Assembly (NCBI GenBank): GCA_038883335.1
Contig: JAVZMI010000001.1
Coordinates: 51,696-115,695 of the forward strand
Length of the DNA: 64,000 bases
Direction: 5' to 3'
From: Candidatus Bathyarchaeia archaeon
Lineage (GTDB): Archaea > Thermoproteota > Bathyarchaeia > Hecatellales > Hecatellaceae
Part shown: piece after piece, positions 1-64,000 of the stretch
How the letters are laid out: each line of letters opens with the position of its first letter
Numbering within the stretch: position 1 is the stretch's first letter
The notes under the pieces: generated by a model
What the model saw: only the letters and a program-made list of their open reading frames with translations
Databases searched by the model: none
What the model was told of the DNA's origin: nothing
Translations under genes and position numbers: made by a program

Positions 1-165
1 CTTTAAACCTTGGTTATCGCCGCGCCCTAGCTTCGCTAAGACCTTCCGGCCAGCCTCCTCCTCCACCTTTAGAACTTTAGCTTTGTCCTCCTGAGCCAGA
101 TGATAGACAGCTCTAACTCCTCTCCGCCCTTTCAACCATTCTATAACTCGATCGACTGTAGCCAT
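1..165 (-). CDS. Partial hypothetical protein, N-terminal 55 aa; the ORF runs off the window start
   Basis: The reverse strand reads ATG(163-165) MATVDRVIEWLKGRRGVRAVYHLAQEDKAKVLKVEEEAGRKVLAKLGRGDNQG... with no stop before position 1. No family was recognised. Confidence 0.25.
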   Translation of the reverse strand, partial: MATVDRVIEWLKGRRGVRAVYHLAQEDKAKVLKVEEEAGRKVLAKLGRGDNQGLK

Positions 166-345
166 AAGTCTGCCCGTTTTGCGTAAGCCTGAAGGTTGGT
201 TAATTTTATAAAGATAACTTTTAAAAACTAGTCTTTTAAAACTAGTGCGAATGGCCCCTCCTCGGGGCTATTCACTAGGTTATATGCGTTTAGGTGGTGA
301 AGCTAAATTTCCACTCTAAGAGAAGGATCTGGCAGTCTTCCTTCT

Positions 346-3021
346 ATGGCGGAGGTAAATTGGCACACGCTTAAGAAAGAAGAGGTTTTAAGTTTACTTA
401 AGTCGCGGAGGGATGGCCTACGAGATGAGGAAGCCGAAGAGCGGCTTATGATATATGGCCCTAACGAGCTGCGGAGAATGAAGGGCTCTTCACCTCTTAA
501 AATCCTCTTAGATCAGTTTAAAGACCTACTGATTTCAATTATATTGTTTGCCACAGCCATCTCATATATGCTTGGAGAGGTGGCTGACGCTTTAGTTATC
601 TTCGCCATAGTGGTCGCTACGGTGGTTCTAGGCTTCGTCCAGGAATATAAAGCTGAGAGAGCTACCGACGCGCTGAGGCGGATGATCCCCGCCAAAGCGA
701 GAGTTCTTCGCGGTGGAGAGGAGAAAAAAATTGACGCGGTGAGGGTAGTACCCGGAGATATTCTGTTAATATCTTCAGGCGATCGAATAGTAGCCGACGG
801 TTACCTGCTCGAAGACCATAACCTACAGGTTGATGAGGCTCCTCTCACTGGGGAGGCAGTCCCGGTGGAGAAGGAGGGGGATGTAGTACTAGCCCCCGAA
901 ACTCCGCTAGGGGACAGGGTTAACTGTATCTTCTCCGGAACGACTGTAACTTATGGGCATGCAGTGGCTGTAGTCACCGCAACCGGGATGAATACTCAGC
1001 TAGGTAAGATCGCCGGGCTACTTCAAGAGATTAAAGAGGAGAAGACTCCGCTGGAGAAGAGAATAGAGCATGTAGGGAGGTGGCTGGCCGGTTTTAGTGT
1101 CATAGTTGTGATGGTCGTCTCAAGTTTAGGTGTCTTACGCGGATATGGTTTATTGGAAATGTTTCTTTGGGGTGTAAGTCTGCTAGTAGCTGCTGTGCCA
1201 GAGGCTCTGCCAGCTATCATCACCGGCGGGCTGGCTATAGGGATGCAACAGATGGCCAAGCGGAAAGCGATTGTTAGGAAGCTACGTGCAGTTGAGGCTC
1301 TGGGTAGCATTGATGTTATTTGCTCTGATAAGACTGGCACCCTAACCAAGGGGGAGATGACTGTGAAGCAAGTATACGCGGAGGGTAGACTCTTCGAGGT
1401 CAAAGGGGTAGGCTACGACCCTAAAGGTGAGGTCGTTGATGGAGAGTCTCTGAAATCCAGCCCTCTGCCTCTGATAGCTGTACTCTGTAATAACGCTAGA
1501 CTTGTGAAGTCGAATGGCACCTATAGCGTTGATGGTCAGTCCACGGAAGGAGCACTAATTGTACTAGCCAAGAAGATTGGCATTTCAGTGGAAGAGGTGA
1601 GGAATCAATACCCTAAGGTGGGAGAGATCCCTTTCAGCTCTAACAGGAAATGTATGAGTACCATACACGCCACACCAGATGGGCGAGCCCTCGCGTTTGT
1701 CAAAGGAGCACCAGAAGTGGTAATTGCCAGATGTAACAGGATACATCTTAGTGGAGGAGTTCGAATACTAACGGAGGAAGATAGAAGGGAAATCTATAGG
1801 ATAAATGACGAACTGGCGAAGAAAGCTCTCCGAACTCTAGCCCTAGCCTACAAGGAGGCTCAGATTCAGGAGAAATATTCGGCGGAGATAGAGGAAGATC
1901 TCATTTTCTGCGGGCTTGTGGGGATGATCGACCCTCCAAGGGAGGAAGCTAAGGATGCGGTGCAAATCTGTAAGCAGGCTAGTATAAAAACAGTAATGGT
2001 TACAGGCGATCACAAGTTAACCGCGAACGCGATAGCCCAGGAACTAGGAATACTGGATGGTTTATCGGTAACTGGCGATGAGCTAGACCGGATGAGTGAT
2101 AACGAACTCGATGCGAAGATTGAAGATATAGCGGTATTCTCTCGAGTCTCGCCTGAACACAAGCTGAGAATTGTTAAATCTCTAAAAAAGAGGGGGCACA
2201 TAGTGGCAGTTACAGGTGACGGTGTAAATGATGCACCAGCACTCAGGCGTGCAGATATAGGAGTCGCTATGGGGATCACTGGCACCGATGTTAGCAAAGA
2301 GGCTGCTGACGTGATTCTCATGGACGATAACTTTGCAACAATCGTTGCCGCAGTACTCCAGGGTAGAGTGATCTATGAGAACATTAAGAAATACCTGGCC
2401 TACTTGGTTTCTAAGAATCTGGGAGAGATTCTTATAATGCTTGTAGCAGCCCTTATCGGGATGCCTCTGCCCTTACTGACGGCGCAGATCCTCTGGGTTA
2501 ATCTTGTCACGGATGGGCTGCCAGCCATGGCACTTGGCGTAGACCCACCAGACCCCGACGTAATGAACCGACCACCTCGTCCGCCTAGGGAATCAATTTT
2601 CGCAGAAGGTGTGAAGGCGATCATACTCGTTGCAAGCGTAATAATTACTATGGTCACCCTTCCGATCTTCGGCTGGTACCTCAGTTTGGAAGATGGCGAA
2701 GATTTAGCGAAGGCGCGTACTATAGTTTTTACTTTAATAGTTATGTTCGGCATGTTCAACGCTTTCAACTGCCGTTCGATAAGACATTCGATCTTCAAAG
2801 TAGGATTGTTTAAGAATAGATACCTACTTGGCGCAGTCGCCTCCTCCACCCTGCTTCAAATAATCGTGGTCTACGTGCCTCTACTCCAACCATACTTTGG
2901 GACTGTGCCTCTCGATGCTGATGATTGGCTGCTCATAGGTGCGGCATCCTCAACAGTGTTGCTTGGGATGGAAATGGCCAAAGCCTTAAGAAGAAACTTT
3001 AAGCGTTTCGGAACTGAATGA
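346..3021 (+). CDS. P-type cation-transporting ATPase (Ca2+/cation pump, type II-like)
   Basis: 891 aa. It has the phosphorylation motif ICSDKTGTLT and the hinge motif VTGDGVNDAPAL, plus a TGES-like actuator region and about 10 predicted TM helices at the N- and C-termini. Confidence 0.9.
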   Translation: MAEVNWHTLKKEEVLSLLKSRRDGLRDEEAEERLMIYGPNELRRMKGSSPLKILLDQFKDLLISIILFATAISYMLGEVADALVIFAIVVATVVLGFVQEYKAERATDALRRMIPAKARVLRGGEEKKIDAVRVVPGDILLISSGDRIVADGYLLEDHNLQVDEAPLTGEAVPVEKEGDVVLAPETPLGDRVNCIFSGTTVTYGHAVAVVTATGMNTQLGKIAGLLQEIKEEKTPLEKRIEHVGRWLAGFSVIVVMVVSSLGVLRGYGLLEMFLWGVSLLVAAVPEALPAIITGGLAIGMQQMAKRKAIVRKLRAVEALGSIDVICSDKTGTLTKGEMTVKQVYAEGRLFEVKGVGYDPKGEVVDGESLKSSPLPLIAVLCNNARLVKSNGTYSVDGQSTEGALIVLAKKIGISVEEVRNQYPKVGEIPFSSNRKCMSTIHATPDGRALAFVKGAPEVVIARCNRIHLSGGVRILTEEDRREIYRINDELAKKALRTLALAYKEAQIQEKYSAEIEEDLIFCGLVGMIDPPREEAKDAVQICKQASIKTVMVTGDHKLTANAIAQELGILDGLSVTGDELDRMSDNELDAKIEDIAVFSRVSPEHKLRIVKSLKKRGHIVAVTGDGVNDAPALRRADIGVAMGITGTDVSKEAADVILMDDNFATIVAAVLQGRVIYENIKKYLAYLVSKNLGEILIMLVAALIGMPLPLLTAQILWVNLVTDGLPAMALGVDPPDPDVMNRPPRPPRESIFAEGVKAIILVASVIITMVTLPIFGWYLSLEDGEDLAKARTIVFTLIVMFGMFNAFNCRSIRHSIFKVGLFKNRYLLGAVASSTLLQIIVVYVPLLQPYFGTVPLDADDWLLIGAASSTVLLGMEMAKALRRNFKRFGTE

Positions 3022-3128
3022 AAGGATATAATTTTATTAGGTGCAAAGCCCAGCAAACCCTTAAATTCTCCAGTTTTACTCATTCAGCTGGATTAAAATC
3101 TCGGCTATTAACTATATCTTCGGGAAAG

Positions 3129-4253
3129 ATGGCTGGCAGGACAGGTATCTTCGAGCTCTCTTTGCATGGAGGGAAGGCGCCTCACTGGCTACTTTCTAGG
3201 ATGAAGGGGTTAGCTAAGGGTATATTGAAGGTTATGGCAGACGATTATGGCGTTGAAGAGATTCTATGCAGGCTCTCAGATCCCCTCTGGTTTCAGGCGC
3301 TAGCCTGCTTGTTAGCCTTCGACTGGGATAGTAGCGGAACGACAACCGTAACTTCAGCCGTCCTAAAGAGTATCTTAGGAGAGATGGATCTTGGGCTTAG
3401 GGTTGCAGGTGGGAAGGGTGCGTATTCACGTAGGACACCTGTGGAAATTTTGGCTATAGGAGAGGAGTTCAACCTCCCACATCACAGGGTCGCAGAGTTG
3501 AGTTACGCCAGTAGGATGAGTGCAAAGGTCGATAACGCCGCTATTCAAGCTGGCTACCAACTCTACCACCATACAATCTTCATATCTGAGAGGGGAGACT
3601 GGGCTGTTGTTCAACAGGGGTTCAACTCTGAAGCTAAGACGGCGAGGAGATATCACTGGCTCTCAAAAGAGTTGAAGGGCTTCGTCGACGAACCTCATAG
3701 AGGGATCGTGGGGCAGGTTATTCACGGCGACGTTTTAGACATGACTGCTAAATCGAGTGAAGAGTGTAGAAAGGTATGTACCGACATTGCCAAAATGAAG
3801 ACATCGAATGTTAGACAGCAATATTTATCCATCCGTAGTGCAAACCAGCCATCCCTCAACCGGTGGCTGGGGGTGTGTCCTGAACCTGCCTTACATCCTC
3901 ACTACCGGTTCATCCCAGAGAATGTTAACTGGAAGGCTCTGGAAGAGGCTTACGAGTTGAGTCCAAACAACTTTGAGGAAGTCCTGTCTGTTAAAGGAAT
4001 TGGGCCGGCTACGGTGAGGGGGTTAGCCTTGATGGCTGAACTTATCTATGGCTCTAAGCCAAGTTGGAGAGACCCTGTGCGTTTCTCTTTCGCCTTCGGA
4101 GGGAAAGATGGCGTACCCTACCCCGTCAATAGGAAGGCGATGGATGATGCGATAATAGTTTTGAGAGAGGCAGTGGAGGCGGCTGAGATAGGGAATAGAG
4201 AAAAGGTGGACGCGATAAAGAGGCTCAGAGATTTCGCCTCCACAGCAGTGTAG
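3129..4253 (+). CDS. Conserved archaeal protein, DUF763-like (function unknown)
   Basis: The ORF 3018..4253 overlaps the ATPase stop. The internal ATG at 3129 (MAGRTGIFELSLHGGKAPHWLLSRMKGLA...) fits the conserved N-terminus of the DUF763 family, as recalled from memory. Confidence 0.4.
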   Translation: MAGRTGIFELSLHGGKAPHWLLSRMKGLAKGILKVMADDYGVEEILCRLSDPLWFQALACLLAFDWDSSGTTTVTSAVLKSILGEMDLGLRVAGGKGAYSRRTPVEILAIGEEFNLPHHRVAELSYASRMSAKVDNAAIQAGYQLYHHTIFISERGDWAVVQQGFNSEAKTARRYHWLSKELKGFVDEPHRGIVGQVIHGDVLDMTAKSSEECRKVCTDIAKMKTSNVRQQYLSIRSANQPSLNRWLGVCPEPALHPHYRFIPENVNWKALEEAYELSPNNFEEVLSVKGIGPATVRGLALMAELIYGSKPSWRDPVRFSFAFGGKDGVPYPVNRKAMDDAIIVLREAVEAAEIGNREKVDAIKRLRDFASTAV

Positions 4254-4279
4254 GTCCAGTATGGTGGTCAACCGGAGGT

Positions 4280-5251
4280 TTGCTTGCCACGAATTTAAAA
4301 TTGAAGAAAACAGTGGTGGGAAGTTTCCCGAAGCAACCCCTACCAGTGCCCGACGCTATAAGATATCTTGCAGACCTGCAAATCCGCCATGGCATTAACC
4401 CTGTATCTGACGGGGAGCAACGTAACGATATGATTGGGTATTTTGACCAGATACCAGGTCTGGGGTGGTCTTCTCTCAGACTTTGCGTCTTAGACGAGAT
4501 ACATCCCATGGAACATACGGACGCCTTCTATAAAATAGAGGACTATCTCTTCCTCAGGAGGTATCTGGATGGAATCGGCAGTGGCGATGTGGGCATCAAG
4601 ACAGCCATAACAGGTCCCGTTACACTAGGTTTCACTTGCGCCGCTCATGGAGTTAAACACTACCAGGGAGTCTGTGACATTAATCTATATAGTGACCTTT
4701 CGAAGGCGTTGAAACCTATTATAGAGAGGTTGCTGGACCTTGGCGCGCATGTTCAGATAGATGAGCCTGGACTGTCGGCTGGGTACATGAATCCAAAGGT
4801 GGCTGTATCGATAATTAACGAGGTGCTCTCTGGTATCCGTGAGAGTTCGCTGGAAAGGTTAAGCGTACACGTCTGCGGTGATCTATCGAAAGTGCGTGGA
4901 TTACTTGACAGTTTTCTCGATCTCAGGCCAAAAATCCTGAGTCTTGCCTTCAGCGGTAGAGATGAGAGAAGGAATGCTCAGCTACTTTCTAGGGCGCATT
5001 TGGAGACCTCCCAGAAGAAGGTTGGGGTAGGATGCGTAGCTACCTCCACAGATGAAGTTGGGGAAGTCGAGGGCGTAGAAGAGATTATAAATAGGTTGGT
5101 AGATCTGGAAGAGAAGTTTGGTTTAGAGAATATAGCCTACTTCCATCCAGATTGTGGCTTTAAGAATTTATCAATCGAGGTAGCCTCCAAGATTTTGGAG
5201 AACATGGTAGCTGCGGTTGACATCCTAGCAAGTAGACTAAGTAGCCTTTAA
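4280..5251 (+). CDS. Cobalamin-independent methionine synthase (MetE C-terminal domain)-like protein
   Basis: 323 aa. The N-terminal KKTVVGSFPK motif and the length are typical of short archaeal MetE-like, UroD-fold proteins. Confidence 0.5.
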   Translation: MLATNLKLKKTVVGSFPKQPLPVPDAIRYLADLQIRHGINPVSDGEQRNDMIGYFDQIPGLGWSSLRLCVLDEIHPMEHTDAFYKIEDYLFLRRYLDGIGSGDVGIKTAITGPVTLGFTCAAHGVKHYQGVCDINLYSDLSKALKPIIERLLDLGAHVQIDEPGLSAGYMNPKVAVSIINEVLSGIRESSLERLSVHVCGDLSKVRGLLDSFLDLRPKILSLAFSGRDERRNAQLLSRAHLETSQKKVGVGCVATSTDEVGEVEGVEEIINRLVDLEEKFGLENIAYFHPDCGFKNLSIEVASKILENMVAAVDILASRLSSL

Positions 5252-5471
5252 TCTCGGAAGGCGTATAGGAAAATTAAAATCCTCCTAAATAAAATTTCAT
5301 GGCAACAGAGAGTTCATACCGAGCGTTAGGGGGAATTTAAACTTGGCGAAGAAGAACGAGAGAAGAACCAAAGCTAACATGAGAGGCAGAGAGCCGCGTA
5401 ATATCCCTCTGGCTGAAGAGGAGGAGCCCCCCATCTACGTCGTATAGGCAGAGGCTTCACCCAAAAGTCAT

Positions 5472-6095
5472 TTAATATGGGGGCTTCTCCTCTGCAGTTT
5501 TGCTACGCGTATAACATAGTCGGGAGATGATTTTTTGACTCCTGACTATGAGTGTATCCACATCCACTTTCATTACAATGACCATGATTAACGATGTTAA
5601 GGTTATGGAAGCCAGCACTACGGCAACATTTCCAAAAGAGGACCCGACTAGGCTTCGCGTGATGAAGCCTAGGTAAGCACCAGGCAGACCAATCGCAAAT
5701 TTTCCCAGAAAGTAGCTGACACAAAATTTTACTGGATTATATTTCATAAGGGCCATTGGAATCATAATAGGCTCATCGGGTAGGGGGGTGGCTGCTACAG
5801 CAAAGTTAGCCGCGAAAGCCCAGCGGCCTATCTTTGAGAAGTACTTATCGAGCCTAACGGATTTATCTTGGCCTATCACTTTCCTTAAGAAGAAAATAGC
5901 CAGGTAGTGAATTGATTTGGCGGCGGTAGCACCGCCGGCGACTATTAGCCCAACAGCTAGGGGGTCTAAGGCAAACAAGGAAGTGACGTTCATCGCGATT
6001 AGCAGGTTCGAGGGTCCCATGAAGGGTATAATGTTTAAGACGAATACAGTTATGAAAGCTCCAAGTAGCTCTAAGTCAGTCAGCTGCTCAAACAA
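5472..6095 (-). CDS. Integral membrane protein, DedA/VTT-domain-like
   Basis: 207 aa with 5-6 hydrophobic helices. The ATPLPDEPIMIPMALMKYNPVKF segment resembles the VTT/SNARE-associated domain. Confidence 0.35.
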   Translation of the reverse strand: MFEQLTDLELLGAFITVFVLNIIPFMGPSNLLIAMNVTSLFALDPLAVGLIVAGGATAAKSIHYLAIFFLRKVIGQDKSVRLDKYFSKIGRWAFAANFAVAATPLPDEPIMIPMALMKYNPVKFCVSYFLGKFAIGLPGAYLGFITRSLVGSSFGNVAVVLASITLTSLIMVIVMKVDVDTLIVRSQKIISRLCYTRSKTAEEKPPY

Positions 6096-6300
6096 CCCTT
6101 AACCATCCCTATAAGAGGGAAAATTCGTGAGGTAATAATTCTTGCGGTAGAGCTGGTAGGGTCTTTACAGCTGGTTCCTTAGTTGCTCGGTTCCTAGTGT
6201 GAAGGAATGCCAGGGACTTAAGGTTTCATCTGACCAAGGTTTGCTTAAGTTGTAGTCGATGGAAAATACATATATCTCGAATCTAATATGAGTGTTGAAG

Positions 6301-6310
6301 CTAAAATATT
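6301..6310 (+). promoter_or_regulatory. Candidate TATA box (ctaaaatatt) about 30 nt upstream of the porG start; the mRNA is probably leaderless
   Basis: An A/T-rich octamer sits at the archaeal TATA-box spacing relative to the ATG at 6338. No other A/T tract lies in the preceding 40 nt. Confidence 0.3.
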
Positions 6311-6337
6311 CGGAATCCCAGCGAGAGGCTATGTTAG

Positions 6338-6889
6338 ATGCTTGTGGAGATTAGATGGCATGGGAGAGGGGGGCAAGGGGTCGTAACCGCTGGTCGAATT
6401 CTGGCTGAGGCCGCTTTGTTAGATGGAAAGTATATTCAAGCCTTCCCAGAGTTTGGACCTGAGAGAACTGGCGCCCCTGTTCGCAGTTTCACGCGGATAA
6501 GTGACAAGCCGATCAACTTGCATAGTCAGATTTATAATCCAGACGTGGTGGCAGTCATTGATCCTACAGTACTCTCTCCCGAAGTCTACAGAGACATTAA
6601 AATGAGTGGTAAATTGATTGTCAACAGCAACAGGGCACCAGAAGAGTTAGCTGGGGATATTGGATGCGGCAGCCTAAAGCTTTACACGGTTAACGCTATC
6701 CGAATCGCGTTGGACATTCTAGGCCGCCCCATTTATAACACACCAATAATAGGAGCTTTAATCAAGGCGACTGGTGTGGCATCTCTTGATTCGGTGATAA
6801 AAGCGGTCTCTCAGCGTTTTCTAAGTACATTGGCAGAGAGGAATATTAAAGCAATAGTGAGAGCGTACGACGAGGTGAAGGGGTCTTGA
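6338..6889 (+). CDS. porG: Pyruvate/2-oxoacid:ferredoxin oxidoreductase, gamma subunit
   Basis: 183 aa. The N-terminus EIRWHGRGGQGVVTAGRILAEAALLDGKYIQAFPEFGPERTGAPV is characteristic of the POR gamma subunit. It is the first gene of a 4-gene operon with overlapping stops and starts. Confidence 0.85.
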   Translation: MLVEIRWHGRGGQGVVTAGRILAEAALLDGKYIQAFPEFGPERTGAPVRSFTRISDKPINLHSQIYNPDVVAVIDPTVLSPEVYRDIKMSGKLIVNSNRAPEELAGDIGCGSLKLYTVNAIRIALDILGRPIYNTPIIGALIKATGVASLDSVIKAVSQRFLSTLAERNIKAIVRAYDEVKGS

Positions 6890-7173
6890 AGAAGATCACT
6901 CCAGCTTCCGGGTGGCGTGACCTCCCCCTAGGCGGCTACATCTTGGAGCCTGGGTCCGCCCTCGAGTATAAAACTGGAGATTGGAAAGCTTTTAAGCCTA
7001 TTGTGGACGAGAATGCGTGCGTTAATTGTCTACTCTGTTGGATATACTGCCCTGATGCGGCCATTAAGAGGAGGGACAAGAAGGTCTACGTTGACTATGA
7101 TTACTGTAAAGGGTGTGGCATCTGTGCTCAGGTATGCCCTGTACATGCAATTAAGATGATTGAAGAGAGGTAG
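6886..7173 (+). CDS. porD: Pyruvate:ferredoxin oxidoreductase, delta subunit (2x[4Fe-4S] ferredoxin)
   Basis: 95 aa with two CxxCxxCxxxCP clusters (CVNCLLCWIYCP and CKGCGICAQVCP). Confidence 0.85.
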   Translation: MKKITPASGWRDLPLGGYILEPGSALEYKTGDWKAFKPIVDENACVNCLLCWIYCPDAAIKRRDKKVYVDYDYCKGCGICAQVCPVHAIKMIEER

Positions 7174-7180
7174 CCGAGCG

Positions 7181-8353
7181 ATGATTGTTGGTTTAACTGG
7201 GAATGAAGCTGTCGCTCAAGCTGTGAAGCAATGCAATGTAGACTTGGTAGCCGCCTATCCGATCACACCCTCAACAGTTGTGGTTGAGAAGATAAGCGAA
7301 TATGTGGCAAACGGCGAGATCAATACGGAGTTCATCTGTGTAGAATCAGAGCATTCAGCCATGTCAGCGTGCATTGGTGCAAGCTTGGCGGGCGCTAGAG
7401 TCTTCACAGCCACCTCAAGCCAAGGCTTGGCCTATATGCATGAGATGCTCTACATAACCTCAGGCCTCCGTTGCCCTGTAGTCATGTCCGTCGCAAACCG
7501 CGCTCTCTCAGCACCGATAAACATACACTGCGACCATTCAGATGCATTCGGCTCTCGCGACTGCGGCTGGATACAACTATGGGCTGAGGATGTTCAAGAG
7601 ACTTACGACTGCATCTTTGAGGCCTTTAGGATAGCTGAGAGTCCAGAGGTCACGTTACCTACAATGGTTTGCTACGACGGCTTCATAATCTCCCATGCAT
7701 TGGAACGCGTGAACCTATTGAGTGACGATGACGTTAAGCGGTTCTTACCTGGGAGGGAAGCTGCCTACACGCTTAACCCAAAAAAGCCAATAACAGTCGG
7801 CGCCCTAGTTCTACCCGACTATTATTTCGAGATTAAACGCCAACAAGAAGAAGCTTTGAGAGCCTCTATAGCCACCATACGCACTACCAAAGAGGAGTTC
7901 AAGAAGGTTAGCGGGAGGGAGCATGCTATCATACAATCGTATATGATGGAGGATGCTGAGTCAGCTGTCATATGCCTCGGAAGCACTGCAGGCCAAGCGC
8001 GGGTGGCTGTAGACGAGCTACGTAAGGAGGGCAAGAAGGTCGGTGTGCTGAAGCTCCATCTCTACCGGCCTTTCCCAGCTAGAGAGGTGGTTAAAGCGTT
8101 GAGGGGGTTGAAGGTTTTAGCCGTATTGGATCGAGCCTATAGCCCAGGCGCCGTAGGGGGGCCACTTTTTAGTGATGTCTGCGCAGCAATGTATGGGATA
8201 AGAGATGGACCTTACATATTCGATGTAGCCTATGGACTTGGAGGTCGCGACATATCGACTGCAGACTTCAGGAAGATATTTGATAAGTCGTTTGATGTTC
8301 TTAGAGCGGGACGGGTAGATGAGCCTCTGATTCAAGTAGGGGTGAGGGAGTAA
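7181..8353 (+). CDS. porA: Pyruvate:ferredoxin oxidoreductase, alpha subunit
   Basis: The ORF is 7160..8353, and the internal ATG at 7181 (MIVGLTGNEAVAQA...) avoids overlap with porD. It has the typical POR alpha N-terminal domain and is followed directly by the beta subunit. Confidence 0.85.
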   Translation: MIVGLTGNEAVAQAVKQCNVDLVAAYPITPSTVVVEKISEYVANGEINTEFICVESEHSAMSACIGASLAGARVFTATSSQGLAYMHEMLYITSGLRCPVVMSVANRALSAPINIHCDHSDAFGSRDCGWIQLWAEDVQETYDCIFEAFRIAESPEVTLPTMVCYDGFIISHALERVNLLSDDDVKRFLPGREAAYTLNPKKPITVGALVLPDYYFEIKRQQEEALRASIATIRTTKEEFKKVSGREHAIIQSYMMEDAESAVICLGSTAGQARVAVDELRKEGKKVGVLKLHLYRPFPAREVVKALRGLKVLAVLDRAYSPGAVGGPLFSDVCAAMYGIRDGPYIFDVAYGLGGRDISTADFRKIFDKSFDVLRAGRVDEPLIQVGVRE

Positions 8354-9270
8354 TGGTTAAGCTAGCTGAATTACCGCAGGAAGAACTCTTCACGTCAGGC
8401 CACAGGCTTTGTGCTGGGTGTGGCCCGGCTGTGGCTATGCGGATAATGACAAAAGCCCTCCGAGGACCAACGATAATCACCACCTCAACAGGCTGTGTCG
8501 AGGTGGGGTCAACTATCTACCCCTACACTTGCTGGAATATACCTTGGGTGCACTCAGCATTTGAGAATGCCGCCTCTACAGCTGCAGGCATTGAGGGCGC
8601 ATTAAAGGCATTGAGCAGGCGAGGCATCATCAACGAAAAAATCGACATCGTCGCCATTGGAGGCGATGGAGGAACCTTTGATATAGGGTTGCAGGCTCTC
8701 TCTGGGGCTTTGGAGAGGAGACATGACTTCCTTTATGTTTGCTATGACAATGAGGCGTACATGAATACAGGAGTTCAACGTTCCGGTGCGACGCCTTACG
8801 GGGCCTCCACGACAACTAGCCCAGCTGGGAGGGCCATCCCCGGGAAGTTAGTCTGGAAGAAGAATATAGCGGCCATCGCGGCCGCCCATGGAGTACCCTA
8901 TGTTGCCACAGCCTCCATCGCATACTGGAATGATTATATCTCAAAGGTTAGGAGAGGGCTCGAGGTGGATGGGCCGGCATTCGTTCACGTCTATGCGCCC
9001 TGCCCTCTTGGCTGGAGAATTCCAAGTGAGGCGACTATTCAGCTAGCCCAGTTGGCAGTTCAGACTAGGGTCTTTCCCTTATACGAGATTATAGATGGGC
9101 GTTATGTGCTGAGCCTAGACATCCCTAAGCCTAAGCCAGTAGAAGAATACCTGAAGATACAAGGGAGATTTAAACACCTGTTCACGCCGGAGTGTAGGGG
9201 CGAGGTCGATGTGATTCAAGCGGATGTTGAAAGGCGTTGGGCTGCCTTGAAAAAACTCTGTAGCCAATAG
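8353..9270 (+). CDS. porB: Pyruvate:ferredoxin oxidoreductase, beta subunit (TPP-binding)
   Basis: 305 aa with CAGCG, the TPP-binding motif GGDGGTFDIG and the YDNEAYMNTG region. Confidence 0.85.
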   Translation: MVKLAELPQEELFTSGHRLCAGCGPAVAMRIMTKALRGPTIITTSTGCVEVGSTIYPYTCWNIPWVHSAFENAASTAAGIEGALKALSRRGIINEKIDIVAIGGDGGTFDIGLQALSGALERRHDFLYVCYDNEAYMNTGVQRSGATPYGASTTTSPAGRAIPGKLVWKKNIAAIAAAHGVPYVATASIAYWNDYISKVRRGLEVDGPAFVHVYAPCPLGWRIPSEATIQLAQLAVQTRVFPLYEIIDGRYVLSLDIPKPKPVEEYLKIQGRFKHLFTPECRGEVDVIQADVERRWAALKKLCSQ

Positions 9271-9325
9271 TGTTGTAAGGATCCCGGAAGCGTATATTAG
9301 TTAGTAGAAAATTCCGTTTCGGTAG

Positions 9326-9766
9326 CTAAGTTACATGTATTACCTCCGGCTTCAGCGACTCCAAGATTCTGAGACGTATCCTTTTTAACGCTTCATGGGA
9401 GTCAAGTTGCCTCTCACTCGTAAGAGCTTGAAGCTCCTTCATAACCGCTAGAGACACATCCAGCCTATGTATCCATGTACAGTCTTTGCAGCTCCAGACC
9501 GCAAGTCCAGGCTGGTTAGCTTTCACATACCGCCCGCCAGTGAGTTCGTCCTCACATGGATAAAATGGGCAATAACACCAAGTGCAATCTTCTAGGTTCT
9601 TATGGCATGGAAAGTAATCGCAAGACACGTTGATACCTAAAATTTTCCCAGCTCTAATGAGCTCCATGAGACAGTCGCAGTCTTCCCCCTTTTTTGTGGC
9701 TTCCAAATGGTTCGTCACGGCCCACCGACCTATGCTTTGAATATGCGAGTTTAGTTTATAAAACAT
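9326..9766 (-). CDS. Cysteine-rich small protein, putative metal-binding; function unknown
   Basis: 146 aa with 13 Cys in CDC, CxxxxC, CxxCxC and CxxC patterns. It resembles the Cysteine-rich small domain proteins of archaea, as recalled from memory. Confidence 0.35.
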   Translation of the reverse strand: MFYKLNSHIQSIGRWAVTNHLEATKKGEDCDCLMELIRAGKILGINVSCDYFPCHKNLEDCTWCYCPFYPCEDELTGGRYVKANQPGLAVWSCKDCTWIHRLDVSLAVMKELQALTSERQLDSHEALKRIRLRILESLKPEVIHVT

Positions 9767-10017
9767 TGGATGGATTATCCATATCGAATATAATGCAGCG
9801 CTTCAGCTGAAGCCTCTACAAAGCGAGAATTTCGGCTGTAGCATAAGTTGTTTGTAATTATTTTCAGGTACGCCTCCTTTTCATTCACTTTGTCTTTCAG
9901 AAATTCGGCTATCAGAAAAATTCTAGCGAGTTAGTTAGAAAGTGCACTATTAAACAGGGATGGACGGGTGGGGAATAAGATGGAGGCTATACACGCGTGG
10001 CTAGGGCTTTGGGAGGA

Positions 10018-10647
10018 TCACTCTACCTTTATCGAGACGCCTTTAGGCTTCTTCTCCTCGACCTTAGGTAGAGTTACCTCGAGGACGCCATTGATATAGG
10101 TCGACTTCGCAGACTTCACATCAACTTTAACCGGTAGATCTACCTCTTTGTAATATTTACGCCCAGGTGTATCTACAGAGATGATTAGTTTGTCTTCCAA
10201 GCCGCTCAAATTTATGTCCTGCTTATTGACCCCAGGCAACTCGGCTATTACCTTGATCTCTCCATTTGTAGGCATAACATCTACCAATGGTTCTCTTGCA
10301 TCCTTGATATCTAGGGAGGGTCTTATACCTCCAGTTCTAGTGGCTCTAGCTATCGGCTTAATATTTCCAAACTCTCTTATCTGCGGTTTGCCGTCAGGGC
10401 CCACGGTCATTGAATATCCATACACAAACGGGCCAAAAATTCGCTCAACGCTACCGTCGGGAAGTTTCCGCTCCCTAATGAAGTCCTGAGGTATCGCTTC
10501 ACCGAGTTCCTTGAATATCTCCTCCATTCTCCGCTCCATCTCCTTGAACATCTCATCCACATCTTTAGAGAAGAAGGGTAAGCCGAATATACCCCAGTCA
10601 AAAAAAGGCCGCCGCTTACGTTTCTCGAACCATTCATCCCAAGACAT
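10018..10647 (-). CDS. Small heat-shock protein, Hsp20/alpha-crystallin family
   Basis: 209 aa. The C-terminal alpha-crystallin domain reads IKVIAELPGVNKQDINLSGLEDKLIISV...YINGVLEVTLPK. Confidence 0.85.
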   Translation of the reverse strand: MSWDEWFEKRKRRPFFDWGIFGLPFFSKDVDEMFKEMERRMEEIFKELGEAIPQDFIRERKLPDGSVERIFGPFVYGYSMTVGPDGKPQIREFGNIKPIARATRTGGIRPSLDIKDAREPLVDVMPTNGEIKVIAELPGVNKQDINLSGLEDKLIISVDTPGRKYYKEVDLPVKVDVKSAKSTYINGVLEVTLPKVEEKKPKGVSIKVE

Positions 10648-10866
10648 ACAACAACCCTACTAAATTAAGAACACATACTATTAAATCCCTTTCGGTTTTA
10701 TGTTACCAAAAGAATTTTTTGGTATTAAGTTCCAAGTTAAGGGGGCAATGGATGGAATTATGACTGATACTAAAAATTTTAGGGTTTAGCATGCCGATGT
10801 GAGCTGTAAATCAGGATAGAAAAAGGATTTACGAAAGTTTCACTCTCTATTATTAGTTGAGAGCGA

Positions 10867-11811
10867 ATGTCGGTTCGTCTAGAGGATTTGATAACGGATC
10901 TTGCAAAGGAGCGTATAGTCGGAAGTGTCAAAGTGACGCTTGCATGCCTCGGAGCTATCGGTGGCTTAAGCCTAAACTCGCCTGCGGCAACACGCGAAGA
11001 TTTCGTGAGAAGCATACTTAATGCTTGCAACCGTTTACGCGAAGTGCGACCAACTCTTTTTCTACTCCAGAATGGGCTCCAATATGTGCTGGATCATCTG
11101 AGGTCAGCTTTTGATAGGGGTGCAGATTTAGAGGAGCTTAAGAAAGTAGTCTCATCTAGCGCTGGAAACTTTTCTAATATGGTGAGAGACTCGGTAGATA
11201 GGATTGGGGTGGTTGGGTCCAGTTACATCTCCGATGGGGACACAATCTTAACTCATGGTTGCAGCACAACAGTCTTATCGGTTATAAGTAGGGCACAGCA
11301 GTCCGGTAAGCGTCTGGAAGTTATAACGACTGAGACCCGCCCCGAGTTTCACGGTAGACTCTTCGCGATGGCTGTTGCGGATCTAGGAATCCCGGTTACA
11401 CTTATAATTGATTCCGCCCATCGCCATGTCATGGGTCGAGTGAATAAAGTTCTGTTGGGAGCTACAGCTATCTTACTCGACGGGGCTGTTCTCGGCAGGA
11501 TAGGTACAGCGACGGTAGCTCACTCTGCCCGTGAGGCAGGCGTCAGTGTTTATGTCATGGCGAGTTTATGCAAAATATGCCCCGATGTGAAAATCGTCGA
11601 TAATATTCGTTTCGAAGAGCGGGAAACAGCTTCCATCCTGCCTCCAGAAGAGGCGCGGAGTCTGGGAATTAAAATTCTGAATCCAGTTTACGACTTGACG
11701 CCGCCGCAAGATGTCAGCTTACTCGTCACGGAAGATGGAGCCATACCGCCCTCAGCGGTCAGCTCTCTCGTGGAGAAAGTTCACACTCTGCTTCAACGCC
11801 CTCACGCGTAG
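10867..11811 (+). CDS. eIF-2B alpha/beta/delta family protein (aIF-2B subunit or ribose-1,5-bisphosphate isomerase)
   Basis: 314 aa with the family core ...GDTILTHGCS...LLGATAILLDGAVLGRIGTATVAHSAREAGVSVYVMASLCK. Sequence alone cannot resolve whether it is an initiation-factor subunit or the isomerase. Confidence 0.75.
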   Translation: MSVRLEDLITDLAKERIVGSVKVTLACLGAIGGLSLNSPAATREDFVRSILNACNRLREVRPTLFLLQNGLQYVLDHLRSAFDRGADLEELKKVVSSSAGNFSNMVRDSVDRIGVVGSSYISDGDTILTHGCSTTVLSVISRAQQSGKRLEVITTETRPEFHGRLFAMAVADLGIPVTLIIDSAHRHVMGRVNKVLLGATAILLDGAVLGRIGTATVAHSAREAGVSVYVMASLCKICPDVKIVDNIRFEERETASILPPEEARSLGIKILNPVYDLTPPQDVSLLVTEDGAIPPSAVSSLVEKVHTLLQRPHA

Positions 11812-11830
11812 ATGAAGGTGGCGCTCGTTA

Positions 11831-12379
11831 ATGATCGTCAGGAGGCTATCTCTCACCGAACTTTCTAAACTCCATATAGCAGCTGGCTTCAGCAGATGGG
11901 TGTCAACCGACGACGCGAAAGGTAAGATTGAACTTAAGCGGAAGCTTAAGAAGTTTATATCAGAGAAGAAAGATGTTTGGTGTGCAGTCGACAATGGTTA
12001 CCTTATAGGATACGGGATTGTCGATGACCTCGCGGAGCTGCCTGGGGGAAAAACCTTGGAGACTCTGGAGGTGGCTCAGAACTACAGGCGTAGAGGTATT
12101 GGGTCAATTATTTTAAATAGAATCCTCGGCGAGTATGGTGAGGCTCTTATGGCTGTGGTTCCTTTCCCAGAGTTTGGCTATGAAAAGGAGTTGGAGGAGT
12201 TCTATAGACGGCACGGCTTTAAAAAATTCTCTGAGGACTTGATGTTCCGATTTCCAAGCGACGCTGAGAAACTTAGAAAGTGGATAACATACTTGGACGA
12301 GTTACTTGATACCTACAAGACTTTGCGAAAGAAGATGGCTAGCGAGTTACCCTCGAGCATAAAGTTCAATCCACAATGA
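11831..12379 (+). CDS. GNAT-family N-acetyltransferase-like protein
   Basis: 182 aa. The acetyl-CoA-binding motif reads QNYRRRGIGSIILNRIL, followed by FYRRHGFK. Confidence 0.5.
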   Translation: MIVRRLSLTELSKLHIAAGFSRWVSTDDAKGKIELKRKLKKFISEKKDVWCAVDNGYLIGYGIVDDLAELPGGKTLETLEVAQNYRRRGIGSIILNRILGEYGEALMAVVPFPEFGYEKELEEFYRRHGFKKFSEDLMFRFPSDAEKLRKWITYLDELLDTYKTLRKKMASELPSSIKFNPQ

Positions 12380-12608
12380 TAATACGTGTGGTGCGGCATT
12401 TATACATCAATTAAATGCACGCTGAACTCTAGTTTTTTGAATCAAGGTCTCAGGGATTTGGCCATCAGCAACATGTTAAGGTAATGTTTTTAGAGACGAA
12501 CTGTAGGGTTAGAAATGTGATGGATAGCTAGAATTTTCACTCTCACTAGTCTCAGATAGTTACGTTTAGCAGTTTCACTACCTTTATAATCACTTTTAAG
12601 ATTATACG

Positions 12609-13721
12609 TTGGGGTTCGCTTTGAATGGAGAGATTCATTTGAAAGTCCGAGCTGTCTTGAATAGCTTTAAGCCATATGAGTGGGAGCCCACCGCTGAAGC
12701 GATCTCGGCAGAGTTCGGCATCGAAGCCGAAAGGGTACTAAGATTCGACACCAATACCCTTCCCTTCATTCCCTCAAAAGTTCTTTCGGAGTTGAGTAAT
12801 GTGCTAAGTAACCTCAAAGTGAACGAGTATCCAGATACATCATACGCATCACTACGCGAATCTATATCGAAGTATACCAGTGCCAGTATAGATCAGATCT
12901 CGGTCACCAACGGTGCAGATGAGGCTCTCGATATTATAGTTAAAACCTTCGTAGACGCTGGATCCATCGTAGTGACCTCTGAGCCGACGTATTCCATGTA
13001 CCGCGTAACAGCAGAGATAATGGGTGGGAAAGTTATCCAAGTTCCTAGGAACAGAGATTTTTCAGACGACGTAGACTCAGTCATAAGAACCGCAAAGGAG
13101 GCGAGATCTATTTTTCTCTGTAGCCCTAACAACCCAACTGGCAACTCTACTAGGAGGGAAGACGTTACGCGATTATTAAGGGAGGTGGATTTACCTGTTG
13201 TAGTTGATGAATCCTACTTCGAGTTCTGTGGCAAAACTGTAGCAGACCTCGTGAAGAAGCATGAAAATCTAATCGTAGTTAGGACTCTCTCTAAAGCCTT
13301 CGGCTTGGCTGGTATACGGGTCGGCTATGTACTTGCCAATCTTGAGACTATTAAAGCCCTCAACCGCGTCCGTCCTCCTAACAGTGTCGGTGTTATATCG
13401 GCAATCCTCGCCAAATTTGCCTTGGAGAATGTTAGTTACATGAGGAAAAACGTGGAGTTCATCATCGGTGAGAGGGAGAGGCTGGTGCGTGCTCTCAAAG
13501 AGTTAGATGCACTCCATGTTTACCCCTCCGAGGCGAACTTCATACTAATTAAGTTCAAACACTTATCTGGCTCTGAAGCTCATAAAAAGCTTCTAAGGTT
13601 AGGAATAGTGACACGTGATGTGAGCAGTCTCCCTATGTTGAAGCACTGCATAAGGGTTACTGTGCGGAATCCAGATGAGAATAACAAACTATTGGAGGCG
13701 TTGGGTAAGATCACAAGTTAA
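12609..13721 (+). CDS. hisC: Histidinol-phosphate aminotransferase
   Basis: 370 aa, class-II aminotransferase. The motifs are TNGADEALD, SPNNPTGN and the PLP-lysine region RTLSKAFGLAGIRVGY. The track start is a TTG codon, so the true start is uncertain. Confidence 0.8.
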   Translation: MGFALNGEIHLKVRAVLNSFKPYEWEPTAEAISAEFGIEAERVLRFDTNTLPFIPSKVLSELSNVLSNLKVNEYPDTSYASLRESISKYTSASIDQISVTNGADEALDIIVKTFVDAGSIVVTSEPTYSMYRVTAEIMGGKVIQVPRNRDFSDDVDSVIRTAKEARSIFLCSPNNPTGNSTRREDVTRLLREVDLPVVVDESYFEFCGKTVADLVKKHENLIVVRTLSKAFGLAGIRVGYVLANLETIKALNRVRPPNSVGVISAILAKFALENVSYMRKNVEFIIGERERLVRALKELDALHVYPSEANFILIKFKHLSGSEAHKKLLRLGIVTRDVSSLPMLKHCIRVTVRNPDENNKLLEALGKITS

Positions 13722-13768
13722 CCTCTCCTCGACGGTTAATGAAAATTAGCATTTTGAGGTGTTGATTT

Positions 13769-14035
13769 TTGGGTGAAGAGATAGTTGTGGTGGCACTTGG
13801 ACGCGATAAACCAGGCCTCGTAGCCGGTGTAACATCACTTATAGCTGAGGCTGGAGGTAACATCGAGGATATGGATCAAGTTGTGTTGAGTGGCATATTT
13901 GTTATGTCACTCGTAGTCAAATTCAACGAATCTTCAGCCAAGAAGGCGGAGTTGAAGAAAGAGTTAGTTAGAGAGGGGAAAAAACTCGGGTTGAAGGTCC
14001 AAGTTTATGAGAGAAGAGTTCTCGAGGTCTTATAG
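13769..14035 (+). CDS. Stand-alone ACT-domain protein
   Basis: 88 aa. The ACT fold reads VVVALGRDKPGLVAGVTSLIAEAGGNIEDMDQ. It overlaps the start of the next ACT-serB gene. Confidence 0.6.
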   Translation: MGEEIVVVALGRDKPGLVAGVTSLIAEAGGNIEDMDQVVLSGIFVMSLVVKFNESSAKKAELKKELVREGKKLGLKVQVYERRVLEVL

Positions 14036-14965
14036 ATGAAAAACTTGGTGGTTACCACCATAGGGAAGGATCGACCGGGCATAGTAGCAGGTTTCTCTAC
14101 ACTTCTAGCAAATTGTAGTGCTAACATCCTCAAGACCAGAGCCTCAGCTCTGGGTGACCTATTCGTGATGGTGATGCTGGTAGACATCTCCCACGCCAAC
14201 ATAACGCTGGCTGAGCTTATCTCTAAACTAAAAGAAAAAGGCGTCGAGTTAGGTTCAGGTGTCGCAGTCGAAGAGCCTGAGGCATTCCAGCGTGAGAGAA
14301 AACTGGTCGCTTTCGATCTCGACGGGACTCTAATCGACACTGAGATCATCAATGAGCTCGCGAAGATCAAAGGGGTTGAGAGAGAAGTCGCAGATATAAC
14401 TCGCAGGGCACTTGAGGGTGAGGTTAACTTTAGGGAGGCACTCGTGCAGAGGGTGAGGCTTCTCAAGGGTTTAAGAATGAAAGATTTGGAGGTGCTGAGG
14501 AAGGCGATTAAGGTTCTTCCAGGCGCGCAAGATCTTATAAGAGAACTTAAGAAGCTGGGCTTCGCCACTGCCATAATTACTGGAAGCTTCGGCTTCTTCG
14601 CGGAGGATGTTGGGCGCAAGCTAGGTGTAGATTATGTATACTCGAATAAGCTACTTATAGACGGAGGTCGCCTCACAGGTGAGTTCACAGGTGAAATTGT
14701 AGACGCTGAGTCTAAGTTAAGAGTGCTCAGAGAGATTGCCGCAAAGGAGAAGATCAGTCTTGACGAGTGCGTAGCAGTCGGCGATGGCGCTAACGATCTA
14801 TTGATTATAAAGAACTCAGGATTGGGAGTAGGGGTAAACCCGAAGAGGTTAGTGAAAGAGGAAGCCGATGCAATAATCGACGTGAAAAGCCTCACAGCCC
14901 TCCCTGCAATTATCGGGTTTGGGCCCGTGAAGAATGATGTGATTCGTAGGCTCAAATGTAGGTAG
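14036..14965 (+). CDS. serB: Phosphoserine phosphatase (HAD family) with an N-terminal ACT domain
   Basis: 309 aa. The N-terminal ACT domain reads VVTTIGKDRPGIVAGFSTLLA. The HAD motifs are DLDGTL, ...TGSFGFF and GDGANDL. Confidence 0.8.
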   Translation: MKNLVVTTIGKDRPGIVAGFSTLLANCSANILKTRASALGDLFVMVMLVDISHANITLAELISKLKEKGVELGSGVAVEEPEAFQRERKLVAFDLDGTLIDTEIINELAKIKGVEREVADITRRALEGEVNFREALVQRVRLLKGLRMKDLEVLRKAIKVLPGAQDLIRELKKLGFATAIITGSFGFFAEDVGRKLGVDYVYSNKLLIDGGRLTGEFTGEIVDAESKLRVLREIAAKEKISLDECVAVGDGANDLLIIKNSGLGVGVNPKRLVKEEADAIIDVKSLTALPAIIGFGPVKNDVIRRLKCR

Positions 14966-15215
14966 ACAGGTTAAATTTTTCAGCCCCACAAAACCCTTAA
15001 ATAAAAAAGAAGACATCTTTTCAGCGACCAATTACTGGGGCGCGTCGTCATCTGGACTGGAATTAGCCTCCCCCGACAGGCATCGACATGACGCCTGCTA
15101 TATTCGCGTACAGAACACATACTCTCCAATATTCACTTCATTCTTGAATCTTGTTCTACAAAGAGAAACTTTGCCGCGATTGGTTTCGAAACGGCTTATC
15201 TGAGGTTATGTAAAG

Positions 15216-16004
15216 GTGGGCTTCTTAGATCGAGTGATTGAATATACGCGACTGAGGGTTGAGGTCGAATGCGGTAGCTACACTCAGGCTACTTCTAAGT
15301 CTAGTACACCTAAGCACAGCCTCGTAGCAGCTATCAGCGATAGTTCGTTTGCTCCCTTAATCGGTGAAGTGAAGCCCGCTTCTCCTTCAGCAGGCTGGGT
15401 TTGTATGGGTATTGATGCTGGTGAGATCGCACTTAAGATGGTCCAGGCTGGTGCTGTGGGGGTGAGTGTCTTGACCGAGCCTGTATTCTTTCATGGGAGT
15501 ATTGAGAACCTTATTAAGGTTAGAGAGATGGTTGAAGTACCCGTCTTGATGAAAGACTTCATAATCGACGAGAGGCAGATTCTCAGAGCTTCCCAGCTTG
15601 GTGCAGACTCCATCCTTCTAATCCCTGAGATCTGCCCTGACATCTCAAAGCTCTATAAGCTAGCCCTCACTCTGGGTGTCGAGCCGTTACTCGAAGTACA
15701 CTGCGAGGAAGATCTAGATCGAATTGCTCCTCTCAATCCGCGACTGGTGGGGGTAAATAACCGCAACCTAGACACCCTAAAGGTTGATTTAAAAAAGACT
15801 CAAAGGCTTGCGCCTCTGATTCGGCGGCGTTGTCCGGAAGCCCTAGTGGTTTCTGAGAGCGGCGTGGAGACAGCTGATGATGTCAGATTCTTGTTAAGCT
15901 GCGGCGCTGACGCTGTCCTCGTTGGATCTTCACTTATGAGAGCGAAGGATGTAGTAGCTAAAGTTGAGGAGCTGGTAGGTGCCCTTAAGCTTGGTAAAGG
16001 TTAA
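15216..16004 (+). CDS. trpC: Indole-3-glycerol-phosphate synthase
   Basis: 262 aa with IGEVKPASPSAG, LTEPVFFHGS and the PVLMKDFIIDERQI motif. Confidence 0.85.
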   Translation: MGFLDRVIEYTRLRVEVECGSYTQATSKSSTPKHSLVAAISDSSFAPLIGEVKPASPSAGWVCMGIDAGEIALKMVQAGAVGVSVLTEPVFFHGSIENLIKVREMVEVPVLMKDFIIDERQILRASQLGADSILLIPEICPDISKLYKLALTLGVEPLLEVHCEEDLDRIAPLNPRLVGVNNRNLDTLKVDLKKTQRLAPLIRRRCPEALVVSESGVETADDVRFLLSCGADAVLVGSSLMRAKDVVAKVEELVGALKLGKG

Positions 16005-16668
16005 GATCTGTGGAATACGTGACCTCGCAATTCTGAGGGCGGCTGTGGGTTACGGAGCTGACGCCGTAGGGTTTGTAGTTAAATCGCCAAGCTCTCCTCG
16101 GAATATCAGCCTTGAGGTGGCTAAGGATCTCATCTCGGCAGCCCCTCCACTCATATACACCGTGGCTGTAACAGCCTCAACGTCTGTAGATGAGATCCTT
16201 GAAGCTGTGGAGAGGTTACGCCCCGACGCGGTTCAACTTCACAGCAGGATAGGTCTCGACGCTATCTCTGAGATCTCTGGGAGGCTGAGGGGTGGTGTTA
16301 AGCTTATCGGTGCTTTAGCGGTTGACGTTAACTCCAGGTATAGTGAGGTGATGGTTCGAGATCTGACATTAGAGGCGAAGGGGTTGGCGGGCTTAGTTGA
16401 CGCATTAATCGTCGACTCGGCGATAGGTGGCTTTATGGGTGGTACAGGGGTTAGGGGGAACTTTGAGGTCGCTAGGCGTATCCGCGACGCGGTGGCACCT
16501 TCGCCCCTCATTCTCGCAGGAGGATTAACCTCAGAGAACGTTGAGGAGGCTATCTCGGTGGTTGAGCCTTATGCAGTGGATGTCTCTTCAGGGGTTGAAT
16601 CTTCTCCTGGGGTGAAGGATCTTTCCAAAGTTAAGTTGTTCATCGAGAAGGTTAGGAGGCTGAATTGA
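15979..16668 (+). CDS. trpF: Phosphoribosylanthranilate isomerase
   Basis: 229 aa beginning VKICGIRDLAILRAAVGYGADAVGFVV. It overlaps the trpC stop. Confidence 0.8.
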   Translation: MPLSLVKVKICGIRDLAILRAAVGYGADAVGFVVKSPSSPRNISLEVAKDLISAAPPLIYTVAVTASTSVDEILEAVERLRPDAVQLHSRIGLDAISEISGRLRGGVKLIGALAVDVNSRYSEVMVRDLTLEAKGLAGLVDALIVDSAIGGFMGGTGVRGNFEVARRIRDAVAPSPLILAGGLTSENVEEAISVVEPYAVDVSSGVESSPGVKDLSKVKLFIEKVRRLN

Positions 16669-17874
16669 TTGAGCTGTGACGGTTCCAGCTACTATGGAAG
16701 GCACCCAGACGCTAATGGCAAGTTTGGTATTTATGGGGGAAGGTTTGTCCCAGAGGTTTTGATGTCAGCCCTCGAAGAGTTGGAAGAGGCATTCCATAAG
16801 TTCCAGCGTGATAAAGAGTCCCAGAAAGCTCTCGACCTATACCTAAGAGATTACGCTGGGAGACCCACACCTCTCTATTATGCGGCACGCTTCAGCGAGA
16901 GGGTCGGGTGCAAAGTCTACCTGAAGAGGGAGGATCTTGTCCACGGAGGTGCTCATAAGCTGAACAACACCCTAGGCCAAGGTCTCTTGGCTCTTAGGAT
17001 GGGTAAACGGCGCTTAATAGCTGAGACTGGGGCTGGGCAACATGGGCTTGCCACTGCGACGGCGGGGGCTGTCTTCGGGTTGAAGACTGAGATCTATATG
17101 GGGGAGGAGGATGTTGAGAGGCAGAGACATAACGTCTATCGGATGGAGCTTCTAGGCGCCGAGGTTCACTCTGTAAGGTCAGGTAGCAGAACTCTAAAAG
17201 ACGCCATAAATGAGGCACTAAGGGACTGGATTGCCAATGTTAGGCATACTTACTATGTTTTGGGATCTGTAGTGGGCCCCCACCCATACCCCCTCATAGT
17301 GAGGGAGTTCCAGCGGGTGATCGGTAAAGAACTCAAAGCCCAGATCCTAGAGAAGGAGGGACGTCTTCCAGACGCTATCGTAGCGTGTATTGGAGGTGGG
17401 AGCAACGCCCTAGGAGCCTTCTACGAGTTCATTGATGACGGAGGCGTCAGGCTGGTTGGGGTTGAGGCTGGGGGGAGGGGTCTCGACACTGGCAAGCATT
17501 CAGCCCCCCTCGCAGCTGGGAAGCCTGGCATACTCCACGGCGCATACACATACATCCTCCAAGATCAATACGGTCAAATTCAGACCTCCTACAGCGTCAG
17601 CGCTGGGCTTGACTATCCAGGTGTAGGCCCGGAACACGCCTACTTAATGGATGCAGGTCGAATTGAGGTTGCAACAGCAACAGACATGGAGGCTGTGGAA
17701 GCCTTCCGCCTACTCTGCCATTTGGAGGGGATAATCCCAGCCTTGGAGCCCTGCCACGCTCTTGCTCATGTTGTTAAGATGGGGGGAACCCTTGGCAAGG
17801 ATGGAGTGGTCGTCGTCAACTTATCGGGGAGGGGTGACAAGGACGTCGAGGTAGTTCGGAGGTTTGGGGGCTGA
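16669..17874 (+). CDS. trpB: Tryptophan synthase beta chain
   Basis: 401 aa with [37 protein letters not shown] (PLP lysine) and GGGSNALG. Confidence 0.9.
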
Positions 17875-18700
17875 GCCAGTGGGCGAGATAGCTGAGAAGT
17901 TCGGAGAACTACGGTCCAAGAGTGAGGGTGCACTCATATCCTATATTACGCTGGGGGATCCGACGGTTGAAGCCTCTCTAAAACTGGTGAAGATACTGAA
18001 TAAAAGCGGCGCTGACATAATTGAGCTGGGGTTCCCTTATTCAGACCCTCTAGCTGACGGCCCGACTATACAGGCAAGCCACCAGAGAGCTCTCTCGAAT
18101 GGTGTGAATACAGATGTTGCTTTTCGTCTAGTCGAGAAGGCACGGGGCATCACCACTAACCCGTTGGTTCTGCTAATCTACTATAATCTCGTCTTCCAGA
18201 GGGGTGTTGAGCGTTTCTTTAGAGAAGCAGCTGAGGCGAGGGTCGGCGGCATCATAATTCCCGATCTGCCAGTGGAGGAGTGTGGTGAGGCGCTCGAGGC
18301 TTCACGGAGGCATGGTGTCGACTTGATTCAGTTAGTCGCCCCTACAACTGGCGAGTTAAGGTTGCAGAAGATCCTCAAAGCTTCAAGCGGCTTCATCTAT
18401 TTGGTGGCAATACTGGGGGTGACTGGCGCCAGAGAAATTCTCTCAAATCTCACAATGGAAACCGTGAAGAGAATAACAAGGTATACGTGTGGAAAAATAC
18501 CCGTGGCTGTAGGCTTCGGTATATCTCGTCCATCCCATGTGAGGGATGTACTCGCAGCTGGCGCTGACGGTGTAATCGTGGGTTCAGTCATAATCGACCG
18601 TTACGCTACATCGCTGAATAACCTAGAGGCAGGTTTCTTGGCGGTGGGGGAGCTTGTTAGAGAGCTGAAGTCTGCGACTTACCGCCAAAATTGGGAGTAG
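17864..18700 (+). CDS. trpA: Tryptophan synthase alpha chain
   Basis: 278 aa, TIM barrel, with [15 protein letters not shown] and VGFGIS. Confidence 0.85.
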
Positions 18701-20185
18701 GTGGACTATAACTTGGTGGATCAGAGGGTAGAGTTTTTGGGGCGAAACTTCGAGGTTTTCAGCTTATTTAAGCATATTATAGACAGGTGTCCGTCAAATT
18801 ATTCCTTCCTCCTAGAATCCATCGGTGACGAGGACAAGCCTCTTTACTCCTTCATCTGCCTTGAACCCGACTACCTTCTTAGAGTGAAGGGCGACAGGGT
18901 TGAGGTTGAGGACATCTTTAACGAGAGGGGCGAAGCACTCTTCGCCGAGATGGGCGAGATTGGAAGTCGAACTTTGGTTAGGGCTACGGTTGACGACCGC
19001 GTCGAGAATAGGATTGAAGCTCTCAACATCCTAGCGAAGAGGATACCGCAGGTGAAACTTGCGAGGCCAGATATATTCCCTAGACAGGTTTTTTATGGAG
19101 GGTATCTAGGCTATCTGGCCTATGATATAGTCGCCCCTTGGGTTGGGTTTACGAGCCGAGCTGAGACACCCGACCTTCTGTTGGGGTTGCACTCGAGGGT
19201 CATTGTCTACGACCACAAGCGAGGGGAACTCTTTTACATAGACAATGCCGTGGACGGCAGGTGGGATGACGCCCGAGAGATTCGGGGGGCCCTAAGTTCA
19301 TATAAACGCCATCGTGATGAGACTCAAAGCGCCGTTGGGCTATCTGCCGTGAGCTTCAAGTCGAATACAAGCCGAGACGAATTCTCTGGGATGGTAGAGA
19401 AAGCTAAAGGATACATTTTAGAGGGTGACATCTTTCAGGTTGTTCTCTCTCGGAAGGTTTCTCGCCGAGTTGATGCAAGTGGGCTTGACATTTATGGGCA
19501 ACTCAGAAGGCTCAACCCCTCCCCCTACATGTACTACCTAAACTTCGGGGAACTATGCTTAGTAGGCAGTAGCCCTGAAGCTTTAGTCAGCTTGAATGGG
19601 CAGGAGATAACAACCGTCCCCATAGCTGGAACTAGGAGGCGGGGGAGAAGTTATGAGGATGAAGCAATAATGGAGCGAGAGCTGCTCACCGACCCGAAGG
19701 AGAGGGCTGAACACGTTATGCTCGTCGATTTAGCCAGGAACGATACATCCAAGGTTTCAGAGCCCGGCACAGTTAGGACTGTGGGTTTAATGACTCTTAA
19801 AAAGTATCGGCACGTAATGCATCTCACTACGAGTGTCCAGGGAGTCCTCAGGAGAGGGTTAACCTCAATAGATGTGCTCAAATGTGTCTTTCCCGCGGGA
19901 ACAGTTACCGGTGCACCGAAGCTCAGAGCTATGGAGATAATCGAGGAACTTGAAAAAGAGAGCAGAGGCATTTATGCTGGGGGCGTTGGATACATTGCCT
20001 TCAATTCTGACATGGACTGGGCAATAACTATTCGAACAATAGAGCTCCTAAGGAGAGAGGCGAGTGTTCAGGCTGGCGCCGGGATTGTTGCCGACTCCCA
20101 GCCTAGGCTTGAGTGGATAGAAACTGAGAACAAGATGCAAAGCATGTTGAGAGCCATAACAATGGCTGAGGAGGCAATGTCGTGA
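18701..20185 (+). CDS. trpE: Anthranilate synthase component I
   Basis: 494 aa. The chorismate-binding domain carries NPSPYMYYLNFGE...GSSPE and GTVTGAPKLRAMEIIEELE. Confidence 0.85.
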   Translation: MDYNLVDQRVEFLGRNFEVFSLFKHIIDRCPSNYSFLLESIGDEDKPLYSFICLEPDYLLRVKGDRVEVEDIFNERGEALFAEMGEIGSRTLVRATVDDRVENRIEALNILAKRIPQVKLARPDIFPRQVFYGGYLGYLAYDIVAPWVGFTSRAETPDLLLGLHSRVIVYDHKRGELFYIDNAVDGRWDDAREIRGALSSYKRHRDETQSAVGLSAVSFKSNTSRDEFSGMVEKAKGYILEGDIFQVVLSRKVSRRVDASGLDIYGQLRRLNPSPYMYYLNFGELCLVGSSPEALVSLNGQEITTVPIAGTRRRGRSYEDEAIMERELLTDPKERAEHVMLVDLARNDTSKVSEPGTVRTVGLMTLKKYRHVMHLTTSVQGVLRRGLTSIDVLKCVFPAGTVTGAPKLRAMEIIEELEKESRGIYAGGVGYIAFNSDMDWAITIRTIELLRREASVQAGAGIVADSQPRLEWIETENKMQSMLRAITMAEEAMS

Positions 20186-20748
20186 AGGTTCTGTTCATTA
20201 ACAACAAAGACTCTTTCGTCTATATCCTCGTCGATTACGTCGCTCAGCTGGGATCTGAGGTAATTGTGGTCGACAACTCCACGAGCCCAGGAGAAGTGAA
20301 GAGGATCAAACCTGATAAGATAATTATATCGCCCGGCCCAGGCCACCCCAGTAAGACTACTGGCAGAGTAACAGAGATAATCCGTTCGTATCCTACGGTC
20401 CCGATGCTAGGCGTTTGCTTAGGTCATCAGGCCATTGTAGAAGCATTTGGGGGGAGGGTTGGGCGTGCCCCAGTCGGTCCAATGCATGGAAAAGTCTCAC
20501 TTATATACCATGACGGGAAGACCATCTTCCGGGACCTCGCAAACCCGTTTGAGGCCGCTCGATACCACTCCTTGGCAGCTATCCAAGAAATGCTTCCTGA
20601 GACCCTAGAGGTCTCTGCTAGAGCGGAGGACGGGACAGTTATGGGGGTTAGGCATAGCAAGTATGTTATAGAGGGAGTTCAATTCCACCCTGAGAGCATA
20701 TTGACGAGGGATGGAATAAAGATAATTGCTAACTTCCTAAAACTCTGA
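20182..20748 (+). CDS. trpG: Anthranilate synthase component II (class-I glutamine amidotransferase)
   Basis: 188 aa with the catalytic GVCLGHQ motif and HPES. Confidence 0.85.
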   Translation: MKVLFINNKDSFVYILVDYVAQLGSEVIVVDNSTSPGEVKRIKPDKIIISPGPGHPSKTTGRVTEIIRSYPTVPMLGVCLGHQAIVEAFGGRVGRAPVGPMHGKVSLIYHDGKTIFRDLANPFEAARYHSLAAIQEMLPETLEVSARAEDGTVMGVRHSKYVIEGVQFHPESILTRDGIKIIANFLKL

Positions 20749-20898
20749 AAGTGCGATACGCCATAGCTATGCCCGTGTTGAACATGAACCACCACTAGGC
20801 TGTTAGACTTAGTAACACTATATGCCATATCTCCGTTCTATGAACGGAAACCTCCCCTAAGGAGGGAAGGTGTGTGTTAATTGAAAGGAGGTTAGGAC

Positions 20899-22200
20899 TT
20901 AGAGGATTCTCATATACTCGTAGGCTTTGATTTTCGAGTTGAAAGCATATTTTATGGTTTGGAATCTTCCAATAAACTCGCCGACCTCGCTTGCCACCTC
21001 CTTTTGGTCTCTACCATCTATAACTGTCTGCTTTATGAACTCGGCTACCTGTTGCATATCGGTCTCCTTCATCCCCAACCGCGTCACCTCCTGAACTCCA
21101 AGCCTTATTCCGCTGGGTGCATCTACCTTTTTCAAGTCGTCCCAGGGAAGGAGGTTCTTATTACATATTATATTAGCCTGCTCCAACATGCCTGATACGT
21201 AGTCCCCACCGCCAAACTTCGCCACATCGACCAAAACTTGGTGTGACTCAGTGAAGTCTTTGTGGCTACATAAAACATTGAACCCCAGACTGTGCAGAGC
21301 CTCTGCAAGCGCTTTGGCATTCTTAACGATTTGAGCTGCATACTCTTTTCCATACTTTTCCATCTCTGCCAGAGCAATAGCCAAACCTGCTAATCGGTGG
21401 AGGTGGTGGTTGCTAGTCAAACCTGGGAAGACAGCCTTGTCAACGTTCGCTTCAAGTTTCTTCTCACAGAATATTATGCCGCCTTGAGGGCCGGGAAATG
21501 TCTTATGAGTGCTTCCTGGTATGATATGTGCACCTTCTCTGTAGGGATCCTGAAACATCCCCCCAGCGATTAAACCTAGGACGTGAGCTGCGTCGTAACC
21601 CAGATAACCGCCATACTCTTCCACAGCCTCTCTCATCTCCCGTACAGGTTGTGGGAATAGAATGACGCTTCCACCAAGCAGAACTAGGGTAGGTTTCGTC
21701 TCGGTTATGCTCTTAACAGCGGCTTCCGTATCAATATTCATCTCCTTAGGGTCGAATGGGATGGGCTTAACCCTCAACCCTCGAACCCCAGCCCCCCCAA
21801 ACTCCATATAGCTTATATGCCCTCCATTCGGCACCCCCAAAGACATAATTGTATCACCTGGCTTAGTTAGGGCGTAGAACATGGCTAATACTGCTTGGCA
21901 TCCTGAGATAGGAACTACATTAACATGGTCAACCCTGAAAAGTCGTTCAGCCAACTGGACAGCTATGGTTTCTATCTCGTCTATGTATCTGGAGCCGCGG
22001 TAGTGTCTGTGGGAGGGTTTACCTTCAGCGTATCTGTGAGCTAAATCGGATGTTAGAACTTCTCGAATAGCTGGGCTTGTTATGTTCTCGCTTGCTATGA
22101 GGTTTATGCACCGCCCCCGCCATTCGTTATGCTTCATCACAAGGTCGCGTACCATCTCAACAACCGAGGTAGACAACGTGGACTTGGCGTCACCATGCAA
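20899..22200 (-). CDS. glyA: Serine hydroxymethyltransferase
   Basis: 433 aa with NLIASENITSPAIREVLTSDLAHRYAEG and the PLP-lysine region GSTHKTFPGPQGG. Confidence 0.9.
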   Translation of the reverse strand: MHGDAKSTLSTSVVEMVRDLVMKHNEWRGRCINLIASENITSPAIREVLTSDLAHRYAEGKPSHRHYRGSRYIDEIETIAVQLAERLFRVDHVNVVPISGCQAVLAMFYALTKPGDTIMSLGVPNGGHISYMEFGGAGVRGLRVKPIPFDPKEMNIDTEAAVKSITETKPTLVLLGGSVILFPQPVREMREAVEEYGGYLGYDAAHVLGLIAGGMFQDPYREGAHIIPGSTHKTFPGPQGGIIFCEKKLEANVDKAVFPGLTSNHHLHRLAGLAIALAEMEKYGKEYAAQIVKNAKALAEALHSLGFNVLCSHKDFTESHQVLVDVAKFGGGDYVSGMLEQANIICNKNLLPWDDLKKVDAPSGIRLGVQEVTRLGMKETDMQQVAEFIKQTVIDGRDQKEVASEVGEFIGRFQTIKYAFNSKIKAYEYMRIL

Positions 22201-22423
22201 AGCCTAACACCAAACCATGATAGATTAAAGCTGATCGCTAACTACTAACCAAAGGTAACCAATTTAAATATTACCTGTTGAAAGGGAGCATCGAACGAGT
22301 CAGCATATGCCAGCTCCGATTAGTGGCATGTTATTTTCAGATTTTAATAGATGGCATCCTAAAGGGGCATACCCGGAAAAACTCGGCTGGCTGGGTTATA
22401 TGTCTGCGGTTACCTCTTTTGCT

Positions 22424-23764
22424 CTACTTGGGTGGGGCGTCATTCTTAATCTCGAAACCCACCTTCCTTGCGAGTTCTTTAAATTCTTCCTCGGTGAATG
22501 CGAACCTTCGTTCTCCTCTCATAAACTCATCTCTGATTAGTTCGACGAGTTTGAGGAGTCTGCTGTCTTTTTCATCGACTTTTTCACCTATGACGTCTTC
22601 GACCTTCATCTGTATGCCATACTTCCCAGACCTCTTCCCAATCACAACCCTCCTCTCTTGGCCGACCAGCTCTGGCGGGAAAATCTCATAGGTGAGTGGG
22701 TGCATCTTTAACCCGAAGAGGTGAATACCCGACTCATGCTCAAACGCTGCATCGCCAACTATCGCTTTGTTTAGAGGGAGGTGATAGTTCAACGATGAGG
22801 CAAGAAAGTTGGCCATCTCTCTAAGATATTTGAGATTCCACTTCTTTACATTGTAGTGGAGGTAACAGTTCATTATAATTTTCTCTGTCTCCGCGTTCCC
22901 AGCTCGGTCACCTATCCCCAAGAAGGTTGTGCTCGCGTAGACCTTATCGTATAGCCCAGAAGCAGCCCTAATGGCAGCCATCGTATTTTCCACGGCATTA
23001 CCAAGATCGTCATGCGCGTGGATCTCGACGTACGGTATACGGGTTTCCTTTTTTATTCGCTTGATCTTCTCCGGTATACCGGCTGGGAGAGGTGCCTTTT
23101 GGTCTGATAATCCACAGCCTACAGTGTCGCATATGCGGTAAGTGATCGCCCCCGCATCGGCAACAGCGTTTATGAACTTCTTCTCAAAGCTCCAGTCAGC
23201 ACGTGTACTATCCTCCCCATGAACGAAGACTTGAAGGCCATGCTTCCGTGCATAAATTACGCTATCCACGACTTTATCAACCAGTTCTCCAAGGCTCTTC
23301 TCAGACCACTTTACAAAGTGGATATAGGATACAGGGTGAGAGATCCCAACCTGCTCGAAGCCAAACTTCAAAGCTATATCGATATCTTCTATTGCTGCTC
23401 GGCACCAAGCGGCAAGAAGCTTCCCTAATCCTGCATCCTGCATCTTCTTGACGGCTTCTTGGTCCGTCTTTGTGAAAGTCATCACCTCAATTCTCTCTAT
23501 GCCAATGTCTCTAAGCAAACAGCCGATCTTGCACATGTCGTCTGAGGATGGGGAAGTTAGTCCAGCCATCTGTAGTCCCTCCCGTAGGGTGGTGTCGTCC
23601 ATAATAACATCGGTCTGGAGGTTTCTCGGTTTATATATAAACTCCTTGAGTTCCTCCCATTTACCTGTCTCTAGTGGTTTCACACCCACAGATCTAATAT
23701 ACTCGGCGTAACGGAGACGCTTCGCATCCTCGGCCTTGAAGGATTGTTTACCCACCTTTTTCAC
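22424..23764 (-). CDS. HMGL-like (DRE-TIM metallolyase) enzyme of the 2-isopropylmalate/homocitrate/citramalate synthase family
   Basis: 446 aa. The N-terminal DDTTLREGLQ matches the DTTLRDGEQ motif, and HAHDDLGNAVENTMAAIRAAS matches HxHNDxG. Both motifs are divergent, so substrate specificity is unclear. There is an N-terminal extension of about 55 aa. Confidence 0.6.
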   Translation of the reverse strand: MKKVGKQSFKAEDAKRLRYAEYIRSVGVKPLETGKWEELKEFIYKPRNLQTDVIMDDTTLREGLQMAGLTSPSSDDMCKIGCLLRDIGIERIEVMTFTKTDQEAVKKMQDAGLGKLLAAWCRAAIEDIDIALKFGFEQVGISHPVSYIHFVKWSEKSLGELVDKVVDSVIYARKHGLQVFVHGEDSTRADWSFEKKFINAVADAGAITYRICDTVGCGLSDQKAPLPAGIPEKIKRIKKETRIPYVEIHAHDDLGNAVENTMAAIRAASGLYDKVYASTTFLGIGDRAGNAETEKIIMNCYLHYNVKKWNLKYLREMANFLASSLNYHLPLNKAIVGDAAFEHESGIHLFGLKMHPLTYEIFPPELVGQERRVVIGKRSGKYGIQMKVEDVIGEKVDEKDSRLLKLVELIRDEFMRGERRFAFTEEEFKELARKVGFEIKNDAPPK

Positions 23765-23922
23765 AGTTTAACCCTTCTATGTCTCTAACCGCTAGAACTC
23801 GTAGGGTCCTTTGGGTCGTAGAGCTAATCCACTAGATCTCCATTTAAATCTTTTCAAAACATGAACCATGCTAGAAACACTTTTAGCGTTAAACCTTGTA
23901 AGGTTAGTCAAGTTCAGGTTAT

Positions 23923-25167
23923 TTGGAGTATAGAGGGATGTTCCTCATAAGATGTATAGGTTGCGGAGAGATATACAGTAAAGAGGAGGTCGTATACACG
24001 TGTAGAAGATGCGGGGACCTCCTCAACATCGAGTATGACTACCCGGCAATCAAACGCGAACTTAGACTAGATGAGCTGAGTGAAAGACCCTTAGGCGTTT
24101 GGAAGTATAGGAAGCTCCTCCCAATCACCAATCCTCATCTAGCTGTCTCTCTTATGGAGGGTGGGACAAGACTGCACAGGTGCGAAGGCTTAGCTACTAA
24201 ACTGGGCGTCAGAGAGCTTTATGTAAAGAATGAAGGTGACAACCCAACGGGCTCCTTCAAGGACCGCGGAATGACCGTAGGGGTGACGAAGGCATTAGAA
24301 TTAAGAGCTAGGACGGTCATCTGTGCCTCTACAGGGAACACATCAGCCTCCCTCTCCGCCTACGCAGCTAAAGCAGGCTTAAGGTGTATCGTATTCATTC
24401 CTTCCGGTAAGATCGCCTATGGAAAGCTTGCTCAAGCTATGGTCTATGGCGCGGAGGTAATACAGATCCTCGGTAACTTTGATCATGCTCTCAAGTTGGC
24501 TAGGGAACTCTGTGATCGAAATAAGGAGATATACCTTCTAAACTCCATCAATCCGTATCGTGTCGAAGGACAGAAGACCTTGGCATATGAGCTCTGTGAG
24601 CAGCTAAACTTCAAGGTTCCAGATAAAGTCATAGTTCCTGTAGGGAATGCCGCAAACATTTCAGCTATCTGGAAAGGCTTCCTAGAGTTTAGAAAACTTG
24701 GTTTCACAGATTCTCTCCCGGAGATGGTTGGGATCCAAGCTGAGGGGGCGTCTCCAATAGTCAGAGCTTTCAAGGAGGGACGTGATACGATAGAACCGGT
24801 GAAGACGCCTGAGACAGTCGCCACAGCTATCAGAATAGGTCACCCAGTCAGCTGGAAGAAAGCTCTCCAAGCAATAAGAGACTCTGGCGGCACAGCGGAG
24901 GCTGTCACCGATGAGGAGATTCTTGAAGCGCAGAAACTTCTAGCTCGGAGGGAGGGACTCTTCGTGGAGCCGGCGAGCGCCTCCTCTATCGCTGGGCTGA
25001 GAAGGCTATTAGGGGAAGGCCGGATTGCCAAGGACGATCTCGTGGTATGCGTGGCTACAGGCCACGGGTTGAAGGATGCTGATATAGTTATCAAGACCTG
25101 TGAGAAGCCCGCAGAGATCGAAGCCAGCATGGAATCCGTTAAGAGGGCACTAGGTGTCCAAAGTTGA
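23923..25167 (+). CDS. thrC: Threonine synthase
   Basis: 414 aa. The N-terminal Zn-ribbon is CIGCGE...CRRCGD, and the PLP-lysine motif is NPTGSFKDRGMTV. Confidence 0.85.
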   Translation: MEYRGMFLIRCIGCGEIYSKEEVVYTCRRCGDLLNIEYDYPAIKRELRLDELSERPLGVWKYRKLLPITNPHLAVSLMEGGTRLHRCEGLATKLGVRELYVKNEGDNPTGSFKDRGMTVGVTKALELRARTVICASTGNTSASLSAYAAKAGLRCIVFIPSGKIAYGKLAQAMVYGAEVIQILGNFDHALKLARELCDRNKEIYLLNSINPYRVEGQKTLAYELCEQLNFKVPDKVIVPVGNAANISAIWKGFLEFRKLGFTDSLPEMVGIQAEGASPIVRAFKEGRDTIEPVKTPETVATAIRIGHPVSWKKALQAIRDSGGTAEAVTDEEILEAQKLLARREGLFVEPASASSIAGLRRLLGEGRIAKDDLVVCVATGHGLKDADIVIKTCEKPAEIEASMESVKRALGVQS

Positions 25168-26189
25168 GGATAATAATCGTTGGTTTCGGTGTAGTTGGGC
25201 AAAGCTTCGCAAGGATGCTGTCTCTACGCTCATCGGAACTCGCCAAAAAATATGGCGTCCGCCCGGTAATCGTAGCTGTAGTAGACAAGGGCGGCGCCGC
25301 GGTTGATGTAAAGGGCATCAATGTAGACAGGCTTCTTTCCACAAAAAGGGAGAGAGGTACTGTAGCAGCAGACCCGCATCATGGGAGACCTGAACTCTCG
25401 GCTTTAGAGATAATAAATGATGCTGCCGCCGAGGTTGTGGTGGAACTTACACCCACTAATATAAATGATGGGGAGCCGGGGTTATCTCACATAATGGCTG
25501 CCCTAAAAGCTGAAAAGCATGTGATAACTACAAATAAGGGTCCCTTAGCGCTCGCCTTCCCAGCTCTTCAGGAACTTGCCAACCATAACCGCAGGCTGTT
25601 GAGGTTCAGTGGGGCTGTGGGTGGAGGGACACCTATATTGGACTTCGCCAAGAAGTGTCTCCCCGGCGACGCTATACTCTCAGTTCGGGGCATCCTGAAT
25701 GGTACTACCAATTATATACTCTCCAAGATGGCCATGGAGAGAGTGTCATTTGACGAGGCATTAGCTGAGGCTCAGAGGCTTGGCTATGCGGAGAGGGATC
25801 CTTCCATGGATATCGATGGACTAGACACTGCCTGCAAACTGGTTATAATAGCCAACTGTGTCATGGGTTTGAGGGTTACACTTAAAGATGTGAGAGTAGA
25901 GGGTATTAGGAAAGTAACATCCAAAGCCGTAGAGGAGGCTGCAGCCAAGGGCTACGAAATAAAGCTCCTAGGGACAATAAACGGGGCTTTGAATGTTTCA
26001 CCTCAACTGATACCTAAAGGCGATCCTCTCTGTGTCAATGGCGTATTAAATGCGGTGACTTATGTCTCAAAGTACGCCGGGGAAGAGACTGTGATAGGTA
26101 GGGGCGCTGGAGGGGTTGAGACAGCTAGCGCCATCCTCAGAGATTTAATCGAGATAAAACGAAGCCTCTCCCAGCGGTATATTGATTGA
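25164..26189 (+). CDS. hom: Homoserine dehydrogenase
   Basis: 341 aa with the N-terminal Rossmann motif IIVGFGVVGQ and the catalytic-domain motif GTTNYILSKM. Confidence 0.85.
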   Translation: MRIIIVGFGVVGQSFARMLSLRSSELAKKYGVRPVIVAVVDKGGAAVDVKGINVDRLLSTKRERGTVAADPHHGRPELSALEIINDAAAEVVVELTPTNINDGEPGLSHIMAALKAEKHVITTNKGPLALAFPALQELANHNRRLLRFSGAVGGGTPILDFAKKCLPGDAILSVRGILNGTTNYILSKMAMERVSFDEALAEAQRLGYAERDPSMDIDGLDTACKLVIIANCVMGLRVTLKDVRVEGIRKVTSKAVEEAAAKGYEIKLLGTINGALNVSPQLIPKGDPLCVNGVLNAVTYVSKYAGEETVIGRGAGGVETASAILRDLIEIKRSLSQRYID

Positions 26190-26264
26190 ATTAAATAGCT
26201 GACCCGTGGTTTTGCATGTAAGGAAAATCTAAAGCGGAACAAGACTGGTCAATCTCTAGGAGGA

Positions 26265-27530
26265 GTGGCTGTGAAGTTTGTGTTGATAATCGGCGATGGC
26301 ATGGCAGATTACCCATTGGAAGAGCTGGATGGAAAAACACCATTACAAGTGGCGGAACACCCTAACATGGACCACCTAACCTCCCGTGGAGTTTGCGGAA
26401 CCCTGAGAACGCTCCCTAGAGGCTTGGACACTGGCACAGACGTAGCCACATTATCTATTTTAGGCTACGACCCTAGAATATGCTACACCGGGAGAGGTCC
26501 ACTCGAGGCTGCGAACATGGGACTCGCCCTCGGAGAGGGCGACATCGCTTTCAGATGCAATCTTGTGACGGTTAAGAACGATATTCTAGTTGACCACTCT
26601 GCAGGGCACATAAACTCTGAGTCTGCGCGGAAGCTGGTAAGCCGTCTAAAGGAGGTCTTCGCTAAGGAAGGTGAGGTGGAGTTTTATGCAGGGGTGAGCT
26701 TTCGAAATATCATGCTTTTGAAGGGTGGCAAATATTCGGAGAAGGTAAGGTGCACCCCACCCCACGACATTATAGGGAAGCCCTTCAAAAGACATCTTGT
26801 CAAACCCCTTGATGAGAGTGGCGCGGAGACAGCAAGCATTCTAAACGATATGGTAATCAGGTCTGAGAGGATTCTCTCCGAACATCCCATTAACCTAGAG
26901 AGGGTCAAGGCTGGGGTGAACCCTGGGAACTTGATGTGGCCCTGGGGTCACGGGAGAAAACCGCAGCTTCACCCTCTAAAAGAAAAATTTGGAGTCAGGG
27001 GTGCCGTCATCTCCGCTGTAGACATCGTAAACGGCATCGGCGTATGCGTTGGGATGGATGTGGTGAAGGTTCCAGGCGCCACAGGTTACCATGATACCAA
27101 CTATGAAGGAAAAGCTGACTACGCCTTGAAGAGCCTAGAAGACCACGATCTCGTCCTCGTACACGTAGAAGCACCCGATGAGGCCAGTCATATTGGAGAC
27201 CTAAAATTAAAGATTAAAACGATAGAGGATCTCGACAGGCGGCTTGTGGGAAGAATTCTCGGAGGCTTAAAAGGTGAGTATACCATTGCAGTTCTAACAG
27301 ACCATCTGACCCCAACCGCCAAAAGGACACATAGGAGGGGGCCTGTGCCGGTCGCAGTATACTCTACAGCCATAAACCGAGGGGACGGTGTGAAACATTT
27401 TGACGAATACTCCGTGAGGAAGGGGTCACTGCGTGTCCGGGAGGGCTATAAATTTATGCCACTCTTCCTAAGTATAGGTAGCCTTTCTAAGGGTAGGTGC
27501 AATAGTGGGAATATGCAAGGTATGCGGTAA
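26265..27530 (+). CDS. apgM: 2,3-bisphosphoglycerate-independent phosphoglycerate mutase, archaeal type
   Basis: 421 aa with the N-terminus KFVLIIGDGMADYPL and a metalloenzyme core typical of archaeal iPGM. Confidence 0.85.
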   Translation: MAVKFVLIIGDGMADYPLEELDGKTPLQVAEHPNMDHLTSRGVCGTLRTLPRGLDTGTDVATLSILGYDPRICYTGRGPLEAANMGLALGEGDIAFRCNLVTVKNDILVDHSAGHINSESARKLVSRLKEVFAKEGEVEFYAGVSFRNIMLLKGGKYSEKVRCTPPHDIIGKPFKRHLVKPLDESGAETASILNDMVIRSERILSEHPINLERVKAGVNPGNLMWPWGHGRKPQLHPLKEKFGVRGAVISAVDIVNGIGVCVGMDVVKVPGATGYHDTNYEGKADYALKSLEDHDLVLVHVEAPDEASHIGDLKLKIKTIEDLDRRLVGRILGGLKGEYTIAVLTDHLTPTAKRTHRRGPVPVAVYSTAINRGDGVKHFDEYSVRKGSLRVREGYKFMPLFLSIGSLSKGRCNSGNMQGMR

Positions 27531-28614
27531 AGATTCTCATCTCATATCTGACGGTCTGGGTGTATGTCTCGAATGTATCAGAAACAAGCCGGAAGAGGCT
27601 TTGAGAGTAACAGGCGAAGCCCACGCAGCCAGTAGGAGGAGTTTCAACCTTCCAGAATTTCCTCCAAGAAACCACGCCGGGCTTGTCTGCGGCGGCTGCG
27701 CTAACGACTGTAAAATCGGCGAAGGACAGCTTGGCTACTGTGGGCTTGTTATCAATGTTGAGGGTAGGCTTCTTCGTTATGGTGGAACACATCAAGAGGC
27801 CGTCTTGGAGTGGTACTATGATCCTCTCCCAACTAATTGTGTAGCTTGGTGGTTCTGCCCAGGCTGCACCGGAGCCGGATACCCAAAATACGCCTACACA
27901 TCAGGTCCTGAGGTTGGCCGGTTTAATCTCGCGGTCTTTTATGGCGCCTGCTCTTACGACTGTCTTTACTGCCAGAACTGGCACTACCGCCGCAATGCTT
28001 CATTGCGGAGCCCAAGGATGAGCGCCGAGGAGTTAGCCTCGAAGGTTACCTCTGATGTTTCATGTATCTGCTTCTTCGGGGGAGACCCAAGTCCTCAGAT
28101 GCCTCATGCCCTGAAGACAAGCGAGATCGCCATTGAGAGGGCCGCCGGAGGTATCCTGCGGATCTGTTGGGAGTCAAACGGCCACATGAGGAGAGAATAC
28201 GCTAGACGTGCCGCTGAGCTCTCGCTGAAGAGCGGTGGCAACATTAAGTTTGATCTAAAGAGTTGGAGTGAATCTCTAAATATGGCTCTCTGCGGGGTCT
28301 CAAATAGGCTAGCGTTAGAGAACTTTGAGATGATCGGGAGAGAGTTCTTCGAGGCTAGGGCTGAACTCCCTCTCCTCAATGCAAGCACCCTACTTGTCCC
28401 CGGGTACATAGATGAGGCTGAGGTATACTCGATAGCTTCTTTCATCGCGGGGATAAACCCCAGGATACCTTATACGCTTTTGGGTTTCTGCCCAAGATTC
28501 GTTATGGGTGATCTGCCTACTACCAGACGTAAGACAGCTTACGCGTGCCTCGAGGCCGCTAAGCGTGCCGGGCTTGAGAAGATTAGGATAGGGAACATTC
28601 ACCTACTCCATTAA
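27505..28614 (+). CDS. Radical SAM enzyme, AmmeMemoRadiSam-type (pyruvate-formate-lyase-activase-like)
   Basis: 369 aa. The radical SAM cluster motif is CSYDCLYCQNW. The preceding cysteine motif CGGCANDCKIGEGQLGYCGL is typical of the AmmeMemoRadiSam subfamily. A further N-terminal Zn-ribbon reads CKVCG...CLEC. Confidence 0.7.
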   Translation: MGICKVCGKDSHLISDGLGVCLECIRNKPEEALRVTGEAHAASRRSFNLPEFPPRNHAGLVCGGCANDCKIGEGQLGYCGLVINVEGRLLRYGGTHQEAVLEWYYDPLPTNCVAWWFCPGCTGAGYPKYAYTSGPEVGRFNLAVFYGACSYDCLYCQNWHYRRNASLRSPRMSAEELASKVTSDVSCICFFGGDPSPQMPHALKTSEIAIERAAGGILRICWESNGHMRREYARRAAELSLKSGGNIKFDLKSWSESLNMALCGVSNRLALENFEMIGREFFEARAELPLLNASTLLVPGYIDEAEVYSIASFIAGINPRIPYTLLGFCPRFVMGDLPTTRRKTAYACLEAAKRAGLEKIRIGNIHLLH

Positions 28615-28634
28615 TATGTGAGAGAACAGGTGTC

Positions 28635-28856
28635 TCATGAGGAGCTTTGCTTTCTGTCTCGCCTCATCAGCAGATATCCACAGATGGAGAAGACCATGGG
28701 TGTATATACAATGAATATGTTAAACTCGGATGTAAATAGCCTTACAACCACATTGTAATATCCCAACACATCCCAGCATAAAGTTAAGATGCCAACTGCT
28801 GTCAGTATGATGGTCGCAATCCGCCAACTTTTAAGGTCTTCCAAGTTTAGCGTCAC
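28635..28856 (-). CDS. Small hydrophobic protein (two predicted TM helices), hypothetical
   Basis: 73 aa ORF with hydrophobic stretches and no recognisable motif. Confidence 0.2.
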   Translation of the reverse strand: MTLNLEDLKSWRIATIILTAVGILTLCWDVLGYYNVVVRLFTSEFNIFIVYTPMVFSICGYLLMRRDRKQSSS

Positions 28857-28900
28857 TCACATAAGCAATGTTAAGGTAGGTATTATGCTTTAGCGATGTC

Positions 28901-29170
28901 TTATCCCCGACAAATTTTTTGCACGTCAACATCAGATGTGGTGCCGTCTGGTAGTTGTCTTCTTATCGTGATTGGGAGGACGCCTTTTCTAAGTTCAAGT
29001 ATGGCGAGATCTATAGGTTTAGTGACCCCTTTTGGTGGGGTTATGAGGAGTGGGGCTCCGAGCGCTATCTGTAATGCGCGGGCTCCTATAATTCTAGCCT
29101 CCTCGAATCTGGTAAGTTTTGGTGGTCCTATTATCGCGGTATCGTTACTATCGAAAACTGTTGAGGTTAT
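28901..29170 (-). CDS. rpoK: DNA-directed RNA polymerase subunit Rpo6/K (omega-like)
   Basis: It is absent from the ORF track. The reverse-strand frame reads ...[68 protein letters not shown]...*. This matches the Rpo6 consensus ([15 protein letters not shown], GVLPITIRR). No ATG/GTG/TTG lies in frame between the upstream stop and the conserved core, so the start codon is unresolved (ATA at 29170 or 29134 would be needed). Confidence 0.6.
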
Positions 29171-29385
29171 ACCCAGTTACACATCACCGCATTAGAATTT
29201 CTAAATGCACCTTTTCGAATTATATTTTCTAATATAAAACTTACCATGGGGCTAGATTCAAAGTGTGATAATAGGCTACACTGGTGGTTACCGGTATTTT
29301 GTTCTGAAAGAGACGGATCTCTTATATACCTGTTGCCAACACGAATAATCAATTATCCTATAATAATCGATTAATATTAGGGCAG

Positions 29386-30519
29386 ATGTGTGGAGAATTG
29401 CGCAGAATTATTCCAATAGCCCACCCCCTGATTGGAAGGGAGGAGATAGACGCTGTAACCTCCGTCTTGAAGAGCGGGATACTTACGAGCAAACATGGAG
29501 ACGGCCCCTATGTGAAAAGATTCGAAGAGACCTTTGCGAAGTACATCGGGGTCAAGTATGCTCTGACTATGAGTTCTGGAACGGCTGCCTTGCATGCCTC
29601 TCTCATGGCTGCAGAGGTGCAGAGTGGTGATGAGGTGATAGTTCCCAGTTTCGCTTTTGCTGCTGTCTCTGAGGCTGTAGTGCTTGCAGGAGCTAAACCA
29701 GTCTTCGTGGATATTGATCCACAAACTTTCTGCATGGATCCCTCCTCTTTCGAGTCAGCTATTACGAGTAAAACGCGTGCAGTCATTCCAGTGCACCTGT
29801 TTGGTCTCATGGCTGATATGGAGAAAATATGTGAAATCGCTAGGAAGCATGATATAATTATAATCGAAGACTGTGCTCAAGCTCATGGAGCTGCGTATAA
29901 TGGGAGGAAAGCTGGTTCCATAGGGGATTTCGGCTGCTTCAGCTTCTACGCGTCAAAGAATATGACTACAGGTGAAGGCGGTATGGTGACTGTGAACCGT
30001 AGAGAGTATGCGGAGGCTCTTGCGTCGATAAGGAACCATGGGGAAGGTAAGCTCTACAACAGCGAAAGAGTGGGTCATAACTATAGGATGTCTGAGGTTG
30101 CTGCCGCTATAGGTTATAACCAGCTTTTAAAACTTCCAAGGTTTAATGATGCGCGAAGGCGGAATGCGAATAAATTAACATCACTACTCGAGGCATCGGG
30201 GAAACTTATACTCCCTCAAGAGCCGCAGGGATACAGCCACAGCTGGTATGTTTATACTGTAAGGTTGAGGGGCAGTAGGGCTGGTGAGAGGGATAAGGTA
30301 GTAGATAAACTCGTAAATTCTGGAATCCAGGCTGCAGTCTACTATCGCACGCCACTTCACCTCTCGCCGTTGTATAGAAGGAGATATGGTTACAGACGTG
30401 GGGCACTACCAAAGACTGAGACTGCGGCGAGGCAGGTTTTCTCTCTCCCAGTCCACCCCGGGCTCACAGACGAAGACCTAGAGTTTATCGCTCAGAGGCT
30501 GAGTAAGGTAATCGATTAA
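29386..30519 (+). CDS. DegT/DnrJ/EryC1/StrS-family PLP-dependent sugar aminotransferase
   Basis: 377 aa with GDEVIVPSFAFAAVSEAV, the PLP-lysine region FSFYASKNMTTGEGGMV and HGEGKLYNSERVGHNYRMSE. Confidence 0.85.
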   Translation: MCGELRRIIPIAHPLIGREEIDAVTSVLKSGILTSKHGDGPYVKRFEETFAKYIGVKYALTMSSGTAALHASLMAAEVQSGDEVIVPSFAFAAVSEAVVLAGAKPVFVDIDPQTFCMDPSSFESAITSKTRAVIPVHLFGLMADMEKICEIARKHDIIIIEDCAQAHGAAYNGRKAGSIGDFGCFSFYASKNMTTGEGGMVTVNRREYAEALASIRNHGEGKLYNSERVGHNYRMSEVAAAIGYNQLLKLPRFNDARRRNANKLTSLLEASGKLILPQEPQGYSHSWYVYTVRLRGSRAGERDKVVDKLVNSGIQAAVYYRTPLHLSPLYRRRYGYRRGALPKTETAARQVFSLPVHPGLTDEDLEFIAQRLSKVID

Positions 30520-30766
30520 GTAATTGGCCAGTCTATCATTTAGACTACTCAGGAACTGATGATACAGAATAACGAGGAGGGGCATGTTACTGCATTAAAA
30601 ATTCCCAGTTATACTGAGTTTATGTAGGCGTCACATAGGTGCCTTCTAGGTTTGGTTTTTCGATTATCTTTATATGTTGGTTTGCGGTTATAGGGTAATC
30701 GGTGTCTCTTTCGCGGCTGCCCTCATCTTGGGGTTATCTTTGCTGGATAAGCCGCGTCTGAGGTCG

Positions 30767-30966
30767 GGATGCATAGCGAAAATCCCAACAAAGGGAATTG
30801 AAACTGTTGTAGACCCTGAAATTAAGACGCTCTACCGAAACTACGGATGCATAGCGAAAATCCCAACAAAGGGAATTGAAACTTTTAAATAAGCTTCAAT
30901 TGCGGTGTTTTGGCTCATTATCGCGGGGGGATGCATAGCGAAAATCCCAACAAAGGGAATTGAAAG
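30767..30966 (+). CRISPR. Orphan CRISPR mini-array with three 38-nt repeats (GGATGCATAGCGAAAATCCCAACAAAGGGAATTGAAAC) and two spacers (40 and 46 nt)
   Basis: The repeats lie at 30767-30804, 30845-30882 and 30929-30966. The last repeat ends G instead of C. The repeat ends in ATTGAAAC, the typical 8-nt 5' handle of Cas6-processed crRNA. No cas genes occur in the window. Confidence 0.6.
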
Positions 30967-31038
30967 ATATGGGAAAGGTTTAACCGTGAATTACACGCTA
31001 AAAAGCTTTATATTGCGATATTGTTCTTCGTTTTTTGT

Positions 31039-31210
31039 CCCGCGGTAGCTCAGCCTGGAAGAGCTTCCGATCCTCGTGAAATAGCTGGGGAGGAGATGCT
31101 GTAGAGTTTGCCCGACGGGTAGACCCACCAGCCTTCCAGGCCAACAGAAACCGGAGTGTCGCAGGCTCAAAACTTCCACCGCGAAGGTGAGAATCCTGCC
31201 CGCGGGACCA
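31039..31210 (+). tRNA. Intron-containing tRNA gene (pre-tRNA about 172 nt), identity unresolved
   Basis: The 5' end carries acceptor stem CCCGCGG, then U8A9 and the D-arm GCUC-AGCCUGGAA-GAGC. The 3' end carries ...GCAGG...CCUGC-CCGCGGG-A-CCA, a 7-bp acceptor complement with an encoded CCA. About 95 nt of extra sequence lies between the halves, probably one intron in the anticodon region and one in the T-loop. The anticodon could not be assigned by eye. Confidence 0.5.
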
Positions 31211-31211
31211 A

Positions 31212-31919
31212 TTAAACTATCAGAAATTCATCAAGACACCTTAGTACAGCTAAGAGATCCTTAACTTCATGATCCGGTCTAGTTTGATCCCGAAATACAC
31301 GCTCACCTCTTCTATTAACCCAAATAGCCTTAACCCCCACTGCCTTCGCGGGTAGGATGTCGTGGGTGAGGTTGTCTCCTATGGTGACAGTCTCTCCTGG
31401 CTGCGAGTTAGAGAACTCCAAGGCTTCGCTGTAGAAGCGCGGGTCACTCTTACGGTAGCCTAAGATTTTCTCCTCCAAGGCTAATTCAAAATACACCCTA
31501 GACCCGAACTTCTCGACGCATTCAACCTTCTCTTGAGCGTGGCTCCCGGTTGCCAAACAGAGTTTGTATCCACGATCCTTAAGCATGTTAAGGAAATGGA
31601 AGGTCTCAGGATAGAAGGTAGGATTCCTCCAACAGTCCACCTCAGCCTCATAGTAGCCTTCTAAGATGCGTCTAACAGAAGACCTGTCGTAGGGGATGCC
31701 GAGATACTTGAAGAGCAACTTGCAATGAAATTCCCCATCGTCATGCCTCTCCGGGTAGAACTCGTGGACAAGTTCCCTATGGATATAGTAACAGTAGAGC
31801 TCCCAAAGCTTTGCCCCGCTAATGGGGAGTATGCCTTCAAGCCGCTCAGCAAACTTTGAATCCGAGTTGTGAAGCGTATTATCGTAATCTAACAGCACAG
31901 TCTTGATGTGCCGAACCAT
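31212..31919 (-). CDS. HAD-superfamily hydrolase
   Basis: 235 aa with the N-terminal nucleophile motif LLDYDNTLH and the C-terminal TIGDNLTHDILPAKAVGVKAIWVNR (motifs III/IV). Confidence 0.7.
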   Translation of the reverse strand: MVRHIKTVLLDYDNTLHNSDSKFAERLEGILPISGAKLWELYCYYIHRELVHEFYPERHDDGEFHCKLLFKYLGIPYDRSSVRRILEGYYEAEVDCWRNPTFYPETFHFLNMLKDRGYKLCLATGSHAQEKVECVEKFGSRVYFELALEEKILGYRKSDPRFYSEALEFSNSQPGETVTIGDNLTHDILPAKAVGVKAIWVNRRGERVFRDQTRPDHEVKDLLAVLRCLDEFLIV

Positions 31920-31954
31920 AAGTTTTCTAATATGACGAGGTTATATTTAGCAGT

Positions 31955-34195
31955 CTACTCGAATTCTGAGAGAGCCCTCTGCTCCGACTTTTCAGCTTTC
32001 AGCATACCTAACTCCTCCCTCTTGATAAGCCCCCCAACCTGCTCCTTTATCACCTTAGCTATCCGTGAACCTATACCAGGCACAGCCATAAGCTCAGACA
32101 CACTAGCCCGCCTCAACTCGCCGAGACTCCGAAGCCCCCGACTGTAGAGAGCACGAGCCCTAACCCTCCCCACACCCTCCAGTGCTACCAGAGGTATGAG
32201 CTCAGCCTTGACGCCGTACTGAACCCGAATCTTCAACTCACCTATCCTCGGAAGGAGATCCTCGCACTTGAAGAGAGACGCCAACTCATGGGTGGCGTAG
32301 AGCAGCCAACTAACCGTCTCAACCAGCCTGTAAAGGTCACCTGGCTCAACCTTGTATAACTCCAAGATGTCATTCTCCTTAGCTTCCTCAATCCAATGCA
32401 TAATAACATTAACGCACTTCAACTCTCCTAAGAAGGTCTCATATTCAACATAGTTATGCCAAGGGTCAGGCGCTTTAAACACCAGCTCATCCTCATGTTC
32501 CCCAAGAAAAACCTGAAGATCCTGCAATTCTCGACGGCTGGGGTAGAGCCTAGGGGCCACATCCGGCGTGTGGCAGACGATATTGAGCAGGCTCACATCA
32601 GTAAGGCGTGAAGCGCGGTTCAGCAAGCCGTCCCTTATGGTCACGGCGGATTCAGGGTCGATGTAAAGTTCTGAAGTTCTACGGCCAAAGCTAGTGGCCT
32701 CTATAAACTTCCCCCTAGGCTTCACCAGTCCATTATCTATAAGGTAGTCTAAAGCCTCAAGAACTGGCCGCTTCACAATCTTCGCCCCATATTGGTGCGC
32801 GTAAAATGTCTCGCTGAAAAAATCTAAGAGGCCAGCTTCCGTATTGGCGAAGCCTGAGGCGATGGTGGCTAGGGTGTGTGATCTGAGAACTCTACCTATG
32901 GCCAGCTTCGACTGGATCTTTTCAGGTTCAGCGCATATATACGCTTCCATGAGACTCTCCTGTTCGTCGAATGTTTTAGCTATCAGAATAGCCTCCCCGA
33001 ACTCGTCATACTTCGGCCGGCCAGCCCTCCCAGCCATCTGCTTATACTCAAATGTGGGGATCTCAACTCGACCGTAACCAGGTTCGTAACGGAGGTAGCT
33101 ATTTATGATGACGGCTCTAGCTGGGAGGTTTACACCTGCCGCAAGCGTCGGAGTGGCCACAAGCAGTTTTATAACTCCTCTACGGAAATAGTCCTCTAAG
33201 ATCTTCCTGTGGCGATGATGGATTCCAGCATGGTGGACAGCTACACCGCCCCTTACAAGTTCGGCTATCAACTCGCTGAGCCGCGTCCTCTCGCTAACCT
33301 CCAAGATCTCCTCAGAGATGGCGGCTAGGGATCTCTTCTGGCTTGGGGAGAGTAGTTCTTTTATGGCAGAGGAGCCTTTCTGGGCTAGGGTCATGGCGGC
33401 TTTCCGAGTCTCAGCAAAGATCAAAGCTTGCCCACCCTCCTTTACAGTCTTAACCGCGAGGTTCAGAGCTTGGTTTGGATGGAAACGTGTAATCTTGACT
33501 GAGCCACCGTCCTTGTAGAAGATCTGGTCGTGGATGAGAACTCCTTCCCTCAGCGGAATTGGGCGCCAATCCGTCTTTACACAGTCGCCCCCCAGCCACT
33601 CAGCCACTTCCTCAGCATTACGGACTGTGGCGCTGAGTGCAAGGATGTGCAAGCTTGGGTTTATATGCTTGAGTCGTGCTAAGGCAACCTCTAGAGTAGG
33701 CCCCCTATCACTATCTTGGAGTAGGTGAACTTCATCCGCAACTACAAGAGAGACATCCCCAACCCAGTAAGCTCTGTGACGGATTAGACTCTCAACTTTC
33801 TCGTTGGTAGCAATAATCAAGTCGTATTTTGCAAGATAGGAGTCGCTACTATCATAGTCCCCCGTTGATATAGCTATGCGTATAGGGTCTCCATTCGCCT
33901 TTCTGAGACGTGTATACTTCCGAAAATCATCAAACTTCTCAGAGGCGAGAGCCCTTAAGGGTGTTAGATAAAGGACTTTGCCGTCCTTCTCAAGGATGTG
34001 TTTCAGCGCACAGAGCTCCGCAATAAGGGTCTTCCCAGAGGCGGTAGGACTCGCCAAGACAAGATTACGGCCTTGAAGTACCCCTTTCCTAATAGCCTCC
34101 TCCTGAGGTGGATACAGTTCACTATATCCTGCAGCCGAAAGGACTTCTTTAGCCTCTTTAGGAATCTCCAAATCTTCGATGCGCAAAGATCTCAA
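31955..34195 (-). CDS. Hel308/Hjm-type Ski2-like DNA helicase
   Basis: 746 aa with Walker A ASPTASGKT, a DEVH box and a C-terminal winged-helix/HhH region (MAVPGIGSRIAKVIKE). Confidence 0.85.
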   Translation of the reverse strand: MRSLRIEDLEIPKEAKEVLSAAGYSELYPPQEEAIRKGVLQGRNLVLASPTASGKTLIAELCALKHILEKDGKVLYLTPLRALASEKFDDFRKYTRLRKANGDPIRIAISTGDYDSSDSYLAKYDLIIATNEKVESLIRHRAYWVGDVSLVVADEVHLLQDSDRGPTLEVALARLKHINPSLHILALSATVRNAEEVAEWLGGDCVKTDWRPIPLREGVLIHDQIFYKDGGSVKITRFHPNQALNLAVKTVKEGGQALIFAETRKAAMTLAQKGSSAIKELLSPSQKRSLAAISEEILEVSERTRLSELIAELVRGGVAVHHAGIHHRHRKILEDYFRRGVIKLLVATPTLAAGVNLPARAVIINSYLRYEPGYGRVEIPTFEYKQMAGRAGRPKYDEFGEAILIAKTFDEQESLMEAYICAEPEKIQSKLAIGRVLRSHTLATIASGFANTEAGLLDFFSETFYAHQYGAKIVKRPVLEALDYLIDNGLVKPRGKFIEATSFGRRTSELYIDPESAVTIRDGLLNRASRLTDVSLLNIVCHTPDVAPRLYPSRRELQDLQVFLGEHEDELVFKAPDPWHNYVEYETFLGELKCVNVIMHWIEEAKENDILELYKVEPGDLYRLVETVSWLLYATHELASLFKCEDLLPRIGELKIRVQYGVKAELIPLVALEGVGRVRARALYSRGLRSLGELRRASVSELMAVPGIGSRIAKVIKEQVGGLIKREELGMLKAEKSEQRALSEFE

Positions 34196-34212
34196 CCGGT
34201 CATTAGAGAGGG

Positions 34213-36273
34213 TTAAGCCCGAGCCCTTTTCACATAGCCATCCCGAGGGGTATATATGGTGCCATCACTCTTCAGCCGCCGCACATAGCCCTCAGCGTTA
34301 CTCCTACTTATCTTGTATTCGGCTTCGAGACGTTGATAGAGCACTTCAAGGTCAACCTCACCTGCCTCTTTCTCTATTTCTCCTATCAACTTTAACGTGG
34401 TGGTCAAACCTTCTTTCACAGTCTTAGGAACCCCAGTCATCACAACATCAATGTCCACCAACCCTGCCTCCCTAACCGCGCCAACATCTCTGAGGGACTT
34501 CTCCATTATCTTGATTGCCGCCTCAGCATCCATAGCAGTCACAGTGTCCCTCAGAGCAGCTCTCGCTCTGGCCTCAGCCAACCTGACTAAAGCCTCCAGC
34601 TGCCGCGCAGTTATAGCGATGGGGGACTCTTCCAGATCGCTACCAGATGACTCCCTCATCTTCAAATAGAAGCTTCTAAGCCGCTTAGCCGCCTCCTCAC
34701 TTAGCTTGGGGTGTACCCTTGTTTTAGCGTAGCTTATGTATTTTCTTAGGAGATCAGCAGGTATCGGTGGCGCGGCAGCTGAGCCGGCTGACCTGTGAAC
34801 TTTTAGGATGTGCTCCGAGAGAGCCTCGTCGAAATCCCTAGCTGGTTTGTCTTTCTGTATGAATATAAGGTCGAATCTTGAAAGTATGACTATGGGGATG
34901 TTAATATTCTCGGATACTGTCAACCGGTCCTCATACCGCCCGAACTTTGGGTTTGCCGCAGCCAGTATCGACGCCCGCGCATTCAAGGTAGCCACGATAC
35001 CAGCCTTAGCCACGCTGACAGTCTGCTGCTCCATCATCTCATGCATAGCTACACGATCCTCATCTCTCATCTTGTCGATCTCGTCCACTGAAGCTAAACC
35101 TTTATCGGCGAGTACAAGAGCGCCAGCCTCAAGTGCCATTCCCCCACTTTTCTCCCTCAGAACCGCTGCGGTGAGGCCGGCGGCGGTAGTTCCACGCCCA
35201 GTCGTGAAAAGCCCTCGAGGTGATAGGCGGGCTACATATCGCAGTAGCTGAGACTTCGCCGTTCCCGGATCTCCCACTAAAAGTACATGAATATCTCCAC
35301 GTATCGAGACACCCTCTGGTGTTGTCTTGGGCACGCCTCCAAAGAGGAGGTATACGATAGCTTCTTTGATGTCCTCATACCCATAGATAGTCGGCGCAAT
35401 TGAGTCTACAAGATCTTTGTAAAGAAATTCTCTCCTAGCAATCTCCTTTATTTTCCTCTCGTCTTCCGGAGATATCTCTACCTCACCAGTCTCGGTGCTG
35501 ACCGTCTCGATGTGGTTTGCGTCGATTGAAACAGTGAAAGTCCTGAGGCGTCCTTTCCCTGGGATGAACTCTGGCTTAGCCCTGACGACGCCGGTCACTT
35601 TTACCCGATCCCCAGGTCTCGCTGTATCTACAAGGTCGTCTAGAGCTGTAACTTCGATGAAACGGGGAAGCTGCCCTGGAGGTAGATCTTCAGGTCTCTC
35701 CTGAACCCTGAATTCCTGGCAATCCATAAACATGGACTTCTCAACGATGAGTTCGAAGCCTCTCTCCCTCCGGCAGGAGGGGTTCTCGCATCGCGAGGGC
35801 GGTCTAACAAAGGGGCCCTCTTGGTGTTTGAAGATTGTCTCTCCACAGCGGCACTTGAAGGCTGCCTCTACGAGTAAAGGGCGCACTGGGGTGGCGCGTA
35901 TTACAATCCCATCAAAGGAGACCAGTCGGTCAATCTGGTCGGAGCATATCTTTCTGAGGGATGTAGGCTCTAGAAGATTCTTGAATCTAACATAGATTCG
36001 CGTCTTCTTGACAGTCTCAGCATACTCAGGCGCCTCCACCCTCAATTGTGCTAGGAGGGCCTCTCTCGCTTCCTCTTGGTAGGTATCAAAGTTTTTTTGC
36101 AACTTCTGCGCAATGCTACTGTCGAAGATAGATAGATCTAGAAAATCAACTTCGAGAGAACGTCTACCCTCTACCGCCATTTGTTTGATCAGCGTCCTAT
36201 ATTTATTTCCTCTAAAGAACTCTTGGAGCTTTTCCTTAACGTCAAGCGAGGTCTCAACAGCCAACTCATTCAT
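34213..36273 (-). CDS. mcm: MCM replicative helicase
   Basis: 686 aa with the N-terminal Zn finger CRCGE...C..C, Walker A GDPGTAKSQLL, Walker B IDEIDKM and an arginine-finger region. Confidence 0.9.
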   Translation of the reverse strand: MNELAVETSLDVKEKLQEFFRGNKYRTLIKQMAVEGRRSLEVDFLDLSIFDSSIAQKLQKNFDTYQEEAREALLAQLRVEAPEYAETVKKTRIYVRFKNLLEPTSLRKICSDQIDRLVSFDGIVIRATPVRPLLVEAAFKCRCGETIFKHQEGPFVRPPSRCENPSCRRERGFELIVEKSMFMDCQEFRVQERPEDLPPGQLPRFIEVTALDDLVDTARPGDRVKVTGVVRAKPEFIPGKGRLRTFTVSIDANHIETVSTETGEVEISPEDERKIKEIARREFLYKDLVDSIAPTIYGYEDIKEAIVYLLFGGVPKTTPEGVSIRGDIHVLLVGDPGTAKSQLLRYVARLSPRGLFTTGRGTTAAGLTAAVLREKSGGMALEAGALVLADKGLASVDEIDKMRDEDRVAMHEMMEQQTVSVAKAGIVATLNARASILAAANPKFGRYEDRLTVSENINIPIVILSRFDLIFIQKDKPARDFDEALSEHILKVHRSAGSAAAPPIPADLLRKYISYAKTRVHPKLSEEAAKRLRSFYLKMRESSGSDLEESPIAITARQLEALVRLAEARARAALRDTVTAMDAEAAIKIMEKSLRDVGAVREAGLVDIDVVMTGVPKTVKEGLTTTLKLIGEIEKEAGEVDLEVLYQRLEAEYKISRSNAEGYVRRLKSDGTIYTPRDGYVKRARA

Positions 36274-36826
36274 CCTCCTGCAAAGGCCAAACTGCTGACT
36301 GCCACTTCTCTACCTCTCCACGAAGTCTCTCATAGAGGGCTCTCTCTTCAGGGGTTAGATTCTGGAATATTGTATCAGATTTACTGTTTAGAGAGGTAAA
36401 GAGAAGGATCTTATTGAGGCGACAGGTGAGAATGTCAATGGACAGCTGGACTGCTTTCTGTAACTCAGCCGCTTTTGCAGGGTTCGCGTAACTTTCTTCC
36501 CTGAGAACTTTAATGAACCTCTTTAAACGTGGGTAGAAATTTTCTGGGAGACCGGAGAGGCGTCGACTGGTTTGCATTGTCTCTTTTAAGTGAATCTTGT
36601 GGAGCTCTGCTAGGTTTATGGGTTCTCTTTCGGGCTGCAACCGTGCCAGACCTAACTTTATGAGCGCCTCAGCTACCCACATCCTAACCTTGAACTGTGT
36701 GTTCTCCACATAAGGGCCGATCTCCTCTCCGGCTACAGTAAGTTTTGGGATTTTCTTCGAAGCTATTAACGCTGCAGGACTGTGTTCATACCGTATATTA
36801 TACACGGTGAAGGGATGCGAAGACAT
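36266..36826 (-). CDS. Putative GINS subunit (Gins23-like), co-operonic with mcm
   Basis: 186 aa. Its stop overlaps the mcm start by 8 nt, as in crenarchaeal gins23-mcm operons. Sequence similarity to GINS was not verified. Confidence 0.35.
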   Translation of the reverse strand: MSSHPFTVYNIRYEHSPAALIASKKIPKLTVAGEEIGPYVENTQFKVRMWVAEALIKLGLARLQPEREPINLAELHKIHLKETMQTSRRLSGLPENFYPRLKRFIKVLREESYANPAKAAELQKAVQLSIDILTCRLNKILLFTSLNSKSDTIFQNLTPEERALYERLRGEVEKWQSAVWPLQEDE

Positions 36827-37319
36827 AGTTTAAACCGATTTGAGAGAGAAGCTTCTATATAATAGTCTTTTCTGGACAGACATTTTTACTGAATGCTACT
36901 GGTTCTTCTATCTTGGACTTTAAGCCGCTCAAAACATCTGACTTAAATAAACTGAGCCCTTTTCGTCGACGTGTTCCAAACTATTTTGAGGTTTACTCTT
37001 CTCCAAGAGGTCAGCGGAGGTACTTCTCCTCATCGGCCCTCTGTAGAGGGTCTAGGAGCAGGTCAGTCCACATCATCTAGAATGGTAAGATCTGGGTTAA
37101 TATTTAAACTTTTGACACATACAACCGCGGTAACTTGCACAGTGAACCGCCGGTAAAGCTTTCAAGGAAAGCTATTTTTACAGGTTTAACCGGCTGATAG
37201 CTAGCTCAATTGCCTCAAAAAGGGCACAAGAATGGAGGCTTCTACATGTCCTTTACTGGTTATGGAGCACCACTGAGATGTTGTTAATTCAAACCAGTAG
37301 TGCCATGTTAGCGGAGCGG

Positions 37320-37844
37320 TTATAGCTCGCCTCTTAGTAGGCGACTAAACCATAGCCTACAGTAACGGCGGAACTTGGAGAGGGTGGGGAAGACTTTTCT
37401 GGAGAAAAACTTCCAGCGCCATTCAATTAGAGCGCACGTGGTAGATGTTATCTCGAGTGCGAAGTATTGAAGCGTTGATAGGATGGATATTACACGTTCG
37501 ACGCCAGCGATATAACATGACGCCCCCACTAAGACAAGTAAAGCTAAAAAGAGGTCAAACGGAGCAATAGGTAGTCTTCTGTGTTGTTTAGCACTCGTTT
37601 CAGGCCGAACTGGGCTTGTATCCAAACGTTCTAGGCGATCTAAATCCTCCAAATACTTTATCCAGGCGGTGTAGCGGATGTTGTGACCTGGGCGAATCAT
37701 TATCCACTGCCTATTGTAGTCGCCTATAGCTGGATCGTAACCTTCAGGCGGCTTTCCGTATTTTTTAGCCAGCATCCTGAGTTTGTATTTTCTAATCTCT
37801 TCGGGGGAGAAATCGGACAAATTTTTTCTCAACTGAAATTTCAA
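37320..37844 (-). CDS. Hypothetical membrane protein
   Basis: 174 aa with a basic N-terminus and 2 predicted TM helices. Confidence 0.3.
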   Translation of the reverse strand: MKFQLRKNLSDFSPEEIRKYKLRMLAKKYGKPPEGYDPAIGDYNRQWIMIRPGHNIRYTAWIKYLEDLDRLERLDTSPVRPETSAKQHRRLPIAPFDLFLALLVLVGASCYIAGVERVISILSTLQYFALEITSTTCALIEWRWKFFSRKVFPTLSKFRRYCRLWFSRLLRGEL

Positions 37845-38024
37845 CAGCCACTCGTATAAGTATTTCTAACCGTCTACATGGAAGTGTTAGAATGCTTTGG
37901 CAAGCTGCAGAGGGTATATTAATTCGCTTAGGAGGGACAATCTATCCGGGGCTTGGTTAAGTAACTCTTTTAAGAAGGGGTAAAGAGCTTCATATCTTGC
38001 GAGTTAAGGGGTAAGTTTGGGTGA

Positions 38025-38420
38025 TTGGTGATGGGTTCCGAGGCTGATGCTGACCTGGAAATGTTGAAGATGAGGAAGCTTTTAGAGATAAGGCGGAAGC
38101 TTAAGGAGGCAACAGCCGCGCCTAAGCCCCCTCACATCGTAGATAACTGGGCAATCGTAGGTGCCAAACTTGTCGGCAGAGGGAGAGAAGTGTTAGAGGC
38201 GGCGAAGGCTCAGTACCCTACGGAGACAGAGTTCATCGTGAAACAGCTTGCAGACCTTATAGTTACTAAGAAACTCGATGAGCCTCTTACAGGAGATGTT
38301 TTATTTGCACTATTTCGCCGTTTGGGGTTGAATTTGAGACTGGAAACTAAGATAGTATTCAGCGAACATGGCAAAGTTAAAAGTCTGGCTGAGAAACTAA
38401 TGGACACAAAGCTTACTTGA
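38025..38420 (+). CDS. Putative PDCD5/TFAR19-like dsDNA-binding protein
   Basis: 131 aa with an acidic N-terminus, then a helical LEMLKMRKLLEIRRKLKEA stretch. The pattern resembles the archaeal PDCD5 family. Confidence is low. Confidence 0.35.
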   Translation: MVMGSEADADLEMLKMRKLLEIRRKLKEATAAPKPPHIVDNWAIVGAKLVGRGREVLEAAKAQYPTETEFIVKQLADLIVTKKLDEPLTGDVLFALFRRLGLNLRLETKIVFSEHGKVKSLAEKLMDTKLT

Positions 38421-38424
38421 ATCT

Positions 38425-38781
38425 TCACCGTACGAGCCATGTTTCCTCTTCTTTCAAGCTAGCCGAGTCTGAAAATAGACGACGGAAGACGGCTACGTAT
38501 CCACGAAACTCAAGTTTGATCATCTCCTTTCCTCTCTGAGTTAGTCCATAGAGCTTTTTCTCAGCATTAGGAAGACTTTCGATTAGTCCATCTCTCCTCA
38601 ACGCTTCAATCGACGGGTAGACTGTGCCTGGGCTTAGTAGAACCATGAAGTGATTATGAATATAGCTGAGCACATCGTAACCGCACTTCGGGGAATCCTC
38701 TAGGGCTATAAGTATCAATAGATCTTTGAGGTTTTTCACACACCGTGTATAAACGTCCCTTGGAACTGGAATAACGGCCAC
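38425..38781 (-). CDS. PadR-family transcriptional regulator
   Basis: 118 aa with the wHTH ILIALEDSPKCGYDVLSYIHNHF...LSPGTVYPSIEALRRDGLIES (PadR signature). Confidence 0.7.
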   Translation of the reverse strand: MAVIPVPRDVYTRCVKNLKDLLILIALEDSPKCGYDVLSYIHNHFMVLLSPGTVYPSIEALRRDGLIESLPNAEKKLYGLTQRGKEMIKLEFRGYVAVFRRLFSDSASLKEEETWLVR

Positions 38782-38790
38782 CCACCCCCA

Positions 38791-39477
38791 TCAAGGAGTT
38801 GTATTTGAATTTATCCGTGGAGATAACTCCTCACGCTTGAAAGCAATGGTTGGATCTGGGGAAGATGCTGTAGAGTTTTTGAGGTTAGAGTTGCGTCCTT
38901 CAGAGTTTATGTGTGGGAAAGGTTGCTGGCAATATTTTGTCACGGGGCAGCCTTGGCATCGATTTTTCTGGTAGAAGAAGCACTCGAGGCAGCTATTCCC
39001 ACATGGGGTTCTTTCCAGCATTTCGGAGATTTTGAGTAGCGGCAGATGCGTTGGTTTCTCAAAGTTTCCAAAACTGACCTCTATATTCTTGAAAAGTGGA
39101 TTTAGGCGGAAATTCCTTTCAATCACCGCGCACAATGTATTGTAATCTTCAGCGGCTACCGTGGCTACTAAATTGTGAGCCCCAGTGCACGTGACTAAGC
39201 TCAGAACTCGTGGGCAGGCTTCTAGTACTTCGATGTATTGAGTGAGCCCATTTAAGTCGCTGCATGAGCAACTTACAACAGCTATTGATAGTGCAAGCCT
39301 CTCAATGTGAACTAGAGGGGTGAATTTTATAATGTTCGACGAGACCAAATATGTGAGACGTCTCTTAACCTCTGTATCTGAGACTCCAACTAGGTAAGCT
39401 ATCGCCTTGAGTTTAAGTCTCCCGTTATCCGATAGTGCTCTAATGATCTTTGTGTCCGTTTCAGTCAATACCCTCAT
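38791..39477 (-). CDS. Lrp/AsnC-family regulator (HTH plus RAM domain) with a C-terminal Cys-rich, TRASH-like putative metal-binding extension
   Basis: 228 aa. Residues 1-60 form the HTH (TKIIRALSDNGRLKLKAIAYLVGVSDTEVKRRL). Residues 60-140 form the RAM domain. Then comes CGNSCLECFFYQKNRCQGCPVTKYC, six Cys in about 26 aa. Confidence 0.65.
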   Translation of the reverse strand: MRVLTETDTKIIRALSDNGRLKLKAIAYLVGVSDTEVKRRLTYLVSSNIIKFTPLVHIERLALSIAVVSCSCSDLNGLTQYIEVLEACPRVLSLVTCTGAHNLVATVAAEDYNTLCAVIERNFRLNPLFKNIEVSFGNFEKPTHLPLLKISEMLERTPCGNSCLECFFYQKNRCQGCPVTKYCQQPFPHINSEGRNSNLKNSTASSPDPTIAFKREELSPRINSNTTP

Positions 39478-39491
39478 CTTCTCAACCCTTT

Positions 39492-40316
39492 TTAGACTAT
39501 AACCTCAATCGGCTGTTGACTCACCACACCACACCCACCAGTGTAATCTACTGCAGTTTCCATTACAGGCTTGTGAGGCTGGGATAAATTCATAGCTATA
39601 CAGTCTGTCTTCTCCACTATCAACTCAATAGCCCTTCTCCAAAGTGGAGATTCAGCCAAGCATGGGAGGTAAACCTCCAGAGTATACTTGGCTCCCTTCG
39701 CGGTCAGCTTGAAATACCTAGAACTTGACCTCTCCTCTACTATAAAGCTCTCAAAGACTAGATCGGAGATAATCTCACACAACCTATCATAATTAAGCCA
39801 AGTTCCTGGATGAGAACTAGCAACCAAACCTTCTGGAGACCGAATGGCCCTTTCAGCCTCCAAATATTTGAGACAGTTATAGATCCAAGCTGCGGATGGC
39901 TTCGACAAACATGTTGGAATTTTAGACGCTCTCTCCCGTCTTAGTATCAGGTAAAGAATGAGCCCCCTTAAGGCCTCTTGTATACCTGCAGGCTGGTTCA
40001 CTAAAGATTTTAAGCGCTGAACTTCTTCGCTGAGAGAATAATGACTCCCCCAGGTTCCGAAGGCCTTATCCCCATAATCCTTGATCCTAGATAGCCCTAA
40101 ACCCGGCTCACTAACTGATCCGTCATCACACAGCTCAGCCACTTGCACATAATCAAGCGACGGTCTGCCGTCAAGGCGGCTCTGTGCCATCGTTAAGGAC
40201 GCTCTCTCTGCAAGGAAGTGGAGCCCTACAAGATAGCTTGAGTAATTTAATGAGTAATTTATCATACGCAACAGACTTGACTGTCTACTTACGACTGGTT
40301 CAACGATGAACCACAC
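39492..40316 (-). CDS. Hypothetical protein
   Basis: 274 aa with no recognised motif. It sits in the same operon as the Lrp-like and PadR regulators. Confidence 0.3.
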   Translation of the reverse strand: MWFIVEPVVSRQSSLLRMINYSLNYSSYLVGLHFLAERASLTMAQSRLDGRPSLDYVQVAELCDDGSVSEPGLGLSRIKDYGDKAFGTWGSHYSLSEEVQRLKSLVNQPAGIQEALRGLILYLILRRERASKIPTCLSKPSAAWIYNCLKYLEAERAIRSPEGLVASSHPGTWLNYDRLCEIISDLVFESFIVEERSSSRYFKLTAKGAKYTLEVYLPCLAESPLWRRAIELIVEKTDCIAMNLSQPHKPVMETAVDYTGGCGVVSQQPIEVIV

Positions 40317-40321
40317 ATCGG

Positions 40322-40624
40322 TCAGTCTGTCTCTGTGAGTGGGGTTTTTTCACCTTGGAAGTGGGCTTCTCTAGAGTTTAAGTATATAAGCTTCAGCCTT
40401 GGGAAGACTTGTTTTAGACCAGCTGTCTCAAAATAACTGTCTCTGGATCCTAAGAGGGCGGTGTACTCTTTTTTAGGATCCAACCCAAGGTTATCAATTA
40501 TATCGTATCCTAATTCTTTCCCAAGTTCCATGGAGGCGAAAGCAACTTTCGTCGGGGATATACTTCGCCTTATGATTGTTATACATTTCCTAGCTACAGG
40601 CGACTTCGAGATGTAAATTTTCAT
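40322..40624 (-). CDS. Hypothetical protein
   Basis: 100 aa. It is the first gene of the minus-strand operon 40624->38425. Confidence 0.25.
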   Translation of the reverse strand: MKIYISKSPVARKCITIIRRSISPTKVAFASMELGKELGYDIIDNLGLDPKKEYTALLGSRDSYFETAGLKQVFPRLKLIYLNSREAHFQGEKTPLTETD

Positions 40625-40843
40625 TCAACATTCCTCTACGCAGCATTTTCTTTCCATTATTTTACGAGTATAGATCTATTATGAGGTTATTTATAAATTT
40701 TGTGCACGTATAACTAAAATAATTGAAAAATAATCTATTAAAATCAATATTTTTTTAAAATAGATGTTTTTTGAGGTTATTTTTTATGTTTTTAACTCTC
40801 GGGCTTCAGAAAATATAAATTCTGAATTCCTGAATATTATTAT

Positions 40844-41158
40844 GTGGCAAGGTTGTCCGAAGAGAACCTTTGGAGTCAACTTAGACTCCTATCTCAAAAG
40901 GATGTAAGAAGAGTTTTATGCGAACTTTGCTTAGCCCCTGGTAGGAAAATGTCGCTTAAAGACCTAGCCTCTAGAACAGGGATCCCTTACACAACCGTAT
41001 ACCAGAAGATACAAGCAATGAGATCCGCAAGCCTGATTGATATGAAAGGAACGAAAAGAGAAGGCTTCACTGTCTATTTGAGAGACTTCGAACTACCGCC
41101 ACTTACCCCTGAAAGAATATGCGAGTTGGAGGGACGACCACTACCCAACATATTATGA
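40844..41158 (+). CDS. Winged-helix transcriptional regulator (ArsR/MarR-like)
   Basis: 104 aa with the HTH MSLKDLASRTGIPYTTVYQKIQAMRSASLI. Confidence 0.5.
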   Translation: MARLSEENLWSQLRLLSQKDVRRVLCELCLAPGRKMSLKDLASRTGIPYTTVYQKIQAMRSASLIDMKGTKREGFTVYLRDFELPPLTPERICELEGRPLPNIL

Positions 41159-41823
41159 GAGGGCAGATCTTGAAAGGAAACTATGTGGTCGTAGGGCTCA
41201 CCAATGAAAATGTTTGGAAAGAAGCTTTAAGATGCATTCGTAGAAATGGAGAATATATTACGGACCCTCAAAATCTAGAGAAAACCCAGGAGGTTCTAAA
41301 TCTAATCACCAGCATATTGAAGCCCTCTAACACGCTGCCTAGAGCATTCTCTAGAGACACGAAGATCAACGATCACCCCCACCTATTAGAAGGTCTAGTC
41401 AGACCTATCCCCGGCTTTAGCCCAGGAACACATCTCTGGGAATGGGCACTCCCTAGAGGACGACTGAATCAGATCGAAGATAACGTGACGAAAGTTCTCA
41501 GAAACAATCTACTCAGCCGCCGTGCAGTGGCATTAACTTTCCATCCAGGGATGGACTCTGAGCACATCCTCAACCCCCGCTATAGCTTCCCAGCTATACA
41601 GATTGTTGACTTCAAGTATAGGGAAGGGAGTCTACATCTGACCGCCTACCTGAGGTCTTGTGACATATATTCTTGGTGGCCGATAAACGTCGTCCAAGCC
41701 TACAGACTCCTCAAGAAAGTAGGAGAGAAACTTGACTTAAGTATAGGAACGCTCACATTGATGATCAGTAGCGCCCATGTCAAAGCAAGAAACCTAAAAA
41801 GGATTGAAACAATACTAGTTTAA
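41155..41823 (+). CDS. Thymidylate synthase (ThyA-fold) homolog lacking the catalytic cysteine
   Basis: 222 aa. It aligns by eye to E. coli ThyA. RRAVALTFHPG matches RRIIVSAWN, AYLRSCDIYSWWPINVVQAYRLL matches [22 protein letters not shown], and GTLTLMISSAHV matches GDFVWTGGDTHLY. The nucleophile motif P-C-H is replaced by P-R-Y. The start was taken at the internal ATG 41155; the ORF begins at 41119. Confidence 0.6.
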   Translation: MRGQILKGNYVVVGLTNENVWKEALRCIRRNGEYITDPQNLEKTQEVLNLITSILKPSNTLPRAFSRDTKINDHPHLLEGLVRPIPGFSPGTHLWEWALPRGRLNQIEDNVTKVLRNNLLSRRAVALTFHPGMDSEHILNPRYSFPAIQIVDFKYREGSLHLTAYLRSCDIYSWWPINVVQAYRLLKKVGEKLDLSIGTLTLMISSAHVKARNLKRIETILV

Positions 41824-42107
41824 CTTAGAAGTTTCAAACTGATGGAAAATTCTACTAAAAAAATAGGGGTATACATTCACCTTTTCCAATTTTTCTATTA
41901 GGAGTGGGGGGTTCTGGGGGAAATAAATAAAGTTGACAATTACCCAACAGTTTATCAACCTCATTTTAAATAATTAAAGAAATGGTGAGAAAGCTTGGCT
42001 AAGTCGAGGTCGACATATTGGGTTTTCCCCTACGCTAATGTTGTGGTTAAAACCCAAGAGCGGCAAGAGCGGAAGTAACCCCGTTCCCCCTATCCTTCCA
42101 CCAGCCT

Positions 42108-42818
42108 CTACTTCACTGGGTGATACCGAACCTCGAAACCTACCTCTTTTTTGGGTGGAAAGAAATAGTCACGCATTTTGATCAGGATGTTAACCATTTC
42201 TTTCGCCCAAGGCAACAGTTTAACCTCTTCACCAGTCTCTTCCAACCTTCGGAGACAGTTAACGAACCGCTCAGCCTCTTCTCTTCCTACATCAGAACTA
42301 TGGGGGGAAGGAGACGTGGAAACCTTCCATTCGACCCAAAACAGTAGAGGCACATAGTCGGAAACTTCGAGCTCTTCAAAGTTCACCTTTAACAGGATGC
42401 CGTAGAAGACCTCGGGGAATGTTTTTCTCAAAAACTTGAACAGTGCGTCTACTGCAGTTTTTAACGGCTCATGGCTTACTGGGAAATTCTCCATCAGAGT
42501 ATAGTTGACGTTATGTTTCTCTTCGACCTGTGCCACCTTGGAGATGGGTAGGAGCCCCCACCTTAGAAGGTTAACCACACCATGTTGAGTTAAACCGTAA
42601 AGTTCACGTCTACGACCCCAAGAGCCCTTCTCTCTCACTGGAAGAGCGAAGCCTTTTTTCTCTATGAACCGAGCCCATTTTGACATGAAAATGTGCATAT
42701 AGCCCCTACCAACTATGTCTGCCAGCTCACTCCAACAGAGAGGACCTCTCTCAATAAGCCTCAAAAAGGCTTCTTTTGCTTTTTTATGTCTTAAAAGAGG
42801 AGATTGACCAACCAACAT
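42108..42818 (-). CDS. Hypothetical protein with a possible N-terminal wHTH
   Basis: 236 aa. The N-terminus LRLIERGPLCWSELADIVG is HTH-like. The rest was not recognised. Confidence 0.3.
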   Translation of the reverse strand: MLVGQSPLLRHKKAKEAFLRLIERGPLCWSELADIVGRGYMHIFMSKWARFIEKKGFALPVREKGSWGRRRELYGLTQHGVVNLLRWGLLPISKVAQVEEKHNVNYTLMENFPVSHEPLKTAVDALFKFLRKTFPEVFYGILLKVNFEELEVSDYVPLLFWVEWKVSTSPSPHSSDVGREEAERFVNCLRRLEETGEEVKLLPWAKEMVNILIKMRDYFFPPKKEVGFEVRYHPVK

Positions 42819-42896
42819 AATGGTTCACTAGATCCTAAGATTCACTATACCATTACTATTATATAAGGTTTTCGCTCATTTTTAATTTGACCAACT

Positions 42897-43100
42897 ATGG
42901 ATAAAGGAAAAGGGGTTAATCGACTCATCTATCTTCCAAACCAGATAGATGAAATCGTAGAAACCACTAGAAGAAGACTTGGCTATTCGAGAAGTAGCTT
43001 CTACCGTTACGCCGTAACGCTCCTTCTCCAAGACCTCAACATTCTAACGAAGACCGTGAACGCTTCAATCGAGAAGGAGGGGGAAACGAAAAATGTCTGA
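42897..43100 (+). CDS. Ribbon-helix-helix (CopG/Arc/MetJ-like) DNA-binding protein
   Basis: 67 aa. VNRLIYLPNQIDEIVETTRRRLGYSRSSFYRYAV fits the beta-strand plus two helices of an RHH. Such proteins are common in archaeal plasmids and viruses. Confidence 0.45.
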   Translation: MDKGKGVNRLIYLPNQIDEIVETTRRRLGYSRSSFYRYAVTLLLQDLNILTKTVNASIEKEGETKNV

Positions 43101-43348
43101 GACCAACCCACGCCTAGAACTGTGCCCAGAATGCGGAAGAAAGCTCAGGGAACTCCTTTTGCCGAAGCTCGAGCGGCTAGAAGCACTTCTCAAGTCGAGA
43201 TAACAAAGAAAAAGAGGAGGAAAAACGTGGTAAATAAGTATAAACATAAAGAGGCTTTTAAACGTTTCTTTAAGGAATTATGCCCCTTCGCCATCGAAGC
43301 CAATGGATCCGTTAACTGCTTCGCCATCGAAGACGCCATCGGGTTCTG

Positions 43349-45709
43349 TTGTTGCCCACGTCTCCTCAACGCTCTGAGAGAAACCCCCCCATCAACCAAA
43401 AAGGTGAAACGGAGATGAGCGAAGCGGCTAACCAAACTTGTAAAACATGCGGAGCGATCATGGAGCGGGGGAAGTGCCCCAAATGCACACCTTTTGAAGA
43501 GTTTATTAACCTTCCACTGGCGTCATGTGTGAATTGCGGTCACTATTTAGGCTTAGAGTGCCCCAGAGCTTCAATACACCAAGAGAATAGGCGAACCCGC
43601 ACCTTCACTGCAGACGACTATAAAATCTGTGAAAAGTGGACGTTAGCCATCAGAACTGCGGATGGCACAGTTTATAGACCTCTGGTGAACAAGGGAATCT
43701 CCGCTCATCCAGCCTCTCTCTTCCATAGCGGAGAAAACGGCATCATAGTTGGTGAGCTGACCTTCGCCCGTTCAGAAGTGGAAAAAACAAAGAAGGAAGA
43801 CCCAATAAAGACTAGAGAGATAACCGTTTATCTTTTTTGGTGCCACCACCACAACCACGAGCTCCAACTTTACTTTAAATCGCTCAGTGCAGTGGACGCC
43901 ATTCCCTATGGTGATAAAGAGATCTACCTCGAGAAGGATAACCTTGTGAAAGACCCAATTCAGACGTTGATACCGTTAGAGACTGTGGAGCGGGTTGCGG
44001 CTAGCCCTGAAGAGGCAAACAAAGAAGCGGAGTTCCCCGCAATTTTCAGACAGGTAAAGACAGAGCTCAGACGTTTTCTCAACCTAGAGTGGGATCCACG
44101 GCTTTACGATTTATTGGCATGTTACATTATCGCAACATACTTCTTCGACGCATTCCAAACGTTCCCATGGCTTTATTTCTATGGCTTTCAGGGATGCGGA
44201 AAAACAAGAGGAGCCCTAACGGTCACATATATGGCTAGACACGGTCACATGGTCACAAAACCGAGTGACGCTTCCATCTTCCGACTATGCCACGCCATCA
44301 AGCCCACCTTATGTGTGGACGAGGGACTGTTAGGACGGTCAGCTTGGAGTTTCGCCCGATCCACATTCAAGAAAGGCGTCAAGGTTCCACGAGTCGAGAA
44401 GACCCCACGAGAAGAGTTCGTTATTTCGCTCTTCGACTTGTACATGCCACTAGTCTTCGCTTCAACTAAGAAGCCCACTGAAGCGGGGGGGTTGAATGCG
44501 GATGAGGCACGTGCAATATTCATCCACATGGAACGAGCTCGAGACCCTATAGGTCGGGATCCCACGCCAGAAGACTTTGCCGCTCTAAGAGATCGGCTCT
44601 ACATGTTGCGGCTCTTCAAGGCTAAATGTGTCGTCGAGACGTCTAAGAACATTAATGTTCCGTTTCTGGGACATGAACGAGAAATATGGACGCCCATCTT
44701 CACGATTGCCAACTTAGTTGGGAAGGACGTTCTCTCTTCTCTCTATAAACTAGCAAACGACCTGTACGCTTCAAAGTTTGTAGAGTTAAATGTGAAAGAG
44801 AAGACAATACTTGACGCCATAGCCCTCCTATTCAAAGAAACGAACGAAAAAATTGTGTGTTTCACACCTTCTTCTCTTCAAGCGTACATCAAAACTGTGC
44901 TTATAGAAAGCGGAGAGTACGACGAACTCCACTTTCCAAAGATATGGAACGTGTATCTCATAGGCAGGCTCCTTTCAAGGATGAAACTCACACCCAAACG
45001 GGACACGGCTCGAAAATACTATATCACCCAGCCTCAGTTCGCCAAGCTTGAAAAACAATTTGGTATAGAGCTCGACGTTTTCGACGTTTTCGACGTTAAT
45101 GTGGAAGAACCATCTACCCCCACTTCAGACCCCAATACCCTATCCCTAAAATTAACGTCGAATTCGTCGAATTCGTCGAACGATAAAAAAGAAAGCTTAG
45201 ACAACGCCTCTTTAAACGAAAAAACCTTAGAAAAAGGCGAATTTAGAGATAGTGTTAAAAATAAAGCTTCTCAACCTGAAATAGAAGCTAAAAAAGACGA
45301 ACAGACCGCTCTAGAGAGTGAAAGTTTCGACGTTTTCGACGTTTTCGACGTTAATGTGGAAGAACCCCCTACCCCCACTTCAGACCCCAATACCCTATCC
45401 CTAAAATTAACGTCGAATTCGTCGAATTCGTCGAACGACGAGAGGGGGAACGGCTCTCATGGTGGCTTTAATGATGTTTCTTGCGGCACTTCTAACAGTG
45501 GTTCTGTTGGCGTTTCTAGTGAGGTTTCTAGTTGCACTGTAGAGAAGCACCACTGTCTCACAACGGAGGGTAGTGAACCTCAACCGATGGTCAGTGGAGT
45601 ACCAGGTCTCCCACCAAGGTTCAAATGTGAGATCTGTGGACGGAAGTTCCGTTTCCCCTACGATGTGCTCTCACATAAGCAAACCGACCACGGTTTAAAG
45701 GTGGTCTAA
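43349..45709 (+). CDS. Element-encoded Zn-finger/P-loop NTPase (putative replication helicase or initiator) with a C-terminal tandem-repeat region and a C2H2 zinc finger
   Basis: 786 aa. The N-terminal Zn-ribbons are CKTCG...CPKC and CVNCGH...C. Walker A is GFQGCGKT and Walker B is LCVDEG. It is followed by two copies of FDVFDVFDVNVEEP(S/P)TPTSDPNTLSLKLTSNSSNSSND and a terminal C2H2 finger FKCEICGRKFRFPYDVLSHKQTDH. Confidence 0.55.
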   Translation: MLPTSPQRSERNPPINQKGETEMSEAANQTCKTCGAIMERGKCPKCTPFEEFINLPLASCVNCGHYLGLECPRASIHQENRRTRTFTADDYKICEKWTLAIRTADGTVYRPLVNKGISAHPASLFHSGENGIIVGELTFARSEVEKTKKEDPIKTREITVYLFWCHHHNHELQLYFKSLSAVDAIPYGDKEIYLEKDNLVKDPIQTLIPLETVERVAASPEEANKEAEFPAIFRQVKTELRRFLNLEWDPRLYDLLACYIIATYFFDAFQTFPWLYFYGFQGCGKTRGALTVTYMARHGHMVTKPSDASIFRLCHAIKPTLCVDEGLLGRSAWSFARSTFKKGVKVPRVEKTPREEFVISLFDLYMPLVFASTKKPTEAGGLNADEARAIFIHMERARDPIGRDPTPEDFAALRDRLYMLRLFKAKCVVETSKNINVPFLGHEREIWTPIFTIANLVGKDVLSSLYKLANDLYASKFVELNVKEKTILDAIALLFKETNEKIVCFTPSSLQAYIKTVLIESGEYDELHFPKIWNVYLIGRLLSRMKLTPKRDTARKYYITQPQFAKLEKQFGIELDVFDVFDVNVEEPSTPTSDPNTLSLKLTSNSSNSSNDKKESLDNASLNEKTLEKGEFRDSVKNKASQPEIEAKKDEQTALESESFDVFDVFDVNVEEPPTPTSDPNTLSLKLTSNSSNSSNDERGNGSHGGFNDVSCGTSNSGSVGVSSEVSSCTVEKHHCLTTEGSEPQPMVSGVPGLPPRFKCEICGRKFRFPYDVLSHKQTDHGLKVV
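45072..45438. repeat. Two 112-nt near-identical direct repeats (45072-45183 and 45327-45438, period 255 nt) inside the 786-aa ORF, with embedded micro-repeats (tcgacgtttt x2.5; tcgaattcg x2)
   Basis: The copies were aligned directly. They differ only in ccatct versus ccccct. They encode the duplicated low-complexity protein segment. Confidence 0.8.
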
Positions 45710-46657
45710 ATGCGGAGAGAAGACTTCTGGTTTGAGTGGTTCGGCTTGTTCGGCAGAGAGGTTGGTAACCCGTTTCGGTTCTTCGTAGACAACCCTATAG
45801 ATTTCGTCAAGTTTGTTGAGAAATGTGAAGCGGCGAAGTCTCCAGTCTTCATGTCAGTGAACCATTATCGGGATCGAGACACGGTTTACGCTCTCGACAA
45901 GCTTTTCTTCGATTTTGACAACGCAACAGAGCCTGAGAAAGCCATCTATGAGGCTCTCCAGTTCGCAGAGATTTTAAAACGGTTCTACCATGCGGAGCCC
46001 TTAATCGTTCGCTCAGGTCTCAAAGGTGCGGGTGTCTACGTTTTCTTTCCACAAGCCATAACTGGAGCCCCCGAAGACTTAGCAGAGGTCTATCGCAAAG
46101 TCGCCAGCCTCATCTTGAAGGGTCTCCAGTTCTCCACGTTAGACCATCAGGTTCTGGGGGACGTTAAACGGCTAAGTCGGGTTCCTTATACACGCCACGA
46201 GAAGAGCGGTCAAATGTGCATCCCCATAAACGAGAAAGGAGTGGAAGTCAACCTGAGCGGGGAAGACTTGGCGAAAATCAGAGAGAGAAGCCCCCTACCC
46301 GCTCACATGCTCAAACTTGCATGGCACCACATCTTCTTGGAGCGGAAGGTGAGAGCGGGGGAAGGAAACCGCAACCAAGCCCCCCCTTTCAATAAGATTA
46401 GAACACCAGTTCAAGACCTCATATTGTTAGCTAAGGCTGGAGCCCACCTTTCCCACCACGGATACCTAGCCATACTCTTCGAACTCATCAACAACGGTTA
46501 CACAGACGACCAGATCCTTTCCCTCTTTAGAACGCTCTTCAAATCCAAGTTTAACGAGAAAGAGACCCGCTACTTCATCACGCATGCCCGAAAGAAACGC
46601 TACCTACCCTTCAGCATCTCACGGGTAAAACATGAACTAAATCTACTCTCACCTTAG
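45710..46657 (+). CDS. Archaeo-eukaryotic primase (AEP/prim-pol) superfamily protein
   Basis: 315 aa. It has the catalytic acidic motif LFFDFDN (hhhDhD), SGLKGAGVYVFF (SGxRG-like motif II) and LSRVPYTRHEKSG (motif III). Its start abuts the stop of the upstream NTPase gene. Confidence 0.6.
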   Translation: MRREDFWFEWFGLFGREVGNPFRFFVDNPIDFVKFVEKCEAAKSPVFMSVNHYRDRDTVYALDKLFFDFDNATEPEKAIYEALQFAEILKRFYHAEPLIVRSGLKGAGVYVFFPQAITGAPEDLAEVYRKVASLILKGLQFSTLDHQVLGDVKRLSRVPYTRHEKSGQMCIPINEKGVEVNLSGEDLAKIRERSPLPAHMLKLAWHHIFLERKVRAGEGNRNQAPPFNKIRTPVQDLILLAKAGAHLSHHGYLAILFELINNGYTDDQILSLFRTLFKSKFNEKETRYFITHARKKRYLPFSISRVKHELNLLSP

Positions 46658-46669
46658 GGGGACAGGCAT

Positions 46670-46972
46670 ATGAAGAAACATGTTCAACCATGCGGAAGAG
46701 GCAAAACTAAGCCTCAGACCCCTACCCTCCAAACGAAAAAACCCCCCGAAAAAACCGTGAAACCCGAACCGAACAAGAAGCGGAGAAGAGAAAAGAGAGC
46801 CCGCACACCAGTAGAATACCTCGTAGCATTCGAGAACGCCAACCTCATAGTGGAAGCCTCTTTCGCTACACCACCAAATAGAGCCGCACATAAAATTTTC
46901 CAGATTCAACAAGGTCTCCGCAAGTTCAACAGAAGCACCCGCACAGTGAAGAGAAAACTTGGCATAGTATAA
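46670..46972 (+). CDS. Small lysine/arginine-rich protein, hypothetical
   Basis: 100 aa, very basic and proline-rich at the N-terminus (KKPPEKTVKPEPNKKRRREKRAR). It may be nucleic-acid binding. Confidence 0.25.
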   Translation: MKKHVQPCGRGKTKPQTPTLQTKKPPEKTVKPEPNKKRRREKRARTPVEYLVAFENANLIVEASFATPPNRAAHKIFQIQQGLRKFNRSTRTVKRKLGIV

Positions 46973-47171
46973 CCCCCCGCTTCACGCTTGCGAGGTGAAA
47001 AAGATGGGTAAGAAACTCAAGAAGAAAGATTAAACCGTGAAGGTTAGAGGCACCCCCTCATCCCCCAACCTTTTTTCTCTCTTCAACCATATGCCTTAAG
47101 GAGAGGTCTCATCCAGTATGGTTGGGGAACCCATACAACCAGTTCATCCACGTCTCACTCAACTCACTCTG

Positions 47172-47244
47172 TCATATTATAATATGACAAAGTGTCTTAA
47201 ACTTGAAAAGTATGGATATTGAACAAAAGAATGATTTTGTTCAA
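47172..47244. promoter_or_regulatory. Two perfect palindromes in the element intergenic region: tgtcatattataatatgaca (20 bp) and ttgaacaaaa-gaatga-ttttgttcaa (10-bp arms)
   Basis: Both were read directly from the sequence. They lie in a 410-nt non-coding stretch downstream of the convergent gene pair 46670..46972 and int. Confidence 0.35.
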
Positions 47245-47385
47245 TGGGTCTCAGTCTTCCCATACAGAGTCGGCTTTTTAGTGTAGATTGAGAACCAATG
47301 TTCCCCTTCTACACATGTGATCCTGTTATTGTTAGTTAAGGTAAACTGGTTATTTTAGAGGCTTCTATTAGTTAAAATAAACTGG

Positions 47386-48633
47386 TTAAGTTAGAAGCTT
47401 CCTTATCTCCGCAACCTCTTCCAACGCCCTGTTAATCCTTCCAGTGAGCTCCGTGTTCTCCAACTCCAACCTTGCCATCCTGCTCTTAAGCTCCAAGTTT
47501 TCTGCAGAGAGGTTCTCTATCACCTTCTGGAGGCTTTGGATGCGTTCATCCACCTTGGCGTCAACCTTCCTCTCAATCTCCGACGGGTCGACTGGAGGGG
47601 GGGTTATGCTCAGTAAGCGTTCCCGTTCGAGATACATCTTCCTGAGGCTCTCAAACTGGAGCCCTTTATACGCTTCCGCCATCTCTCCGATTGCATGCCC
47701 TAACCAGAAGTCAACTATGGTGTCTGGTACGCCTGAGTTAATCATTATGCTACCGAAGCTTTCACGCAAGGCATGGGGACTTAACGGGTTGATGTCTCTA
47801 CCGTTATTATAGGGGTCTATGAAGCCCGCCTTTAATGCCACCTCTCTCAACATGTTCTGGACTAGGTGTGGTTGAAGTGGAGCCCCATGTGGTCGTTCCC
47901 TTTGGAATAGTGGCGAACCGTCTTGAAGCTTCACACCTCTGGCTTCAAGGTCTCGGAGGTAGACTTTGACTGCTTCTATTGCGTCACGCCCAAGGAATGT
48001 GAAATATTCCACTCCAGTTTTCGGTCGGTAGAGGTCTAGCTTGAGGGGGATCTCTCCAGACTCGAGACCTCTCCGTATGTCTCCATATTTGAGACTGCAC
48101 AGTGTCGAGACATCCATCCCGCTTTGAAACATGGTGAGAATGACGGCTTTGTCACGGGGGTTCCTTGCATGATCCACCAACAACTTGACCTGACTAGAGC
48201 TCAACCTCATCCTTCGGTTGGTTACCTTCGGTTTGGGAAGCCTGTAGCGGCCCTTAAGGCGCACTTCAACGTCGAAAGTCGAGTAGAAGCTTCTTATGGC
48301 GGTTATGTAGAGGTTTGCGGCTTTATCGCTCAAACCCTTCTTGACTTCTGTATGTTCGCATCTTCCACGCCTTTTTATGGGGTAATCCTTTTTCAAATAT
48401 TGGTAGAACCCGACTATCCTGTTGAGGACTATGCCACGCCTTTGGCGTATGTCTCTGGTTTGGTCTTCTACGGCTTCGTCGATGAGTTGGCTTGCGGTTA
48501 GACCTGTGAAGGCTAGGTATGCTCTGATGGCGGTTTTGTAGCTTGCTTTGGTAGACGGTTTAGTTACGGGGTCAAGCCACCTTGATATGGCGGGGTCTTC
48601 TAAGTTTATCAGCTCAATTTGTGGAGACGACAT
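47386..48633 (-). CDS. int: Tyrosine recombinase/integrase (phage-integrase family), full length
   Basis: 415 aa with an N-terminal SAM-like domain. The C-terminal catalytic domain has R...HALRESFGS (H-x-x-R)...GHAIGEMAEAYKG with a terminal Tyr region. The gene is not split, which points to a pNOB8-type integrase. Confidence 0.8.
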   Translation of the reverse strand: MSSPQIELINLEDPAISRWLDPVTKPSTKASYKTAIRAYLAFTGLTASQLIDEAVEDQTRDIRQRRGIVLNRIVGFYQYLKKDYPIKRRGRCEHTEVKKGLSDKAANLYITAIRSFYSTFDVEVRLKGRYRLPKPKVTNRRMRLSSSQVKLLVDHARNPRDKAVILTMFQSGMDVSTLCSLKYGDIRRGLESGEIPLKLDLYRPKTGVEYFTFLGRDAIEAVKVYLRDLEARGVKLQDGSPLFQRERPHGAPLQPHLVQNMLREVALKAGFIDPYNNGRDINPLSPHALRESFGSIMINSGVPDTIVDFWLGHAIGEMAEAYKGLQFESLRKMYLERERLLSITPPPVDPSEIERKVDAKVDERIQSLQKVIENLSAENLELKSRMARLELENTELTGRINRALEEVAEIRKLLT

Positions 48634-48853
48634 TTACTCCTCCTCATATCCTTTCTGGAAAATAAATAACTTCATTGAATTTAAAGGTTATGTTACAGGT
48701 TAAACTAGACAATACTCAAATAAATCAGGTCGGATGTTCGATGAATACCTATGTAATCCTATACTGAATGATTAAGTTTAAGCCTTTTTGATTATTCCCT
48801 CGGTGGGGAAAATGTAATATGCTAATACGTCGTTAATTCGTATTTGAGTCGAA

Positions 48854-49090
48854 ATGAGAGCCTACGTGTTAATCACCACCAAACCAGGGACCTCCGAAGA
48901 AGTCCTCAGACAGATCAAGACTACACGGGAGATCAAAGGTGTTATTCTGGCCGACTCGGTCTACGGTCGGTTTGATGCAGTAGTCGTGATCGAGGCGGAA
49001 AACCTAGAGACCATAACCGACATCATATACAAGGTGATAGAGAAATACCCGAACATAACTCACACCGAAACACTTTTGACCTTATTCTGA
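48854..49090 (+). CDS. Stand-alone RAM (Lrp/AsnC C-terminal ligand-binding) domain protein
   Basis: 78 aa. MRAYVLITTKPGTSEEV...GRFDAVVVIEAENLETITDIIYKVIEKYPNITHTETL fits the RAM beta-alpha-beta-beta-alpha-beta pattern. Confidence 0.55.
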   Translation: MRAYVLITTKPGTSEEVLRQIKTTREIKGVILADSVYGRFDAVVVIEAENLETITDIIYKVIEKYPNITHTETLLTLF

Positions 49091-49122
49091 ACCCTCAGTC
49101 TACGTTGGGAAGGTTTACCTTA

Positions 49123-49362
49123 TCAAGGAGGATGGAAGAGCGCGACAAGGGTCTCGGTATGGATGATGTTAGGGGCTTTCTCAATCATCTCGTAGATTAT
49201 CTTGGATAATTCTTCAAAGTCCGCCGCCTCGATCACAGCTACTGCATCAAACCGACCTAGGACTGAGTTAATCATCTTCACCCCCCTAATCCGTCTAGCC
49301 TTAACAAGCTCTTCCGAAGTTCCCGGCTTAGTTGTAACCAGCACGAAGGCACGAACCGGCAA
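49123..49362 (-). CDS. Stand-alone RAM domain protein, a paralog of 48854..49090 in convergent orientation
   Basis: 79 aa, MPVRAFVLVTTKPGTSEEL...GRFDAVAVIEAADFEELSKIIYEMIEKAPNIIHTETL. It is about 55% identical to its neighbour. Confidence 0.55.
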   Translation of the reverse strand: MPVRAFVLVTTKPGTSEELVKARRIRGVKMINSVLGRFDAVAVIEAADFEELSKIIYEMIEKAPNIIHTETLVALFHPP

Positions 49363-49446
49363 CTGTCACCCTCACCATGAACGTCGACAGGTCAAGTTTC
49401 AAAGTTCAACCTATTAAAGGCTGCGTCCACAGTTTTGAGAGCATAC

Positions 49447-49827
49447 TTAGATGACATTAAACTTTAAAGTGTTACCGTCTCGATCAAATATGACTATATC
49501 CTCCTCGGTTTTGTAGGGGTAAGCTACAATCGCCATCAGGCTGCCGTAAAAATTGTTTAAATCCTCTATTGAGGGACGCTTAGCGCCAGATGGATGTGAA
49601 TGCGCCACCCCCACAATGGATGGATCTATTGGCAACATGAAGAATGGAAAGCTGGAGAAATTGTAGCTATGAGTGGCCAAAGGTGGTATCACGGTGCCAG
49701 TTATGTTGACAGCACCTTTCCGAGTCGTACCTCGCAGAAGAAGGATTCCCTCCTTTGGGTGAAATATCTGGGCATAACTAAGTAGACTATCGATGACCTC
49801 ACGTTTTATCGAGACAACCCTCCCCAA
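49447..49827 (-). CDS. JAMM/MPN+ (Mov34) family metalloprotease-like protein
   Basis: 126 aa with the JAMM motif E...HSHPSG-x6-PSxxD (VAHSHPSGAKRPSIEDL). Confidence 0.7.
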   Translation of the reverse strand: MGRVVSIKREVIDSLLSYAQIFHPKEGILLLRGTTRKGAVNITGTVIPPLATHSYNFSSFPFFMLPIDPSIVGVAHSHPSGAKRPSIEDLNNFYGSLMAIVAYPYKTEEDIVIFDRDGNTLKFNVI

Positions 49828-49982
49828 ATCAACCGCCGTAGGAACAGTAAACGCCTCCGGGAAGAAGCGCCTACTCAGTCCCTATTATAAATTGTTATTT
49901 ACACTTTTCCACCCTCTCTACCAAGTTGCAAGAGGACTGAATTGACGCAAGACATATTAGGCTTAATTTGAGATTCAAGTAT

Positions 49983-50125
49983 GCCCCGGTCAAGCCTCGG
50001 TTCCCTCGGTGAAGGGTGAGAGAGCGCAGCATGGTTGGCGCGTGGCCTTGGTAAAATATTAAAGCAAATTGATTGCACCTACAAAAAGGCTAAGGTCGCG
50101 GGTTCAAATCCCGCCCGGGGCTCCA
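49983..50125 (+). tRNA. tRNA-Thr(GGU) with two introns: a non-canonical one near positions 8/9 (about 32 nt, 49991-50022) and a canonical 37/38 intron (33 nt, 50054-50086)
   Basis: The deduced mature tRNA is GCCCCGG-UA-GCGC-AGCAUGGUUG-GCGC-G-UGGCC-UUGGUAA-GGCUA-AGGUC-GCGGG-UUCAAAU-CCCGC-CCGGGGC-U-CCA. The acceptor has 7 bp, and the D, anticodon (U33, GGU, A37) and T arms are canonical. The discriminator is U and the CCA is encoded. Confidence 0.75.
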
Positions 50126-50223
50126 TAAGACCTTCAACTGGAAAATGCCCCTAGATTGTCAATGGAGTATACCTAAAACTTTTATTATAACTCCTCACTA
50201 TTTGGAGGAAAAATTGGAGCGCA

Positions 50224-51600
50224 GTGATTGAAGTGATCGCCCTGGAAGAGATGCGAGAGATTGCACGCAGATATAAAAATCCGATGGGGTTAGTTTTAGG
50301 TTCCCACTCAGCCTTGGACGCGATGGCTGGGCTGAGGGACTACGGAATAAGGGGGCTCATCTATACGACTAAGGGTAGGGCTGAGATATATTTAAGGGAG
50401 CCCAGAGTTGGAAGACCTGAGGAGGAGATTGAGAATCTACCACAAGTAGTCGAGCGTGACCTCTACGTATCAGAAGACATCCGAGACATTGCTAGAAAAA
50501 AAGAGCGCTGGTCCGTTGCGATCCTAATCTTAGACCGTTATGATGAAATATTGAAGCCGGAGAACATTGACACGTTGCTTGAATTGGAGGCTATCCAGAT
50601 ACCTAACCGAGCCTTCGCCGTGTATGTTGGCGGAGATAATTGTGAGAAGATTGAGGATGACTTCTCCGTCCCGATCCTTGGCTCGCGGGGGCTCCTCAAG
50701 ATAGAAGACAGAGAGAAACTTGAGAAGAATTATTATTGGTACCTGGAGCAGGCGGGGATCCCCCACCCAACTCCATACAAATACGAAATTACTGGCGATG
50801 GGATAAAGTTTCCAAAGGAAATCGAGCAACCTCTAGTTCTAAAGATCCCCCACGCGGGAAGGAGACTTGAGAGAGGGTTCATATTTGCCGCTAATGGGGC
50901 TAGTTTGGAGGAGGAAGTGAGAAACGCCCTAGCATCAGGGGAGATTCTGTTCGAAGATCTGAAGGATGGGAGAGTCGAAGAATATATTCCAGGTGTAACC
51001 GCCAACCTAAACTTCTTCTATTCACCCCTATACGCAGAGGAGAACTGGGGAGTTGTAGAGAACTATGTAAGTAGAAGCAGGCTGGCGAACGAGTTTCTCT
51101 CAATAGATGAGAGGAGAGAAACAACTCACGACGGCATACTCCGCATGCTGGCAAGAGACCAGTTGAAAGCTGATTGGAGCAAGACCAACTACCCCATAAG
51201 CTTTGAGGTGACAGCTCACAGCTTAATCAGTCTGAGGGAGTCCCTTCTGAGAAAGATCTACCCGATAGCTGACGCTTTCGTCGAGTTTACCCAGAAGTCA
51301 GACCCGCCGGGAATGATTGGAGCCTATTGCATCCAGACATTGATAACCTTTGAAAAGCAACCATATGTCGAAGCAGTAACTCAAGGTGTCTACGACGCGG
51401 CTGGCAGCGCCTTCTACGATTTCGTCCCAAAAACGCAAGATGTGGCAGTTAGGCACGGTGGCGGAACCAACGTCCATCAAGGCATCGGCTCCCAGTATGC
51501 AAATGCAAAATATAAGCGAGTCATGAGTACAGGGGACAGAATCGCTTTGGAGATCGTCAGGGCGAAGAAGAAGGGCATGCTAGATAGGATAGTAACCTAA
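50224..51600 (+). CDS. PurP-like ATP-grasp enzyme (5-formaminoimidazole-4-carboxamide ribonucleotide synthetase family)
   Basis: 458 aa. The N-terminal LVLGSHSALDAMAGLRDYG resembles the PurP GSHSAL signature, and the ATP-grasp-like central region fits. It is longer than canonical PurP, which is about 360 aa. Confidence 0.5.
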   Translation: MIEVIALEEMREIARRYKNPMGLVLGSHSALDAMAGLRDYGIRGLIYTTKGRAEIYLREPRVGRPEEEIENLPQVVERDLYVSEDIRDIARKKERWSVAILILDRYDEILKPENIDTLLELEAIQIPNRAFAVYVGGDNCEKIEDDFSVPILGSRGLLKIEDREKLEKNYYWYLEQAGIPHPTPYKYEITGDGIKFPKEIEQPLVLKIPHAGRRLERGFIFAANGASLEEEVRNALASGEILFEDLKDGRVEEYIPGVTANLNFFYSPLYAEENWGVVENYVSRSRLANEFLSIDERRETTHDGILRMLARDQLKADWSKTNYPISFEVTAHSLISLRESLLRKIYPIADAFVEFTQKSDPPGMIGAYCIQTLITFEKQPYVEAVTQGVYDAAGSAFYDFVPKTQDVAVRHGGGTNVHQGIGSQYANAKYKRVMSTGDRIALEIVRAKKKGMLDRIVT

Positions 51601-51653
51601 GCTTTAGAGTATTAAGAACATTTTATTAAGCCTTAGTAGCTTAGATTGGTGGC

Positions 51654-51815
51654 ATGAGCAAGAAAGGGTCGAGCGGTAGGTTACTCAAATGTCCTAGATG
51701 TAGCTACACTTTTTCTATATCTTACGGTAGGACCTTCGCATGTGGCGGCTGCCCTTCAGCTTTTCAGTGTAGCTTAGCACGATGCCCCAGATGTGGGCAC
51801 GAATTTGAGATATAA
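51654..51815 (+). CDS. Small zinc-ribbon protein (53 aa)
   Basis: It reads MSKKGSSGRLLKCPRCSYTFSISYGRTFACGGCPSAFQCSLARCPRCGHEFEI, with CPRC...CGGC...CPRC. It is absent from the ORF track. Confidence 0.35.
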   Translation: MSKKGSSGRLLKCPRCSYTFSISYGRTFACGGCPSAFQCSLARCPRCGHEFEI

Positions 51816-51919
51816 CATGTACTCAAAACTCTTAATTGAAGCAAGCCTGTTGCTATCCCGCTCTTTGGATAAACGTAAATTTATTGCTACCCGTCCCAAA
51901 TAGTTTAGGGGTTGCGAAT

Positions 51920-53026
51920 ATGCTGAGGGCGGTTCTACTCCGTCAAGACAGGCTTGAAAAAATCGAACACATCTCCCAGAGCCAGCTTTCCTCTCTATCG
52001 GAGGCAGGTAATCTATGGCTCGACGGTTCTCCCTCCCCCCAAGAGAAGGAAATGCTCGTTAAGAAACTCGCCGTTTCGCCAGATATCTTTGAAGATTATA
52101 AAAGAGAGACGAAACCGCTCATGAAGACTAGCGAGGGATATAAGGTGCTGGTTCTTCAAGAGCTGTGTTACCTGGAGGAGTTACAAAGCTTCCCAGTGCT
52201 GGTTCTATTAGGTGATAAATTTCTTGTCACAGTACATGAGGGCTCAGAAGCCTGTGATGAAGTCTATGAAAACTTGGAAGATGAGATGAACCACTACGGC
52301 GTATACAGACTGGACGTTATACTCCACTTCATAATGGAACGCCTAGCCCAGCTATCTTTCCGCGTAGTTGAGAGATTAGAGGAGAAGAGTTGGGATGTCG
52401 AAGATGAACTCATCGGATCCAGCGAACTCGGAGCAGTCAGTAAAACAATTTCTCTTAGGAGAGAACTTGTAGCTGTTAACAAAGTCAACTATGGGCTGGC
52501 AGATATTCTGCTATCAACTCTGAGAGAGCTACCCCCCAGCCTCAGAGGTAGTAAGGTCAATGAACTCGTAGAGGAGGCTCATGATTCCCTTCTGAGGCAG
52601 ATCGGAACTGTTAACGAACTTCGTGAGATTTTGGTTGAGTGTCTCGAGATCCACAACTCGAAAGCGACCGCTGCGATAGTTGCTTCCTCTTATCGGTCCA
52701 ATGTCGAGATAAAGGATCTCACGATGGTGATGCTCTTTCTGACGGTAGTCGCAACCATATACTTATTCCCAAACACGGTCGCAACCGTGTTGGGGATAGC
52801 TAACCTAGGCGCCCGTCTAACCGTGGCTGAGATTCTCGTTATAATCGCTATCTCTGCAATCTTACCGACACTTTGGATACTGAGACAGAGGTGGGTAAAG
52901 AGACTTTTATCCAGCGGCTTTGAGATACCGGTTATACCCTTCATCCCATTCGTTGGAGTAGGAAAGAAGCACACAAAAGATAAGCATGAAAAGACTAGGA
53001 AAGAAGCTCAAGCGAGGCTGAGATAG
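51920..53026 (+). CDS. CorA-like divalent-cation transporter family protein with a divergent signature (GIAN in place of GMN)
   Basis: 369 aa from the internal ATG. It has a cytoplasmic alpha/beta domain plus coiled coil. Two C-terminal TM helices read LTVVATIYLFPNTVATVLGIANLGARL... (compare the CorA consensus LTIIATIFLPLTFIAGIYGMNF) and a basic C-terminus. Confidence 0.55.
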   Translation: MLRAVLLRQDRLEKIEHISQSQLSSLSEAGNLWLDGSPSPQEKEMLVKKLAVSPDIFEDYKRETKPLMKTSEGYKVLVLQELCYLEELQSFPVLVLLGDKFLVTVHEGSEACDEVYENLEDEMNHYGVYRLDVILHFIMERLAQLSFRVVERLEEKSWDVEDELIGSSELGAVSKTISLRRELVAVNKVNYGLADILLSTLRELPPSLRGSKVNELVEEAHDSLLRQIGTVNELREILVECLEIHNSKATAAIVASSYRSNVEIKDLTMVMLFLTVVATIYLFPNTVATVLGIANLGARLTVAEILVIIAISAILPTLWILRQRWVKRLLSSGFEIPVIPFIPFVGVGKKHTKDKHEKTRKEAQARLR

Positions 53027-53058
53027 AACCCGTCTAGGACCCTAAAGGTGGACGAACT

Positions 53059-54336
53059 TTGAGGGATGTTAGGGGAAAGGGATTCGCCAAACCGCTCAGA
53101 GTTAACGAAGCTTGGGATGTGTTCATGAGAGAGGCTAATCTAAAGCCTCTATCTCCCGAGGTGGTAGCACTCAGGGAGAGCTTGGGGAGGACTCTGGCTG
53201 ATGATATACAAGCCGAGCTGGATATACCTCCTTTTGATCGGGCTGCTGTAGACGGGTATGCTGTTAGAGCCGAAGACACCTACGGAGCTTCTGCTGCAAG
53301 CCCTATAGTCCTAAACGTAGTAGGGGTTGAAGAGGTAGGAGGTGAAACGTCATTGCATGTTGGGGAAGGGGAGGCTGCTCGGATTTCTACAGGCGCTCCT
53401 ATGCCGGTTGGGGCAGACTCTGTGGTTATGTACGAGTACACTAGTAGCATAGATGGGAGCAGAGTGGCGATCCAGAAGGCTACAGCCCCAGGCGATAATG
53501 TCTCGAAGAGAGGAGAGGATGTAAGGAAGGGGGAGACAGTCCTAAAGAGGGGGACGCTTTTGAAGCCATACGACCTCGGCATGCTGGCAGCTGCCGGAGT
53601 GACGAAAGTGAGCGTCATTAGGCGACCTAAGGTAGCAGTATTCTCGACTGGTAGTGAGTTAGTCGAGCCCGGCTGCAAACTGGGAGGTGGCAGAATCTTC
53701 GACGTTAACCGGTACACCCTTCAAGCATTAGTCAGGGAGATGGGGGGAGACCCCCTCGACTTTGGGATAGTACATGACAGCTTCAAACATGTAACGGCTA
53801 CTATAGAGCGGGCGTTGGAGAAGGCAGATTTGGTTCTCGGTAGCGGGGGGACTTCCGCAGGTTCGAAGGACATACTGCCTAATGCCGTGAATTCGCTGGG
53901 GGAGCCTGGAATCATAGTTCACGGTGTATCTATAAAGCCTGGGAGACCAGTTGCATTGGCGGTCATCCGAGGTAAGCCAGTTGTCCTGCTTCCAGGTCTC
54001 CCCGTGGCGGCAGTGGTAGCTTTCTTAGTCTTTGTAAGGCGAATTTTAGCTGTAATGTTGGGGTCGCCGAGCTTAGGGTTGGGGGGTGGAACTGTTCAGG
54101 CCAGGATGATTAGGAGTGTAGCTTCAACTCCAGGTGTAAGAAGTTACGTGAGAGTAGATTTGGAGAAGAAGAGGAACGGCTATGTTGCCATCCCTATCAT
54201 GGCTGGAGGCTCTGGAGTTATTTCGTCAATGACCAGGGCAAAGGGGATGGTGGTCATACCCGAGAATGTTGAGGGGCTGGCTGAGGGGGAGGAGGTAGAG
54301 GTAATCTTGTTGAGGCCCCTAGGTGAACCACTGTGA
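53059..54336 (+). CDS. moeA: Molybdopterin molybdenumtransferase MoeA
   Basis: 425 aa. The motifs are PPFDRAAVDGYAV, ISTGAPMP, the MoCF-biosynthesis domain GGTSAGSKD and PGLPVAAVVAF. Confidence 0.8.
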   Translation: MRDVRGKGFAKPLRVNEAWDVFMREANLKPLSPEVVALRESLGRTLADDIQAELDIPPFDRAAVDGYAVRAEDTYGASAASPIVLNVVGVEEVGGETSLHVGEGEAARISTGAPMPVGADSVVMYEYTSSIDGSRVAIQKATAPGDNVSKRGEDVRKGETVLKRGTLLKPYDLGMLAAAGVTKVSVIRRPKVAVFSTGSELVEPGCKLGGGRIFDVNRYTLQALVREMGGDPLDFGIVHDSFKHVTATIERALEKADLVLGSGGTSAGSKDILPNAVNSLGEPGIIVHGVSIKPGRPVALAVIRGKPVVLLPGLPVAAVVAFLVFVRRILAVMLGSPSLGLGGGTVQARMIRSVASTPGVRSYVRVDLEKKRNGYVAIPIMAGGSGVISSMTRAKGMVVIPENVEGLAEGEEVEVILLRPLGEPL

Positions 54337-54554
54337 GCCGCAAGGTCTTCAGGAAACTCGCCTCAATCGAGGAGGCGTTAGAGACACTTGAAAGACACTT
54401 CAACCCACACCCGATAGGGAGCGAGAACACCTCCCTCGAGAGGGCTGCCGGGAGAGTTCTAGCTGAGCACATCGCGGCACCGATAAATATACCTCCTTTT
54501 GATCGGGCTGCTGTAGACGGGTATGCTGTTAGAGCCGAAGACACCTACGGAGCT
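53222..54554. repeat. 68-nt identical direct repeat shared by the two tandem moeA paralogs (53222-53289 and 54487-54554)
   Basis: This is an exact DNA match. It encodes DIPPFDRAAVDGYAVRAEDTYGA in both genes. The flanking sequence is diverged. Confidence 0.85.
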
Positions 54555-56324
54555 GATGAGGGACGACCTAGAACTTTAAAGGTAGTTGGCAAGGTAGCCG
54601 CTGGGGATGAGCCCAAATTTGAGTTGGCTAGCGGGGAGGCTGTTGAGATCTCCACCGGCGCCCCTATCCCGATTGGGGCAAACGCAGTAGTGATGTTCGA
54701 ACACACATGGCGAGAGAATGCTCACGTGAACATAAGTAAAGTGTCTACTCCCGGTGAGAACATAATCGCTGCAGGCTCCGACATCCCAGTGGGGGAGAGG
54801 ATACTTAGAAGGGGAACCCTGCTGACATATAGAGAGACCGCCATCTTGGCGGCACTCGGAATAACTCATGTACCATGCTTCATTAAGCCAAAGGTTGCAG
54901 TCCTCTCCACAGGAGACGAACTCAAAAAGCCTGGGGAAAAATTAGATTACGGGCAAATATATGACGTGAACTCTAGGATGATCTGTGACGCCGTAACAAG
55001 CTGCGGCTGCGAACCTATCTTTATGGGTTTAGCTAAGGATGACTTTGCTGAGTTAACGCAGAAGGTATCTTCATCCCTCAAGCTTTGCGATGTAGTAGTA
55101 GTTTCTGGAGGCACCTCAGCTGGGTCAGAGGATCTGCTCTACAGGGTGACTGAAAACTTGGGTTCGCTAGGCGTGCTAGTTCACGGAATTGCTGTTAAGC
55201 CAGGAAAACCCACAATGATCGGCGTGGTGGCTGGGAAACCAGTCTTCGGTCTTCCTGGGTATCCAACATCAGCCATGATAACCTTCAAAATATTAGTCCA
55301 ACCCACACTGAGGCGGATGGCTGGGTTGAAGGTTGAGGTGGAGTCCAAGACGGTTGATGCGAGAATTGGGGAAAAGATCTATTCAGTGGCTGGGTGCAGG
55401 GAGTACGTGCCGGTAAGCCTCACACTAGCTGAAACTGGGGGGTATGTTGCATATCCAGTCCTAGGCGGGTCTGGCATTATAACATCTATCTCGAAGGCGG
55501 ATGGCATTGTAGAAGTTCCTGAAAGTGTAGTGATCCTCGAGCGTGGGGAGACAGTTAGAGTACAACTGTTCAGCTCCGAACTAAGACCTGCCAACTTGGT
55601 GATCGCCGGAAGCTACTGTGTGGGTGTGGATCTTATCTTGGATCTGATGCTTGAGAGTATGCCTGAGCTAAACCCGAGGGTGATTAATGTAGGTTTTTCT
55701 GGGGGTTTAGTGGCGTTAAGTAGAGGTGAGGCTGACATTGCAGGCGTTAATATTTTTAATCCTGACGCTGAAGAGTACAACCTACACTGTCTCAAGCGTT
55801 ACGGGCTAGCTGGGAAAATCATGCTCGTACGAGGTTATTTTCGAACTCAAGGGTTGCTACTCCGCAAGGGGAATCCAAAAAGTGTAAAGAGCTTAGAAGA
55901 CCTCCTAGATGGGAAGGTTTCCATGATCAACCGTGAACCCGGCTCTGGAGCGCGGTTAATTCTTGATCACCTCCTTCAGAGGCTAGCTAACAGTAAGAGG
56001 TTGGATCTTAAAGAGGTAACATCCAAGATAATAGGCTACAGCATTGTGGCTAAGTCTGATATCGCTGTAGCTATGGCGGTTATGCGTGGTACGGCTGATG
56101 TAGGGCTTGCAACCGAAACCACCGCCAACCTGTACGGGCTGGACTTCATACCTCTAGCCAAAGAGAGCTACGACTTTGCAATACTAAAGGGACGGCTGAC
56201 AAAACCAGCCGTGAAGCTATTCGTAGATACTTTAGGGTCGGAGTGGTTTAAGAGTGAACTGCCCCAGAAGTACCCGGGCCTCACCCCTACCGAGGAAACT
56301 GGCAAGATGATCCTTACAGCATAG
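54333..56324 (+). CDS. MoeA paralog fused to a C-terminal periplasmic-binding-protein-like (molybdate/tungstate-binding) domain
   Basis: 663 aa. The N-terminal 400 aa are MoeA-like (PPFDRAAVDGYAV, GGTSAGSED, GLPGYPTSAMITF). The C-terminal 240 aa form a PBP-like domain (NVGFSGGLVALSRGEADIAG...). Confidence 0.75.
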   Translation: MSRKVFRKLASIEEALETLERHFNPHPIGSENTSLERAAGRVLAEHIAAPINIPPFDRAAVDGYAVRAEDTYGADEGRPRTLKVVGKVAAGDEPKFELASGEAVEISTGAPIPIGANAVVMFEHTWRENAHVNISKVSTPGENIIAAGSDIPVGERILRRGTLLTYRETAILAALGITHVPCFIKPKVAVLSTGDELKKPGEKLDYGQIYDVNSRMICDAVTSCGCEPIFMGLAKDDFAELTQKVSSSLKLCDVVVVSGGTSAGSEDLLYRVTENLGSLGVLVHGIAVKPGKPTMIGVVAGKPVFGLPGYPTSAMITFKILVQPTLRRMAGLKVEVESKTVDARIGEKIYSVAGCREYVPVSLTLAETGGYVAYPVLGGSGIITSISKADGIVEVPESVVILERGETVRVQLFSSELRPANLVIAGSYCVGVDLILDLMLESMPELNPRVINVGFSGGLVALSRGEADIAGVNIFNPDAEEYNLHCLKRYGLAGKIMLVRGYFRTQGLLLRKGNPKSVKSLEDLLDGKVSMINREPGSGARLILDHLLQRLANSKRLDLKEVTSKIIGYSIVAKSDIAVAMAVMRGTADVGLATETTANLYGLDFIPLAKESYDFAILKGRLTKPAVKLFVDTLGSEWFKSELPQKYPGLTPTEETGKMILTA

Positions 56325-56453
56325 AAACCCAGATGAAAGAGGCGTATGCCAAAATGTTGGGGCTTGCAGAACAGATCAGTATCACGCCAGAAAGGCTTAT
56401 CAATGTTAAGCTTAATCTGAGCACTTCAGAGTAACAACGAAGTTGACGAACCA

Positions 56454-57365
56454 ATGAAAACTCTAGGCAGTTGCATTAGGCCAGTTAAGGAGCCTTTCTC
56501 AGGGTATCAAACCCAGTTTAACGAGGCTTCTTACGTAATATTTGGAGTGCCATACGATAAGACCAGCACATATCGTCTAGGTTCAAGGCTAGGACCTAAG
56601 GCCGTGAGAAGAGCTTCCCTCAACATTGAAACTTACAGCCCAAGAACTGACTTGTACGTCGAAGATTTGAAGATGTGTGATTTAGGAAATGTTAAGGTAG
56701 CAGGTAGCTTAGACTGTGTCACAGAGGTAACCTCTAAGATCTTGGATGCTGGCAAGATGCCGGTTATCCTCGGCGGCGAGCACACACTCACATATTACGC
56801 CCTAAATGCGCTACCTAGAGATACAGCGTTAGTCTCCTTCGATGCTCATTACGACCTCAGGGATGAGTACAACGGTAGGAAAATCTCACACGCCACGGTA
56901 ATGCGCCGAATAGTCGACAAATGCGGACCTGAGCGGATAATCTTTGCAGGCACAAGAGCTACCAGCAAAGAGGAGTTGAGCTTCGTTGAGAAGAATAAAA
57001 TTCACAACATAACAGCTCACAAAATACTCCATGACGGCTGGCGTGAGGCGGCTGACTCGATTAAAGATTCTCTTCAAAAATTTTCCCGATATTATCTGAC
57101 TCTTGATATGGATGTACTGGACCCAGCACATGCTCCAGAGGTTGGAAATCCTGAGCCTGAAGGGTTAGAAGTCACATCGCTCCTAAACATAATTCATGGT
57201 TTCTGCGATGAGAGGCTTGTGGGGTTCGACCTAGTCGAGGTTGCACCAAAGGGTGACTTCGGAATAACCGCAATCCAAGCGGCTAAGATTATCTTCGAGA
57301 TACTCTGCTTCATAGAAGCTGTGACACGTAGAGCGTACGAAGATTTTCTTGCAAGCTTCCGCTAA
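56454..57365 (+). CDS. speB: Agmatinase/arginase-family ureohydrolase
   Basis: 303 aa with the Mn-binding motifs GGEHTLT, SFDAHYDLRDEY and LTLDMDVLDPAHAPEVGNPEPEG. Confidence 0.8.
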   Translation: MKTLGSCIRPVKEPFSGYQTQFNEASYVIFGVPYDKTSTYRLGSRLGPKAVRRASLNIETYSPRTDLYVEDLKMCDLGNVKVAGSLDCVTEVTSKILDAGKMPVILGGEHTLTYYALNALPRDTALVSFDAHYDLRDEYNGRKISHATVMRRIVDKCGPERIIFAGTRATSKEELSFVEKNKIHNITAHKILHDGWREAADSIKDSLQKFSRYYLTLDMDVLDPAHAPEVGNPEPEGLEVTSLLNIIHGFCDERLVGFDLVEVAPKGDFGITAIQAAKIIFEILCFIEAVTRRAYEDFLASFR

Positions 57366-57393
57366 GATTATCTTCGAGATACTCTGCTTCATA
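57282..57393. repeat. 33-nt direct repeat (gctaagattatcttcgagatactctgcttcata) at 57282-57314 inside the speB 3' end and again at 57361-57393, overlapping the speB stop codon at 57363-57365
   Basis: This is an exact match read from the sequence. The copies are separated by 46 nt. Confidence 0.8.
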
Positions 57394-57441
57394 TAAACTA
57401 GAAGGAAGACATGAGATAAGCTTGGAAATAAAAAGAAATAT

Positions 57442-58782
57442 TTAGCCTTCCCTTCTAATCTTAGCTATGAAGCTGCCGTCCGAGTCGTGTAGATGAGGAT
57501 AAATCCTTACACAGTTGTGGAGCTCTCTAAAGGCCGGCCTTCCCACACCTCTCACCTCCACTAATCTAAAGTCGGGCTTCAAACTTAGGAAATGCTCCAA
57601 AACCATCTCATTCTCCTCCACCGTAATGCTGGATGTAATATAAATCACGACGCCACCGACCTTGACGTGTCTAGAAAATTCCTCCAAGGCACCAACTTGC
57701 TGAGCCATATTTTTCTTGATATCTTCAGGTTTAACGCTCCATCTAATAGACGGCTCAGTCCCGAAGATGCCGGTTAAGCTTGAAGGAGGGTTGACAACTA
57801 TAATATCGGCATCGATAGGGGCGGGTGAAGCTGTTTGAGTTTTAAGGCTGAGGGGTTTGGCTATTTTCACGCCAAGTCTCTTAATATCTCGCTCCAATGC
57901 TTTTGTCTTCTCAGGACGGGGCTCTGCATAGAGGATGACCCCACTGTTTTCCATCAGTTGAGCTAGGTGAGCAATCTTTGCTGCGCCGTCTGCAAACATG
58001 CCTAAGACTCTCATGCCTTTCTCTACGCCTGAAGCTGAGACAGCTAAATAGCTGCCTTTATCTTCGAGATAGAGGAGACCTTTCCTGTAAGCTTCAGTTC
58101 TCCATAGCAACCTACTCCCACCCGAAACAAGATGCAGGTGTAACATTTCAGGCATATGGCTGAGATTGATCCTCTCTCTGGTGAGCGCGGCGGTTATGGT
58201 TTCCTCGGACCCATGAAGTGTGTTTAGGTGGACGTAACTGGACACACCTTCAGCGGATTTCCGTAGTAGCCTCAATGCCTCTCGCCTTCCAAGGAGGCGG
58301 TAGCAGTACTTGACGAACCAGTCTGGATGAGAAGTCTCCAAGGCTGTCCTCTCAACATCGGCCAGACCTTCATAGATAGTAGCTGGCTCAAAAGTTAGAA
58401 GCCTGCCGAGAAACGCCTCCACCGGGTGTAGGGTTTTCCACCCCAAAATTTCCCTAGAAGCCTCAACTAGCTCTACACAACATTTACACGTCTGAGGCGA
58501 GAGTTTAGTTAAATAAGTGTAAATTCTAAGGAAACTTCTTACACCAGCTGTTACTTTGTGTAGAAGTTCAGAAGGGACGACAGTAGCCAGAATCCTCCCT
58601 ATTACAGCCTCTCTCCTAAGTGTCTCTTGGACGAGAGCATTGGCTGAAGCGATAACTGCCTCATCCCTAATGCCTAGCTGCTTTGCCGCTCTCATGGTGG
58701 CATAAGAAAGTCCAATGCCGCTCAACTCGATCCAGCTTAAAGCCTCGATAGCCGTAGCCAAGGCATTAGGTTCTATAGTCAA
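57442..58782 (-). CDS. NOL1/NOP2/Sun-fold RNA methyltransferase-like protein in which both catalytic cysteines are replaced by serine
   Basis: 446 aa with an N-terminal NusB-like region. The SAM-binding region reads VLGMFADGAAKIAHLAQLM. The motif IV equivalent is DIIVVNPPSSLTG, against the consensus DAPCSGTG. The motif VI equivalent is VIYITSSITVEENE, against the consensus YSTCSxxxEENE. The serine codons were verified on the DNA (tca agc). Confidence 0.7.
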   Translation of the reverse strand: MTIEPNALATAIEALSWIELSGIGLSYATMRAAKQLGIRDEAVIASANALVQETLRREAVIGRILATVVPSELLHKVTAGVRSFLRIYTYLTKLSPQTCKCCVELVEASREILGWKTLHPVEAFLGRLLTFEPATIYEGLADVERTALETSHPDWFVKYCYRLLGRREALRLLRKSAEGVSSYVHLNTLHGSEETITAALTRERINLSHMPEMLHLHLVSGGSRLLWRTEAYRKGLLYLEDKGSYLAVSASGVEKGMRVLGMFADGAAKIAHLAQLMENSGVILYAEPRPEKTKALERDIKRLGVKIAKPLSLKTQTASPAPIDADIIVVNPPSSLTGIFGTEPSIRWSVKPEDIKKNMAQQVGALEEFSRHVKVGGVVIYITSSITVEENEMVLEHFLSLKPDFRLVEVRGVGRPAFRELHNCVRIYPHLHDSDGSFIAKIRREG

Positions 58783-58916
58783 CTAGGTAACCCCAAAACT
58801 ATAGAACCCAAAATATCAACATTAATCTTACCGCAAACCTAAGGTGCACATTTAATTAGTGTGCATATCTTCTAAAAAATGTCCTCTCTTTAAAAAAAGA
58901 AAAAGGTAGGTGCTAC

Positions 58917-60848
58917 CTATCCTTCGGTTACTTTATTCTTTGCTTCTTCCACGGAGGTTTCATCCTCGAGGGTAGTTATATCTCCTATGCTCTCTCCCTT
59001 CTCGAGAGCGCGAAGCACCCTACGCATTATCTTACCACTTCTAGTCTTCGGCAGTTTTTCAACGAAGTATATCTCGTCGGGTACGGCTATCGGGCCTATC
59101 ATAGTCTTTATCTGATCCTTGAGCTCCTTTCTAAGATCTGCCGTCGGCTCTACGCCTTTTTTAAGTATAACGAAAGCAACAGGCACTTCGTCCTTAATTT
59201 CATGAGGTCGCCCTATGACCGCAGCTTCACTAACCGCCTTATGTGCAACCAATGCGCTTTCAAGTTCAGCTGTTCCCAGTCTGTGTCCCGCGACCTTTAG
59301 GACGTCGTCGACCCTGCCTAGCAACCACAAGTATCCGTCGTCATCTTTCATCGCTCCATCTCCGGTAAGGTAGACGCATCTGTCTTTAAACGCGCTCCAA
59401 TACCGCCTAATATACCCATCCGGATCCCTCCAGAGAGTCCGCAACATCGCGGGCCATGGTCTGGTTAAAATTAGCTTTCCACGCGTGTTAGGCGGCAGAG
59501 GTCTACCTTCGTCGTCTACGACTTCAGCTTTCACACTTGGGAATGGAAATGTCGCTGAGCCTGGCTTCAACTTTGTAACTCCAGGCAAAGGTGTTATAAG
59601 GATCATGCCTGTTTCAGTCTGCCACCAAGTGTCAACAATCGGGCAGTTGTCCTTACCGATATTTCTGTTATACCATCTCCATGCCTCAGGATTTATAGGC
59701 TCCCCAACCGTTCCGAGTAGCCTCAAAGTGCTCAAATCATGCTTTTTAACCCATTCTTCACCAAATCGCATAAATAGTCGAATCGCCGTGGGGGATGTAT
59801 AGAAGATGCTAACACCGTAATGCTCAATTATACTCCACCACCGATCCGGGTGCGGGTAGTCGGGTGCTCCTTCGTACATCAACACAGTTGCGCCGTTTGA
59901 GAACGGGCCGTAAACGACATAACTATGACCTGTGACCCAACCTATATCGGCTGTACACCAAAATATGTCCTCATCTTTAAGGTCGAATACCCATTTAGTT
60001 GTGATGTGAGTGCCAACATTGTAGCCGCCGTGGACATGCATGACACCCTTCGGCTTGCCTGTTGTGCCCGAGGTATAAAGGATATAAAGTGGATGCTCGC
60101 TGTCAACTACCTCCGCATCACATTTCGGCTCCACACCATCTTGGAAATCATCCCACCAGATGTCCCGATCATCCATAATGTTAACATCATGCCCTGTTCT
60201 TCGCATCACGATGACATTTTGAACGCTTGGTGCAAGTTCAATCGCCTCATCAACAATTCGCTTGGTCTCAACGATCCTACCTCTTCTATAGAAACCATCC
60301 ATTGTGATGACTAACTTGGCTTGAGCGTCATTTATTCTCTCCCGCAGTGCCGCGGCGGAGAACCCGCCGAAAACTACACTGTGAATTGCACCGATTCGGG
60401 CGCAGGCAAGCATTGCGACAGGTAGTTCTGGAACCATTCCCATGTAAATTGTAACTCTGTCACCTTTCGTTATTCCAAGCTGTTTTAGAGCGTTGGCGAA
60501 CCGTAGTACCCTCCTGTAAAGTTCATAGTAGGTTATGATTCTTCTATCGCCGTCAGGCTCGCCCTGCCATATTAACGCGACCTTGTTCTTCCTCCACGTA
60601 GCTATATGCCTGTCGAGGCAGTTGTAGGATATGTTCAGTTTGCCGCCGACGAACCATTTGTAGAAAGGCGCGTTGGTGTCATCTAGTACTTTCTCGTATG
60701 GCGTAAACCAGTTGACTTCTTTTTTGGCAATCTCATCCCAAAAAGAGATGTAGTCCTTCTCAGCCTTCTCGTATACGACACAGTTGTTTATCCACGCGTG
60801 AGCTTTGAAATGTTGCCTCGGCTCATAGATTTCTCCCACTCTGAGCAT
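58917..60848 (-). CDS. acs: Acetyl-CoA synthetase (AMP-forming)
   Basis: 643 aa with the AMP-binding motif [17 protein letters not shown]-like and C-terminal lysine regions, and a typical Acs N-terminus. Confidence 0.9.
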
Positions 60849-61126
60849 TTATCATATCCCCAACCTTTAGATAAGTCTGCCGAGCTAATTATACGCATAA
60901 AAATCCGATGACAACTTTATTAGTCATGGTTGTGATAAACCTGTTAGTAGAGGAATAATCTCTCCTTTCTCATACTTGTTCTTTCGCAGATGCCGGCTTG
61001 TTCACATAGACTCGTAGGTTTTCGTTTGTGGCTAGGTTTCTCAGGGTGCGAGGTAGATAGGCCCTTTGGGAAAGGTTTTTATATATCTTTTAGATACTAA
61101 CTTTTAGTTACCAACGGTGTAGGTGA

Positions 61127-63319
<2,193 letters not shown>

Positions 63320-63336
63320 CATTTTTTTGGAGCCTC

Positions 63337-64000
63337 TTATAGGGCATAGCGAAGAATCAAAAAAGTGTCAGCTAGGAGCAAGACCATGAGCGTTAAAGGT
63401 GCTGTAGTACGGAAATAAGATTTCCAACAGATGGGATGATTCATTCTGTTACAGATCGACAACCCTGCTATATTGGTAGCTGTGCCGAACGGGGTAGCGA
63501 CCCCCCCAAAGCATACACCTAAAGAGAGAGCCCAAGCCAGAGGAGCTAACTCCAAACCGTCGTAGACGGCGATGCCTTGAATTACCGGAATGAAAGCCGT
63601 TGCCAAGGCGACATTATCCACGAAAATTGAGAGAACTGCAGCTAGCAGGAATACTACTGTTATGGCGATTACTAGGTTCTCCCCAGTTACGCTCGATATA
63701 GCAGTTGCAACTAGGTTTAGAACTCCTGTGTTCTTCAGCCCCCCTACCACTACGAAAAGCCCACCGAAGAACAATAATATACTCCAATCAACCTTCTTAA
63801 TAATGCCGAAGGAGCCACGTAGGTCGAAGGCTAAGATTAGAGTAGCTGCAAAGATAGCAGCCATGGCTGCGGATATCCCTACAATCTCTTGGATGGCAAG
63901 CAGAGTCACGGCGAGGAAGAAAGCGAGCACGCTAACTTTGAGAAGTCTCCAATCGAGGATAGCGTCTTTAGGTTTATGTGTCAACCTATATTTGTGTATA
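63337..64000 (-). CDS. ArsB/NhaD-superfamily anion permease-like membrane protein, probably truncated by the window end
   Basis: The ORF is 63337..63984 and starts at a TTG. The reading frame stays open to position 64000. It is hydrophobic and contains DWSILLFFGGLFVVVGGLKNTG, typical of the C-terminal half of ArsB/NhaD transporters. Confidence 0.45.
   Translation of the reverse strand, partial: IHKYRLTHKPKDAILDWRLLKVSVLAFFLAVTLLAIQEIVGISAAMAAIFAATLILAFDLRGSFGIIKKVDWSILLFFGGLFVVVGGLKNTGVLNLVATAISSVTGENLVIAITVVFLLAAVLSIFVDNVALATAFIPVIQGIAVYDGLELAPLAWALSLGVCFGGVATPFGTATNIAGLSICNRMNHPICWKSYFRTTAPLTLMVLLLADTFLILRYAL

Follow-up and report, generated by a model that had tools for sequence, protein, structure and literature searches.

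Three direct repeats of the 38-nt unit GGATGCATAGCGAAAATCCCAACAAAGGGAATTGAAAC lie at positions 30767–30804, 30845–30882 and 30929–30966 of the window, by which we mean the whole 64-kb stretch of Bathyarchaeia DNA that was analyzed. Upstream of the repeats, the plus strand encodes a PLP enzyme, a homoserine dehydrogenase, a phosphoglycerate mutase, a radical-SAM enzyme, and a DegT-family aminotransferase (29386–30519). Downstream, a tRNA-Tyr(GTA) gene on the plus strand (31039–31210) is located outside the array at a distance of 72 nt, and the minus strand encodes a HAD hydrolase (31212–31919), a Hel308-type helicase, MCM, and GINS. An intron-containing tRNA next to the repeats had already been noticed when the DNA was read without database searches (referred to as the sequence-only reading), and this gene was recognized by ARAGORN, after splicing, as a tRNA-Tyr(GTA) with three introns.

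Repeats 1 and 2 are identical, and repeat 3 differs from them at the last base alone (C to G). The sequence-only reading had described three copies at 30767–30966, perfect except for the final base of the last one, and the copies were re-found at the same coordinates. While these positions stood, the lengths of 38 nt for the repeats and of 40 and 46 nt for the spacers had to be revised by comparison with related arrays. Because the nucleotide preceding GATGCAT is variable in the closest related arrays, the repeat is most likely 37 and not 38 nt long, and the G which stands ahead of GATGCAT in all three window copies may be a chance match. With this boundary, repeat 1 (GATGCATAGCGAAAATCCCAACAAAGGGAATTGAAAC) spans positions 30768–30804, repeat 2, which has the same sequence, spans 30846–30882, and repeat 3, which ends in G, spans 30930–30966, all on the plus strand. 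Spacer 1 (TGTTGTAGACCCTGAAATTAAGACGCTCTACCGAAACTACG) has 41 nt and occupies positions 30805–30845, and spacer 2 (TTTTAAATAAGCTTCAATTGCGGTGTTTTGGCTCATTATCGCGGGGG) has 47 nt and occupies positions 30883–30929, likewise on the plus strand. The two spacers show no relation to each other; identical spacers had been named by the sequence-only reading as a sign against a CRISPR array. The locus thus combines near-identical repeats, with a length inside the 23–50 nt range of CRISPR repeats, and unique spacers of similar length. A search that tolerated up to three mismatches detected no further copies of the repeat in the 64-kb window and no match in any of 100 shuffles. Judged by its sequence features, the stretch 30767–30966 is a genuine CRISPR array. 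Arrays can collapse in metagenome assemblies, and the true size of this array may differ from three repeats.

The 3′ 22-mer of the repeat (ATCCCAACAAAGGGAATTGAAA) was retrieved from JGI metagenomes in 28 contigs, and single arrays among them contain as many as 26 copies. An alignment of all copies resolved several sub-families that have the 3′ half in common and diverge in the 5′ half. The closest sub-family (Ga0272449_1009287, _1078816, _1036769, and Ga0207433_10090886; loci L006, L017, L019, and L022) has the repeat GATGCATAAGGAAAATCCCAACAAAGGGAATTGAAAG, which matches the window repeat at 34 of 37 positions. The differences are two internal bases (AAGG in the sub-family, AGCG in the window) and the last base, which is C and not G in two of the window copies. 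The arrays of this sub-family have the same hairpin, the same handle, and the same leader module at the same distance as the window array. Their 33 spacers are 34–46 nt long (mean 40 nt), compared to 41 and 47 nt in the window. In contrast to the window array with its three repeats and no cas neighbor, they contain 5 to 17 or more repeats and are located beside csx14, cmr, or csa genes, with types III-B and I-A represented. The exact window variant of the repeat (…ATAGCG…, final C) was found nowhere else in the species-representative genomes and metagenome contigs.

In some of the 28 contigs, arrays of the repeat family adjoin type III-B, I-A, or I-D genes, cas6, and csa1-cas1-cas4. Locus L006 contains a csx14/Crn1-like gene followed by cmr4, cmr5, cmr1, cmr6, and cas10, and in L022 the array is placed between csx14 on one side and csa5 and cas7/csa2 on the other. 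In L018, the order is cmr4-cmr5-cmr1-cmr6-cas10-cmr3, array, and a CARF-phosphoesterase gene. Locus L007 carries csa1-cas1-cas4, type I-D genes, and cas6, and L020 carries cas1, cas6, csa1, cas1, and cas4. Based on this linkage, the window repeat is placed in a CRISPR repeat family that is of class 1 and associated with Cas6. The proposal that the repeat is of the Cas6-processed class 1 type, which the sequence-only reading had derived from its 3′ end, is therefore supported at the level of the family, whose long arrays adjoin class 1 effectors, cas6, and adaptation genes. A larger non-CRISPR repeat family had been considered as a finding that would speak against a CRISPR array; the larger family that was found is a CRISPR family.

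As RNA, the repeat forms a hairpin of 4 bp (UCCC/GGGA), and the 8 nt 3′ of it, AUUGAAAC, make up a tail. Among the CRISPR-DR families of Rfam, no match to the window array reached the gathering level. The best match was CRISPR-DR17 with 23.9 bits against a gathering threshold of 42, and DR45, DR60, and DR10 scored lower. CRISPR-DR17 represents the 24–25-nt repeats of the Sulfolobales, to which the 3′ 25 nt of the window repeat (GAAAATCCC…GGGAATTGAAAG) are alike at that sub-threshold score; the window repeat has 12 additional nt on the 5′ side. The repeat of S. solfataricus is GATTAATCCCAAAAGGAATTGAAAG. A 28-mer repeat core had no match in the species-representative genomes, where the 22-mer retrieved only two lone repeat-like units, both of them in other MAGs and in surroundings that lacked arrays, the leader module, and cas genes.

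Solitary repeat units of the family outside arrays were observed in L003, L006, L014, L021, L028, L029, L032, and L033, and several of them lie directly 3′ of ORFs. The lone repeat of L006 is located between csx14 and cmr4 inside the type III-B locus (minus-strand position 5223), just upstream of cmr4. In L003 and L028, the same 38-nt “spacer” follows 3′ of a repeat, and the 5′ half of the L028 repeat is replaced. The units of L032 and L033 are found in housekeeping contexts of other MAGs and are not accompanied by the leader module. These solitary units could be regulatory, could be repeat units of the anti-CRISPR type, or could be products of decay.

The leader of the window array (30520–30767, plus strand) fills the non-coding space between the DegT stop codon and the first repeat. 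It was identified from the ORF map and by aligning it with five leaders of arrays that are cas-linked or related. The alignment revealed a conserved module at 30660–30701 (plus strand), which consists of the half-site TCGATTAT, the TATA-like box CTTTATAT (30668–30675), a stretch of about 20 nt, and the half-site TAATCG. In its general form, the pattern reads TCGATTAT, two bases, TTATA, about 20 nt, and TAATCG, with an inverted repeat that brackets the TATA-like box. Both half-sites are invariant in the leader alignment. The window module starts 108 nt ahead of the 37-nt repeat 1. In the window, L004, L006, L018, and L022, the arrangement TCGATTATNNTTATA…TAATCG precedes the first repeat by 107–108 nt, and the same spacing applies to L008, as read from the gap-free alignment. 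The window contains this pattern a single time, 100 shuffles did not contain it at all, and among 33 fetched loci it was found only at the leaders of L004, L006, L008, L018, and L022. Within the module, the window leader is 65–67% identical to the others, whereas identity over the remaining 64 nt is 22–30% and thus at the random level. A 16-nt identity, TTCGATTATCTTTATA, which forms part of the module, is common to the window, L006, and L022. Since the module is kept at a fixed distance from the first repeat in six independent leaders, the mini-array retains the leader and the promoter of its family. This leader is one-sided, bears a promoter, and is conserved in the family, as is characteristic of CRISPR arrays.

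We read the module, on the strength of this sequence pattern, as a putative array promoter flanked by a palindrome to which a regulator would bind. A regulator specific to CRISPR loci most likely binds the palindrome that surrounds the TATA box. An analogous case is S. islandicus, whose leaders contain a distal motif (−143 to −94) that is bound by Csa3a and is required for CRISPR transcription and for efficient adaptation (PMC5587795, PMC9456107). The window leader resembles this arrangement by having a distal regulator-type motif near the promoter, a likeness of position. No csa3 gene was seen in the window, where the only “Csa3” match covered just the winged helix-turn-helix (wHTH) part of the profile and lay in a 110-aa protein of an integrase element. 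A search for Csa3, CARF3, WYL, or CasR candidates gave only weak matches, all of which came from this one protein (40826–41155) and spanned only the HTH part of the profiles, and the candidate was rejected as cas-associated. In L006 and L022, a csx14/Crn1-like (ring-nuclease-like) gene is oriented divergently from the array leader, and its start is separated from the first repeat by about 200 nt, which places the module of these two loci in a shared divergent promoter region.

The position of the leader, the ATTGAAAC/G ending, and the occurrence of the variant repeat at the far end together indicate transcription of the array on the plus strand. Repeat 3 is then the leader-distal and oldest copy, and spacer 1, given an upstream leader, is the most recently acquired one. 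A final G is found in all repeats listed for the related arrays except for two variants, the degenerate terminal repeat of L022 and the lone unit of L032. During spacer acquisition, new repeats are copied from the leader-proximal repeat. According to the simplest reading of the C in repeats 1 and 2 and the G in the oldest copy, the G was replaced by C in repeat 1 and at least one acquisition in place followed. At least one spacer was thus probably acquired at this locus, an argument from a single site in the sequence.

No cas genes were detected among 68 ORFs of the window, of which 58 were scanned by PADLOC without any core cas match, and the ten nearest to the array were assigned by Pfam to housekeeping genes. 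Likewise, a phmmer comparison of 224 ORFs from cas-bearing related contigs with the six-frame ORFs of the window yielded no cas homologue; the only matches were to translated repeats and generic helicase similarity. The earlier statement that no cas gene occurs within 30 kb on either side therefore holds for the window by all three approaches.

Archaeal and bacterial genomes commonly contain “orphan” or distal arrays, which lie far from cas genes and are served in trans, as in Sulfolobus with its multiple loci. The orphan arrays of Anabaena reportedly are an example of such service by Cas6 and effectors encoded elsewhere. The window array is similar in that it bears a leader, is far from cas genes, and has a class 1 repeat of the Cas6 type, and service in trans would apply to it by extension. 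On balance, we lean toward the interpretation that it is a small working array, which is transcribed from its leader and depends on Cas6 and class 1 effectors supplied in trans from other loci. Transcription would start at the TATA box of the module, roughly 65–70 nt ahead of repeat 1, and would proceed rightward through the array. The UCCC/GGGA hairpin would be bound by a Cas6 from another locus of the genome, and cleavage 8 nt before the repeat end would give rise to two crRNAs, each with the 5′ handle AUUGAAAC. These crRNAs would be loaded by class 1 effectors (type III-B Cmr, I-A, or I-D) acting in trans. A regulator on the palindrome may co-regulate the window array with others, analogous to Csa3a on Sulfolobus leaders. 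Transcription, processing, the trans-acting cas genes, and regulator binding are predictions from sequence throughout.

The conservation of the surrounding genes places the array in a lineage-specific context. Relatives with a 79% identical DegT protein keep the upstream block of radical SAM, a small ORF, and DegT. After DegT, they have a 93-nt gap (L034:3537–3629) followed by AIRC, MoaA, ScpB, ScpA, and SMC, and contain no array. On the other side, relatives at 65% identity in Hel308 have GINS-MCM-Hel308 alone in common with the window. A relative with 76% identity, which stems from the sample of L034, has GINS-MCM-Hel308-HAD on a contig that ends in the HAD gene. No orthologous array was found among the Hel308 and DegT relatives compared. 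As the block downstream of DegT differs, a synteny breakpoint coincides with the array and the tRNA-Tyr gene, and the array is specific to its lineage.

The absence of the array at the same position in the relatives with a 79% identical DegT would also be consistent with a recent remnant, that is, with the loss of the cas genes by the organism or a recent ancestor. The leader and the three repeats would then be without function but still undecayed. We regard this explanation as possible but doubtful. It is in line with the very small size of the array, the lack of cas genes in the window, and the lone family units in housekeeping contexts of two other MAGs. Close relatives of the L006 Cmr4 (54–98% identical) were retrieved only from unbinned metagenomes, and the search gave no match labelled Bathyarchaeia in NCBI; this lack of a close Cmr4 from an NCBI Bathyarchaeia MAG is weak negative evidence which points in the same direction. 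Moreover, type I and/or III cas loci were reported from just over one-fifth of Bathyarchaeia MAGs, and most of these MAGs are thus without cas loci (PMC10541130). However, the repeats are essentially perfect, and the leader module is intact in its half-sites and TATA box, which counts against a long period of neutral decay. The derived C common to repeats 1 and 2 also suggests that acquisition took place after the mutation. A functional array served in trans remains our preferred interpretation.

A further scenario, which we consider unlikely, is that the genome is devoid of cas genes and has nevertheless kept the array and its leader. In this case, the array might be served by CRISPR components of mobile elements or viruses, or the module might be the operator of an undescribed array regulator by which cas-distant arrays are co-controlled. 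Viruses of Bathyarchaeia are known to encode CRISPR components. Mini-arrays carried by such viruses have repeats identical to those of the host (PMC10541130).

The same mini-arrays with host-identical repeats (PMC10541130) could be taken to suggest that the window array arrived with a virus or plasmid upon integration at the tRNA gene, and that it serves in conflicts between elements or recruits the Cas proteins of the host. Mini-arrays are also found in Sulfolobus viruses. Virus-borne mini-CRISPR arrays have been described (Medvedeva et al. 2019, Nat Commun 10:5204, as cited in PMC10541130), and the Chiyouviridae of Bathyarchaeia are a further example; such arrays have one to few spacers and a host-type repeat in common with the window array. 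A tRNA gene at a distance of 72 nt, the synteny breakpoint, and an integrase element about 10 kb away would also fit such an origin. Nevertheless, we regard it as very improbable. The non-coding DNA between the two flanking housekeeping genes amounts to only about 520 nt, and no integrase, capsid, or replication gene adjoins the array. Neither the repeat core nor its 3′ 22-mer had a match in the 2.9 million viral contigs of IMG/VR, and the leader is that of chromosomal, cas-adjacent arrays. The integrase element is a separate locus, and neither spacer matches its DNA. Unlike the virus-borne mini-arrays, the window array is thus chromosomal, located between housekeeping genes, and equipped with a repeat that is absent from IMG/VR. 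A virus or plasmid mini-array was rejected as largely refuted by the DegT flank on one side, by tRNA-Tyr, HAD, Hel308, MCM, and GINS on the other, and by the absence of the repeat from viral contigs.

A regulatory CRISPR-like RNA (a CreA antitoxin-like RNA or a self-targeting guide), whose spacers would steer a Cas complex to partially matching host promoters, is in our view a highly unlikely explanation: the array is short and isolated and lone family repeats inside cas loci (L006, between csx14 and cmr4) may be regulatory derivatives, but the window repeats are full-length and non-degenerate, partial matches of the spacers in the 64-kb window do not exceed 13 nt, no small toxin gene or cas operon is adjacent, and the degenerate repeats, promoter-matching pseudo-spacer, and cas locus of CreTA-type RNAs are not found here.

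The sequence-only reading had suggested an 8-kb element in the window as an obvious candidate target of the spacers. This suggestion was not borne out: neither spacer matches the element at 40.6–48.9 kb, and the longest match anywhere in the 64-kb window, the element included, has 13 nt. The spacers also had no match in loci L001–L029. The wider comparison that had been proposed, with genomic and viral sequences, likewise yielded no target in the window, in IMG/VR, or in phage and plasmid collections. Four 20-mers covering both spacers had no match in IMG/VR, and blastn against the phage and plasmid collections returned chance matches only (E ≥ 3). A lack of matches is usual for archaeal spacers.

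The region of the window at about 40300–49000 looks like an integrated mobile element. It encodes the 110-aa wHTH protein (40826–41155), a ThyA-like protein (41113–41820), a 797-aa protein (43316–45706), a PriL-like protein (45710–46654), and, on the minus strand, a tyrosine integrase (47389–48633). The only Rfam tRNA match of the window is a tRNA-like sequence on the plus strand at 50045–50122, which scored 30.3 bits and is barely above the threshold. Being located about 1.4 kb beyond the integrase gene, it may mark an att site.

Since archaea commonly have small arrays at a distance from cas genes, the window array matters little if taken alone. It does assign a 37-nt repeat family linked to types III-B, I-A, and I-D to a Bathyarchaeia chromosome, and its two spacers could link an uncultured Bathyarchaeia lineage to its viruses once better viromes exist. 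The palindrome-plus-TATA module, which is sharply conserved at a fixed distance in the leaders of the repeat family, is a candidate binding site of a CRISPR regulator. Together with the three-intron tRNA-Tyr, this module is a mildly notable by-product of the analysis.

The tRNA-Tyr(GTA) gene is composed of exons at 31039–31069, 31098–31104, 31150–31171, and 31194–31210. The introns between them occupy 31070–31097 (28 nt, position 30/31), 31105–31149 (45 nt, position 37/38), and 31172–31193 (22 nt, position 59/60). They were located by brute-force deletion combined with ARAGORN, and the bulge-helix-bulge (BHB) motifs were judged by eye. In the unspliced sequence 31039–31210, no tRNA was detected by ARAGORN or Rfam, although acceptor, D, and T stems with three interruptions could be discerned in it. 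The spliced form is a 77-nt tRNA-Tyr(GTA) with C1-G72, A73, and an encoded CCA end, which is recognized by ARAGORN. The gene thus has the features of a multi-intron archaeal tRNA, with introns bounded by BHB motifs (as judged by eye) and a cloverleaf upon their removal. In the T-loop of the mature tRNA (CTCAAAT), position 54 is C, where T is usual. The gene has its own TATA box, CTTTATAT, at 31006–31013. A run of six T (cgttttttg; window positions 31027–31036) is located downstream of this TATA box and directly 5′ of the tRNA, and could be an oligo-T terminator for a CRISPR transcript arriving from upstream.

Follow-up and report, generated by a model that had tools for sequence, protein, structure and literature searches.

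The 172 nucleotides at positions 31039–31210 (+ strand) of the window, by which the whole 64,000-nucleotide stretch of DNA analysed here is meant, are very probably best explained, taken as a whole, as a tRNA-Tyr(GUA) gene with three EndA-type introns, in which a conserved helix between the D-loop and one of the introns would act as a scaffold for ordered splicing. Judged by its sequence, the locus is a real archaeal tyrosine tRNA gene, consisting of a 77-nucleotide cloverleaf interrupted by three small protein-spliced introns of 28, 45 and 22 nucleotides (95 in total). It belongs to a documented kind, the multi-intron archaeal tRNAs, with introns at positions that are already known. The D-loop:intron helix is a solid comparative result from aligned sequences, while its function is something that we infer. 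The features of the gene are collected in the table below.

Features of the tRNA-Tyr(GUA) locus, in coordinates of the window
Feature	Position	Strand	Remarks
Candidate archaeal TATA box TTTATATT	31007..31014	+	read from sequence; putative
Exon 1 (tRNA positions 1–30)	31039..31069	+	CCCGCGG, U8 A9, D-arm, U26, UCCG
Acceptor stem	CCCGCGG 31039–31045 with CCGCGGG 31200–31206	+	followed by A73 and encoded CCA, 31207–31210
D-arm, GCTC / AGCCTGGAA / GAGC	31048–31064	+	
Intron 1, 28 nt, position 30/31	31070..31097	+	strict hBHBh′ (BHB scan)
Exon 2 (G31 C32 U33 G34 U35 A36 G37)	31098..31104	+	last 5′ base of the anticodon stem and anticodon loop
Intron 2, 45 nt, canonical position 37/38	31105..31149	+	relaxed hBH / BHL-like; by hand and ARAGORN
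Long-range helix, D-loop strand G15 to G22, GCCUGGAAG (= GCCTGGAAG)	31053..31061	+	
Long-range helix, intron-2 strand CUUCCAGGC (= CTTCCAGGC)	31133..31141	+	complementary to G15–G22
Conserved CAGCC	31129..31133	+	complementary to G30-G31-C32-U33-G34; directly 5′ of the 9-mer, one-base overlap
Exon 3	31150..31171	+	A38, CCGGA, variable loop GUGUC, GCAGG, T-loop C54 U55 C56 A57 A58 A59
Intron 3, 22 nt, position 59/60	31172..31193	+	strict BHB (scan)
Exon 4	31194..31210	+	U60, CCUGC, CCGCGGG, A73, encoded CCA

The gene is surrounded by ordinary archaeal chromosomal genes, encoding a DegT-type aminotransferase, a HAD hydrolase, a Hel308-type helicase and MCM. The MCM protein is 100% identical to a protein of a Candidatus Bathyarchaeia MAG, which places the source among the Bathyarchaeia. 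The next relatives of the MCM protein are 81–82% identical, with about 66% for Hecatellales. Neither of the two closest relatives by MCM (81% and 78%) has a contig that reaches as far as the tRNA, and a search for the exact sequence of the HAD neighbour gave no match. The gene is predicted to be transcribed from an upstream TATA-type promoter into a precursor of about 172 nucleotides, from which the introns should be removable by EndA and an RNA ligase. The candidate TATA box is preceded by an A-rich, BRE-like stretch and its centre lies about 29 nucleotides upstream of the mature 5′ end, near the lower end of the 30–49 nucleotides that separate promoter and mature 5′ end in Thermofilum pendens tRNA genes (PMC3218864). 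The blastn alignment to the closest locus among the matches listed (L049, from a Bathyarchaeota MAG, 77%) starts at 30998, upstream of the gene, and so spans the promoter region. Downstream, no oligo-T terminator is present 3′ of the gene.

When the three motif-defined segments are excised, a 77-nucleotide product remains, which ARAGORN calls as tRNA-Tyr(gta) at default thresholds; if only introns 1 and 3 are removed, it reports a tRNA-Tyr with a 45-nucleotide intron at position 37. The gene reads CCCGCGG UA GCUC AGCCUGGAA GAGC U UCCG (28 nt) G CUGUAG (45 nt) A CCGGA GUGUC GCAGG CUCAAA (22 nt) U CCUGC CCGCGGG A CCA, and the predicted spliced junctions are GCUUCCG/GCUGUAG, CUGUAG/ACCGGA and GGCUCAAA/UCCUGC. 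The spliced product is a class-I cloverleaf with acceptor, D, anticodon and T stems of 7, 4, 5 and 5 base pairs, all of them standard, 7-nucleotide loops and a 5-nucleotide variable loop. Its four exons are colinear within the 172 nucleotides, the gene being neither split nor permuted. In the anticodon loop, C32 U33 G34 U35 A36 G37 A38, the anticodon GUA is located between U33 and the purine at 37. C1 (31039) pairs with G72 (31206), and A73 (31207) is the discriminator. The C1-G72 pair and A73 are the established tyrosine identity elements for archaeal and eukaryal TyrRS, so the unusual 5′-terminal C is expected rather than odd. The mature T-loop begins with C54, in place of the usual U54.

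Most of what a first-pass annotation had read from this locus is borne out by this structure. The canonical acceptor strands, D-arm and encoded CCA that it described are all present, and the roughly 95 extra nucleotides are exactly 95 (172 − 77). The T-stem that it saw split by about 29 nucleotides is made up of GCAGG (31161–31165) and CCTGC (31195–31199), with 29 nucleotides between them that comprise a 7-nucleotide loop and a 22-nucleotide intron; the T-loop intron it suggested is found at 59/60, with a strict bulge-helix-bulge (BHB) motif. Where it supposed a further intron in the anticodon region there are two, one in the stem at 30/31 and one at the canonical 37/38. It had read the anticodon stem strand as TCCGA, having no partner after a 7-nucleotide loop. 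The partner is indeed missing at that distance, but the strand is really TCCG plus G, split after G30 by the 28-nucleotide intron, and it pairs with CCGGA at 31151–31155. The anticodon, thought to be unassignable, is GUA (Tyr) after intron removal, and BHB motifs giving a cloverleaf of 72–78 nucleotides, on which that reading had been made to depend, are present and lead to the 77-nucleotide tRNA-Tyr.

Splice motifs were sought with a BHB scan, which looks for a 4-base-pair helix (H) and 3-nucleotide bulges on opposite strands and places each cut between the second and third bases of the bulge, as is the rule on both sides of the canonical BHB motif. Within the gene the scan finds two strict motifs, excising 31070–31097 and 31172–31193. 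In the first intron, H is formed by CUUC (31064–31067) with GGAG (31092–31095), and the bulges are CGA (B1, 31068–31070) and AUG (B2, 31096–31098). Its outer helix (h) contains two base pairs, A23-U33 and G24-C32 (31062–31063 with 31099–31100), and its inner helix (h′) contains six (31071–31076 with 31086–31091). In the third intron, CUCA (31166–31169) pairs with UGAG (31188–31191) to form H, flanked by AAA (B1, 31170–31172) and AAU (B2, 31192–31194); the outer helix is the 5-base-pair T-stem, and h′ is CUUC/GAAG (31173–31176 with 31183–31186) with one extra G. Both introns have the strict form of the motif, with all four pairs of H, 3-nucleotide bulges, outer helices of 2 and 5 base pairs and inner helices of 6 and 4 base pairs.

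The second intron has only the relaxed hBH or BHL form. Its H consists of CUGU (31099–31102, positions 32–35) and ACAG (31144–31147), its bulges are AGA (B1, 31103–31105) and AAA (B2, 31148–31150), and the anticodon stem serves as its outer helix, with a 5′ strand that is contiguous only once intron 1 is gone. Removal of intron 1 joins UCCG to G, which gives the stem strand UCCGG and then the loop CUGUAGA, with the 3′ strand CCGGA located 45 nucleotides further on. There is no h′; instead, an 8-base-pair intron hairpin (31106–31124) begins directly after B1. Without h′, the 5′ splice site lies outside the classical 3-nucleotide bulge, and because an A flanks both ends of the intron, its boundary could equally be written one base rightward. 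Applied at all three motifs, the rule of cutting after the second bulge base yields the cloverleaf. Loose hBHBh′ motifs are common in this DNA, at about 2.1 per 172 nucleotides, so the presence of a motif by itself proves little, and the weight of the case lies in the exact positions of the motifs, the product and the orthologues. For introns of these forms, a broad-specificity EndA of the (alpha-beta)2 or epsilon2 type is required; neither EndA nor RtcB was found among the six neighbouring ORFs scanned.

The only automatic call on the unspliced locus is of another kind. With relaxed settings (-ps90), ARAGORN reports a tRNA-Asp(gtc) at [31039,31210], i(30,89), that is, a tRNA-Asp(GUC) with a single intron of 89 nucleotides, a reading that we hold to be extremely improbable. 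The call is one of 16, mostly noise, and nearly all of the 15 others have introns of hundreds to thousands of nucleotides. Its GTC forms the last three bases of the variable loop (GUGUC), none of the BHB motifs would fit an 89-nucleotide excision, the C1-G72 pair is a feature of tyrosine and not of aspartate identity, and the orthologues conserve CTGTAG as the anticodon loop. The tRNA-Asp call is refuted by the BHB scan, by the ARAGORN call on the spliced product and by the audit of the orthologues.

Orthologues were collected by a genome scan with one genome per species, in which the first 26 nucleotides of the gene served as query, with one free D-loop position. It gave at least 120 loci; the pattern is permissive, and the closest relatives may be missing from the matches listed. 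All 120 genome loci listed, and 14 metagenome loci as well, are intron-containing tRNA-Tyr genes, the genome loci listed belonging to Nitrososphaeria (including Caldarchaeales and Conexivisphaerales), Bathyarchaeia and Brockarchaeota. Exon 1 is identical or nearly so in more than 130 orthologues. Among the matches listed, CTGTAG is invariant across the orthologues audited, and the canonical intron has 4 of 4 central-helix pairs and 5 of 5 anticodon-stem pairs in 111 of 117. The gene audit finds an intron at 30/31 in at least 22 orthologues, to which locus L059, unparsed by the audit, can be added. These introns are 18–65 nucleotides long and have H formed by CUUC with GGAG or GAAG, CGA as B1 and A(C/U)G as B2, with inner hairpins (h′) that are unrelated in sequence. 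A strict BHB motif at 59/60 is found, among the matches listed, in four Bathyarchaeia loci (L095, L099, L114 and L115), with different h′ sequences, and can be read by eye in two Brockarchaeota loci (L047 and L064); the four Bathyarchaeia loci have the same three-intron layout as the window gene.

The spliced products of the 16 orthologues compared are 74 nucleotides long to the discriminator and 88–97% identical to that of the window gene, while the introns of the compared orthologues are only 41–78% identical. Conserved exons combined with divergent introns are the signature of a functional gene, the introns of which are kept but drift under structural constraint. That the locus might instead be a decayed tRNA pseudogene, with its insertions left unspliced and a functional tRNA-Tyr elsewhere in the genome, is very unlikely. 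The unusual C54 would suit such a pseudogene, and as the window covers 64 kb of a contig that measures at least 207 kb, a second tRNA-Tyr copy may exist elsewhere. However, the exons are perfect, with every stem paired and the identity elements intact, and the three insertions all carry splice motifs in the correct register. Furthermore, the interrupted architecture is the sole form of tRNA-Tyr among the more than 130 related genomes and contigs listed, the exons are conserved to the extent just given while the introns drift with compensatory changes, and a promoter-like TATA box is found at the expected distance.

Multi-intron tRNA genes of the Thermoproteales and Crenarchaeota are reportedly the subject of work by Sugahara et al. 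from 2007 and 2008. With three introns, two of them non-canonical, the functional tRNA-Tyr gene proposed here falls into the multi-intron class (two or more introns, at least one of which is non-canonical). It resembles those genes in having no more than three small BHB-type introns, canonical and non-canonical, in being missed by standard finders and in needing a broad-specificity EndA (PMC4033280, PMC4090602). Positions 30/31 and 59/60 are both listed as known non-canonical intron positions (PMC4090602), and the maximum is given as three introns per archaeal tRNA gene, with Thermoproteales as their main home (PMC4090602, PMC4033280). Unlike the Thermoproteales genes, the present one has a Bathyarchaeia MAG as host. 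Its three intron positions are common to orthologues across classes and so look vertically inherited, in contrast to the recent intron transposition proposed for Thermoproteales. The permuted tRNA-Tyr(GUA) of T. pendens, which is joined at 59/60 and has a canonical intron (Chan et al. 2011, PMC3218864), shares the isoacceptor, the BHB junction at 59/60, the intron at 37/38 and the encoded CCA with the window gene; however, its halves are circularly permuted, whereas here the gene is colinear and the 59/60 intron is an ordinary one (PMC3218864).

A complementarity of nine base pairs between the D-loop and the inserted sequence had also been pointed out in the first-pass annotation. It is exact Watson-Crick, involves intron 2 and is present in the minimum free energy (MFE) fold. 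By sequence comparison, the complementarity is no chance match: most of the related Thermoproteota tRNA-Tyr genes compared retain it, with compensatory changes. All nine pairs, G-U being allowed, are kept in at least 113 of 131 orthologous genes, as opposed to 1.3% of trials with permuted D-loop 9-mers; in the genome set, the count is 104 of 121 genes among the matches listed. The free D-loop position covaries with its partner without exception in the listed matches, with A opposite U in 7 genes, U opposite A in 99 and U opposite G in 15. In a covariation alignment of 77 distinct constructs of D-arm plus intron segment (693 cells), 96.8% of the cells are standard pairs, compared to 17–51% when the partner strand is slid by one to three columns. 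Seventeen cells are changed on both sides, a count reached by none of 500 shuffles. Double compensatory changes are present at two pairs of the helix, alongside G-U variants, and RNAalifold recovers the D-loop:intron helix unaided. In one orthologue (L125), the complement to the D-loop is absent.

A prediction was set beforehand, namely that C or G at D-loop position 20 would be found opposite G, or C or U, and a single metagenome scan was then performed, which gave 14 matches. Metagenome loci with the D-loop GCUUGGCAG pair with CUGUCAAGC, CUGCCAAGC or CUGUCGAGC over all nine positions, with the double changes C20:G and U17:A, while two metagenome loci with GCCUGGCAG have CUGUUCAGGC, forming nine base pairs with one bulged base and a G opposite C20. 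The predicted third state, C20:G, was thus found, and several of these loci also show U17:A. A single match of nine base pairs within 172 nucleotides could arise by chance at the few-percent level, but a chance origin of the complementarity, or its being an inverted repeat of the DNA without a function in RNA, is vanishingly unlikely given its conservation across classes of Thermoproteota and the double compensatory changes at two positions, with the predicted state confirmed. On the opposite strand, or at the level of DNA, many of the G-U variants would amount to A-C mismatches; since the wobble variants give G-U pairs in the sense strand alone, the constraint acts on RNA. A chance match is refuted by the conservation together with the compensatory changes.

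In about nine other intron-containing tRNAs of the fetched loci, and in the tRNA-Thr of the window, complementarity to the D-loop is at background level (4–7 of 9), and the element appears to be specific to tRNA-Tyr as far as this small control goes. The conserved CAGCC is present in 111 of 127 orthologues among the matches listed. The four bases 5′ of the 9-mer, CAGC, are complementary to G31-C32-U33-G34 and pair with GCUG in the MFE fold; their exon partner never varies among the orthologues compared. The length of the spacer that separates the 9-mer from the central helix differs among orthologues, from 0 to 10 nucleotides or more, which weakens a strict model in which the D-loop helix would substitute for h′. 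An intron hairpin, GCCU-NNN-AGGC, was considered in place of the pairing with the D-loop and rejected: the first of its "loop" bases changes in step with D-loop position 20, and the two bases after it, which face G18 and G19, are pyrimidines in every case. No description of a D-loop:intron pairing was found in the literature searched, Marck & Grosjean 2003 and Sugahara 2007 being outside that search.

The D-loop helix is a duplex of nine base pairs with an estimated free energy of about −15.5 kcal/mol. It can coexist with the full intron-1 motif, in which the 3′ strand of the D-stem is used (A23 and G24 in the outer helix, C25–C28 in H), and a nested conformer with the full intron-1 BHB and the D-loop helix has −57.8 kcal/mol, versus −42.2 kcal/mol for a cloverleaf-framed one. 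Together with the motif of intron 2 the D-loop helix forms a pseudoknot, the order along the chain being D-loop, 5′ strand of the anticodon stem, 9-mer and 3′ strand of H. RNAfold, which the first-pass annotation had proposed as a check, returns the 9-base-pair helix in the MFE structure but not the splice-competent fold; GCUG is paired with CAGC instead, because the splice-competent fold is pseudoknotted.

We favour a model in which the D-loop:intron helix would serve as a scaffold within the same molecule for ordered splicing and as a gate for folding. In the primary transcript the D-arm would be unfolded, its loop held by intron 2 and the 3′ strand of its stem engaged in the outer and central helices of intron 1, so that nucleotides 15–29 would form one continuous 15-base-pair stack. 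Introns 1 and 3 would be cut first, intron 3 independently of intron 1. The outer helix of intron 1 borrows C32 and U33, which the intron-2 motif needs, and the anticodon stem is contiguous only without intron 1; for both reasons, intron 2 would be spliced after intron 1. Joining G30 to G31 would complete the anticodon stem and with it the outer helix that the intron-2 motif uses. Excision of intron 2 would then remove the 9-mer and free G15–G22, upon which the D-arm could fold and G18 and G19 could dock on the finished T-loop. The helix could just as well have a role in timing the modification of the D-loop or of the anticodon (archaeosine 15, pseudouridine 35).

In euryarchaeal pre-tRNA-Trp, too, part of the intron base-pairs with exon residues of the precursor that carries it, and there the intron has a function beyond being removed; it contains C/D boxes and targets positions 34 and 39, whereas the intron of the window gene lacks such boxes and targets the D-loop. 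Archaeal introns can persist after excision as stable circles. A conserved 9-base-pair antisense element in a tRNA intron resembles the tRNA-Trp case in outline, and the stability of circular introns would fit with intron 2 being a guide RNA, box C/D or H/ACA-like, the 9-mer of which directs a D-loop modification in its own precursor or in other RNAs. Still, we rate such a guide as most unlikely. A box C/D guide of the pre-tRNA-Trp type would have C and D boxes (RUGAUGA and CUGA) in a K-turn, and its guide sequence would end 5 nucleotides upstream of box D or D′; by direct reading, 31105–31149 contains neither the boxes nor a K-turn, and on the + strand Rfam gives no match even at E ≤ 10. How far the 9-mer lies from a downstream box-like element is not conserved, the spacer being as variable as described, and the D-loop of the window tRNA-Thr, GCAUGGUUG, differs and lacks complementarity to the 9-mer. 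A search of intron 2 and of the longer introns of Nitrososphaerales for C/D boxes, a K-turn or an H/ACA-like arrangement gave nothing that fitted; the ACA beside the 9-mer is just the strand pairing with U33-G34-U35. We know of no modification that is guided by this tRNA-Tyr intron.

To our knowledge, the tRNA-Tyr intron is the most widely conserved of tRNA introns. In eukaryotes, the pre-tRNA-Tyr intron is needed for pseudouridine 35, and the endonuclease measures from the mature domain, in contrast to archaeal EndA, which reads the BHB. The eukaryotic intron has also been linked to m1A58, according to the parts of PMC12168002 that were searched, and in those parts no D-loop pairing is described. 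The likeness to the present case is that the eukaryotic pre-tRNA-Tyr intron matters for maturation steps elsewhere in the molecule. In the related phylum of Cenarchaeum symbiosum, the passages searched of Hirata et al. 2011 (PMC3241643) describe the canonical tRNA-Tyr intron as a BHL substrate that is cut only by a broad-specificity EndA; as in the window gene, it is a canonical intron with a 5′ splice site lacking an inner helix. These passages make no mention of a D-loop pairing, which would have been invisible in that work because, as described there, the substrate was a mini-helix without a D-arm (PMC3241643).

With rather less than even confidence, we propose that the helix is a hitherto undescribed, conserved element of pre-tRNA-Tyr in Thermoproteota (Nitrososphaeria including Caldarchaeales, Bathyarchaeia and Brockarchaeota), which is pseudoknotted with the splice motif and sequesters the D-loop, within a precursor fold that has been elaborated to as many as four introns. 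If so, the archaeosine site G15 and the elbow residues G18 and G19 would be withheld until the last intron is removed, and a widely retained tRNA intron would gain a structural job, either the ordering of splicing or the gating of D-loop and anticodon modification and of folding. On this view, several lineages would have elaborated the fold further, reaching up to four introns in a single tRNA gene against a published maximum of three. The persistence of tRNA introns, especially of the near-universal tRNA-Tyr intron, is an old open question, and a covarying intron-exon helix found throughout a phylum turns it into a hypothesis that can be tested by mutation, namely that the intron shapes the precursor and times the availability of the D-loop. 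It is this helix that deserves follow-up; the gene itself is ordinary for specialists and mainly a warning for annotation.

The expectation that standard tRNA finders would miss such a gene was confirmed. With default settings, ARAGORN calls no tRNA anywhere in the window, and at the locus the Rfam tRNA model has no match either, whether at its gathering score or at E ≤ 10; the only Rfam matches there are two weak ones to snoRNAs, on the minus strand and far below threshold. Among the matches listed, ARAGORN finds none of 117 orthologues by default, and in intron mode only the 34 of these 117 that have a single intron. For the decoding of tyrosine, this Bathyarchaeia genome relies on a gene that is invisible to ARAGORN and to the Rfam tRNA model, and without BHB-aware tools MAGs of this sort will seem to lack part of their tRNA set. 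A second hidden tRNA is located in the same window.

Several orthologues of the tRNA-Tyr gene under study, about 196–209 nt long, appear to contain four introns, located at tRNA positions 30/31, 37/38, 53/54 and 59/60. Such genes are present in Bathyarchaeia MAGs (loci L015, L061, L097 and L105) and on metagenome contigs (L123, L124, L127 and L131–L134). When the four insertions are excised, a 77-nt tRNA-Tyr is called by ARAGORN with default settings in all four genes tested (L015, L097, L123 and L124). Reviews (PMC4090602, PMC4033280) put the maximum for archaeal tRNA genes at three introns.

In the tRNA-Tyr of the window, the mature T-loop is predicted to start with C54 (CUCAAAU) rather than the near-universal U54. 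C54 also occurs in about 60 Nitrososphaerales loci and in the metagenome loci L121 and L129; in the comparison set, among the matches listed, it is restricted to genes with a T-loop intron. In tRNA-Tyr genes lacking this intron the T-loop reads UUCAAAU. U54 is retained by some of the genes from Bathyarchaeia and Brockarchaeota that do contain a T-loop intron.

The T-loop insertion of the Nitrososphaerales loci among the genomic orthologues L001–L120 (L010, for example) is about 28–32 nt long and has the form CUCAAAC...GGGGCAAAU. A strict bulge-helix-bulge (BHB) motif could not be fitted at 59/60; the bulge following the CUCA-pairing strand is 6 nt long, versus 3 nt in the strict motif, and a direct repeat of CAAA makes the splice point ambiguous. 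The canonical (37/38) introns of these loci contain a conserved CGUGAA(A/G)C directly 5' of the CAGCC element, itself located 5' of the 9-nt segment that pairs with the D-loop in most tRNA-Tyr orthologues. In the tRNA-Tyr gene of locus L125 (metagenome contig Ga0256833_1027000), with D-loop GUCUGGCAG, the 42-nt canonical intron yielded no convincing complement to the D-loop, the best match being only 4–5 bp.

The window contains another hidden, intron-containing tRNA gene, most likely encoding tRNA-Thr(GGU). When its 8/9 intron is removed, ARAGORN calls a 78-nt tRNA. In the 3' part the T-arm is normal, the discriminator is U73 and CCA is encoded. The intron contains nothing complementary to the gene's own D-loop. 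An Rfam match to the 3' half of the gene (30.3 bits) is partial and mis-framed.

Coordinates of features in the window
Feature	Position (strand)	Description
tRNA-Tyr position 54	31166	predicted C54
Mini CRISPR-like array	30767-30965 (+)	immediately 5' of putative tRNA-Tyr promoter
Probable tRNA-Thr gene	49994-50125 (+)	
First exon	(+)	GCCUCGGU, then 21-nt intron
8/9 intron, 21 nt	about 50002-50022 (+)	strict BHB
D-arm	(+)	GCGC/AGCAUGGUUG/GCGC, 3' of 8/9 intron
33-nt insertion at/near 37/38	(+)	3' of D-arm; relaxed motif only
Rfam match	50045-50122	partial, mis-framed
Upstream GCCCCGG	49983-49989 (+)	11 nt 5' of tRNA-Thr start

The mini CRISPR-like array consists of three identical copies of a 37-nt repeat, GGATGCATAGCGAAAATCCCAACAAAGGGAATTGAAA, separated by a 41-nt and a 47-nt spacer. 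The window holds no further copies of the repeat, and a scan of six neighbouring ORFs revealed no cas gene.

The heptamer upstream of the putative tRNA-Thr gene is a perfect complement of the 3' acceptor strand CCGGGGC, with which the true 5' strand, GCCUCGG, forms one G-U pair; it may reflect leader-trailer pairing or be the remnant of a duplication.

Follow-up and report, generated by a model that had tools for sequence, protein, structure and literature searches.

Introduction

Regulators that sense an Fe-S cluster include IscR and NsrR of the Rrf2 family, SufR, FNR and the WhiB-like proteins, and the PRT fold has its own regulators in PyrR and PurR. The TRASH motif, said to have been described by Ettema and co-workers in 2003, reportedly has the spacing C-x19-22-C-x3-C. 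A metal sensor of this kind is found in CopR, an Lrp-type HTH protein that is made up of the HTH and a C-terminal TRASH domain (PMC7830388). Several full-length archaeal Lrp/AsnC proteins have been solved, and none of them carries the module described below or the invariant RAM cysteine that goes with it. Our literature searches brought up no archaeal regulator on an Lrp scaffold that senses an Fe-S or metal cofactor. Provided that this picture of the literature holds, archaea have hardly any known sensors of this type.

Here we compare with these systems a cluster of predicted regulator genes at positions 38425-40624 of the window, by which we mean the whole 64,000-nt stretch of Candidatus Bathyarchaeia DNA that was analysed. 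For this window our results are mostly corrective: the cluster holds three regulator genes, and two earlier readings of it, as a TRASH-type sensor and as a lysogeny control, are unsupported.

Results

Gene content of the cluster

A sequence-only reading of this DNA had described a four-gene operon consisting of two uncharacterised proteins, an Lrp-like regulator and PadR. Four minus-strand ORFs are indeed present (40624-40322, 40316-39492, 39477-38791 and 38781-38425, separated by 5, 14 and 9 nt; Table 1), and PadR was correctly identified, the PF03551 match covering residues 23-88 and the solved short PadR proteins 4esb and 5dym also matching (E 4e-4). However, the count of four cannot stand, because ORF4 and ORF3 align to one intact relative, the 366-aa protein P0152. 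The alignment of ORF3 to P0152 residues 108-355 runs in a frame shifted by -1 relative to ORF4. The two supposed unknowns are thus parts of a single frameshifted UPRTase-like gene, which brings the count to three regulator genes, of which this one is interrupted. The gap of 5 nt is the frameshift inside this gene, and the true intergenic gaps are those of 14 and 9 nt. The frameshift lies at an A6 run in the assembly, where slippage, a misassembly or a genuine mutation may have produced it.

Table 1. Features of the regulator cluster and its surroundings, in window positions
Feature	Position	Strand	Basis or remark
PadR regulator, short type, 118 aa, GTG start	38425..38781	-	PF03551 E 5e-10, 39.7 bits, cutoff 27
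Lrp/AsnC regulator, 228 aa	38791..39477	-	HTH 4-51, RAM ~55-146, Cys module 158-185, then 45-aa disordered tail
Cys module PCGNSCLECFFYQKNRCQGCPVTKYCQQ, residues 158-185	38923..39006	-	sequence and family alignment
C88 codon, "CPR" motif of RAM domain	39214..39216	-	alignment of relatives
C-terminal part of UPRTase-like gene: ORF3 plus 11 upstream open codons in the same frame	39492..40349	-	41% identity to P0152 residues 108-355
N-terminal fragment (ORF4), 100 aa	40322..40624	-	44% identity to P0152 residues 1-100
A6 run GGTGAAAAAACCCC, site of -1 frame shift	40345..40350	-	one added A gives a single 377-aa ORF
AT-rich divergent intergenic region, predicted promoter region both ways	40625..40843	.	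sequence; promoter role inferred
Divergent context pair: HTH_20/ArsR-like and diverged methanogen-type ThyA-like genes	40844..41823	+	Pfam-type matches
Primase-like genes of neighbouring element	43349..46657
Integrase of neighbouring element	47386..48633

P0152 matches Pfam UPRTase (PF14681) at E 2.2e-9 (37.5 bits, cutoff 27), and its match to solved Upp structures has an E of 1e-5; its AF2 model, made from a 4-row alignment, is of low confidence (pLDDT 41.5). The repaired window protein has no PF14681 match, its tie to the family being solely the 41-44% identity to P0152, and ORF4 alone has no Pfam match at all. An intact PRPP-binding loop is of the D-P-M-L-A-T-G-G-S type. At this place P0152 has IDPMVARGTT and the window protein the degenerate VEPVVSRQSS, with the GLSRIKDYGDKAFGT motif kept in its C-terminal part. 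The degenerate loop suggests that the window copy is non-catalytic or decaying, and we take the frameshifted gene to be probably in decay. Of the C-terminal part, NCBI annotates 259 aa as a hypothetical protein. A sequence search of the PDB gave no relative for ORF3, which matches DUF4364/Sso10a weakly at residues 174-211, a probable winged helix in the C-terminal domain. For the split gene a part in defence, as a retron-type PRTase+wHTH module or otherwise, was considered and rejected, with no PADLOC match for either P0152 or the repaired protein. PadR likewise had no PADLOC match. In the same collection the Lrp-like protein hit only KwaB (E 0.0074), which we took as noise, and the ArsR-like protein gave generic HTH matches only.

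As read from its sequence, the cluster is a set of three co-oriented transcription-factor genes, encoding a UPRTase-like/winged-helix protein, an Lrp/AsnC protein with a Cys module and a short PadR. Transcription of all three probably starts in the AT-rich region 40625-40843, a predicted operon based on common strand and short gaps only. The cluster shares this region with the divergent HTH_20/ThyA-like pair (40844-41158 and 41119-41823, overlapping by 40 nt). Within it, positions 40655-40701 are repeated imperfectly and in the same direction at 40745-40791 (47 nt, 72% identical); GC in 40001-41000 is 0.40. The neighbours in the cluster are PadR, the UPRTase-like gene, and the HTH_20, ThyA-like and PDCD5-like proteins. 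A metal transporter is not among the neighbouring genes, in line with the earlier reading. Conservation of the gene order, which that reading had left for checking, is not seen: the arrangement occurs in 0 of 118 related loci, where no PadR, ORF3 or ORF4 homologue stands beside the Lrp family gene, and neither Lrp nor PadR adjoins P0152. One PadR phmmer match (E 0.0047) was noted among the related loci, in L109.

An Lrp/AsnC protein with six invariant cysteines

The architecture claimed for the second gene, an Lrp/AsnC-type HTH and RAM protein with an extra C-terminal Cys module upstream of PadR, is real. The AsnC-type HTH matches PF13404 at residues 4-41 (E 6.6e-10, 39.1 bits, cutoff 27), the RAM domain (beta-alpha-beta-beta-alpha-beta) is present, and the Cys-rich motif PCGNSCLECFFYQKNRCQGCPVTKYC is found at residues 158-183, within 38923-39006. 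Five of its cysteines, C159, C163, C166, C174 and C177, are invariant in the family, with the spacing C-x3-C-x2-C-x7-C-x2-C. The sixth tail cysteine counted earlier, C183, is peculiar to the window protein and is not conserved, being Y in 196 of 220 relatives. The cysteine that is conserved along with the tail, which the earlier reading had missed, is C88 in the RAM domain. Of the 220 tail-bearing sequences, 210 extend over this position and every one of them has Cys; most tail-less Lrp have I, L or F there. In a 60-sequence alignment C88, C159, C163, C166, C174, C177 and P178 are all invariant. Our alignments thus show that, at the level of sequence, five tail cysteines and one RAM cysteine are co-invariant in a large archaeal Lrp subfamily.

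A library of 1.84 billion proteins gave 756 matches, and the motif is present in 102 of the best 150. The exact x3-x2-x7-x2 spacing is kept in 79 of these 102 and also in the window protein. A degenerate DNA pattern for the module found at least 120 metagenome loci, and 117 of those listed encode Lrp with the module. A word-index homologue search with the Lrp-like protein returned only itself, and a GTDB scan only an ordinary tail-less Lrp. More than 200 further archaeal Lrp proteins, each about 190 aa long, end in this module. Named members come from Bathyarchaeia, Asgard groups, Korarchaeota, Thermoproteota/Thermoprotei and Methanomicrobia, with one further record filed under a Firmicute; these lineages, the Firmicute included, are anaerobic. 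Some members are fused to REC or KaiC-like domains, which fits a signal-integrating transcription factor. The subfamily is uncharacterised and is annotated merely as "Lrp/AsnC family", and our literature search for a characterised Lrp with this module returned nothing relevant.

The window protein is an atypical member. It has the Y183C change, is without the conserved (R/K)G that normally follows the module, ends in a disordered 45-aa tail that is unique to it, and shares no more than 39% identity with any relative. The AF2 model is of high confidence through the module, the 10-residue blocks spanning residues 141-180 having a pLDDT of 89-95. Matches to solved Lrp structures stop after the first 136-156 residues, which makes the module an addition that no solved structure shares. 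A profile of 47 family tails gave chance-level matches only against PDB sequences (E of at least 0.085). The sole sequence echo of the module, a weak one, is the N-terminus of the uncharacterised DUF3795 (PF12675), also Cys-rich. Characterised metal-binding domains gave no HMM match. DUF3795 matches 22 of the 47 tails in register at profile positions 2-19, with scores of 11-17 bits that stay below the cutoff of 22.6. Only 16-18 residues (aPCGxxCxxCxxY...), the first of the module, are covered out of an 83-position profile, and the remaining ~60 positions are absent. The window's own tail has no DUF3795 match, and no function for DUF3795 was found in the literature.

Gene neighbourhoods of relatives

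Genes for a divergent Mrp/NBP35 ATPase, a NifX-like (Nitro_FeMo-Co) protein, MinD+Fer4 or NifU_N lie beside some family members, and ACR3, ArsP+thioredoxin, TauE or HdrA-like genes lie near other subgroups. With the regulators grouped at 60% identity, Fe-S-type neighbours occur in 6 of 34 informative subgroups, ACR3 in four subgroups and ArsP with a thioredoxin-like gene in two. The 11 loci with divergent Mrp collapse to two subgroups, so that locus counts are not independent. One immediate neighbour sequence of the relatives we take to be an arsenate-reductase-like LMW-PTP. Most subgroups have heterogeneous neighbourhoods. A ThyA-like gene stands directly beside family members in two loci (L116 and L028), and elsewhere members lie among ordinary cellular genes (aEF-2, NrdD, Mrp). 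Fe-S-related genes adjoining the window's own Lrp gene were not found. The Fe-S carrier, arsenic, sulfite and redox neighbours of some subgroups lead us to favour, as a prediction, a sensor of a metal or Fe-S cofactor.

Discussion

The earlier reading had offered a metal- or redox-responsive role for the Lrp-like protein, and we judge such a role plausible, with Fe-S carrier, arsenic, sulfite and redox genes near some relatives. We propose that the tail would fold back onto the RAM domain and that its cysteines, together with C88, would hold a metal cofactor, in our view more likely an Fe-S cluster than Zn. The cofactor would replace the amino-acid effector of ordinary Lrp, and its occupancy or redox state, that is, Fe-S, metal(loid) or thiol status, would be reflected in DNA binding or oligomer state. 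The effector of the six-Cys Lrp, unlike that of ordinary Lrp, is probably not an amino acid. Metal binding, sensing and target genes, like co-transcription, are all inferred here. For the locus as a whole, the chances seem to us about even that it consists of three regulator genes of which the Lrp carries a six-Cys cofactor site for sensing Fe-S, metal or redox status.

Alternatively, the module could be a purely structural Zn site, made of two CxxC knuckles and further thiols, which would serve fold or oligomer and have no sensing role, the protein itself being an ordinary amino-acid- or metabolite-responsive Lrp. Two CxxC pairs 7 residues apart are a common Zn-knuckle geometry, and C163-x2-C166 and C174-x2-C177, which are placed in this way, would fit Zn(Cys)4 equally well. 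A few family tails also match zinc-ribbon or PHD-type models weakly, and the heterogeneous surroundings of most subgroups speak for it too. However, six cysteines rather than four are invariant and one of them lies within the RAM effector domain, all named members come from anaerobic lineages, and the Fe-S, arsenic, sulfite and redox neighbours recur, so that we consider a structural site rather unlikely. Improbable in our judgement is a cofactor-free thiol sensor, working either as a disulfide switch or as a soft-metal(loid) site of three thiolates, for example for As(III). ArsR-type sensors use three thiolates, and by ArsR chemistry the C-x3-C-x2-C triad could bind As(III). The ACR3 and ArsP subgroups point the same way, as does the LMW-PTP-like sequence, recognised by eye, among immediate neighbours; but the ars-type neighbours are mostly non-adjacent and belong to a minority of subgroups, the window has no ars genes, and the architecture is unlike any known ArsR.

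That the protein senses copper or heavy metals through a TRASH-like module, as CopR/CopT do, a comparison drawn in the earlier reading, is hardly credible. CopR does set a precedent for an Lrp-type HTH with a C-terminal TRASH (PMC7830388), and the likeness extends to what is proposed here, an Lrp-type DNA-binding protein whose C-terminal Cys-containing sensor module would alter oligomer or DNA behaviour. The window protein differs in keeping a full RAM domain, after which the module follows, in its Cys spacing and in its surroundings, with no copA, copM or other cop gene near it. The HMMs of TRASH, YHS and Arc_trans_TRASH were run against residues 141-228, the 35-aa core and 47 family tails (this one and 46 others), and none matched at E<=10; zinc-ribbon models did not match the tail significantly either. 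By spacing and HMM searches, membership of the TRASH family is refuted and, as far as sequence can tell, the window tail is shown not to be TRASH.

The cluster may also be seen as cargo of the neighbouring integrated element, or as its immunity or lysogeny control, the last of which had been suggested earlier. The regulator block has a GC3 of 0.42-0.46, below the host replication genes Hel308 (0.54), MCM (0.53) and GINS (0.49) and below the element core ORFs (0.475-0.59) except the one at 0.475. The whole stretch from GINS to a tRNA-like gene (36.9-50.0 kb) has no synteny with the nearest relative, which offers no empty site; the closest MCM relatives are 81% and 66% identical, synteny ends at GINS, and the relative's flank genes are absent from the window. 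The surroundings of P0152 are variable and include toxin-antitoxin pairs and a terminase. Against these points, no att repeats were found: no direct repeat of at least 13 nt links the flanks, searches by near-exact repeats, tRNA-like copies and three-way alignment gave nothing above chance, and the tRNA-like gene (50045-50122) is the only candidate integration target. The module has no true IMG/VR match (8 pattern matches, none in an Lrp ORF) and IMG/VR also lacks the peptide conserved in the UPRTase-like gene. The element's own 786-aa protein and integrase gave no useful IMG/VR relatives for comparison. There is no phage match, plasmid matches are tail-less Lrp only, PADLOC offers no match, and relatives of the Lrp sit among ordinary cellular genes. 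Absence of the family from viral, phage and plasmid collections, together with an arrangement shared by none of the related loci, leaves the lysogeny role without support, and we regard cargo or control of the element as quite improbable.

Returning to the proposed cofactor sensor, a broader version would make the six-Cys Lrp an unrecognised class of Fe-S- or redox-cofactor sensors in anaerobic archaea, including Asgard and Bathyarchaeia, with the cluster held between RAM and tail and with paralogues controlling Fe-S carrier (Mrp/NBP35, NifX-like/ORP-type), arsenic/sulfite export and nucleotide (ThyA-like/NrdD) genes. We put this forward tentatively, as somewhat unlikely in its full extent. 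If true, these proteins would do in archaea, on the feast/famine scaffold, what IscR/SufR do in bacteria. Such proteins would share with IscR, SufR, FNR and WhiB the proposed logic of a Cys-ligated cluster, and some subgroups are encoded beside Fe-S carrier genes; they differ in having no sequence or fold relationship to those regulators and in that their cluster is proposed only. Being easily recognised and widespread, with more than 200 sequences from at least four major uncultured lineages, the subfamily offers a concrete, testable candidate.

Compared with the solved archaeal Lrp proteins PH0140, FL11 (PH1519), LrpA and the halophilic Lrp 8q90, the window protein adds ~40 ordered residues with five invariant cysteines. 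The interrupted gene has its own known counterparts. P0152 resembles Upp in its UPRTase domain, which is followed by the probable winged helix, and it resembles PyrR and PurR in coupling a PRT-like domain to a nucleic-acid-binding function, although the P0152-type gene has another domain order and another C-terminal domain. The window copy departs from all three in its degenerate PRPP loop, its score below the Pfam threshold and its frameshift. The PadR protein is like the short PadR proteins 4esb and 5dym in length and domain, with nothing notable to separate it from them, and a G-rich stretch, GGGGGTGGGTG, lies ahead of its GTG start, which in our own reading looks Shine-Dalgarno-like.

A widespread Lrp subfamily with six invariant cysteines

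The locus itself is an ordinary group of regulators. The features that made it look odd, a TRASH-like tail and a pair of unknown proteins, do not hold up on analysis; its interest rests on an Lrp subfamily with a six-cysteine signature that is widespread and generically annotated. At E<=1e-3 the Lrp-like protein has 756 matches in a library of 1.84 billion representative proteins, and among the best 150 of these the cysteine module stands at the end of 102, mostly Lrp proteins of about 185-195 aa, with the exact spacing C-x3-C-x2-C-x7-C-x2-C in 79 of the 102 and the consensus aPCGxxCxxCxxYxxxxCxGCPATxxYRGxL. Searching with a degenerate DNA pattern of the module yielded at least 120 metagenome loci, and in 117 of 120 among the matches listed the surrounding ORF is also recognised by the Lrp profile, so that the module is essentially always joined to the Lrp HTH and RAM core. 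In an alignment of 60 sequences, C88, C159, C163, C166, C174, C177 and P178 (numbered as in the window's protein) are invariant. C88 sits in the CPR motif of the RAM domain and is Cys in all 210 tail-bearing sequences that cover the position (220 sequences in all); in tail-less relatives the residue is mostly I, L or F. Because C88 is invariant together with five tail cysteines, the six are conserved as a set. The Cys-rich tail described in the sequence-only reading is a family-wide module, but its sixth cysteine, C183, is not conserved, being Tyr in 196 of 220 relatives. The window's protein also has QQ in place of the conserved (R/K)G after the module, has a disordered extension of 45 residues that is peculiar to it and shares at most 39% identity with any relative; it is an atypical member of the family.

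The MAGs that encode named family members belong to Bathyarchaeia, Asgard groups, Korarchaeota, Thermoproteota/Thermoprotei and Methanomicrobia, and public records give these proteins no name beyond Lrp/AsnC family or winged helix-turn-helix regulator. The subfamily matches no curated model and no solved structure, and our literature search found nothing describing it. One record, P0309 (WP_455277243.1), is filed in RefSeq under the anaerobic Firmicute [Eubacterium] cellulosolvens, reflecting either horizontal transfer or a misassigned contig. By eye, some members are fused to KaiC-like domains (P0043, P0050), a receiver domain (P0048) or possibly a GAF-like N-terminus (P0084), and P0008 holds a tandem double unit in one chain. 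The receiver and KaiC-like fusions and the tandem unit fit a signal-integrating transcription factor.

Organization of the regulator cluster

Features of the window discussed in the text
Feature	Position	Strand	Remarks
Short PadR, 118 aa	38781-38425	minus	PF03551 39.7 bits (cutoff 27)
Lrp-like regulator, 228 aa	39477-38791	minus	
ORF, 274 aa	40316-39492	minus	C-terminal part of split UPRTase-like gene
ORF, 100 aa	40624-40322	minus	N-terminal part of split UPRTase-like gene
Imperfect 47-nt direct repeat	40655-40701, 40745-40791		Common core ATAGAT.T.TT.TGAGGTTATTT
ArsR/HTH_20-like gene	40844-41158		
ThyA-like gene	41119-41823		
Primase-like genes	43349-46657		Right of regulator cluster
112-nt direct repeat	45072-45183, 45327-45438		98% identical, 255 nt apart
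Tandem 34-nt repeat	47332-47401		85% identical
Integrase	47386-48633	minus	Right of regulator cluster
Stand-alone RAM gene, 78 aa	48854-49090	plus	
Stand-alone RAM gene, 79 aa	49123-49362	minus	
tRNA-like gene	50045-50122, possibly from 49983	plus	RF00005 30.3 bits (cutoff 29)

The cluster had been read as a four-gene operon containing two uncharacterised proteins. Four ORFs with short gaps (5, 14 and 9 nt) are indeed present and the PadR assignment holds, the protein also matching the solved PadR proteins 4esb and 5dym; however, the two unknowns are halves of one gene. With the 274-aa ORF as query, a homologue search picked out two proteins of 366 aa, P0152 and P0153, each with a Pfam UPRTase domain (PF14681, E 2.2e-9; solved Upp structures, E 1e-5). 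In tblastn of P0152 against the window, the 100-aa ORF aligns with residues 1-100 at 44% identity and the 274-aa ORF, one frame over, with residues 108-355 at 41%. The frames meet at the run GGTGAAAAAACCCC, with an A6 run at 40345-40350; the downstream frame is open already from 40349 (KNPTHRDRLTDVWFIVEP...), and one inserted A yields a single 377-aa ORF. Because both ORFs align to P0152 in adjacent frames and one A restores the ORF, the two form a single UPRTase-like gene broken by a -1 frameshift in a homopolymer, which may reflect mutation, assembly error or slippage. The C-terminal domain probably contains a winged helix, judging from weak DUF4364/Sso10a matches. The window copy looks degenerate, since its PRPP loop reads VEPVVSRQSS against IDPMVARGTT in P0152 and the repaired protein falls below the Pfam UPRTase threshold. 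The region around the P0152 gene is variable and carries toxin-antitoxin pairs as well as a terminase, with neither Lrp nor PadR next to the gene; no PADLOC defence model matches P0152, and its conserved peptide was not found in IMG/VR. An AF2 model of P0152 built from four sequences had a pLDDT of only 41.5, too low to assign the C-terminal domain.

Co-transcription of the cluster from 40625-40843 is likely, given the shared strand, the gaps of 9-14 nt and the G-rich, Shine-Dalgarno-like sequence that precedes the start of PadR. Relatives do not share the arrangement: at none of 118 related loci does a family gene adjoin a homologue of PadR or of one of the two parts of the split gene. The AT-rich divergent intergenic region holds the 47-nt direct repeat, whose copies could be duplicated promoter or operator elements. 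Beyond it, the ArsR/HTH_20-like and ThyA-like genes share 40 nt. Against a cutoff of 174.55, the methanogen-type thymidylate synthase model gives the ThyA-like protein only 82.7 bits, which makes it a diverged paralogue.

Neighbourhoods of the related genes

When ORFs up to 4 kb from each of the 118 family genes were clustered, the recurrent neighbours were NifX-like Nitro_FeMo-Co proteins at 17 loci, MinD/Mrp-type P-loop ATPases (in part carrying a ferredoxin insertion) at 16, stand-alone RAM proteins at 10, MBL-fold proteins (downstream, same strand) at 8 and NifU_N at 6. Thioredoxin_3 with an ArsP permease, ACR3, TauE, HdrA-like and CBS proteins also recur. These counts are not independent, because the 11 loci where Mrp is divergent collapse to only 2 groups at 60% identity; at that level the regulators form 54 groups, 34 with usable flanks, and Fe-S-type neighbours occur in 6 of the 34. 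The picture is one of many paralogous local regulators with no uniform regulon and a tendency among their partner genes towards Fe-S-, metal(loid)-, sulfur- and redox-related roles. One subgroup is accompanied by a 124-aa Cys-rich protein (CCRCEG...CH.TCG.C...C.SCE.VGHC) with no Pfam match, always divergent and adjacent (13 loci, for example L043 1511-1885, L117 and L070).

One subgroup may be linked to deoxynucleotide synthesis: at L116 (7346-8673) and L028 (2095-3481) the family gene directly follows a ThyA-like gene on the same strand, with an NrdD-like gene near, and the window's own ThyA-like gene is 1.6 kb from its regulator gene. At L116 the pair adjoins a glutaredoxin-like and NrdD-like pair. 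The recurrence of stand-alone RAM genes hints at hetero-oligomers with full-length Lrp. The window's own two, similar and convergent, are flanked by a JAB-domain gene on one side and the integrase on the other.

Candidate cofactor and rival explanations

The sequence-only reading proposed a metal- or redox-responsive switch, and this remains plausible in general form, given the six invariant cysteines and the Fe-S and redox neighbours of relatives, but not in its copper/TRASH version. We consider it an even call that the tail would fold onto the RAM domain, where its cysteines and C88 would ligate a metal cofactor replacing the amino-acid effector of classical feast/famine proteins, the occupancy or redox state of which would set DNA binding or oligomer state. 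An Fe-S cluster is favoured over Zn, because there are six invariant thiols rather than four, the named members are from anaerobic lineages and Fe-S carrier genes turn up repeatedly as divergent partners. A structural Zn(Cys)4 site built from the two CxxC knuckles, the main rival, is appreciably less probable, and a cofactor-free thiol or As(III) sensor is unlikely. TRASH-type copper sensing is very improbable: TRASH, YHS and Arc_trans_TRASH models gave no match at E<=10 to the window's tail or 46 others, the cysteine spacing does not fit, and no cop gene is nearby. CopR has the order HTH then TRASH (PMC7830388). The only recurrent echo is Pfam DUF3795, itself an uncharacterised family, whose profile positions 2-19 match 22 of 47 tails in register at 11-17 bits (cutoff 22.6). 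A profile of the tails found nothing significant in the PDB, and the extension is absent from every solved Lrp structure. By the usual behaviour of Lrp-type local regulators, the window's protein would most probably act on the promoter of its own cluster and on the divergent pair of HTH and ThyA-like genes.

That the cluster is cargo of the adjoining element is slightly less likely again than a thiol or arsenite sensor. Its GC3 (0.42-0.46) is below that of the host Hel308/MCM/GINS genes (0.49-0.54), and also below that of all but one element-core ORF (0.475-0.59). However, no att-type repeats were found, and the family has no true match in IMG/VR or phages, its plasmid matches being tail-less Lrp only; the family is cellular. 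For these reasons the suggested role in lysogeny control is unsupported, though the cluster may belong to a larger genomic island. The closest named relative by MCM identity is Candidatus Hecatella (66%). In the closest relative (L134, MCM 81% identical) the Hel308-MCM-GINS synteny stops exactly at the GINS start (window 36826-36900), and none of its next nine genes occurs anywhere in the 64-kb window.

The tRNA-like gene lies 1.35 kb from the integrase start, and ARAGORN reported no tRNA gene in the whole 64 kb. At 49983-49989 the sequence GCCCCGG is perfectly complementary, over 7 nt, to the 3' acceptor strand of the tRNA-like gene, so the gene may hold a long intron. The 112-nt direct repeat lies inside the 786-aa ORF of the putative element, implying that the protein underwent an internal duplication very recently. 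The integrase gene has the tandem 34-nt repeat at its 3' end, with the second copy overlapping the last codons and stop codon.

Follow-up and report, generated by a model that had tools for sequence, protein, structure and literature searches.

An 8.2-kb block at ~40.63-48.85 kb of the 64,000-nucleotide stretch of Bathyarchaeia DNA analysed here (the window) is embedded in the host chromosome, departs from it in composition and carries the genes of a recurrent element family. We consider it likely that the block is a cryptic integrated plasmid-like replicon. The family was recognised by none of the reference libraries searched and is apparently undescribed. A preliminary description had proposed an integrated plasmid- or virus-like element outside any nameable family, and this proposal is upheld by host-gene flanks, k-mer deviation, a family of ~38 loci and insertion borders in three relatives.

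Setting, composition and gene content of the block

The left host flank encodes Hel308, MCM and GINS (31955-36826), and the right host flank carries tRNA-Thr, PurP and CorA. Bathyarchaeia/Hecatellales MAGs are the phylogenetic neighbours of the flanking PurP; the element had been called crenarchaeal, a label that we drop, the host being a Bathyarchaeia (Hecatellales-like) MAG and not a classical crenarchaeon. GC content, a check suggested earlier, was by itself unremarkable in the block (45.5% versus 47.9% for the window). The tetranucleotide signature revealed a discontinuity: when the whole 64 kb was scanned, solely the 2-kb intervals from 40001-42000 through 46501-48500 exceeded the mean distance by more than 1.5 SD. 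The AT-rich tracts said to flank the block are indeed the two lowest in GC (22.8% and 32.3%) among the 24 intergenic tracts of the window (mean 39.9%, SD 5.5). They probably represent the left and right element ends, the left tract probably also containing the promoter region of the operon formed by the winged-helix (wHTH) and thymidylate-synthase-like (TS-like) genes; inside it lies an imperfect 47-nt direct repeat (40655-40701 and 40745-40791). In a Markov log-likelihood scan for which 42.1-47.0 kb alone served as training sequence, the integrase region resembled the element core and host level was reached at ~48.75 kb. The left edge was less sharp than the right, and the TS-like gene scored host-like. 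All eleven ORFs of the block are uninterrupted and lie close together, their starts and stops overlapping or abutting one another, and the features listed in the preliminary description were all recovered where it had placed them. The block and its surroundings comprise:

40625..40843, no strand: left AT-rich boundary tract, 22.8% GC, rank 1 lowest of 24 intergenic tracts; the tetranucleotide deviation starts here
40844..41158, plus: ArsR-like winged-helix regulator, 104 aa (HTH_20, 2.9e-7); overlaps the start of the next gene
41119..41823, plus: thymidylate-synthase-fold protein, 234 aa (PF00303, 1.9e-10)
42108..42818, minus: 236-aa protein, divergent from the replication operon; positional equivalent of the relatives' 243-268-aa wHTH proteins
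42897..43100, plus: ribbon-helix-helix (RHH) protein, 67 aa, operon gene 1; homologous to same-position ORFs in loci L083, L084 and L122
43122..43418, plus: small basic Cys-rich protein, 98 aa, from the ORF list; stop overlaps the NTPase start
43415..45709, plus: zinc-ribbon AAA+ NTPase, 764 aa; CxxC...CxxC zinc ribbon, Walker A GFQGCGKT, C-terminal C2H2 finger
45710..46657, plus: AEP primase, 315 aa; PriS-like catalytic domain and PriL-C-terminal-like helical domain; start abuts the NTPase stop
46670..46972, plus: very basic 100-aa protein, last operon gene, from the ORF list
46973..47385, no strand: repeat-rich non-coding region from the operon end to the integrase 3' end
47386..48633, minus: tyrosine integrase, unsplit, 415 aa (PF00589, 3e-18); coiled-coil tail at the C-terminus; 5' end toward the host flank
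48634..48853, no strand: right AT-rich tract, 32.3% GC, second lowest intergenic; Markov drop at ~48,750
49983-50125: tRNA-Thr(GGU), 1.35 kb beyond the integrase start, with two introns

The replication genes form a tight operon in the order RHH, small protein, NTPase, AEP primase and small basic protein. The signature gene of the family encodes the NTPase, which has the Zn-finger and P-loop features described previously, here seen as a zinc ribbon, a C-terminal C2H2 finger and a Walker A motif, and which keeps every residue that is invariant in its family. The gene contains a 112-nt duplication, 98% identical (45072-45183 and 45327-45438), in the disordered linker. No sequence match to the NTPase was found in Pfam, NCBIfam or PDB, and neither single-sequence nor family-profile searches of IMG/VR returned a relative. 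Its structure model shows similarity to the SCCmec Cch helicase and to MCM, with low TM-scores; overall pLDDT is 58, with residues ~100-550 confident in large part but not throughout, parts of the ATPase core falling below 50. The modelled fold thus points to a putative Cch/MCM-like replicative helicase or initiator.

The neighbouring protein is an AEP-family primase, as had been claimed, with matches to PHROG 9660 (1e-16), a PHROG annotated 'primase' (1.8e-6) and, in its PriL-like C-terminus, PF04104 (1.3e-5); a profile of six family members also matched archaeal PriS structures (1zt2, 4e-7). While no variation occurs in the DxD motif or in motif III, motif II reads KGAGV in the window primase versus KGYHV in its relatives, so that a His conserved in the five relatives and in PriS is replaced by Gly. 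Having lost this residue from its primase, the window copy of the element may no longer be fully functional. Comparison of both proteins with PLSDB plasmids and GenBank phages yielded no relatives of the NTPase and a single, marginal match of the primase, to a Clostridium plasmid (PLSDB, 8e-4). No family match was obtained in Pfam or PHROGs for the basic 100-aa protein.

Both regulator types named earlier were confirmed, the wHTH protein by its HTH_20 match and the RHH protein by homologues in L083, L084 and L122 (38-51% identical) and by PF01402 (RHH_1) in the ORF at the same position of L085. A similar-sized minus-strand gene lies directly upstream of RHH in L083, L084, L105 and L122, where it is the counterpart of the 236-aa gene; the L084 copy matches HTH_34 (2.8e-7), and the window's own protein has no Pfam match. 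In the relatives, the position between RHH and NTPase is always occupied by a small ORF. The region 46973..47385 contains a 30-nt palindrome (47165-47194), a hairpin (47218-47245), an inverted repeat (47281-47314) and a 36-nt tandem repeat (47332-47401), features that would suit a candidate origin or regulatory region.

The cargo described as ThyA-like does have a thymidylate-synthase fold, as its PF00303 match indicates, but the catalytic Cys is absent: the position of E. coli C146 is Ala ('FPAIQ') both here and in the nearest relatives. The TIGR03283 score (82.7 bits) lies under the cutoff of that model (174.55). As it lacks the nucleophile, the protein is judged from its sequence to be an unlikely producer of dTMP. 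No TS-like homologue occurs in the other family loci, and the wHTH/TS-like gene pair may be cargo specific to the window copy.

More than 498 homologues of the integrase were found; identity is 51-67% for the best 120, and the protein aligns at full length with over 100 homologues. K205, H287, R290, H313 and Y322 are invariant, and the first catalytic Arg is replaced by Asp across its clade. The preliminary description had called it a 'pNOB8-style' unsplit integrase. This holds only in the operational sense that the gene is unsplit; no sequence link to pNOB8 emerged, and the closest viral integrases are encoded by Geoglobus pleomorphic virus 1 and psiM2/psiM100 (~24% identity).

A recurrent family and its insertion sites

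The NTPase family comprises ~38 loci, including 31 further metagenome loci and L122-L124, in Bathyarchaeia, Methanomethylicia and Nitrososphaeria. Gene maps share the order wHTH (minus strand), RHH, small ORF and NTPase, next to which lie an AEP primase, an integrase or both. The window, L091, L093, L096, L101, L111 and L122 have the AEP primase gene immediately after the NTPase gene, and in seven other loci an AEP gene (PF22548, ~1e-25) immediately precedes the NTPase gene. The adjacent integrase is one of two types. Most relatives (16 loci) carry, directly after the NTPase and on the same strand, a type different from that of the window, and in six other loci the NTPase is accompanied by the window type. 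L113 has both types, one on either side of the NTPase module, the window type being convergent as in the window. In L087, L088, L090 and L096 the window-type integrase sits at the element edge with its 5' end outward, again as in the window.

Insertion borders are demonstrable in three relatives. In L083, a 28-nt direct repeat with a spacing of 10.3 kb ends within the 3' end of a KH-domain gene; in L084, a direct repeat of 26 nt with a spacing of 6.5 kb overlaps a tRNA 5' end; and a DNA-glycosylase gene of L085 is interrupted by the element, which leaves fragments of 117 and 95 aa. In addition, the element of L096, whose integrase is of the window type, is flanked by an amidohydrolase gene on one side and a DHDPS-Fae gene on the other.

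For the window itself, our search agreed with the preliminary description that att direct repeats could not be found: none longer than 12 nt, and none above chance, links the two flanks. This absence is uninformative, because att repeats are likewise undetectable for other elements with the same integrase type. Neither a genome with an empty site nor a circular form of the element was found, and in the comparison of related genomes proposed earlier PurP-based synteny was not conserved across the 76 related genomes. The tRNA-Thr reported 1.3 kb past the integrase was located, although ARAGORN misses it on genomic DNA and Rfam detects its 3' part only (30.3 bits); it was recovered after removal of the two introns. 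It is probably not the target of the element.

Proposed mechanism and rival explanations

We propose that the right-edge tyrosine integrase inserts the element site-specifically and presumably also excises it, the target being intergenic, with a divergently transcribed host gene on either side and a core sequence too short to detect. The excised circle would be replicated by the element's own module, in which the NTPase would serve as origin-binding initiator and helicase, a role suggested by its likeness to the self-loading SCCmec Cch helicase and MCM, while the adjacent PriS-PriL-like AEP primase would make primers. The operon may be under the control of RHH and of the divergently encoded wHTH protein, with the repeat-rich stretch at 46973-47385 as candidate origin.

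A less probable, but credible, reading is that the block is a decayed, immobilised remnant which has lost excision and replication and is heading for domestication or loss. The undetectable att repeats, the compositionally blurred left boundary and the motif-II His replacement, found in the window primase alone, would all fit. Against decay stand the eleven intact and closely packed ORFs, the complete set of family-invariant residues in the NTPase, its 98%-identical internal duplication, which argues for recent evolution, and a k-mer signature that has not ameliorated; the att repeats are equally undetectable in other elements with this integrase type. We regard it as improbable that the block is the provirus of an undescribed small archaeal virus, with capsid or DNA-packaging components among its unannotated small and basic proteins. 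Five of the 11 ORFs (236-aa, RHH, 98-aa, 100-aa and NTPase) lack a family assignment, capsid proteins in archaea often escape recognition at the sequence level, and the nearest integrases among sequenced mobile elements are viral. PHROGs and Pfam searches of the element, however, returned no structural, packaging, capsid or membrane-protein matches, the unassigned ORFs look soluble, basic or DNA-binding-like from their sequences, the signature NTPase has no IMG/VR relative, and L084, the smallest defined relative at ~6.5 kb, leaves little space for a morphogenetic module.

It is equally improbable that the integrase stems from another element, adjacent or older, and has become a neighbour of the NTPase/primase replicon by chance or tandem insertion. 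Such a composite would fit the inverted orientation of the window integrase and the 414 bp of repeat-rich DNA that lie between it and the operon, and it would agree with the other, same-strand integrase type that directly follows the NTPase in 16 loci and with the two types flanking the module in L113. Yet the window type accompanies the NTPase in six other loci, L113 shows the same convergent arrangement, the integrase region and replication core have a common k-mer signature, and no second element gene set lies beyond the integrase. Largely refuted is the idea that the block is no mobile element but an island of the host chromosome with genes for regulation, replication or defence. The 'TOTE conflict system' AEP model does match one of the AEP types that relatives pair with the NTPase, and many transcription regulators surround the block, but the host's own MCM-GINS module is next door, PADLOC gave no matches, the block is compositionally foreign, and the family is sporadic over three archaeal classes, always with integrases and with insertion borders in relatives.

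Comparison with known systems

As a probable integrated plasmid-like replicon, the element shares with the pNOB8 and SSV types of Sulfolobales and with pT26-2, pTN3 and TKV of Thermococcales the lifestyle of an archaeal plasmid or virus integrating via a tyrosine recombinase, and, as in the pNOB8 type, its integrase gene stays intact. In contrast to this group, no sequence relationship was found for its NTPase or its primase, its integrase finds its nearest matches elsewhere, no tRNA-derived att was found, and conjugation and fusellovirus VP genes are absent. The pTN2-type PriS-PriL fusion primase (PolpTN2) and other mobile-element AEP families were reportedly treated by Gill et al. in 2014 and Kazlauskas et al. 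in 2018. Like PolpTN2-type enzymes, the window primase combines in a single polypeptide a PriS-like AEP domain with a PriL-C-terminal-like helical domain without Fe-S cysteines; unlike them, it is encoded separately from the helicase and lacks the motif-II His, and its only PLSDB match is the Clostridium plasmid and not an archaeal one.

The self-loading helicases SCCmec Cch and SaPI Rep (PDB 5dgk, 8tch) are likewise replication proteins of integrase-bearing chromosomal islands, in their case staphylococcal ones. They come from a different domain of life and share no sequence similarity with the window NTPase (no PDB or Pfam DUF927 match), which has in addition zinc fingers at both termini and a long linker predicted to be disordered, and whose activity is predicted.

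Thaumarchaeal cryptic integrated elements (CIE) are mostly smaller than 20 kb, with an integrase, wHTH/RHH regulators and no viral hallmark genes (Krupovic et al. 2019, PMC6563490). Their replication modules are a mobile-element-specific primpol, MCM or, in NitAR2-E2, one Cch-helicase homologue, and their att sites are short, down to 8 bp, targeting tRNA genes, intergenic regions and the 3' ends of protein genes (PMC6563490). CIE are a descriptive class and not a homologous family; the NTPase of the window family has no sequence-detectable link to described families, and we set the NitAR2-E2 Cch homologue beside it by description only. Whereas CIE are from Thaumarchaeota, hosts of the window family are mainly Bathyarchaeia, with homologues also in Nitrososphaeria and Methanomethylicia. 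The two are nevertheless alike in size, integrase-centred build, regulators, mobile-type replication module and absence of viral hallmarks, and the target types of CIE match the insertion sites of L083-L085.

Gene content and composition of the block

A cryptic integrated plasmid-like element is the best description of the block at ~40.6-48.85 kb. An ORF map covering 37-52.5 kb gave the following features.

Features of the block (window coordinates, strand, product, best library match)
40844-41158, + strand: wHTH protein, 104 aa (HTH_20, 2.9e-7)
41119-41823, + strand: ThyA-like protein, 234 aa (PF00303, 1.9e-10)
42108-42818, - strand: divergent gene, 236 aa
42897-43100, + strand: RHH protein, 67 aa
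43122-43418, + strand: small protein, 98 aa
43415-45709, + strand: zinc-ribbon AAA+ protein (NTPase), 764 aa (none matched in Pfam, PHROGs, NCBIfam or PADLOC)
45710-46657, + strand: primase, 315 aa (PHROG 9660, 1e-16)
46670-46972, + strand: basic protein, 100 aa
46973-47385: non-coding, 413 bp
47386-48633, - strand: integrase, 415 aa (PF00589, 3e-18)

The genes from RHH through the 100-aa basic protein overlap or abut, and therefore form an operon. The block combines an integrase with a mobile-element-specific replication module and has no matches to structural proteins in Pfam or PHROGs, the combination by which cryptic integrated elements are recognised. Like archaeal members of that class, it is chromosomally embedded, with host genes on either side. 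To the left lie Hel308, a full-length MCM and GINS (31955-36826), followed by regulators including PadR and Lrp, and to the right two small Lrp-ligand-domain proteins, a JAB protein, tRNA-Thr, PurP and CorA. The nearest relatives of PurP (50224-51600) come from Bathyarchaeia/Hecatellales MAGs, at 76-81% identity. We also observed that the two Lrp/AsnC ligand-binding-domain proteins (78 and 79 aa) are paralogous, stand-alone and encoded by convergent genes, and that this pair adjoins the JAB/MPN-domain protein, all of them lying at 48854-49827 between the element and tRNA-Thr.

GC content, proposed in the preliminary description as a check across 38-51 kb, was not decisive (45.5% for the block compared to 47.9% for the window), whereas tetranucleotide composition marked the block as an outlier. 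When each 2-kb window across the whole 64 kb was compared against the rest of the window, the distance exceeded the mean by more than 1.5 SD only in 40001-42000 through 46501-48500. The regions at 36.8-40 kb and 48.5-50.2 kb, which were omitted from the background too, yet score normal, provide an internal control. Under a third-order Markov model trained solely on 42.1-47.0 kb, the integrase region also reads as element-like and the host level is reached at ~48.75 kb; the left edge is blurrier than the right and falls somewhere within 40.2-42.0 kb. The composition of the block is distinct from that of the host in both the tetranucleotide and the Markov log-likelihood scans. Codon-usage scoring could not delimit the block, since the bias is too weak in this genome. 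The AT-rich tracts reported to flank the block are indeed present: of 24 intergenic tracts, 40625-40843 (22.8% GC) and 48634-48853 (32.3% GC) have the highest AT content.

Separately, the stretch at 36750-37850, comprising the tract after GINS and an unassigned 174-aa ORF (37320-37844, - strand), scored as element-like under the Markov model. Its codon usage is atypical (z = -2.8), yet it is normal in the 2-kb tetranucleotide scan. This stretch could be an older remnant.

The insertion site

The block separates two divergently transcribed host genes, a 100-aa ORF that ends at 40624 and an Lrp-domain gene that starts at 48854. In other loci with a window-type integrase (L087, L088, L090 and L096), the integrase gene forms the edge of a run of hypothetical genes and its 5' end points toward host genes, as in the window, and in three of these four contexts (L087, L090 and L096) the integrase start faces the start of the neighbouring gene. 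From this arrangement we infer an intergenic target.

The tRNA-Thr noted ~1.3 kb beyond the integrase was a further candidate target. On genomic DNA, ARAGORN detected no tRNA anywhere in the window, and the Rfam match (50045-50122, 30.3 bits) was marginal and confined to the 3' part of tRNA-Thr. The gene, a tRNA-Thr(GGU) at 49983-50125 (+ strand), is interrupted by two introns, one of 32 nt after position 8 (49991-50022) and one of 33 nt at 37/38 (50054-50086), and ARAGORN calls it once these are removed in silico, so that the tRNA is genuine and complete, at a distance of 1.35 kb from the start of the integrase. We rejected it as the probable target site; no repeat above chance links the flanks to the tRNA. 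An 11-mer, TTCCCTCGGTG, common to 48795-48805 and the first tRNA-Thr intron, was likewise discarded as an att candidate when 20 of 500 shuffles matched it. The proximity of tRNA-Thr to the block is probably incidental.

More broadly, and in agreement with the earlier failure to find att repeats, seeded repeat finding, blastn-short and Smith-Waterman alignment with shuffles detected none above chance across the left flank, the right flank and the tRNA. Four other elements that carry the window-type integrase, L096, L101, L088 and L087, gave the same negative result. The lack of att repeats thus seems to go with this type of integrase and not to speak against integration. It is consistent with a short core for the window-type integrase. 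Thaumarchaeal integrated elements provide precedents both for intergenic targets and for att sites of as little as 8 bp (PMC6563490).

A search for the empty site through PurP covered 76 related genomes and revealed no conserved synteny, even at 76-81% identity, and the arrangement of genes seems very fluid in this Bathyarchaeia/Hecatellales lineage. The surroundings of PurP in these genomes differ completely from those in the window; in L012, for instance, it lies downstream of a purF/purD/purE-like cluster. Exact-protein look-ups with the integrase, PurP, the NTPase, the 78-aa Lrp-domain protein (48854-49090) and the 100-aa left-flank protein (40322-40624) returned no further contig.

An NTPase-defined family of loci

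The signature gene of the element is the NTPase. Its 18 homologues, at 35-45% identity, occur in Bathyarchaeia, Methanomethylicia and Nitrososphaeria; they share a conserved core at approximately residues 94-545, in which the Walker A and Walker B residues are invariant. Neither the single sequence nor a profile matched Pfam (including the DUF927 and MCM models), NCBIfam or PDB, and relatives were absent from IMG/VR, PLSDB and GenBank phages. Because Pfam, NCBIfam, PHROGs and PADLOC all fail to detect these proteins, their annotations read 'hypothetical', 'TFIIB-type zinc ribbon' and even 'ribosomal protein S27AE'. An AF2 model built on the 19-sequence alignment was confident over much of residues ~100-550, with parts of the ATPase core below pLDDT 50; overall pLDDT was 58, owing to the disordered ends. 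Foldseek independently placed ORC1 and Cch as the top matches. The protein thus combines an AAA+ core carrying Walker A/B with a modelled Cch/MCM-like fold. With no link at the sequence level, the name we give it, a putative initiator or helicase of the Cch/MCM-like AAA+ kind, comes from its fold alone.

The disordered linker of the window NTPase contains a 112-nt direct duplication, 98% identical (45072-45183 and 45327-45438), that encodes FDVFDVFDVNVEEP..SNSSNSSND two times. Comparable in-frame linker repeats in L101 (46 nt) and L113 (87 nt) indicate that the linker seems prone to expansion.

A profile scan of metagenome contigs yielded 31 further NTPase loci and the closest homologue added three; the family numbers ~38 loci over three archaeal classes. 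Clustering of all ORFs revealed a shared backbone in which a divergent wHTH gene of ~240-270 aa is followed by RHH, a small ORF and the NTPase, which is usually coupled with a partner of ~300-360 aa. This partner is interchangeable among family members. A window-type primase lies directly downstream of the NTPase in the window and in L091, L093, L096, L101, L111 and L122. A different AEP, matching the 'TOTE conflict system' AEP model (PF22548, ~1e-25), lies directly upstream in seven loci (L097, L100, L107, L110, L112, L116 and L118), and a Cdc6-like AAA+ ATPase lies downstream in three (L107, L120 and L121). The integrases are of two types. In the majority of loci the integrase is of a type encoded after the NTPase in the same orientation, and the window type is found in L096, L099, L101, L106, L113 and L117, being convergent in L113 as in the window. 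L113 carries both integrase types (540-1421 and 5154-5696), flanking the NTPase module on opposite sides, and could represent tandem or nested elements.

Three long contigs with the other integrase type display insertion borders at three distinct kinds of target. In L083, a 28-nt direct repeat (2741-2768 and 13044-13071), with copies 10.3 kb apart, ends in the 3' end of a KH-domain gene; in L084, a 26-nt repeat (7181-7206 and 13693-13718), 6.5 kb apart, overlaps the 5' end of a tRNA; and in L085, a ~10 kb element interrupts a gene of the 3-methyladenine-glycosylase family, leaving pieces of 117 and 95 aa (2570-2923 and 13005-13292). The L096 element, which has a window-type integrase, is flanked by amidohydrolase and DHDPS-Fae genes. 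No terminal overlap indicative of a circular form was found on any family contig, a 12-nt overlap in L122 being treated as chance. Together, the family loci with insertion borders, the foreign composition of the block and the host genes on both sides of it support the original proposal of an integrated element outside any nameable family.

Catalytic residues and relation to known systems

The primase is assigned to the AEP superfamily with one reservation, which concerns the window copy. In addition to PHROG 9660, the protein matched a PHROG labelled 'primase' (1.8e-6), its C-terminal stretch is PriL-like (PF04104, 1.3e-5; NCBIfam PriL, 2e-6), and a profile of six family members matches PriS structures (1zt2, 4e-7), aligning the family motif SGxKGYH with SGNRGFH of PriS. 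Judged against AEP motifs I (DxD), II (SGxGxH) and III (hD...R.P), motifs I and III occur without variation throughout the family. Motif II of the window copy (46016-46036, residues 103-109) reads SGLKGAGV, compared to SGxKGYH/FH in PriS and in each of the five relatives; Ser, Gly, Lys and Gly remain, and His is replaced by Gly in this copy only (KGAGV versus KGYHV). AEP primases need the motif-II His, and from this substitution catalysis may be impaired.

The integrase belongs to a very large, tight clade of >498 homologues, the best 120 of which share 51-67% identity with it. It is intact, its 415 aa aligning over 91-100% coverage to those best 120, and carries a C-terminal coiled-coil tail of ~75 aa. 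Of the catalytic set expected in a tyrosine recombinase (Arg-I, Lys, His-x-x-Arg, His/Trp and Tyr), the Lys, His-x-x-Arg, His and Tyr (K205, H287, R290, H313 and Y322) are invariant. At the Arg-I position of XerA (GlRVSE), the window integrase and every close homologue in our integrase alignment (A2) have Asp (SGMDVS), while Arg-I is retained in the more distant integrases of L099, L106 and L117.

Identification of the cargo gene as ThyA-like is sound with respect to homology and fails at the active site. The protein, annotated as 'thymidylate synthase', has TS fold and sequence homology, with a methanogen-type thymidylate synthase as its top NCBIfam model at a score under the cutoff, and keeps the dUMP-phosphate-binding motifs SRR and RSxD (SRRA and RSCD). 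It lacks the catalytic cysteine that defines ThyA: Ala ('FPAIQ') aligns with E. coli C146, likewise in the nearest relatives, and the Pro-Cys is kept in more distant ones. When 5.8 billion proteins were searched through a word index, the sole match was the query, and an exhaustive search found 414 distant relatives, mostly of 210-230 aa, with some fused into proteins of ~470-500 aa. No other locus of the NTPase family carries this gene.

Several known kinds of locus can be weighed against these features. A defence island was rejected in view of the absence of PADLOC matches. An SSV-type (fusellovirus) provirus was also rejected, as the integrase is unsplit, structural matches are lacking and no fusellovirus appears among the phage-collection matches. 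The unsplit, intact gene does resemble a pNOB8-type integrase, which remains unsplit upon integration, and to this extent the preliminary label was apt; as to membership of the pNOB8 clade, the plasmid matches listed for the window integrase are all bacterial (~24% identity) and no tRNA-derived repeat was found. A cryptic integrated element accommodates these observations, and is a known kind, described for Thaumarchaeota (PMC6563490).

Within that kind, the family is defined by a helicase, putative by its fold, that is unrecognised by the reference libraries searched, and we found no description of this NTPase-defined family. Almost nothing is known of the mobile elements that Bathyarchaeia carry, the one survey consulted (PMC10541130) covering capsid-encoding viruses only, and the locus offers a handle on a recurrent plasmid-like family of ~38 loci in three archaeal classes. 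Recognising this family would improve mobile-element annotation in uncultured archaea, supply candidate minimal replicons and integrases as genetic tools for lineages that have none, and give the Cch/MCM-like genomic-island helicases an archaeal branch; it overturns no concept. As a joint reading, which we offer tentatively and hold at somewhat below even chances, these loci might represent a widespread family, hitherto undescribed, whose integrative replicons occur in Bathyarchaeia, Methanomethylicia and Nitrososphaeria. The Cys-less TS-fold cargo would then have a nucleotide-binding, non-TS role, and one integrase type would be the >498-homologue clade working without the first catalytic Arg on very short att cores. 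The defining protein, always accompanied by interchangeable AEP primases, would correspond, in archaea, to the self-loading Cch/SaPI-Rep helicases known from genomic islands of bacteria.
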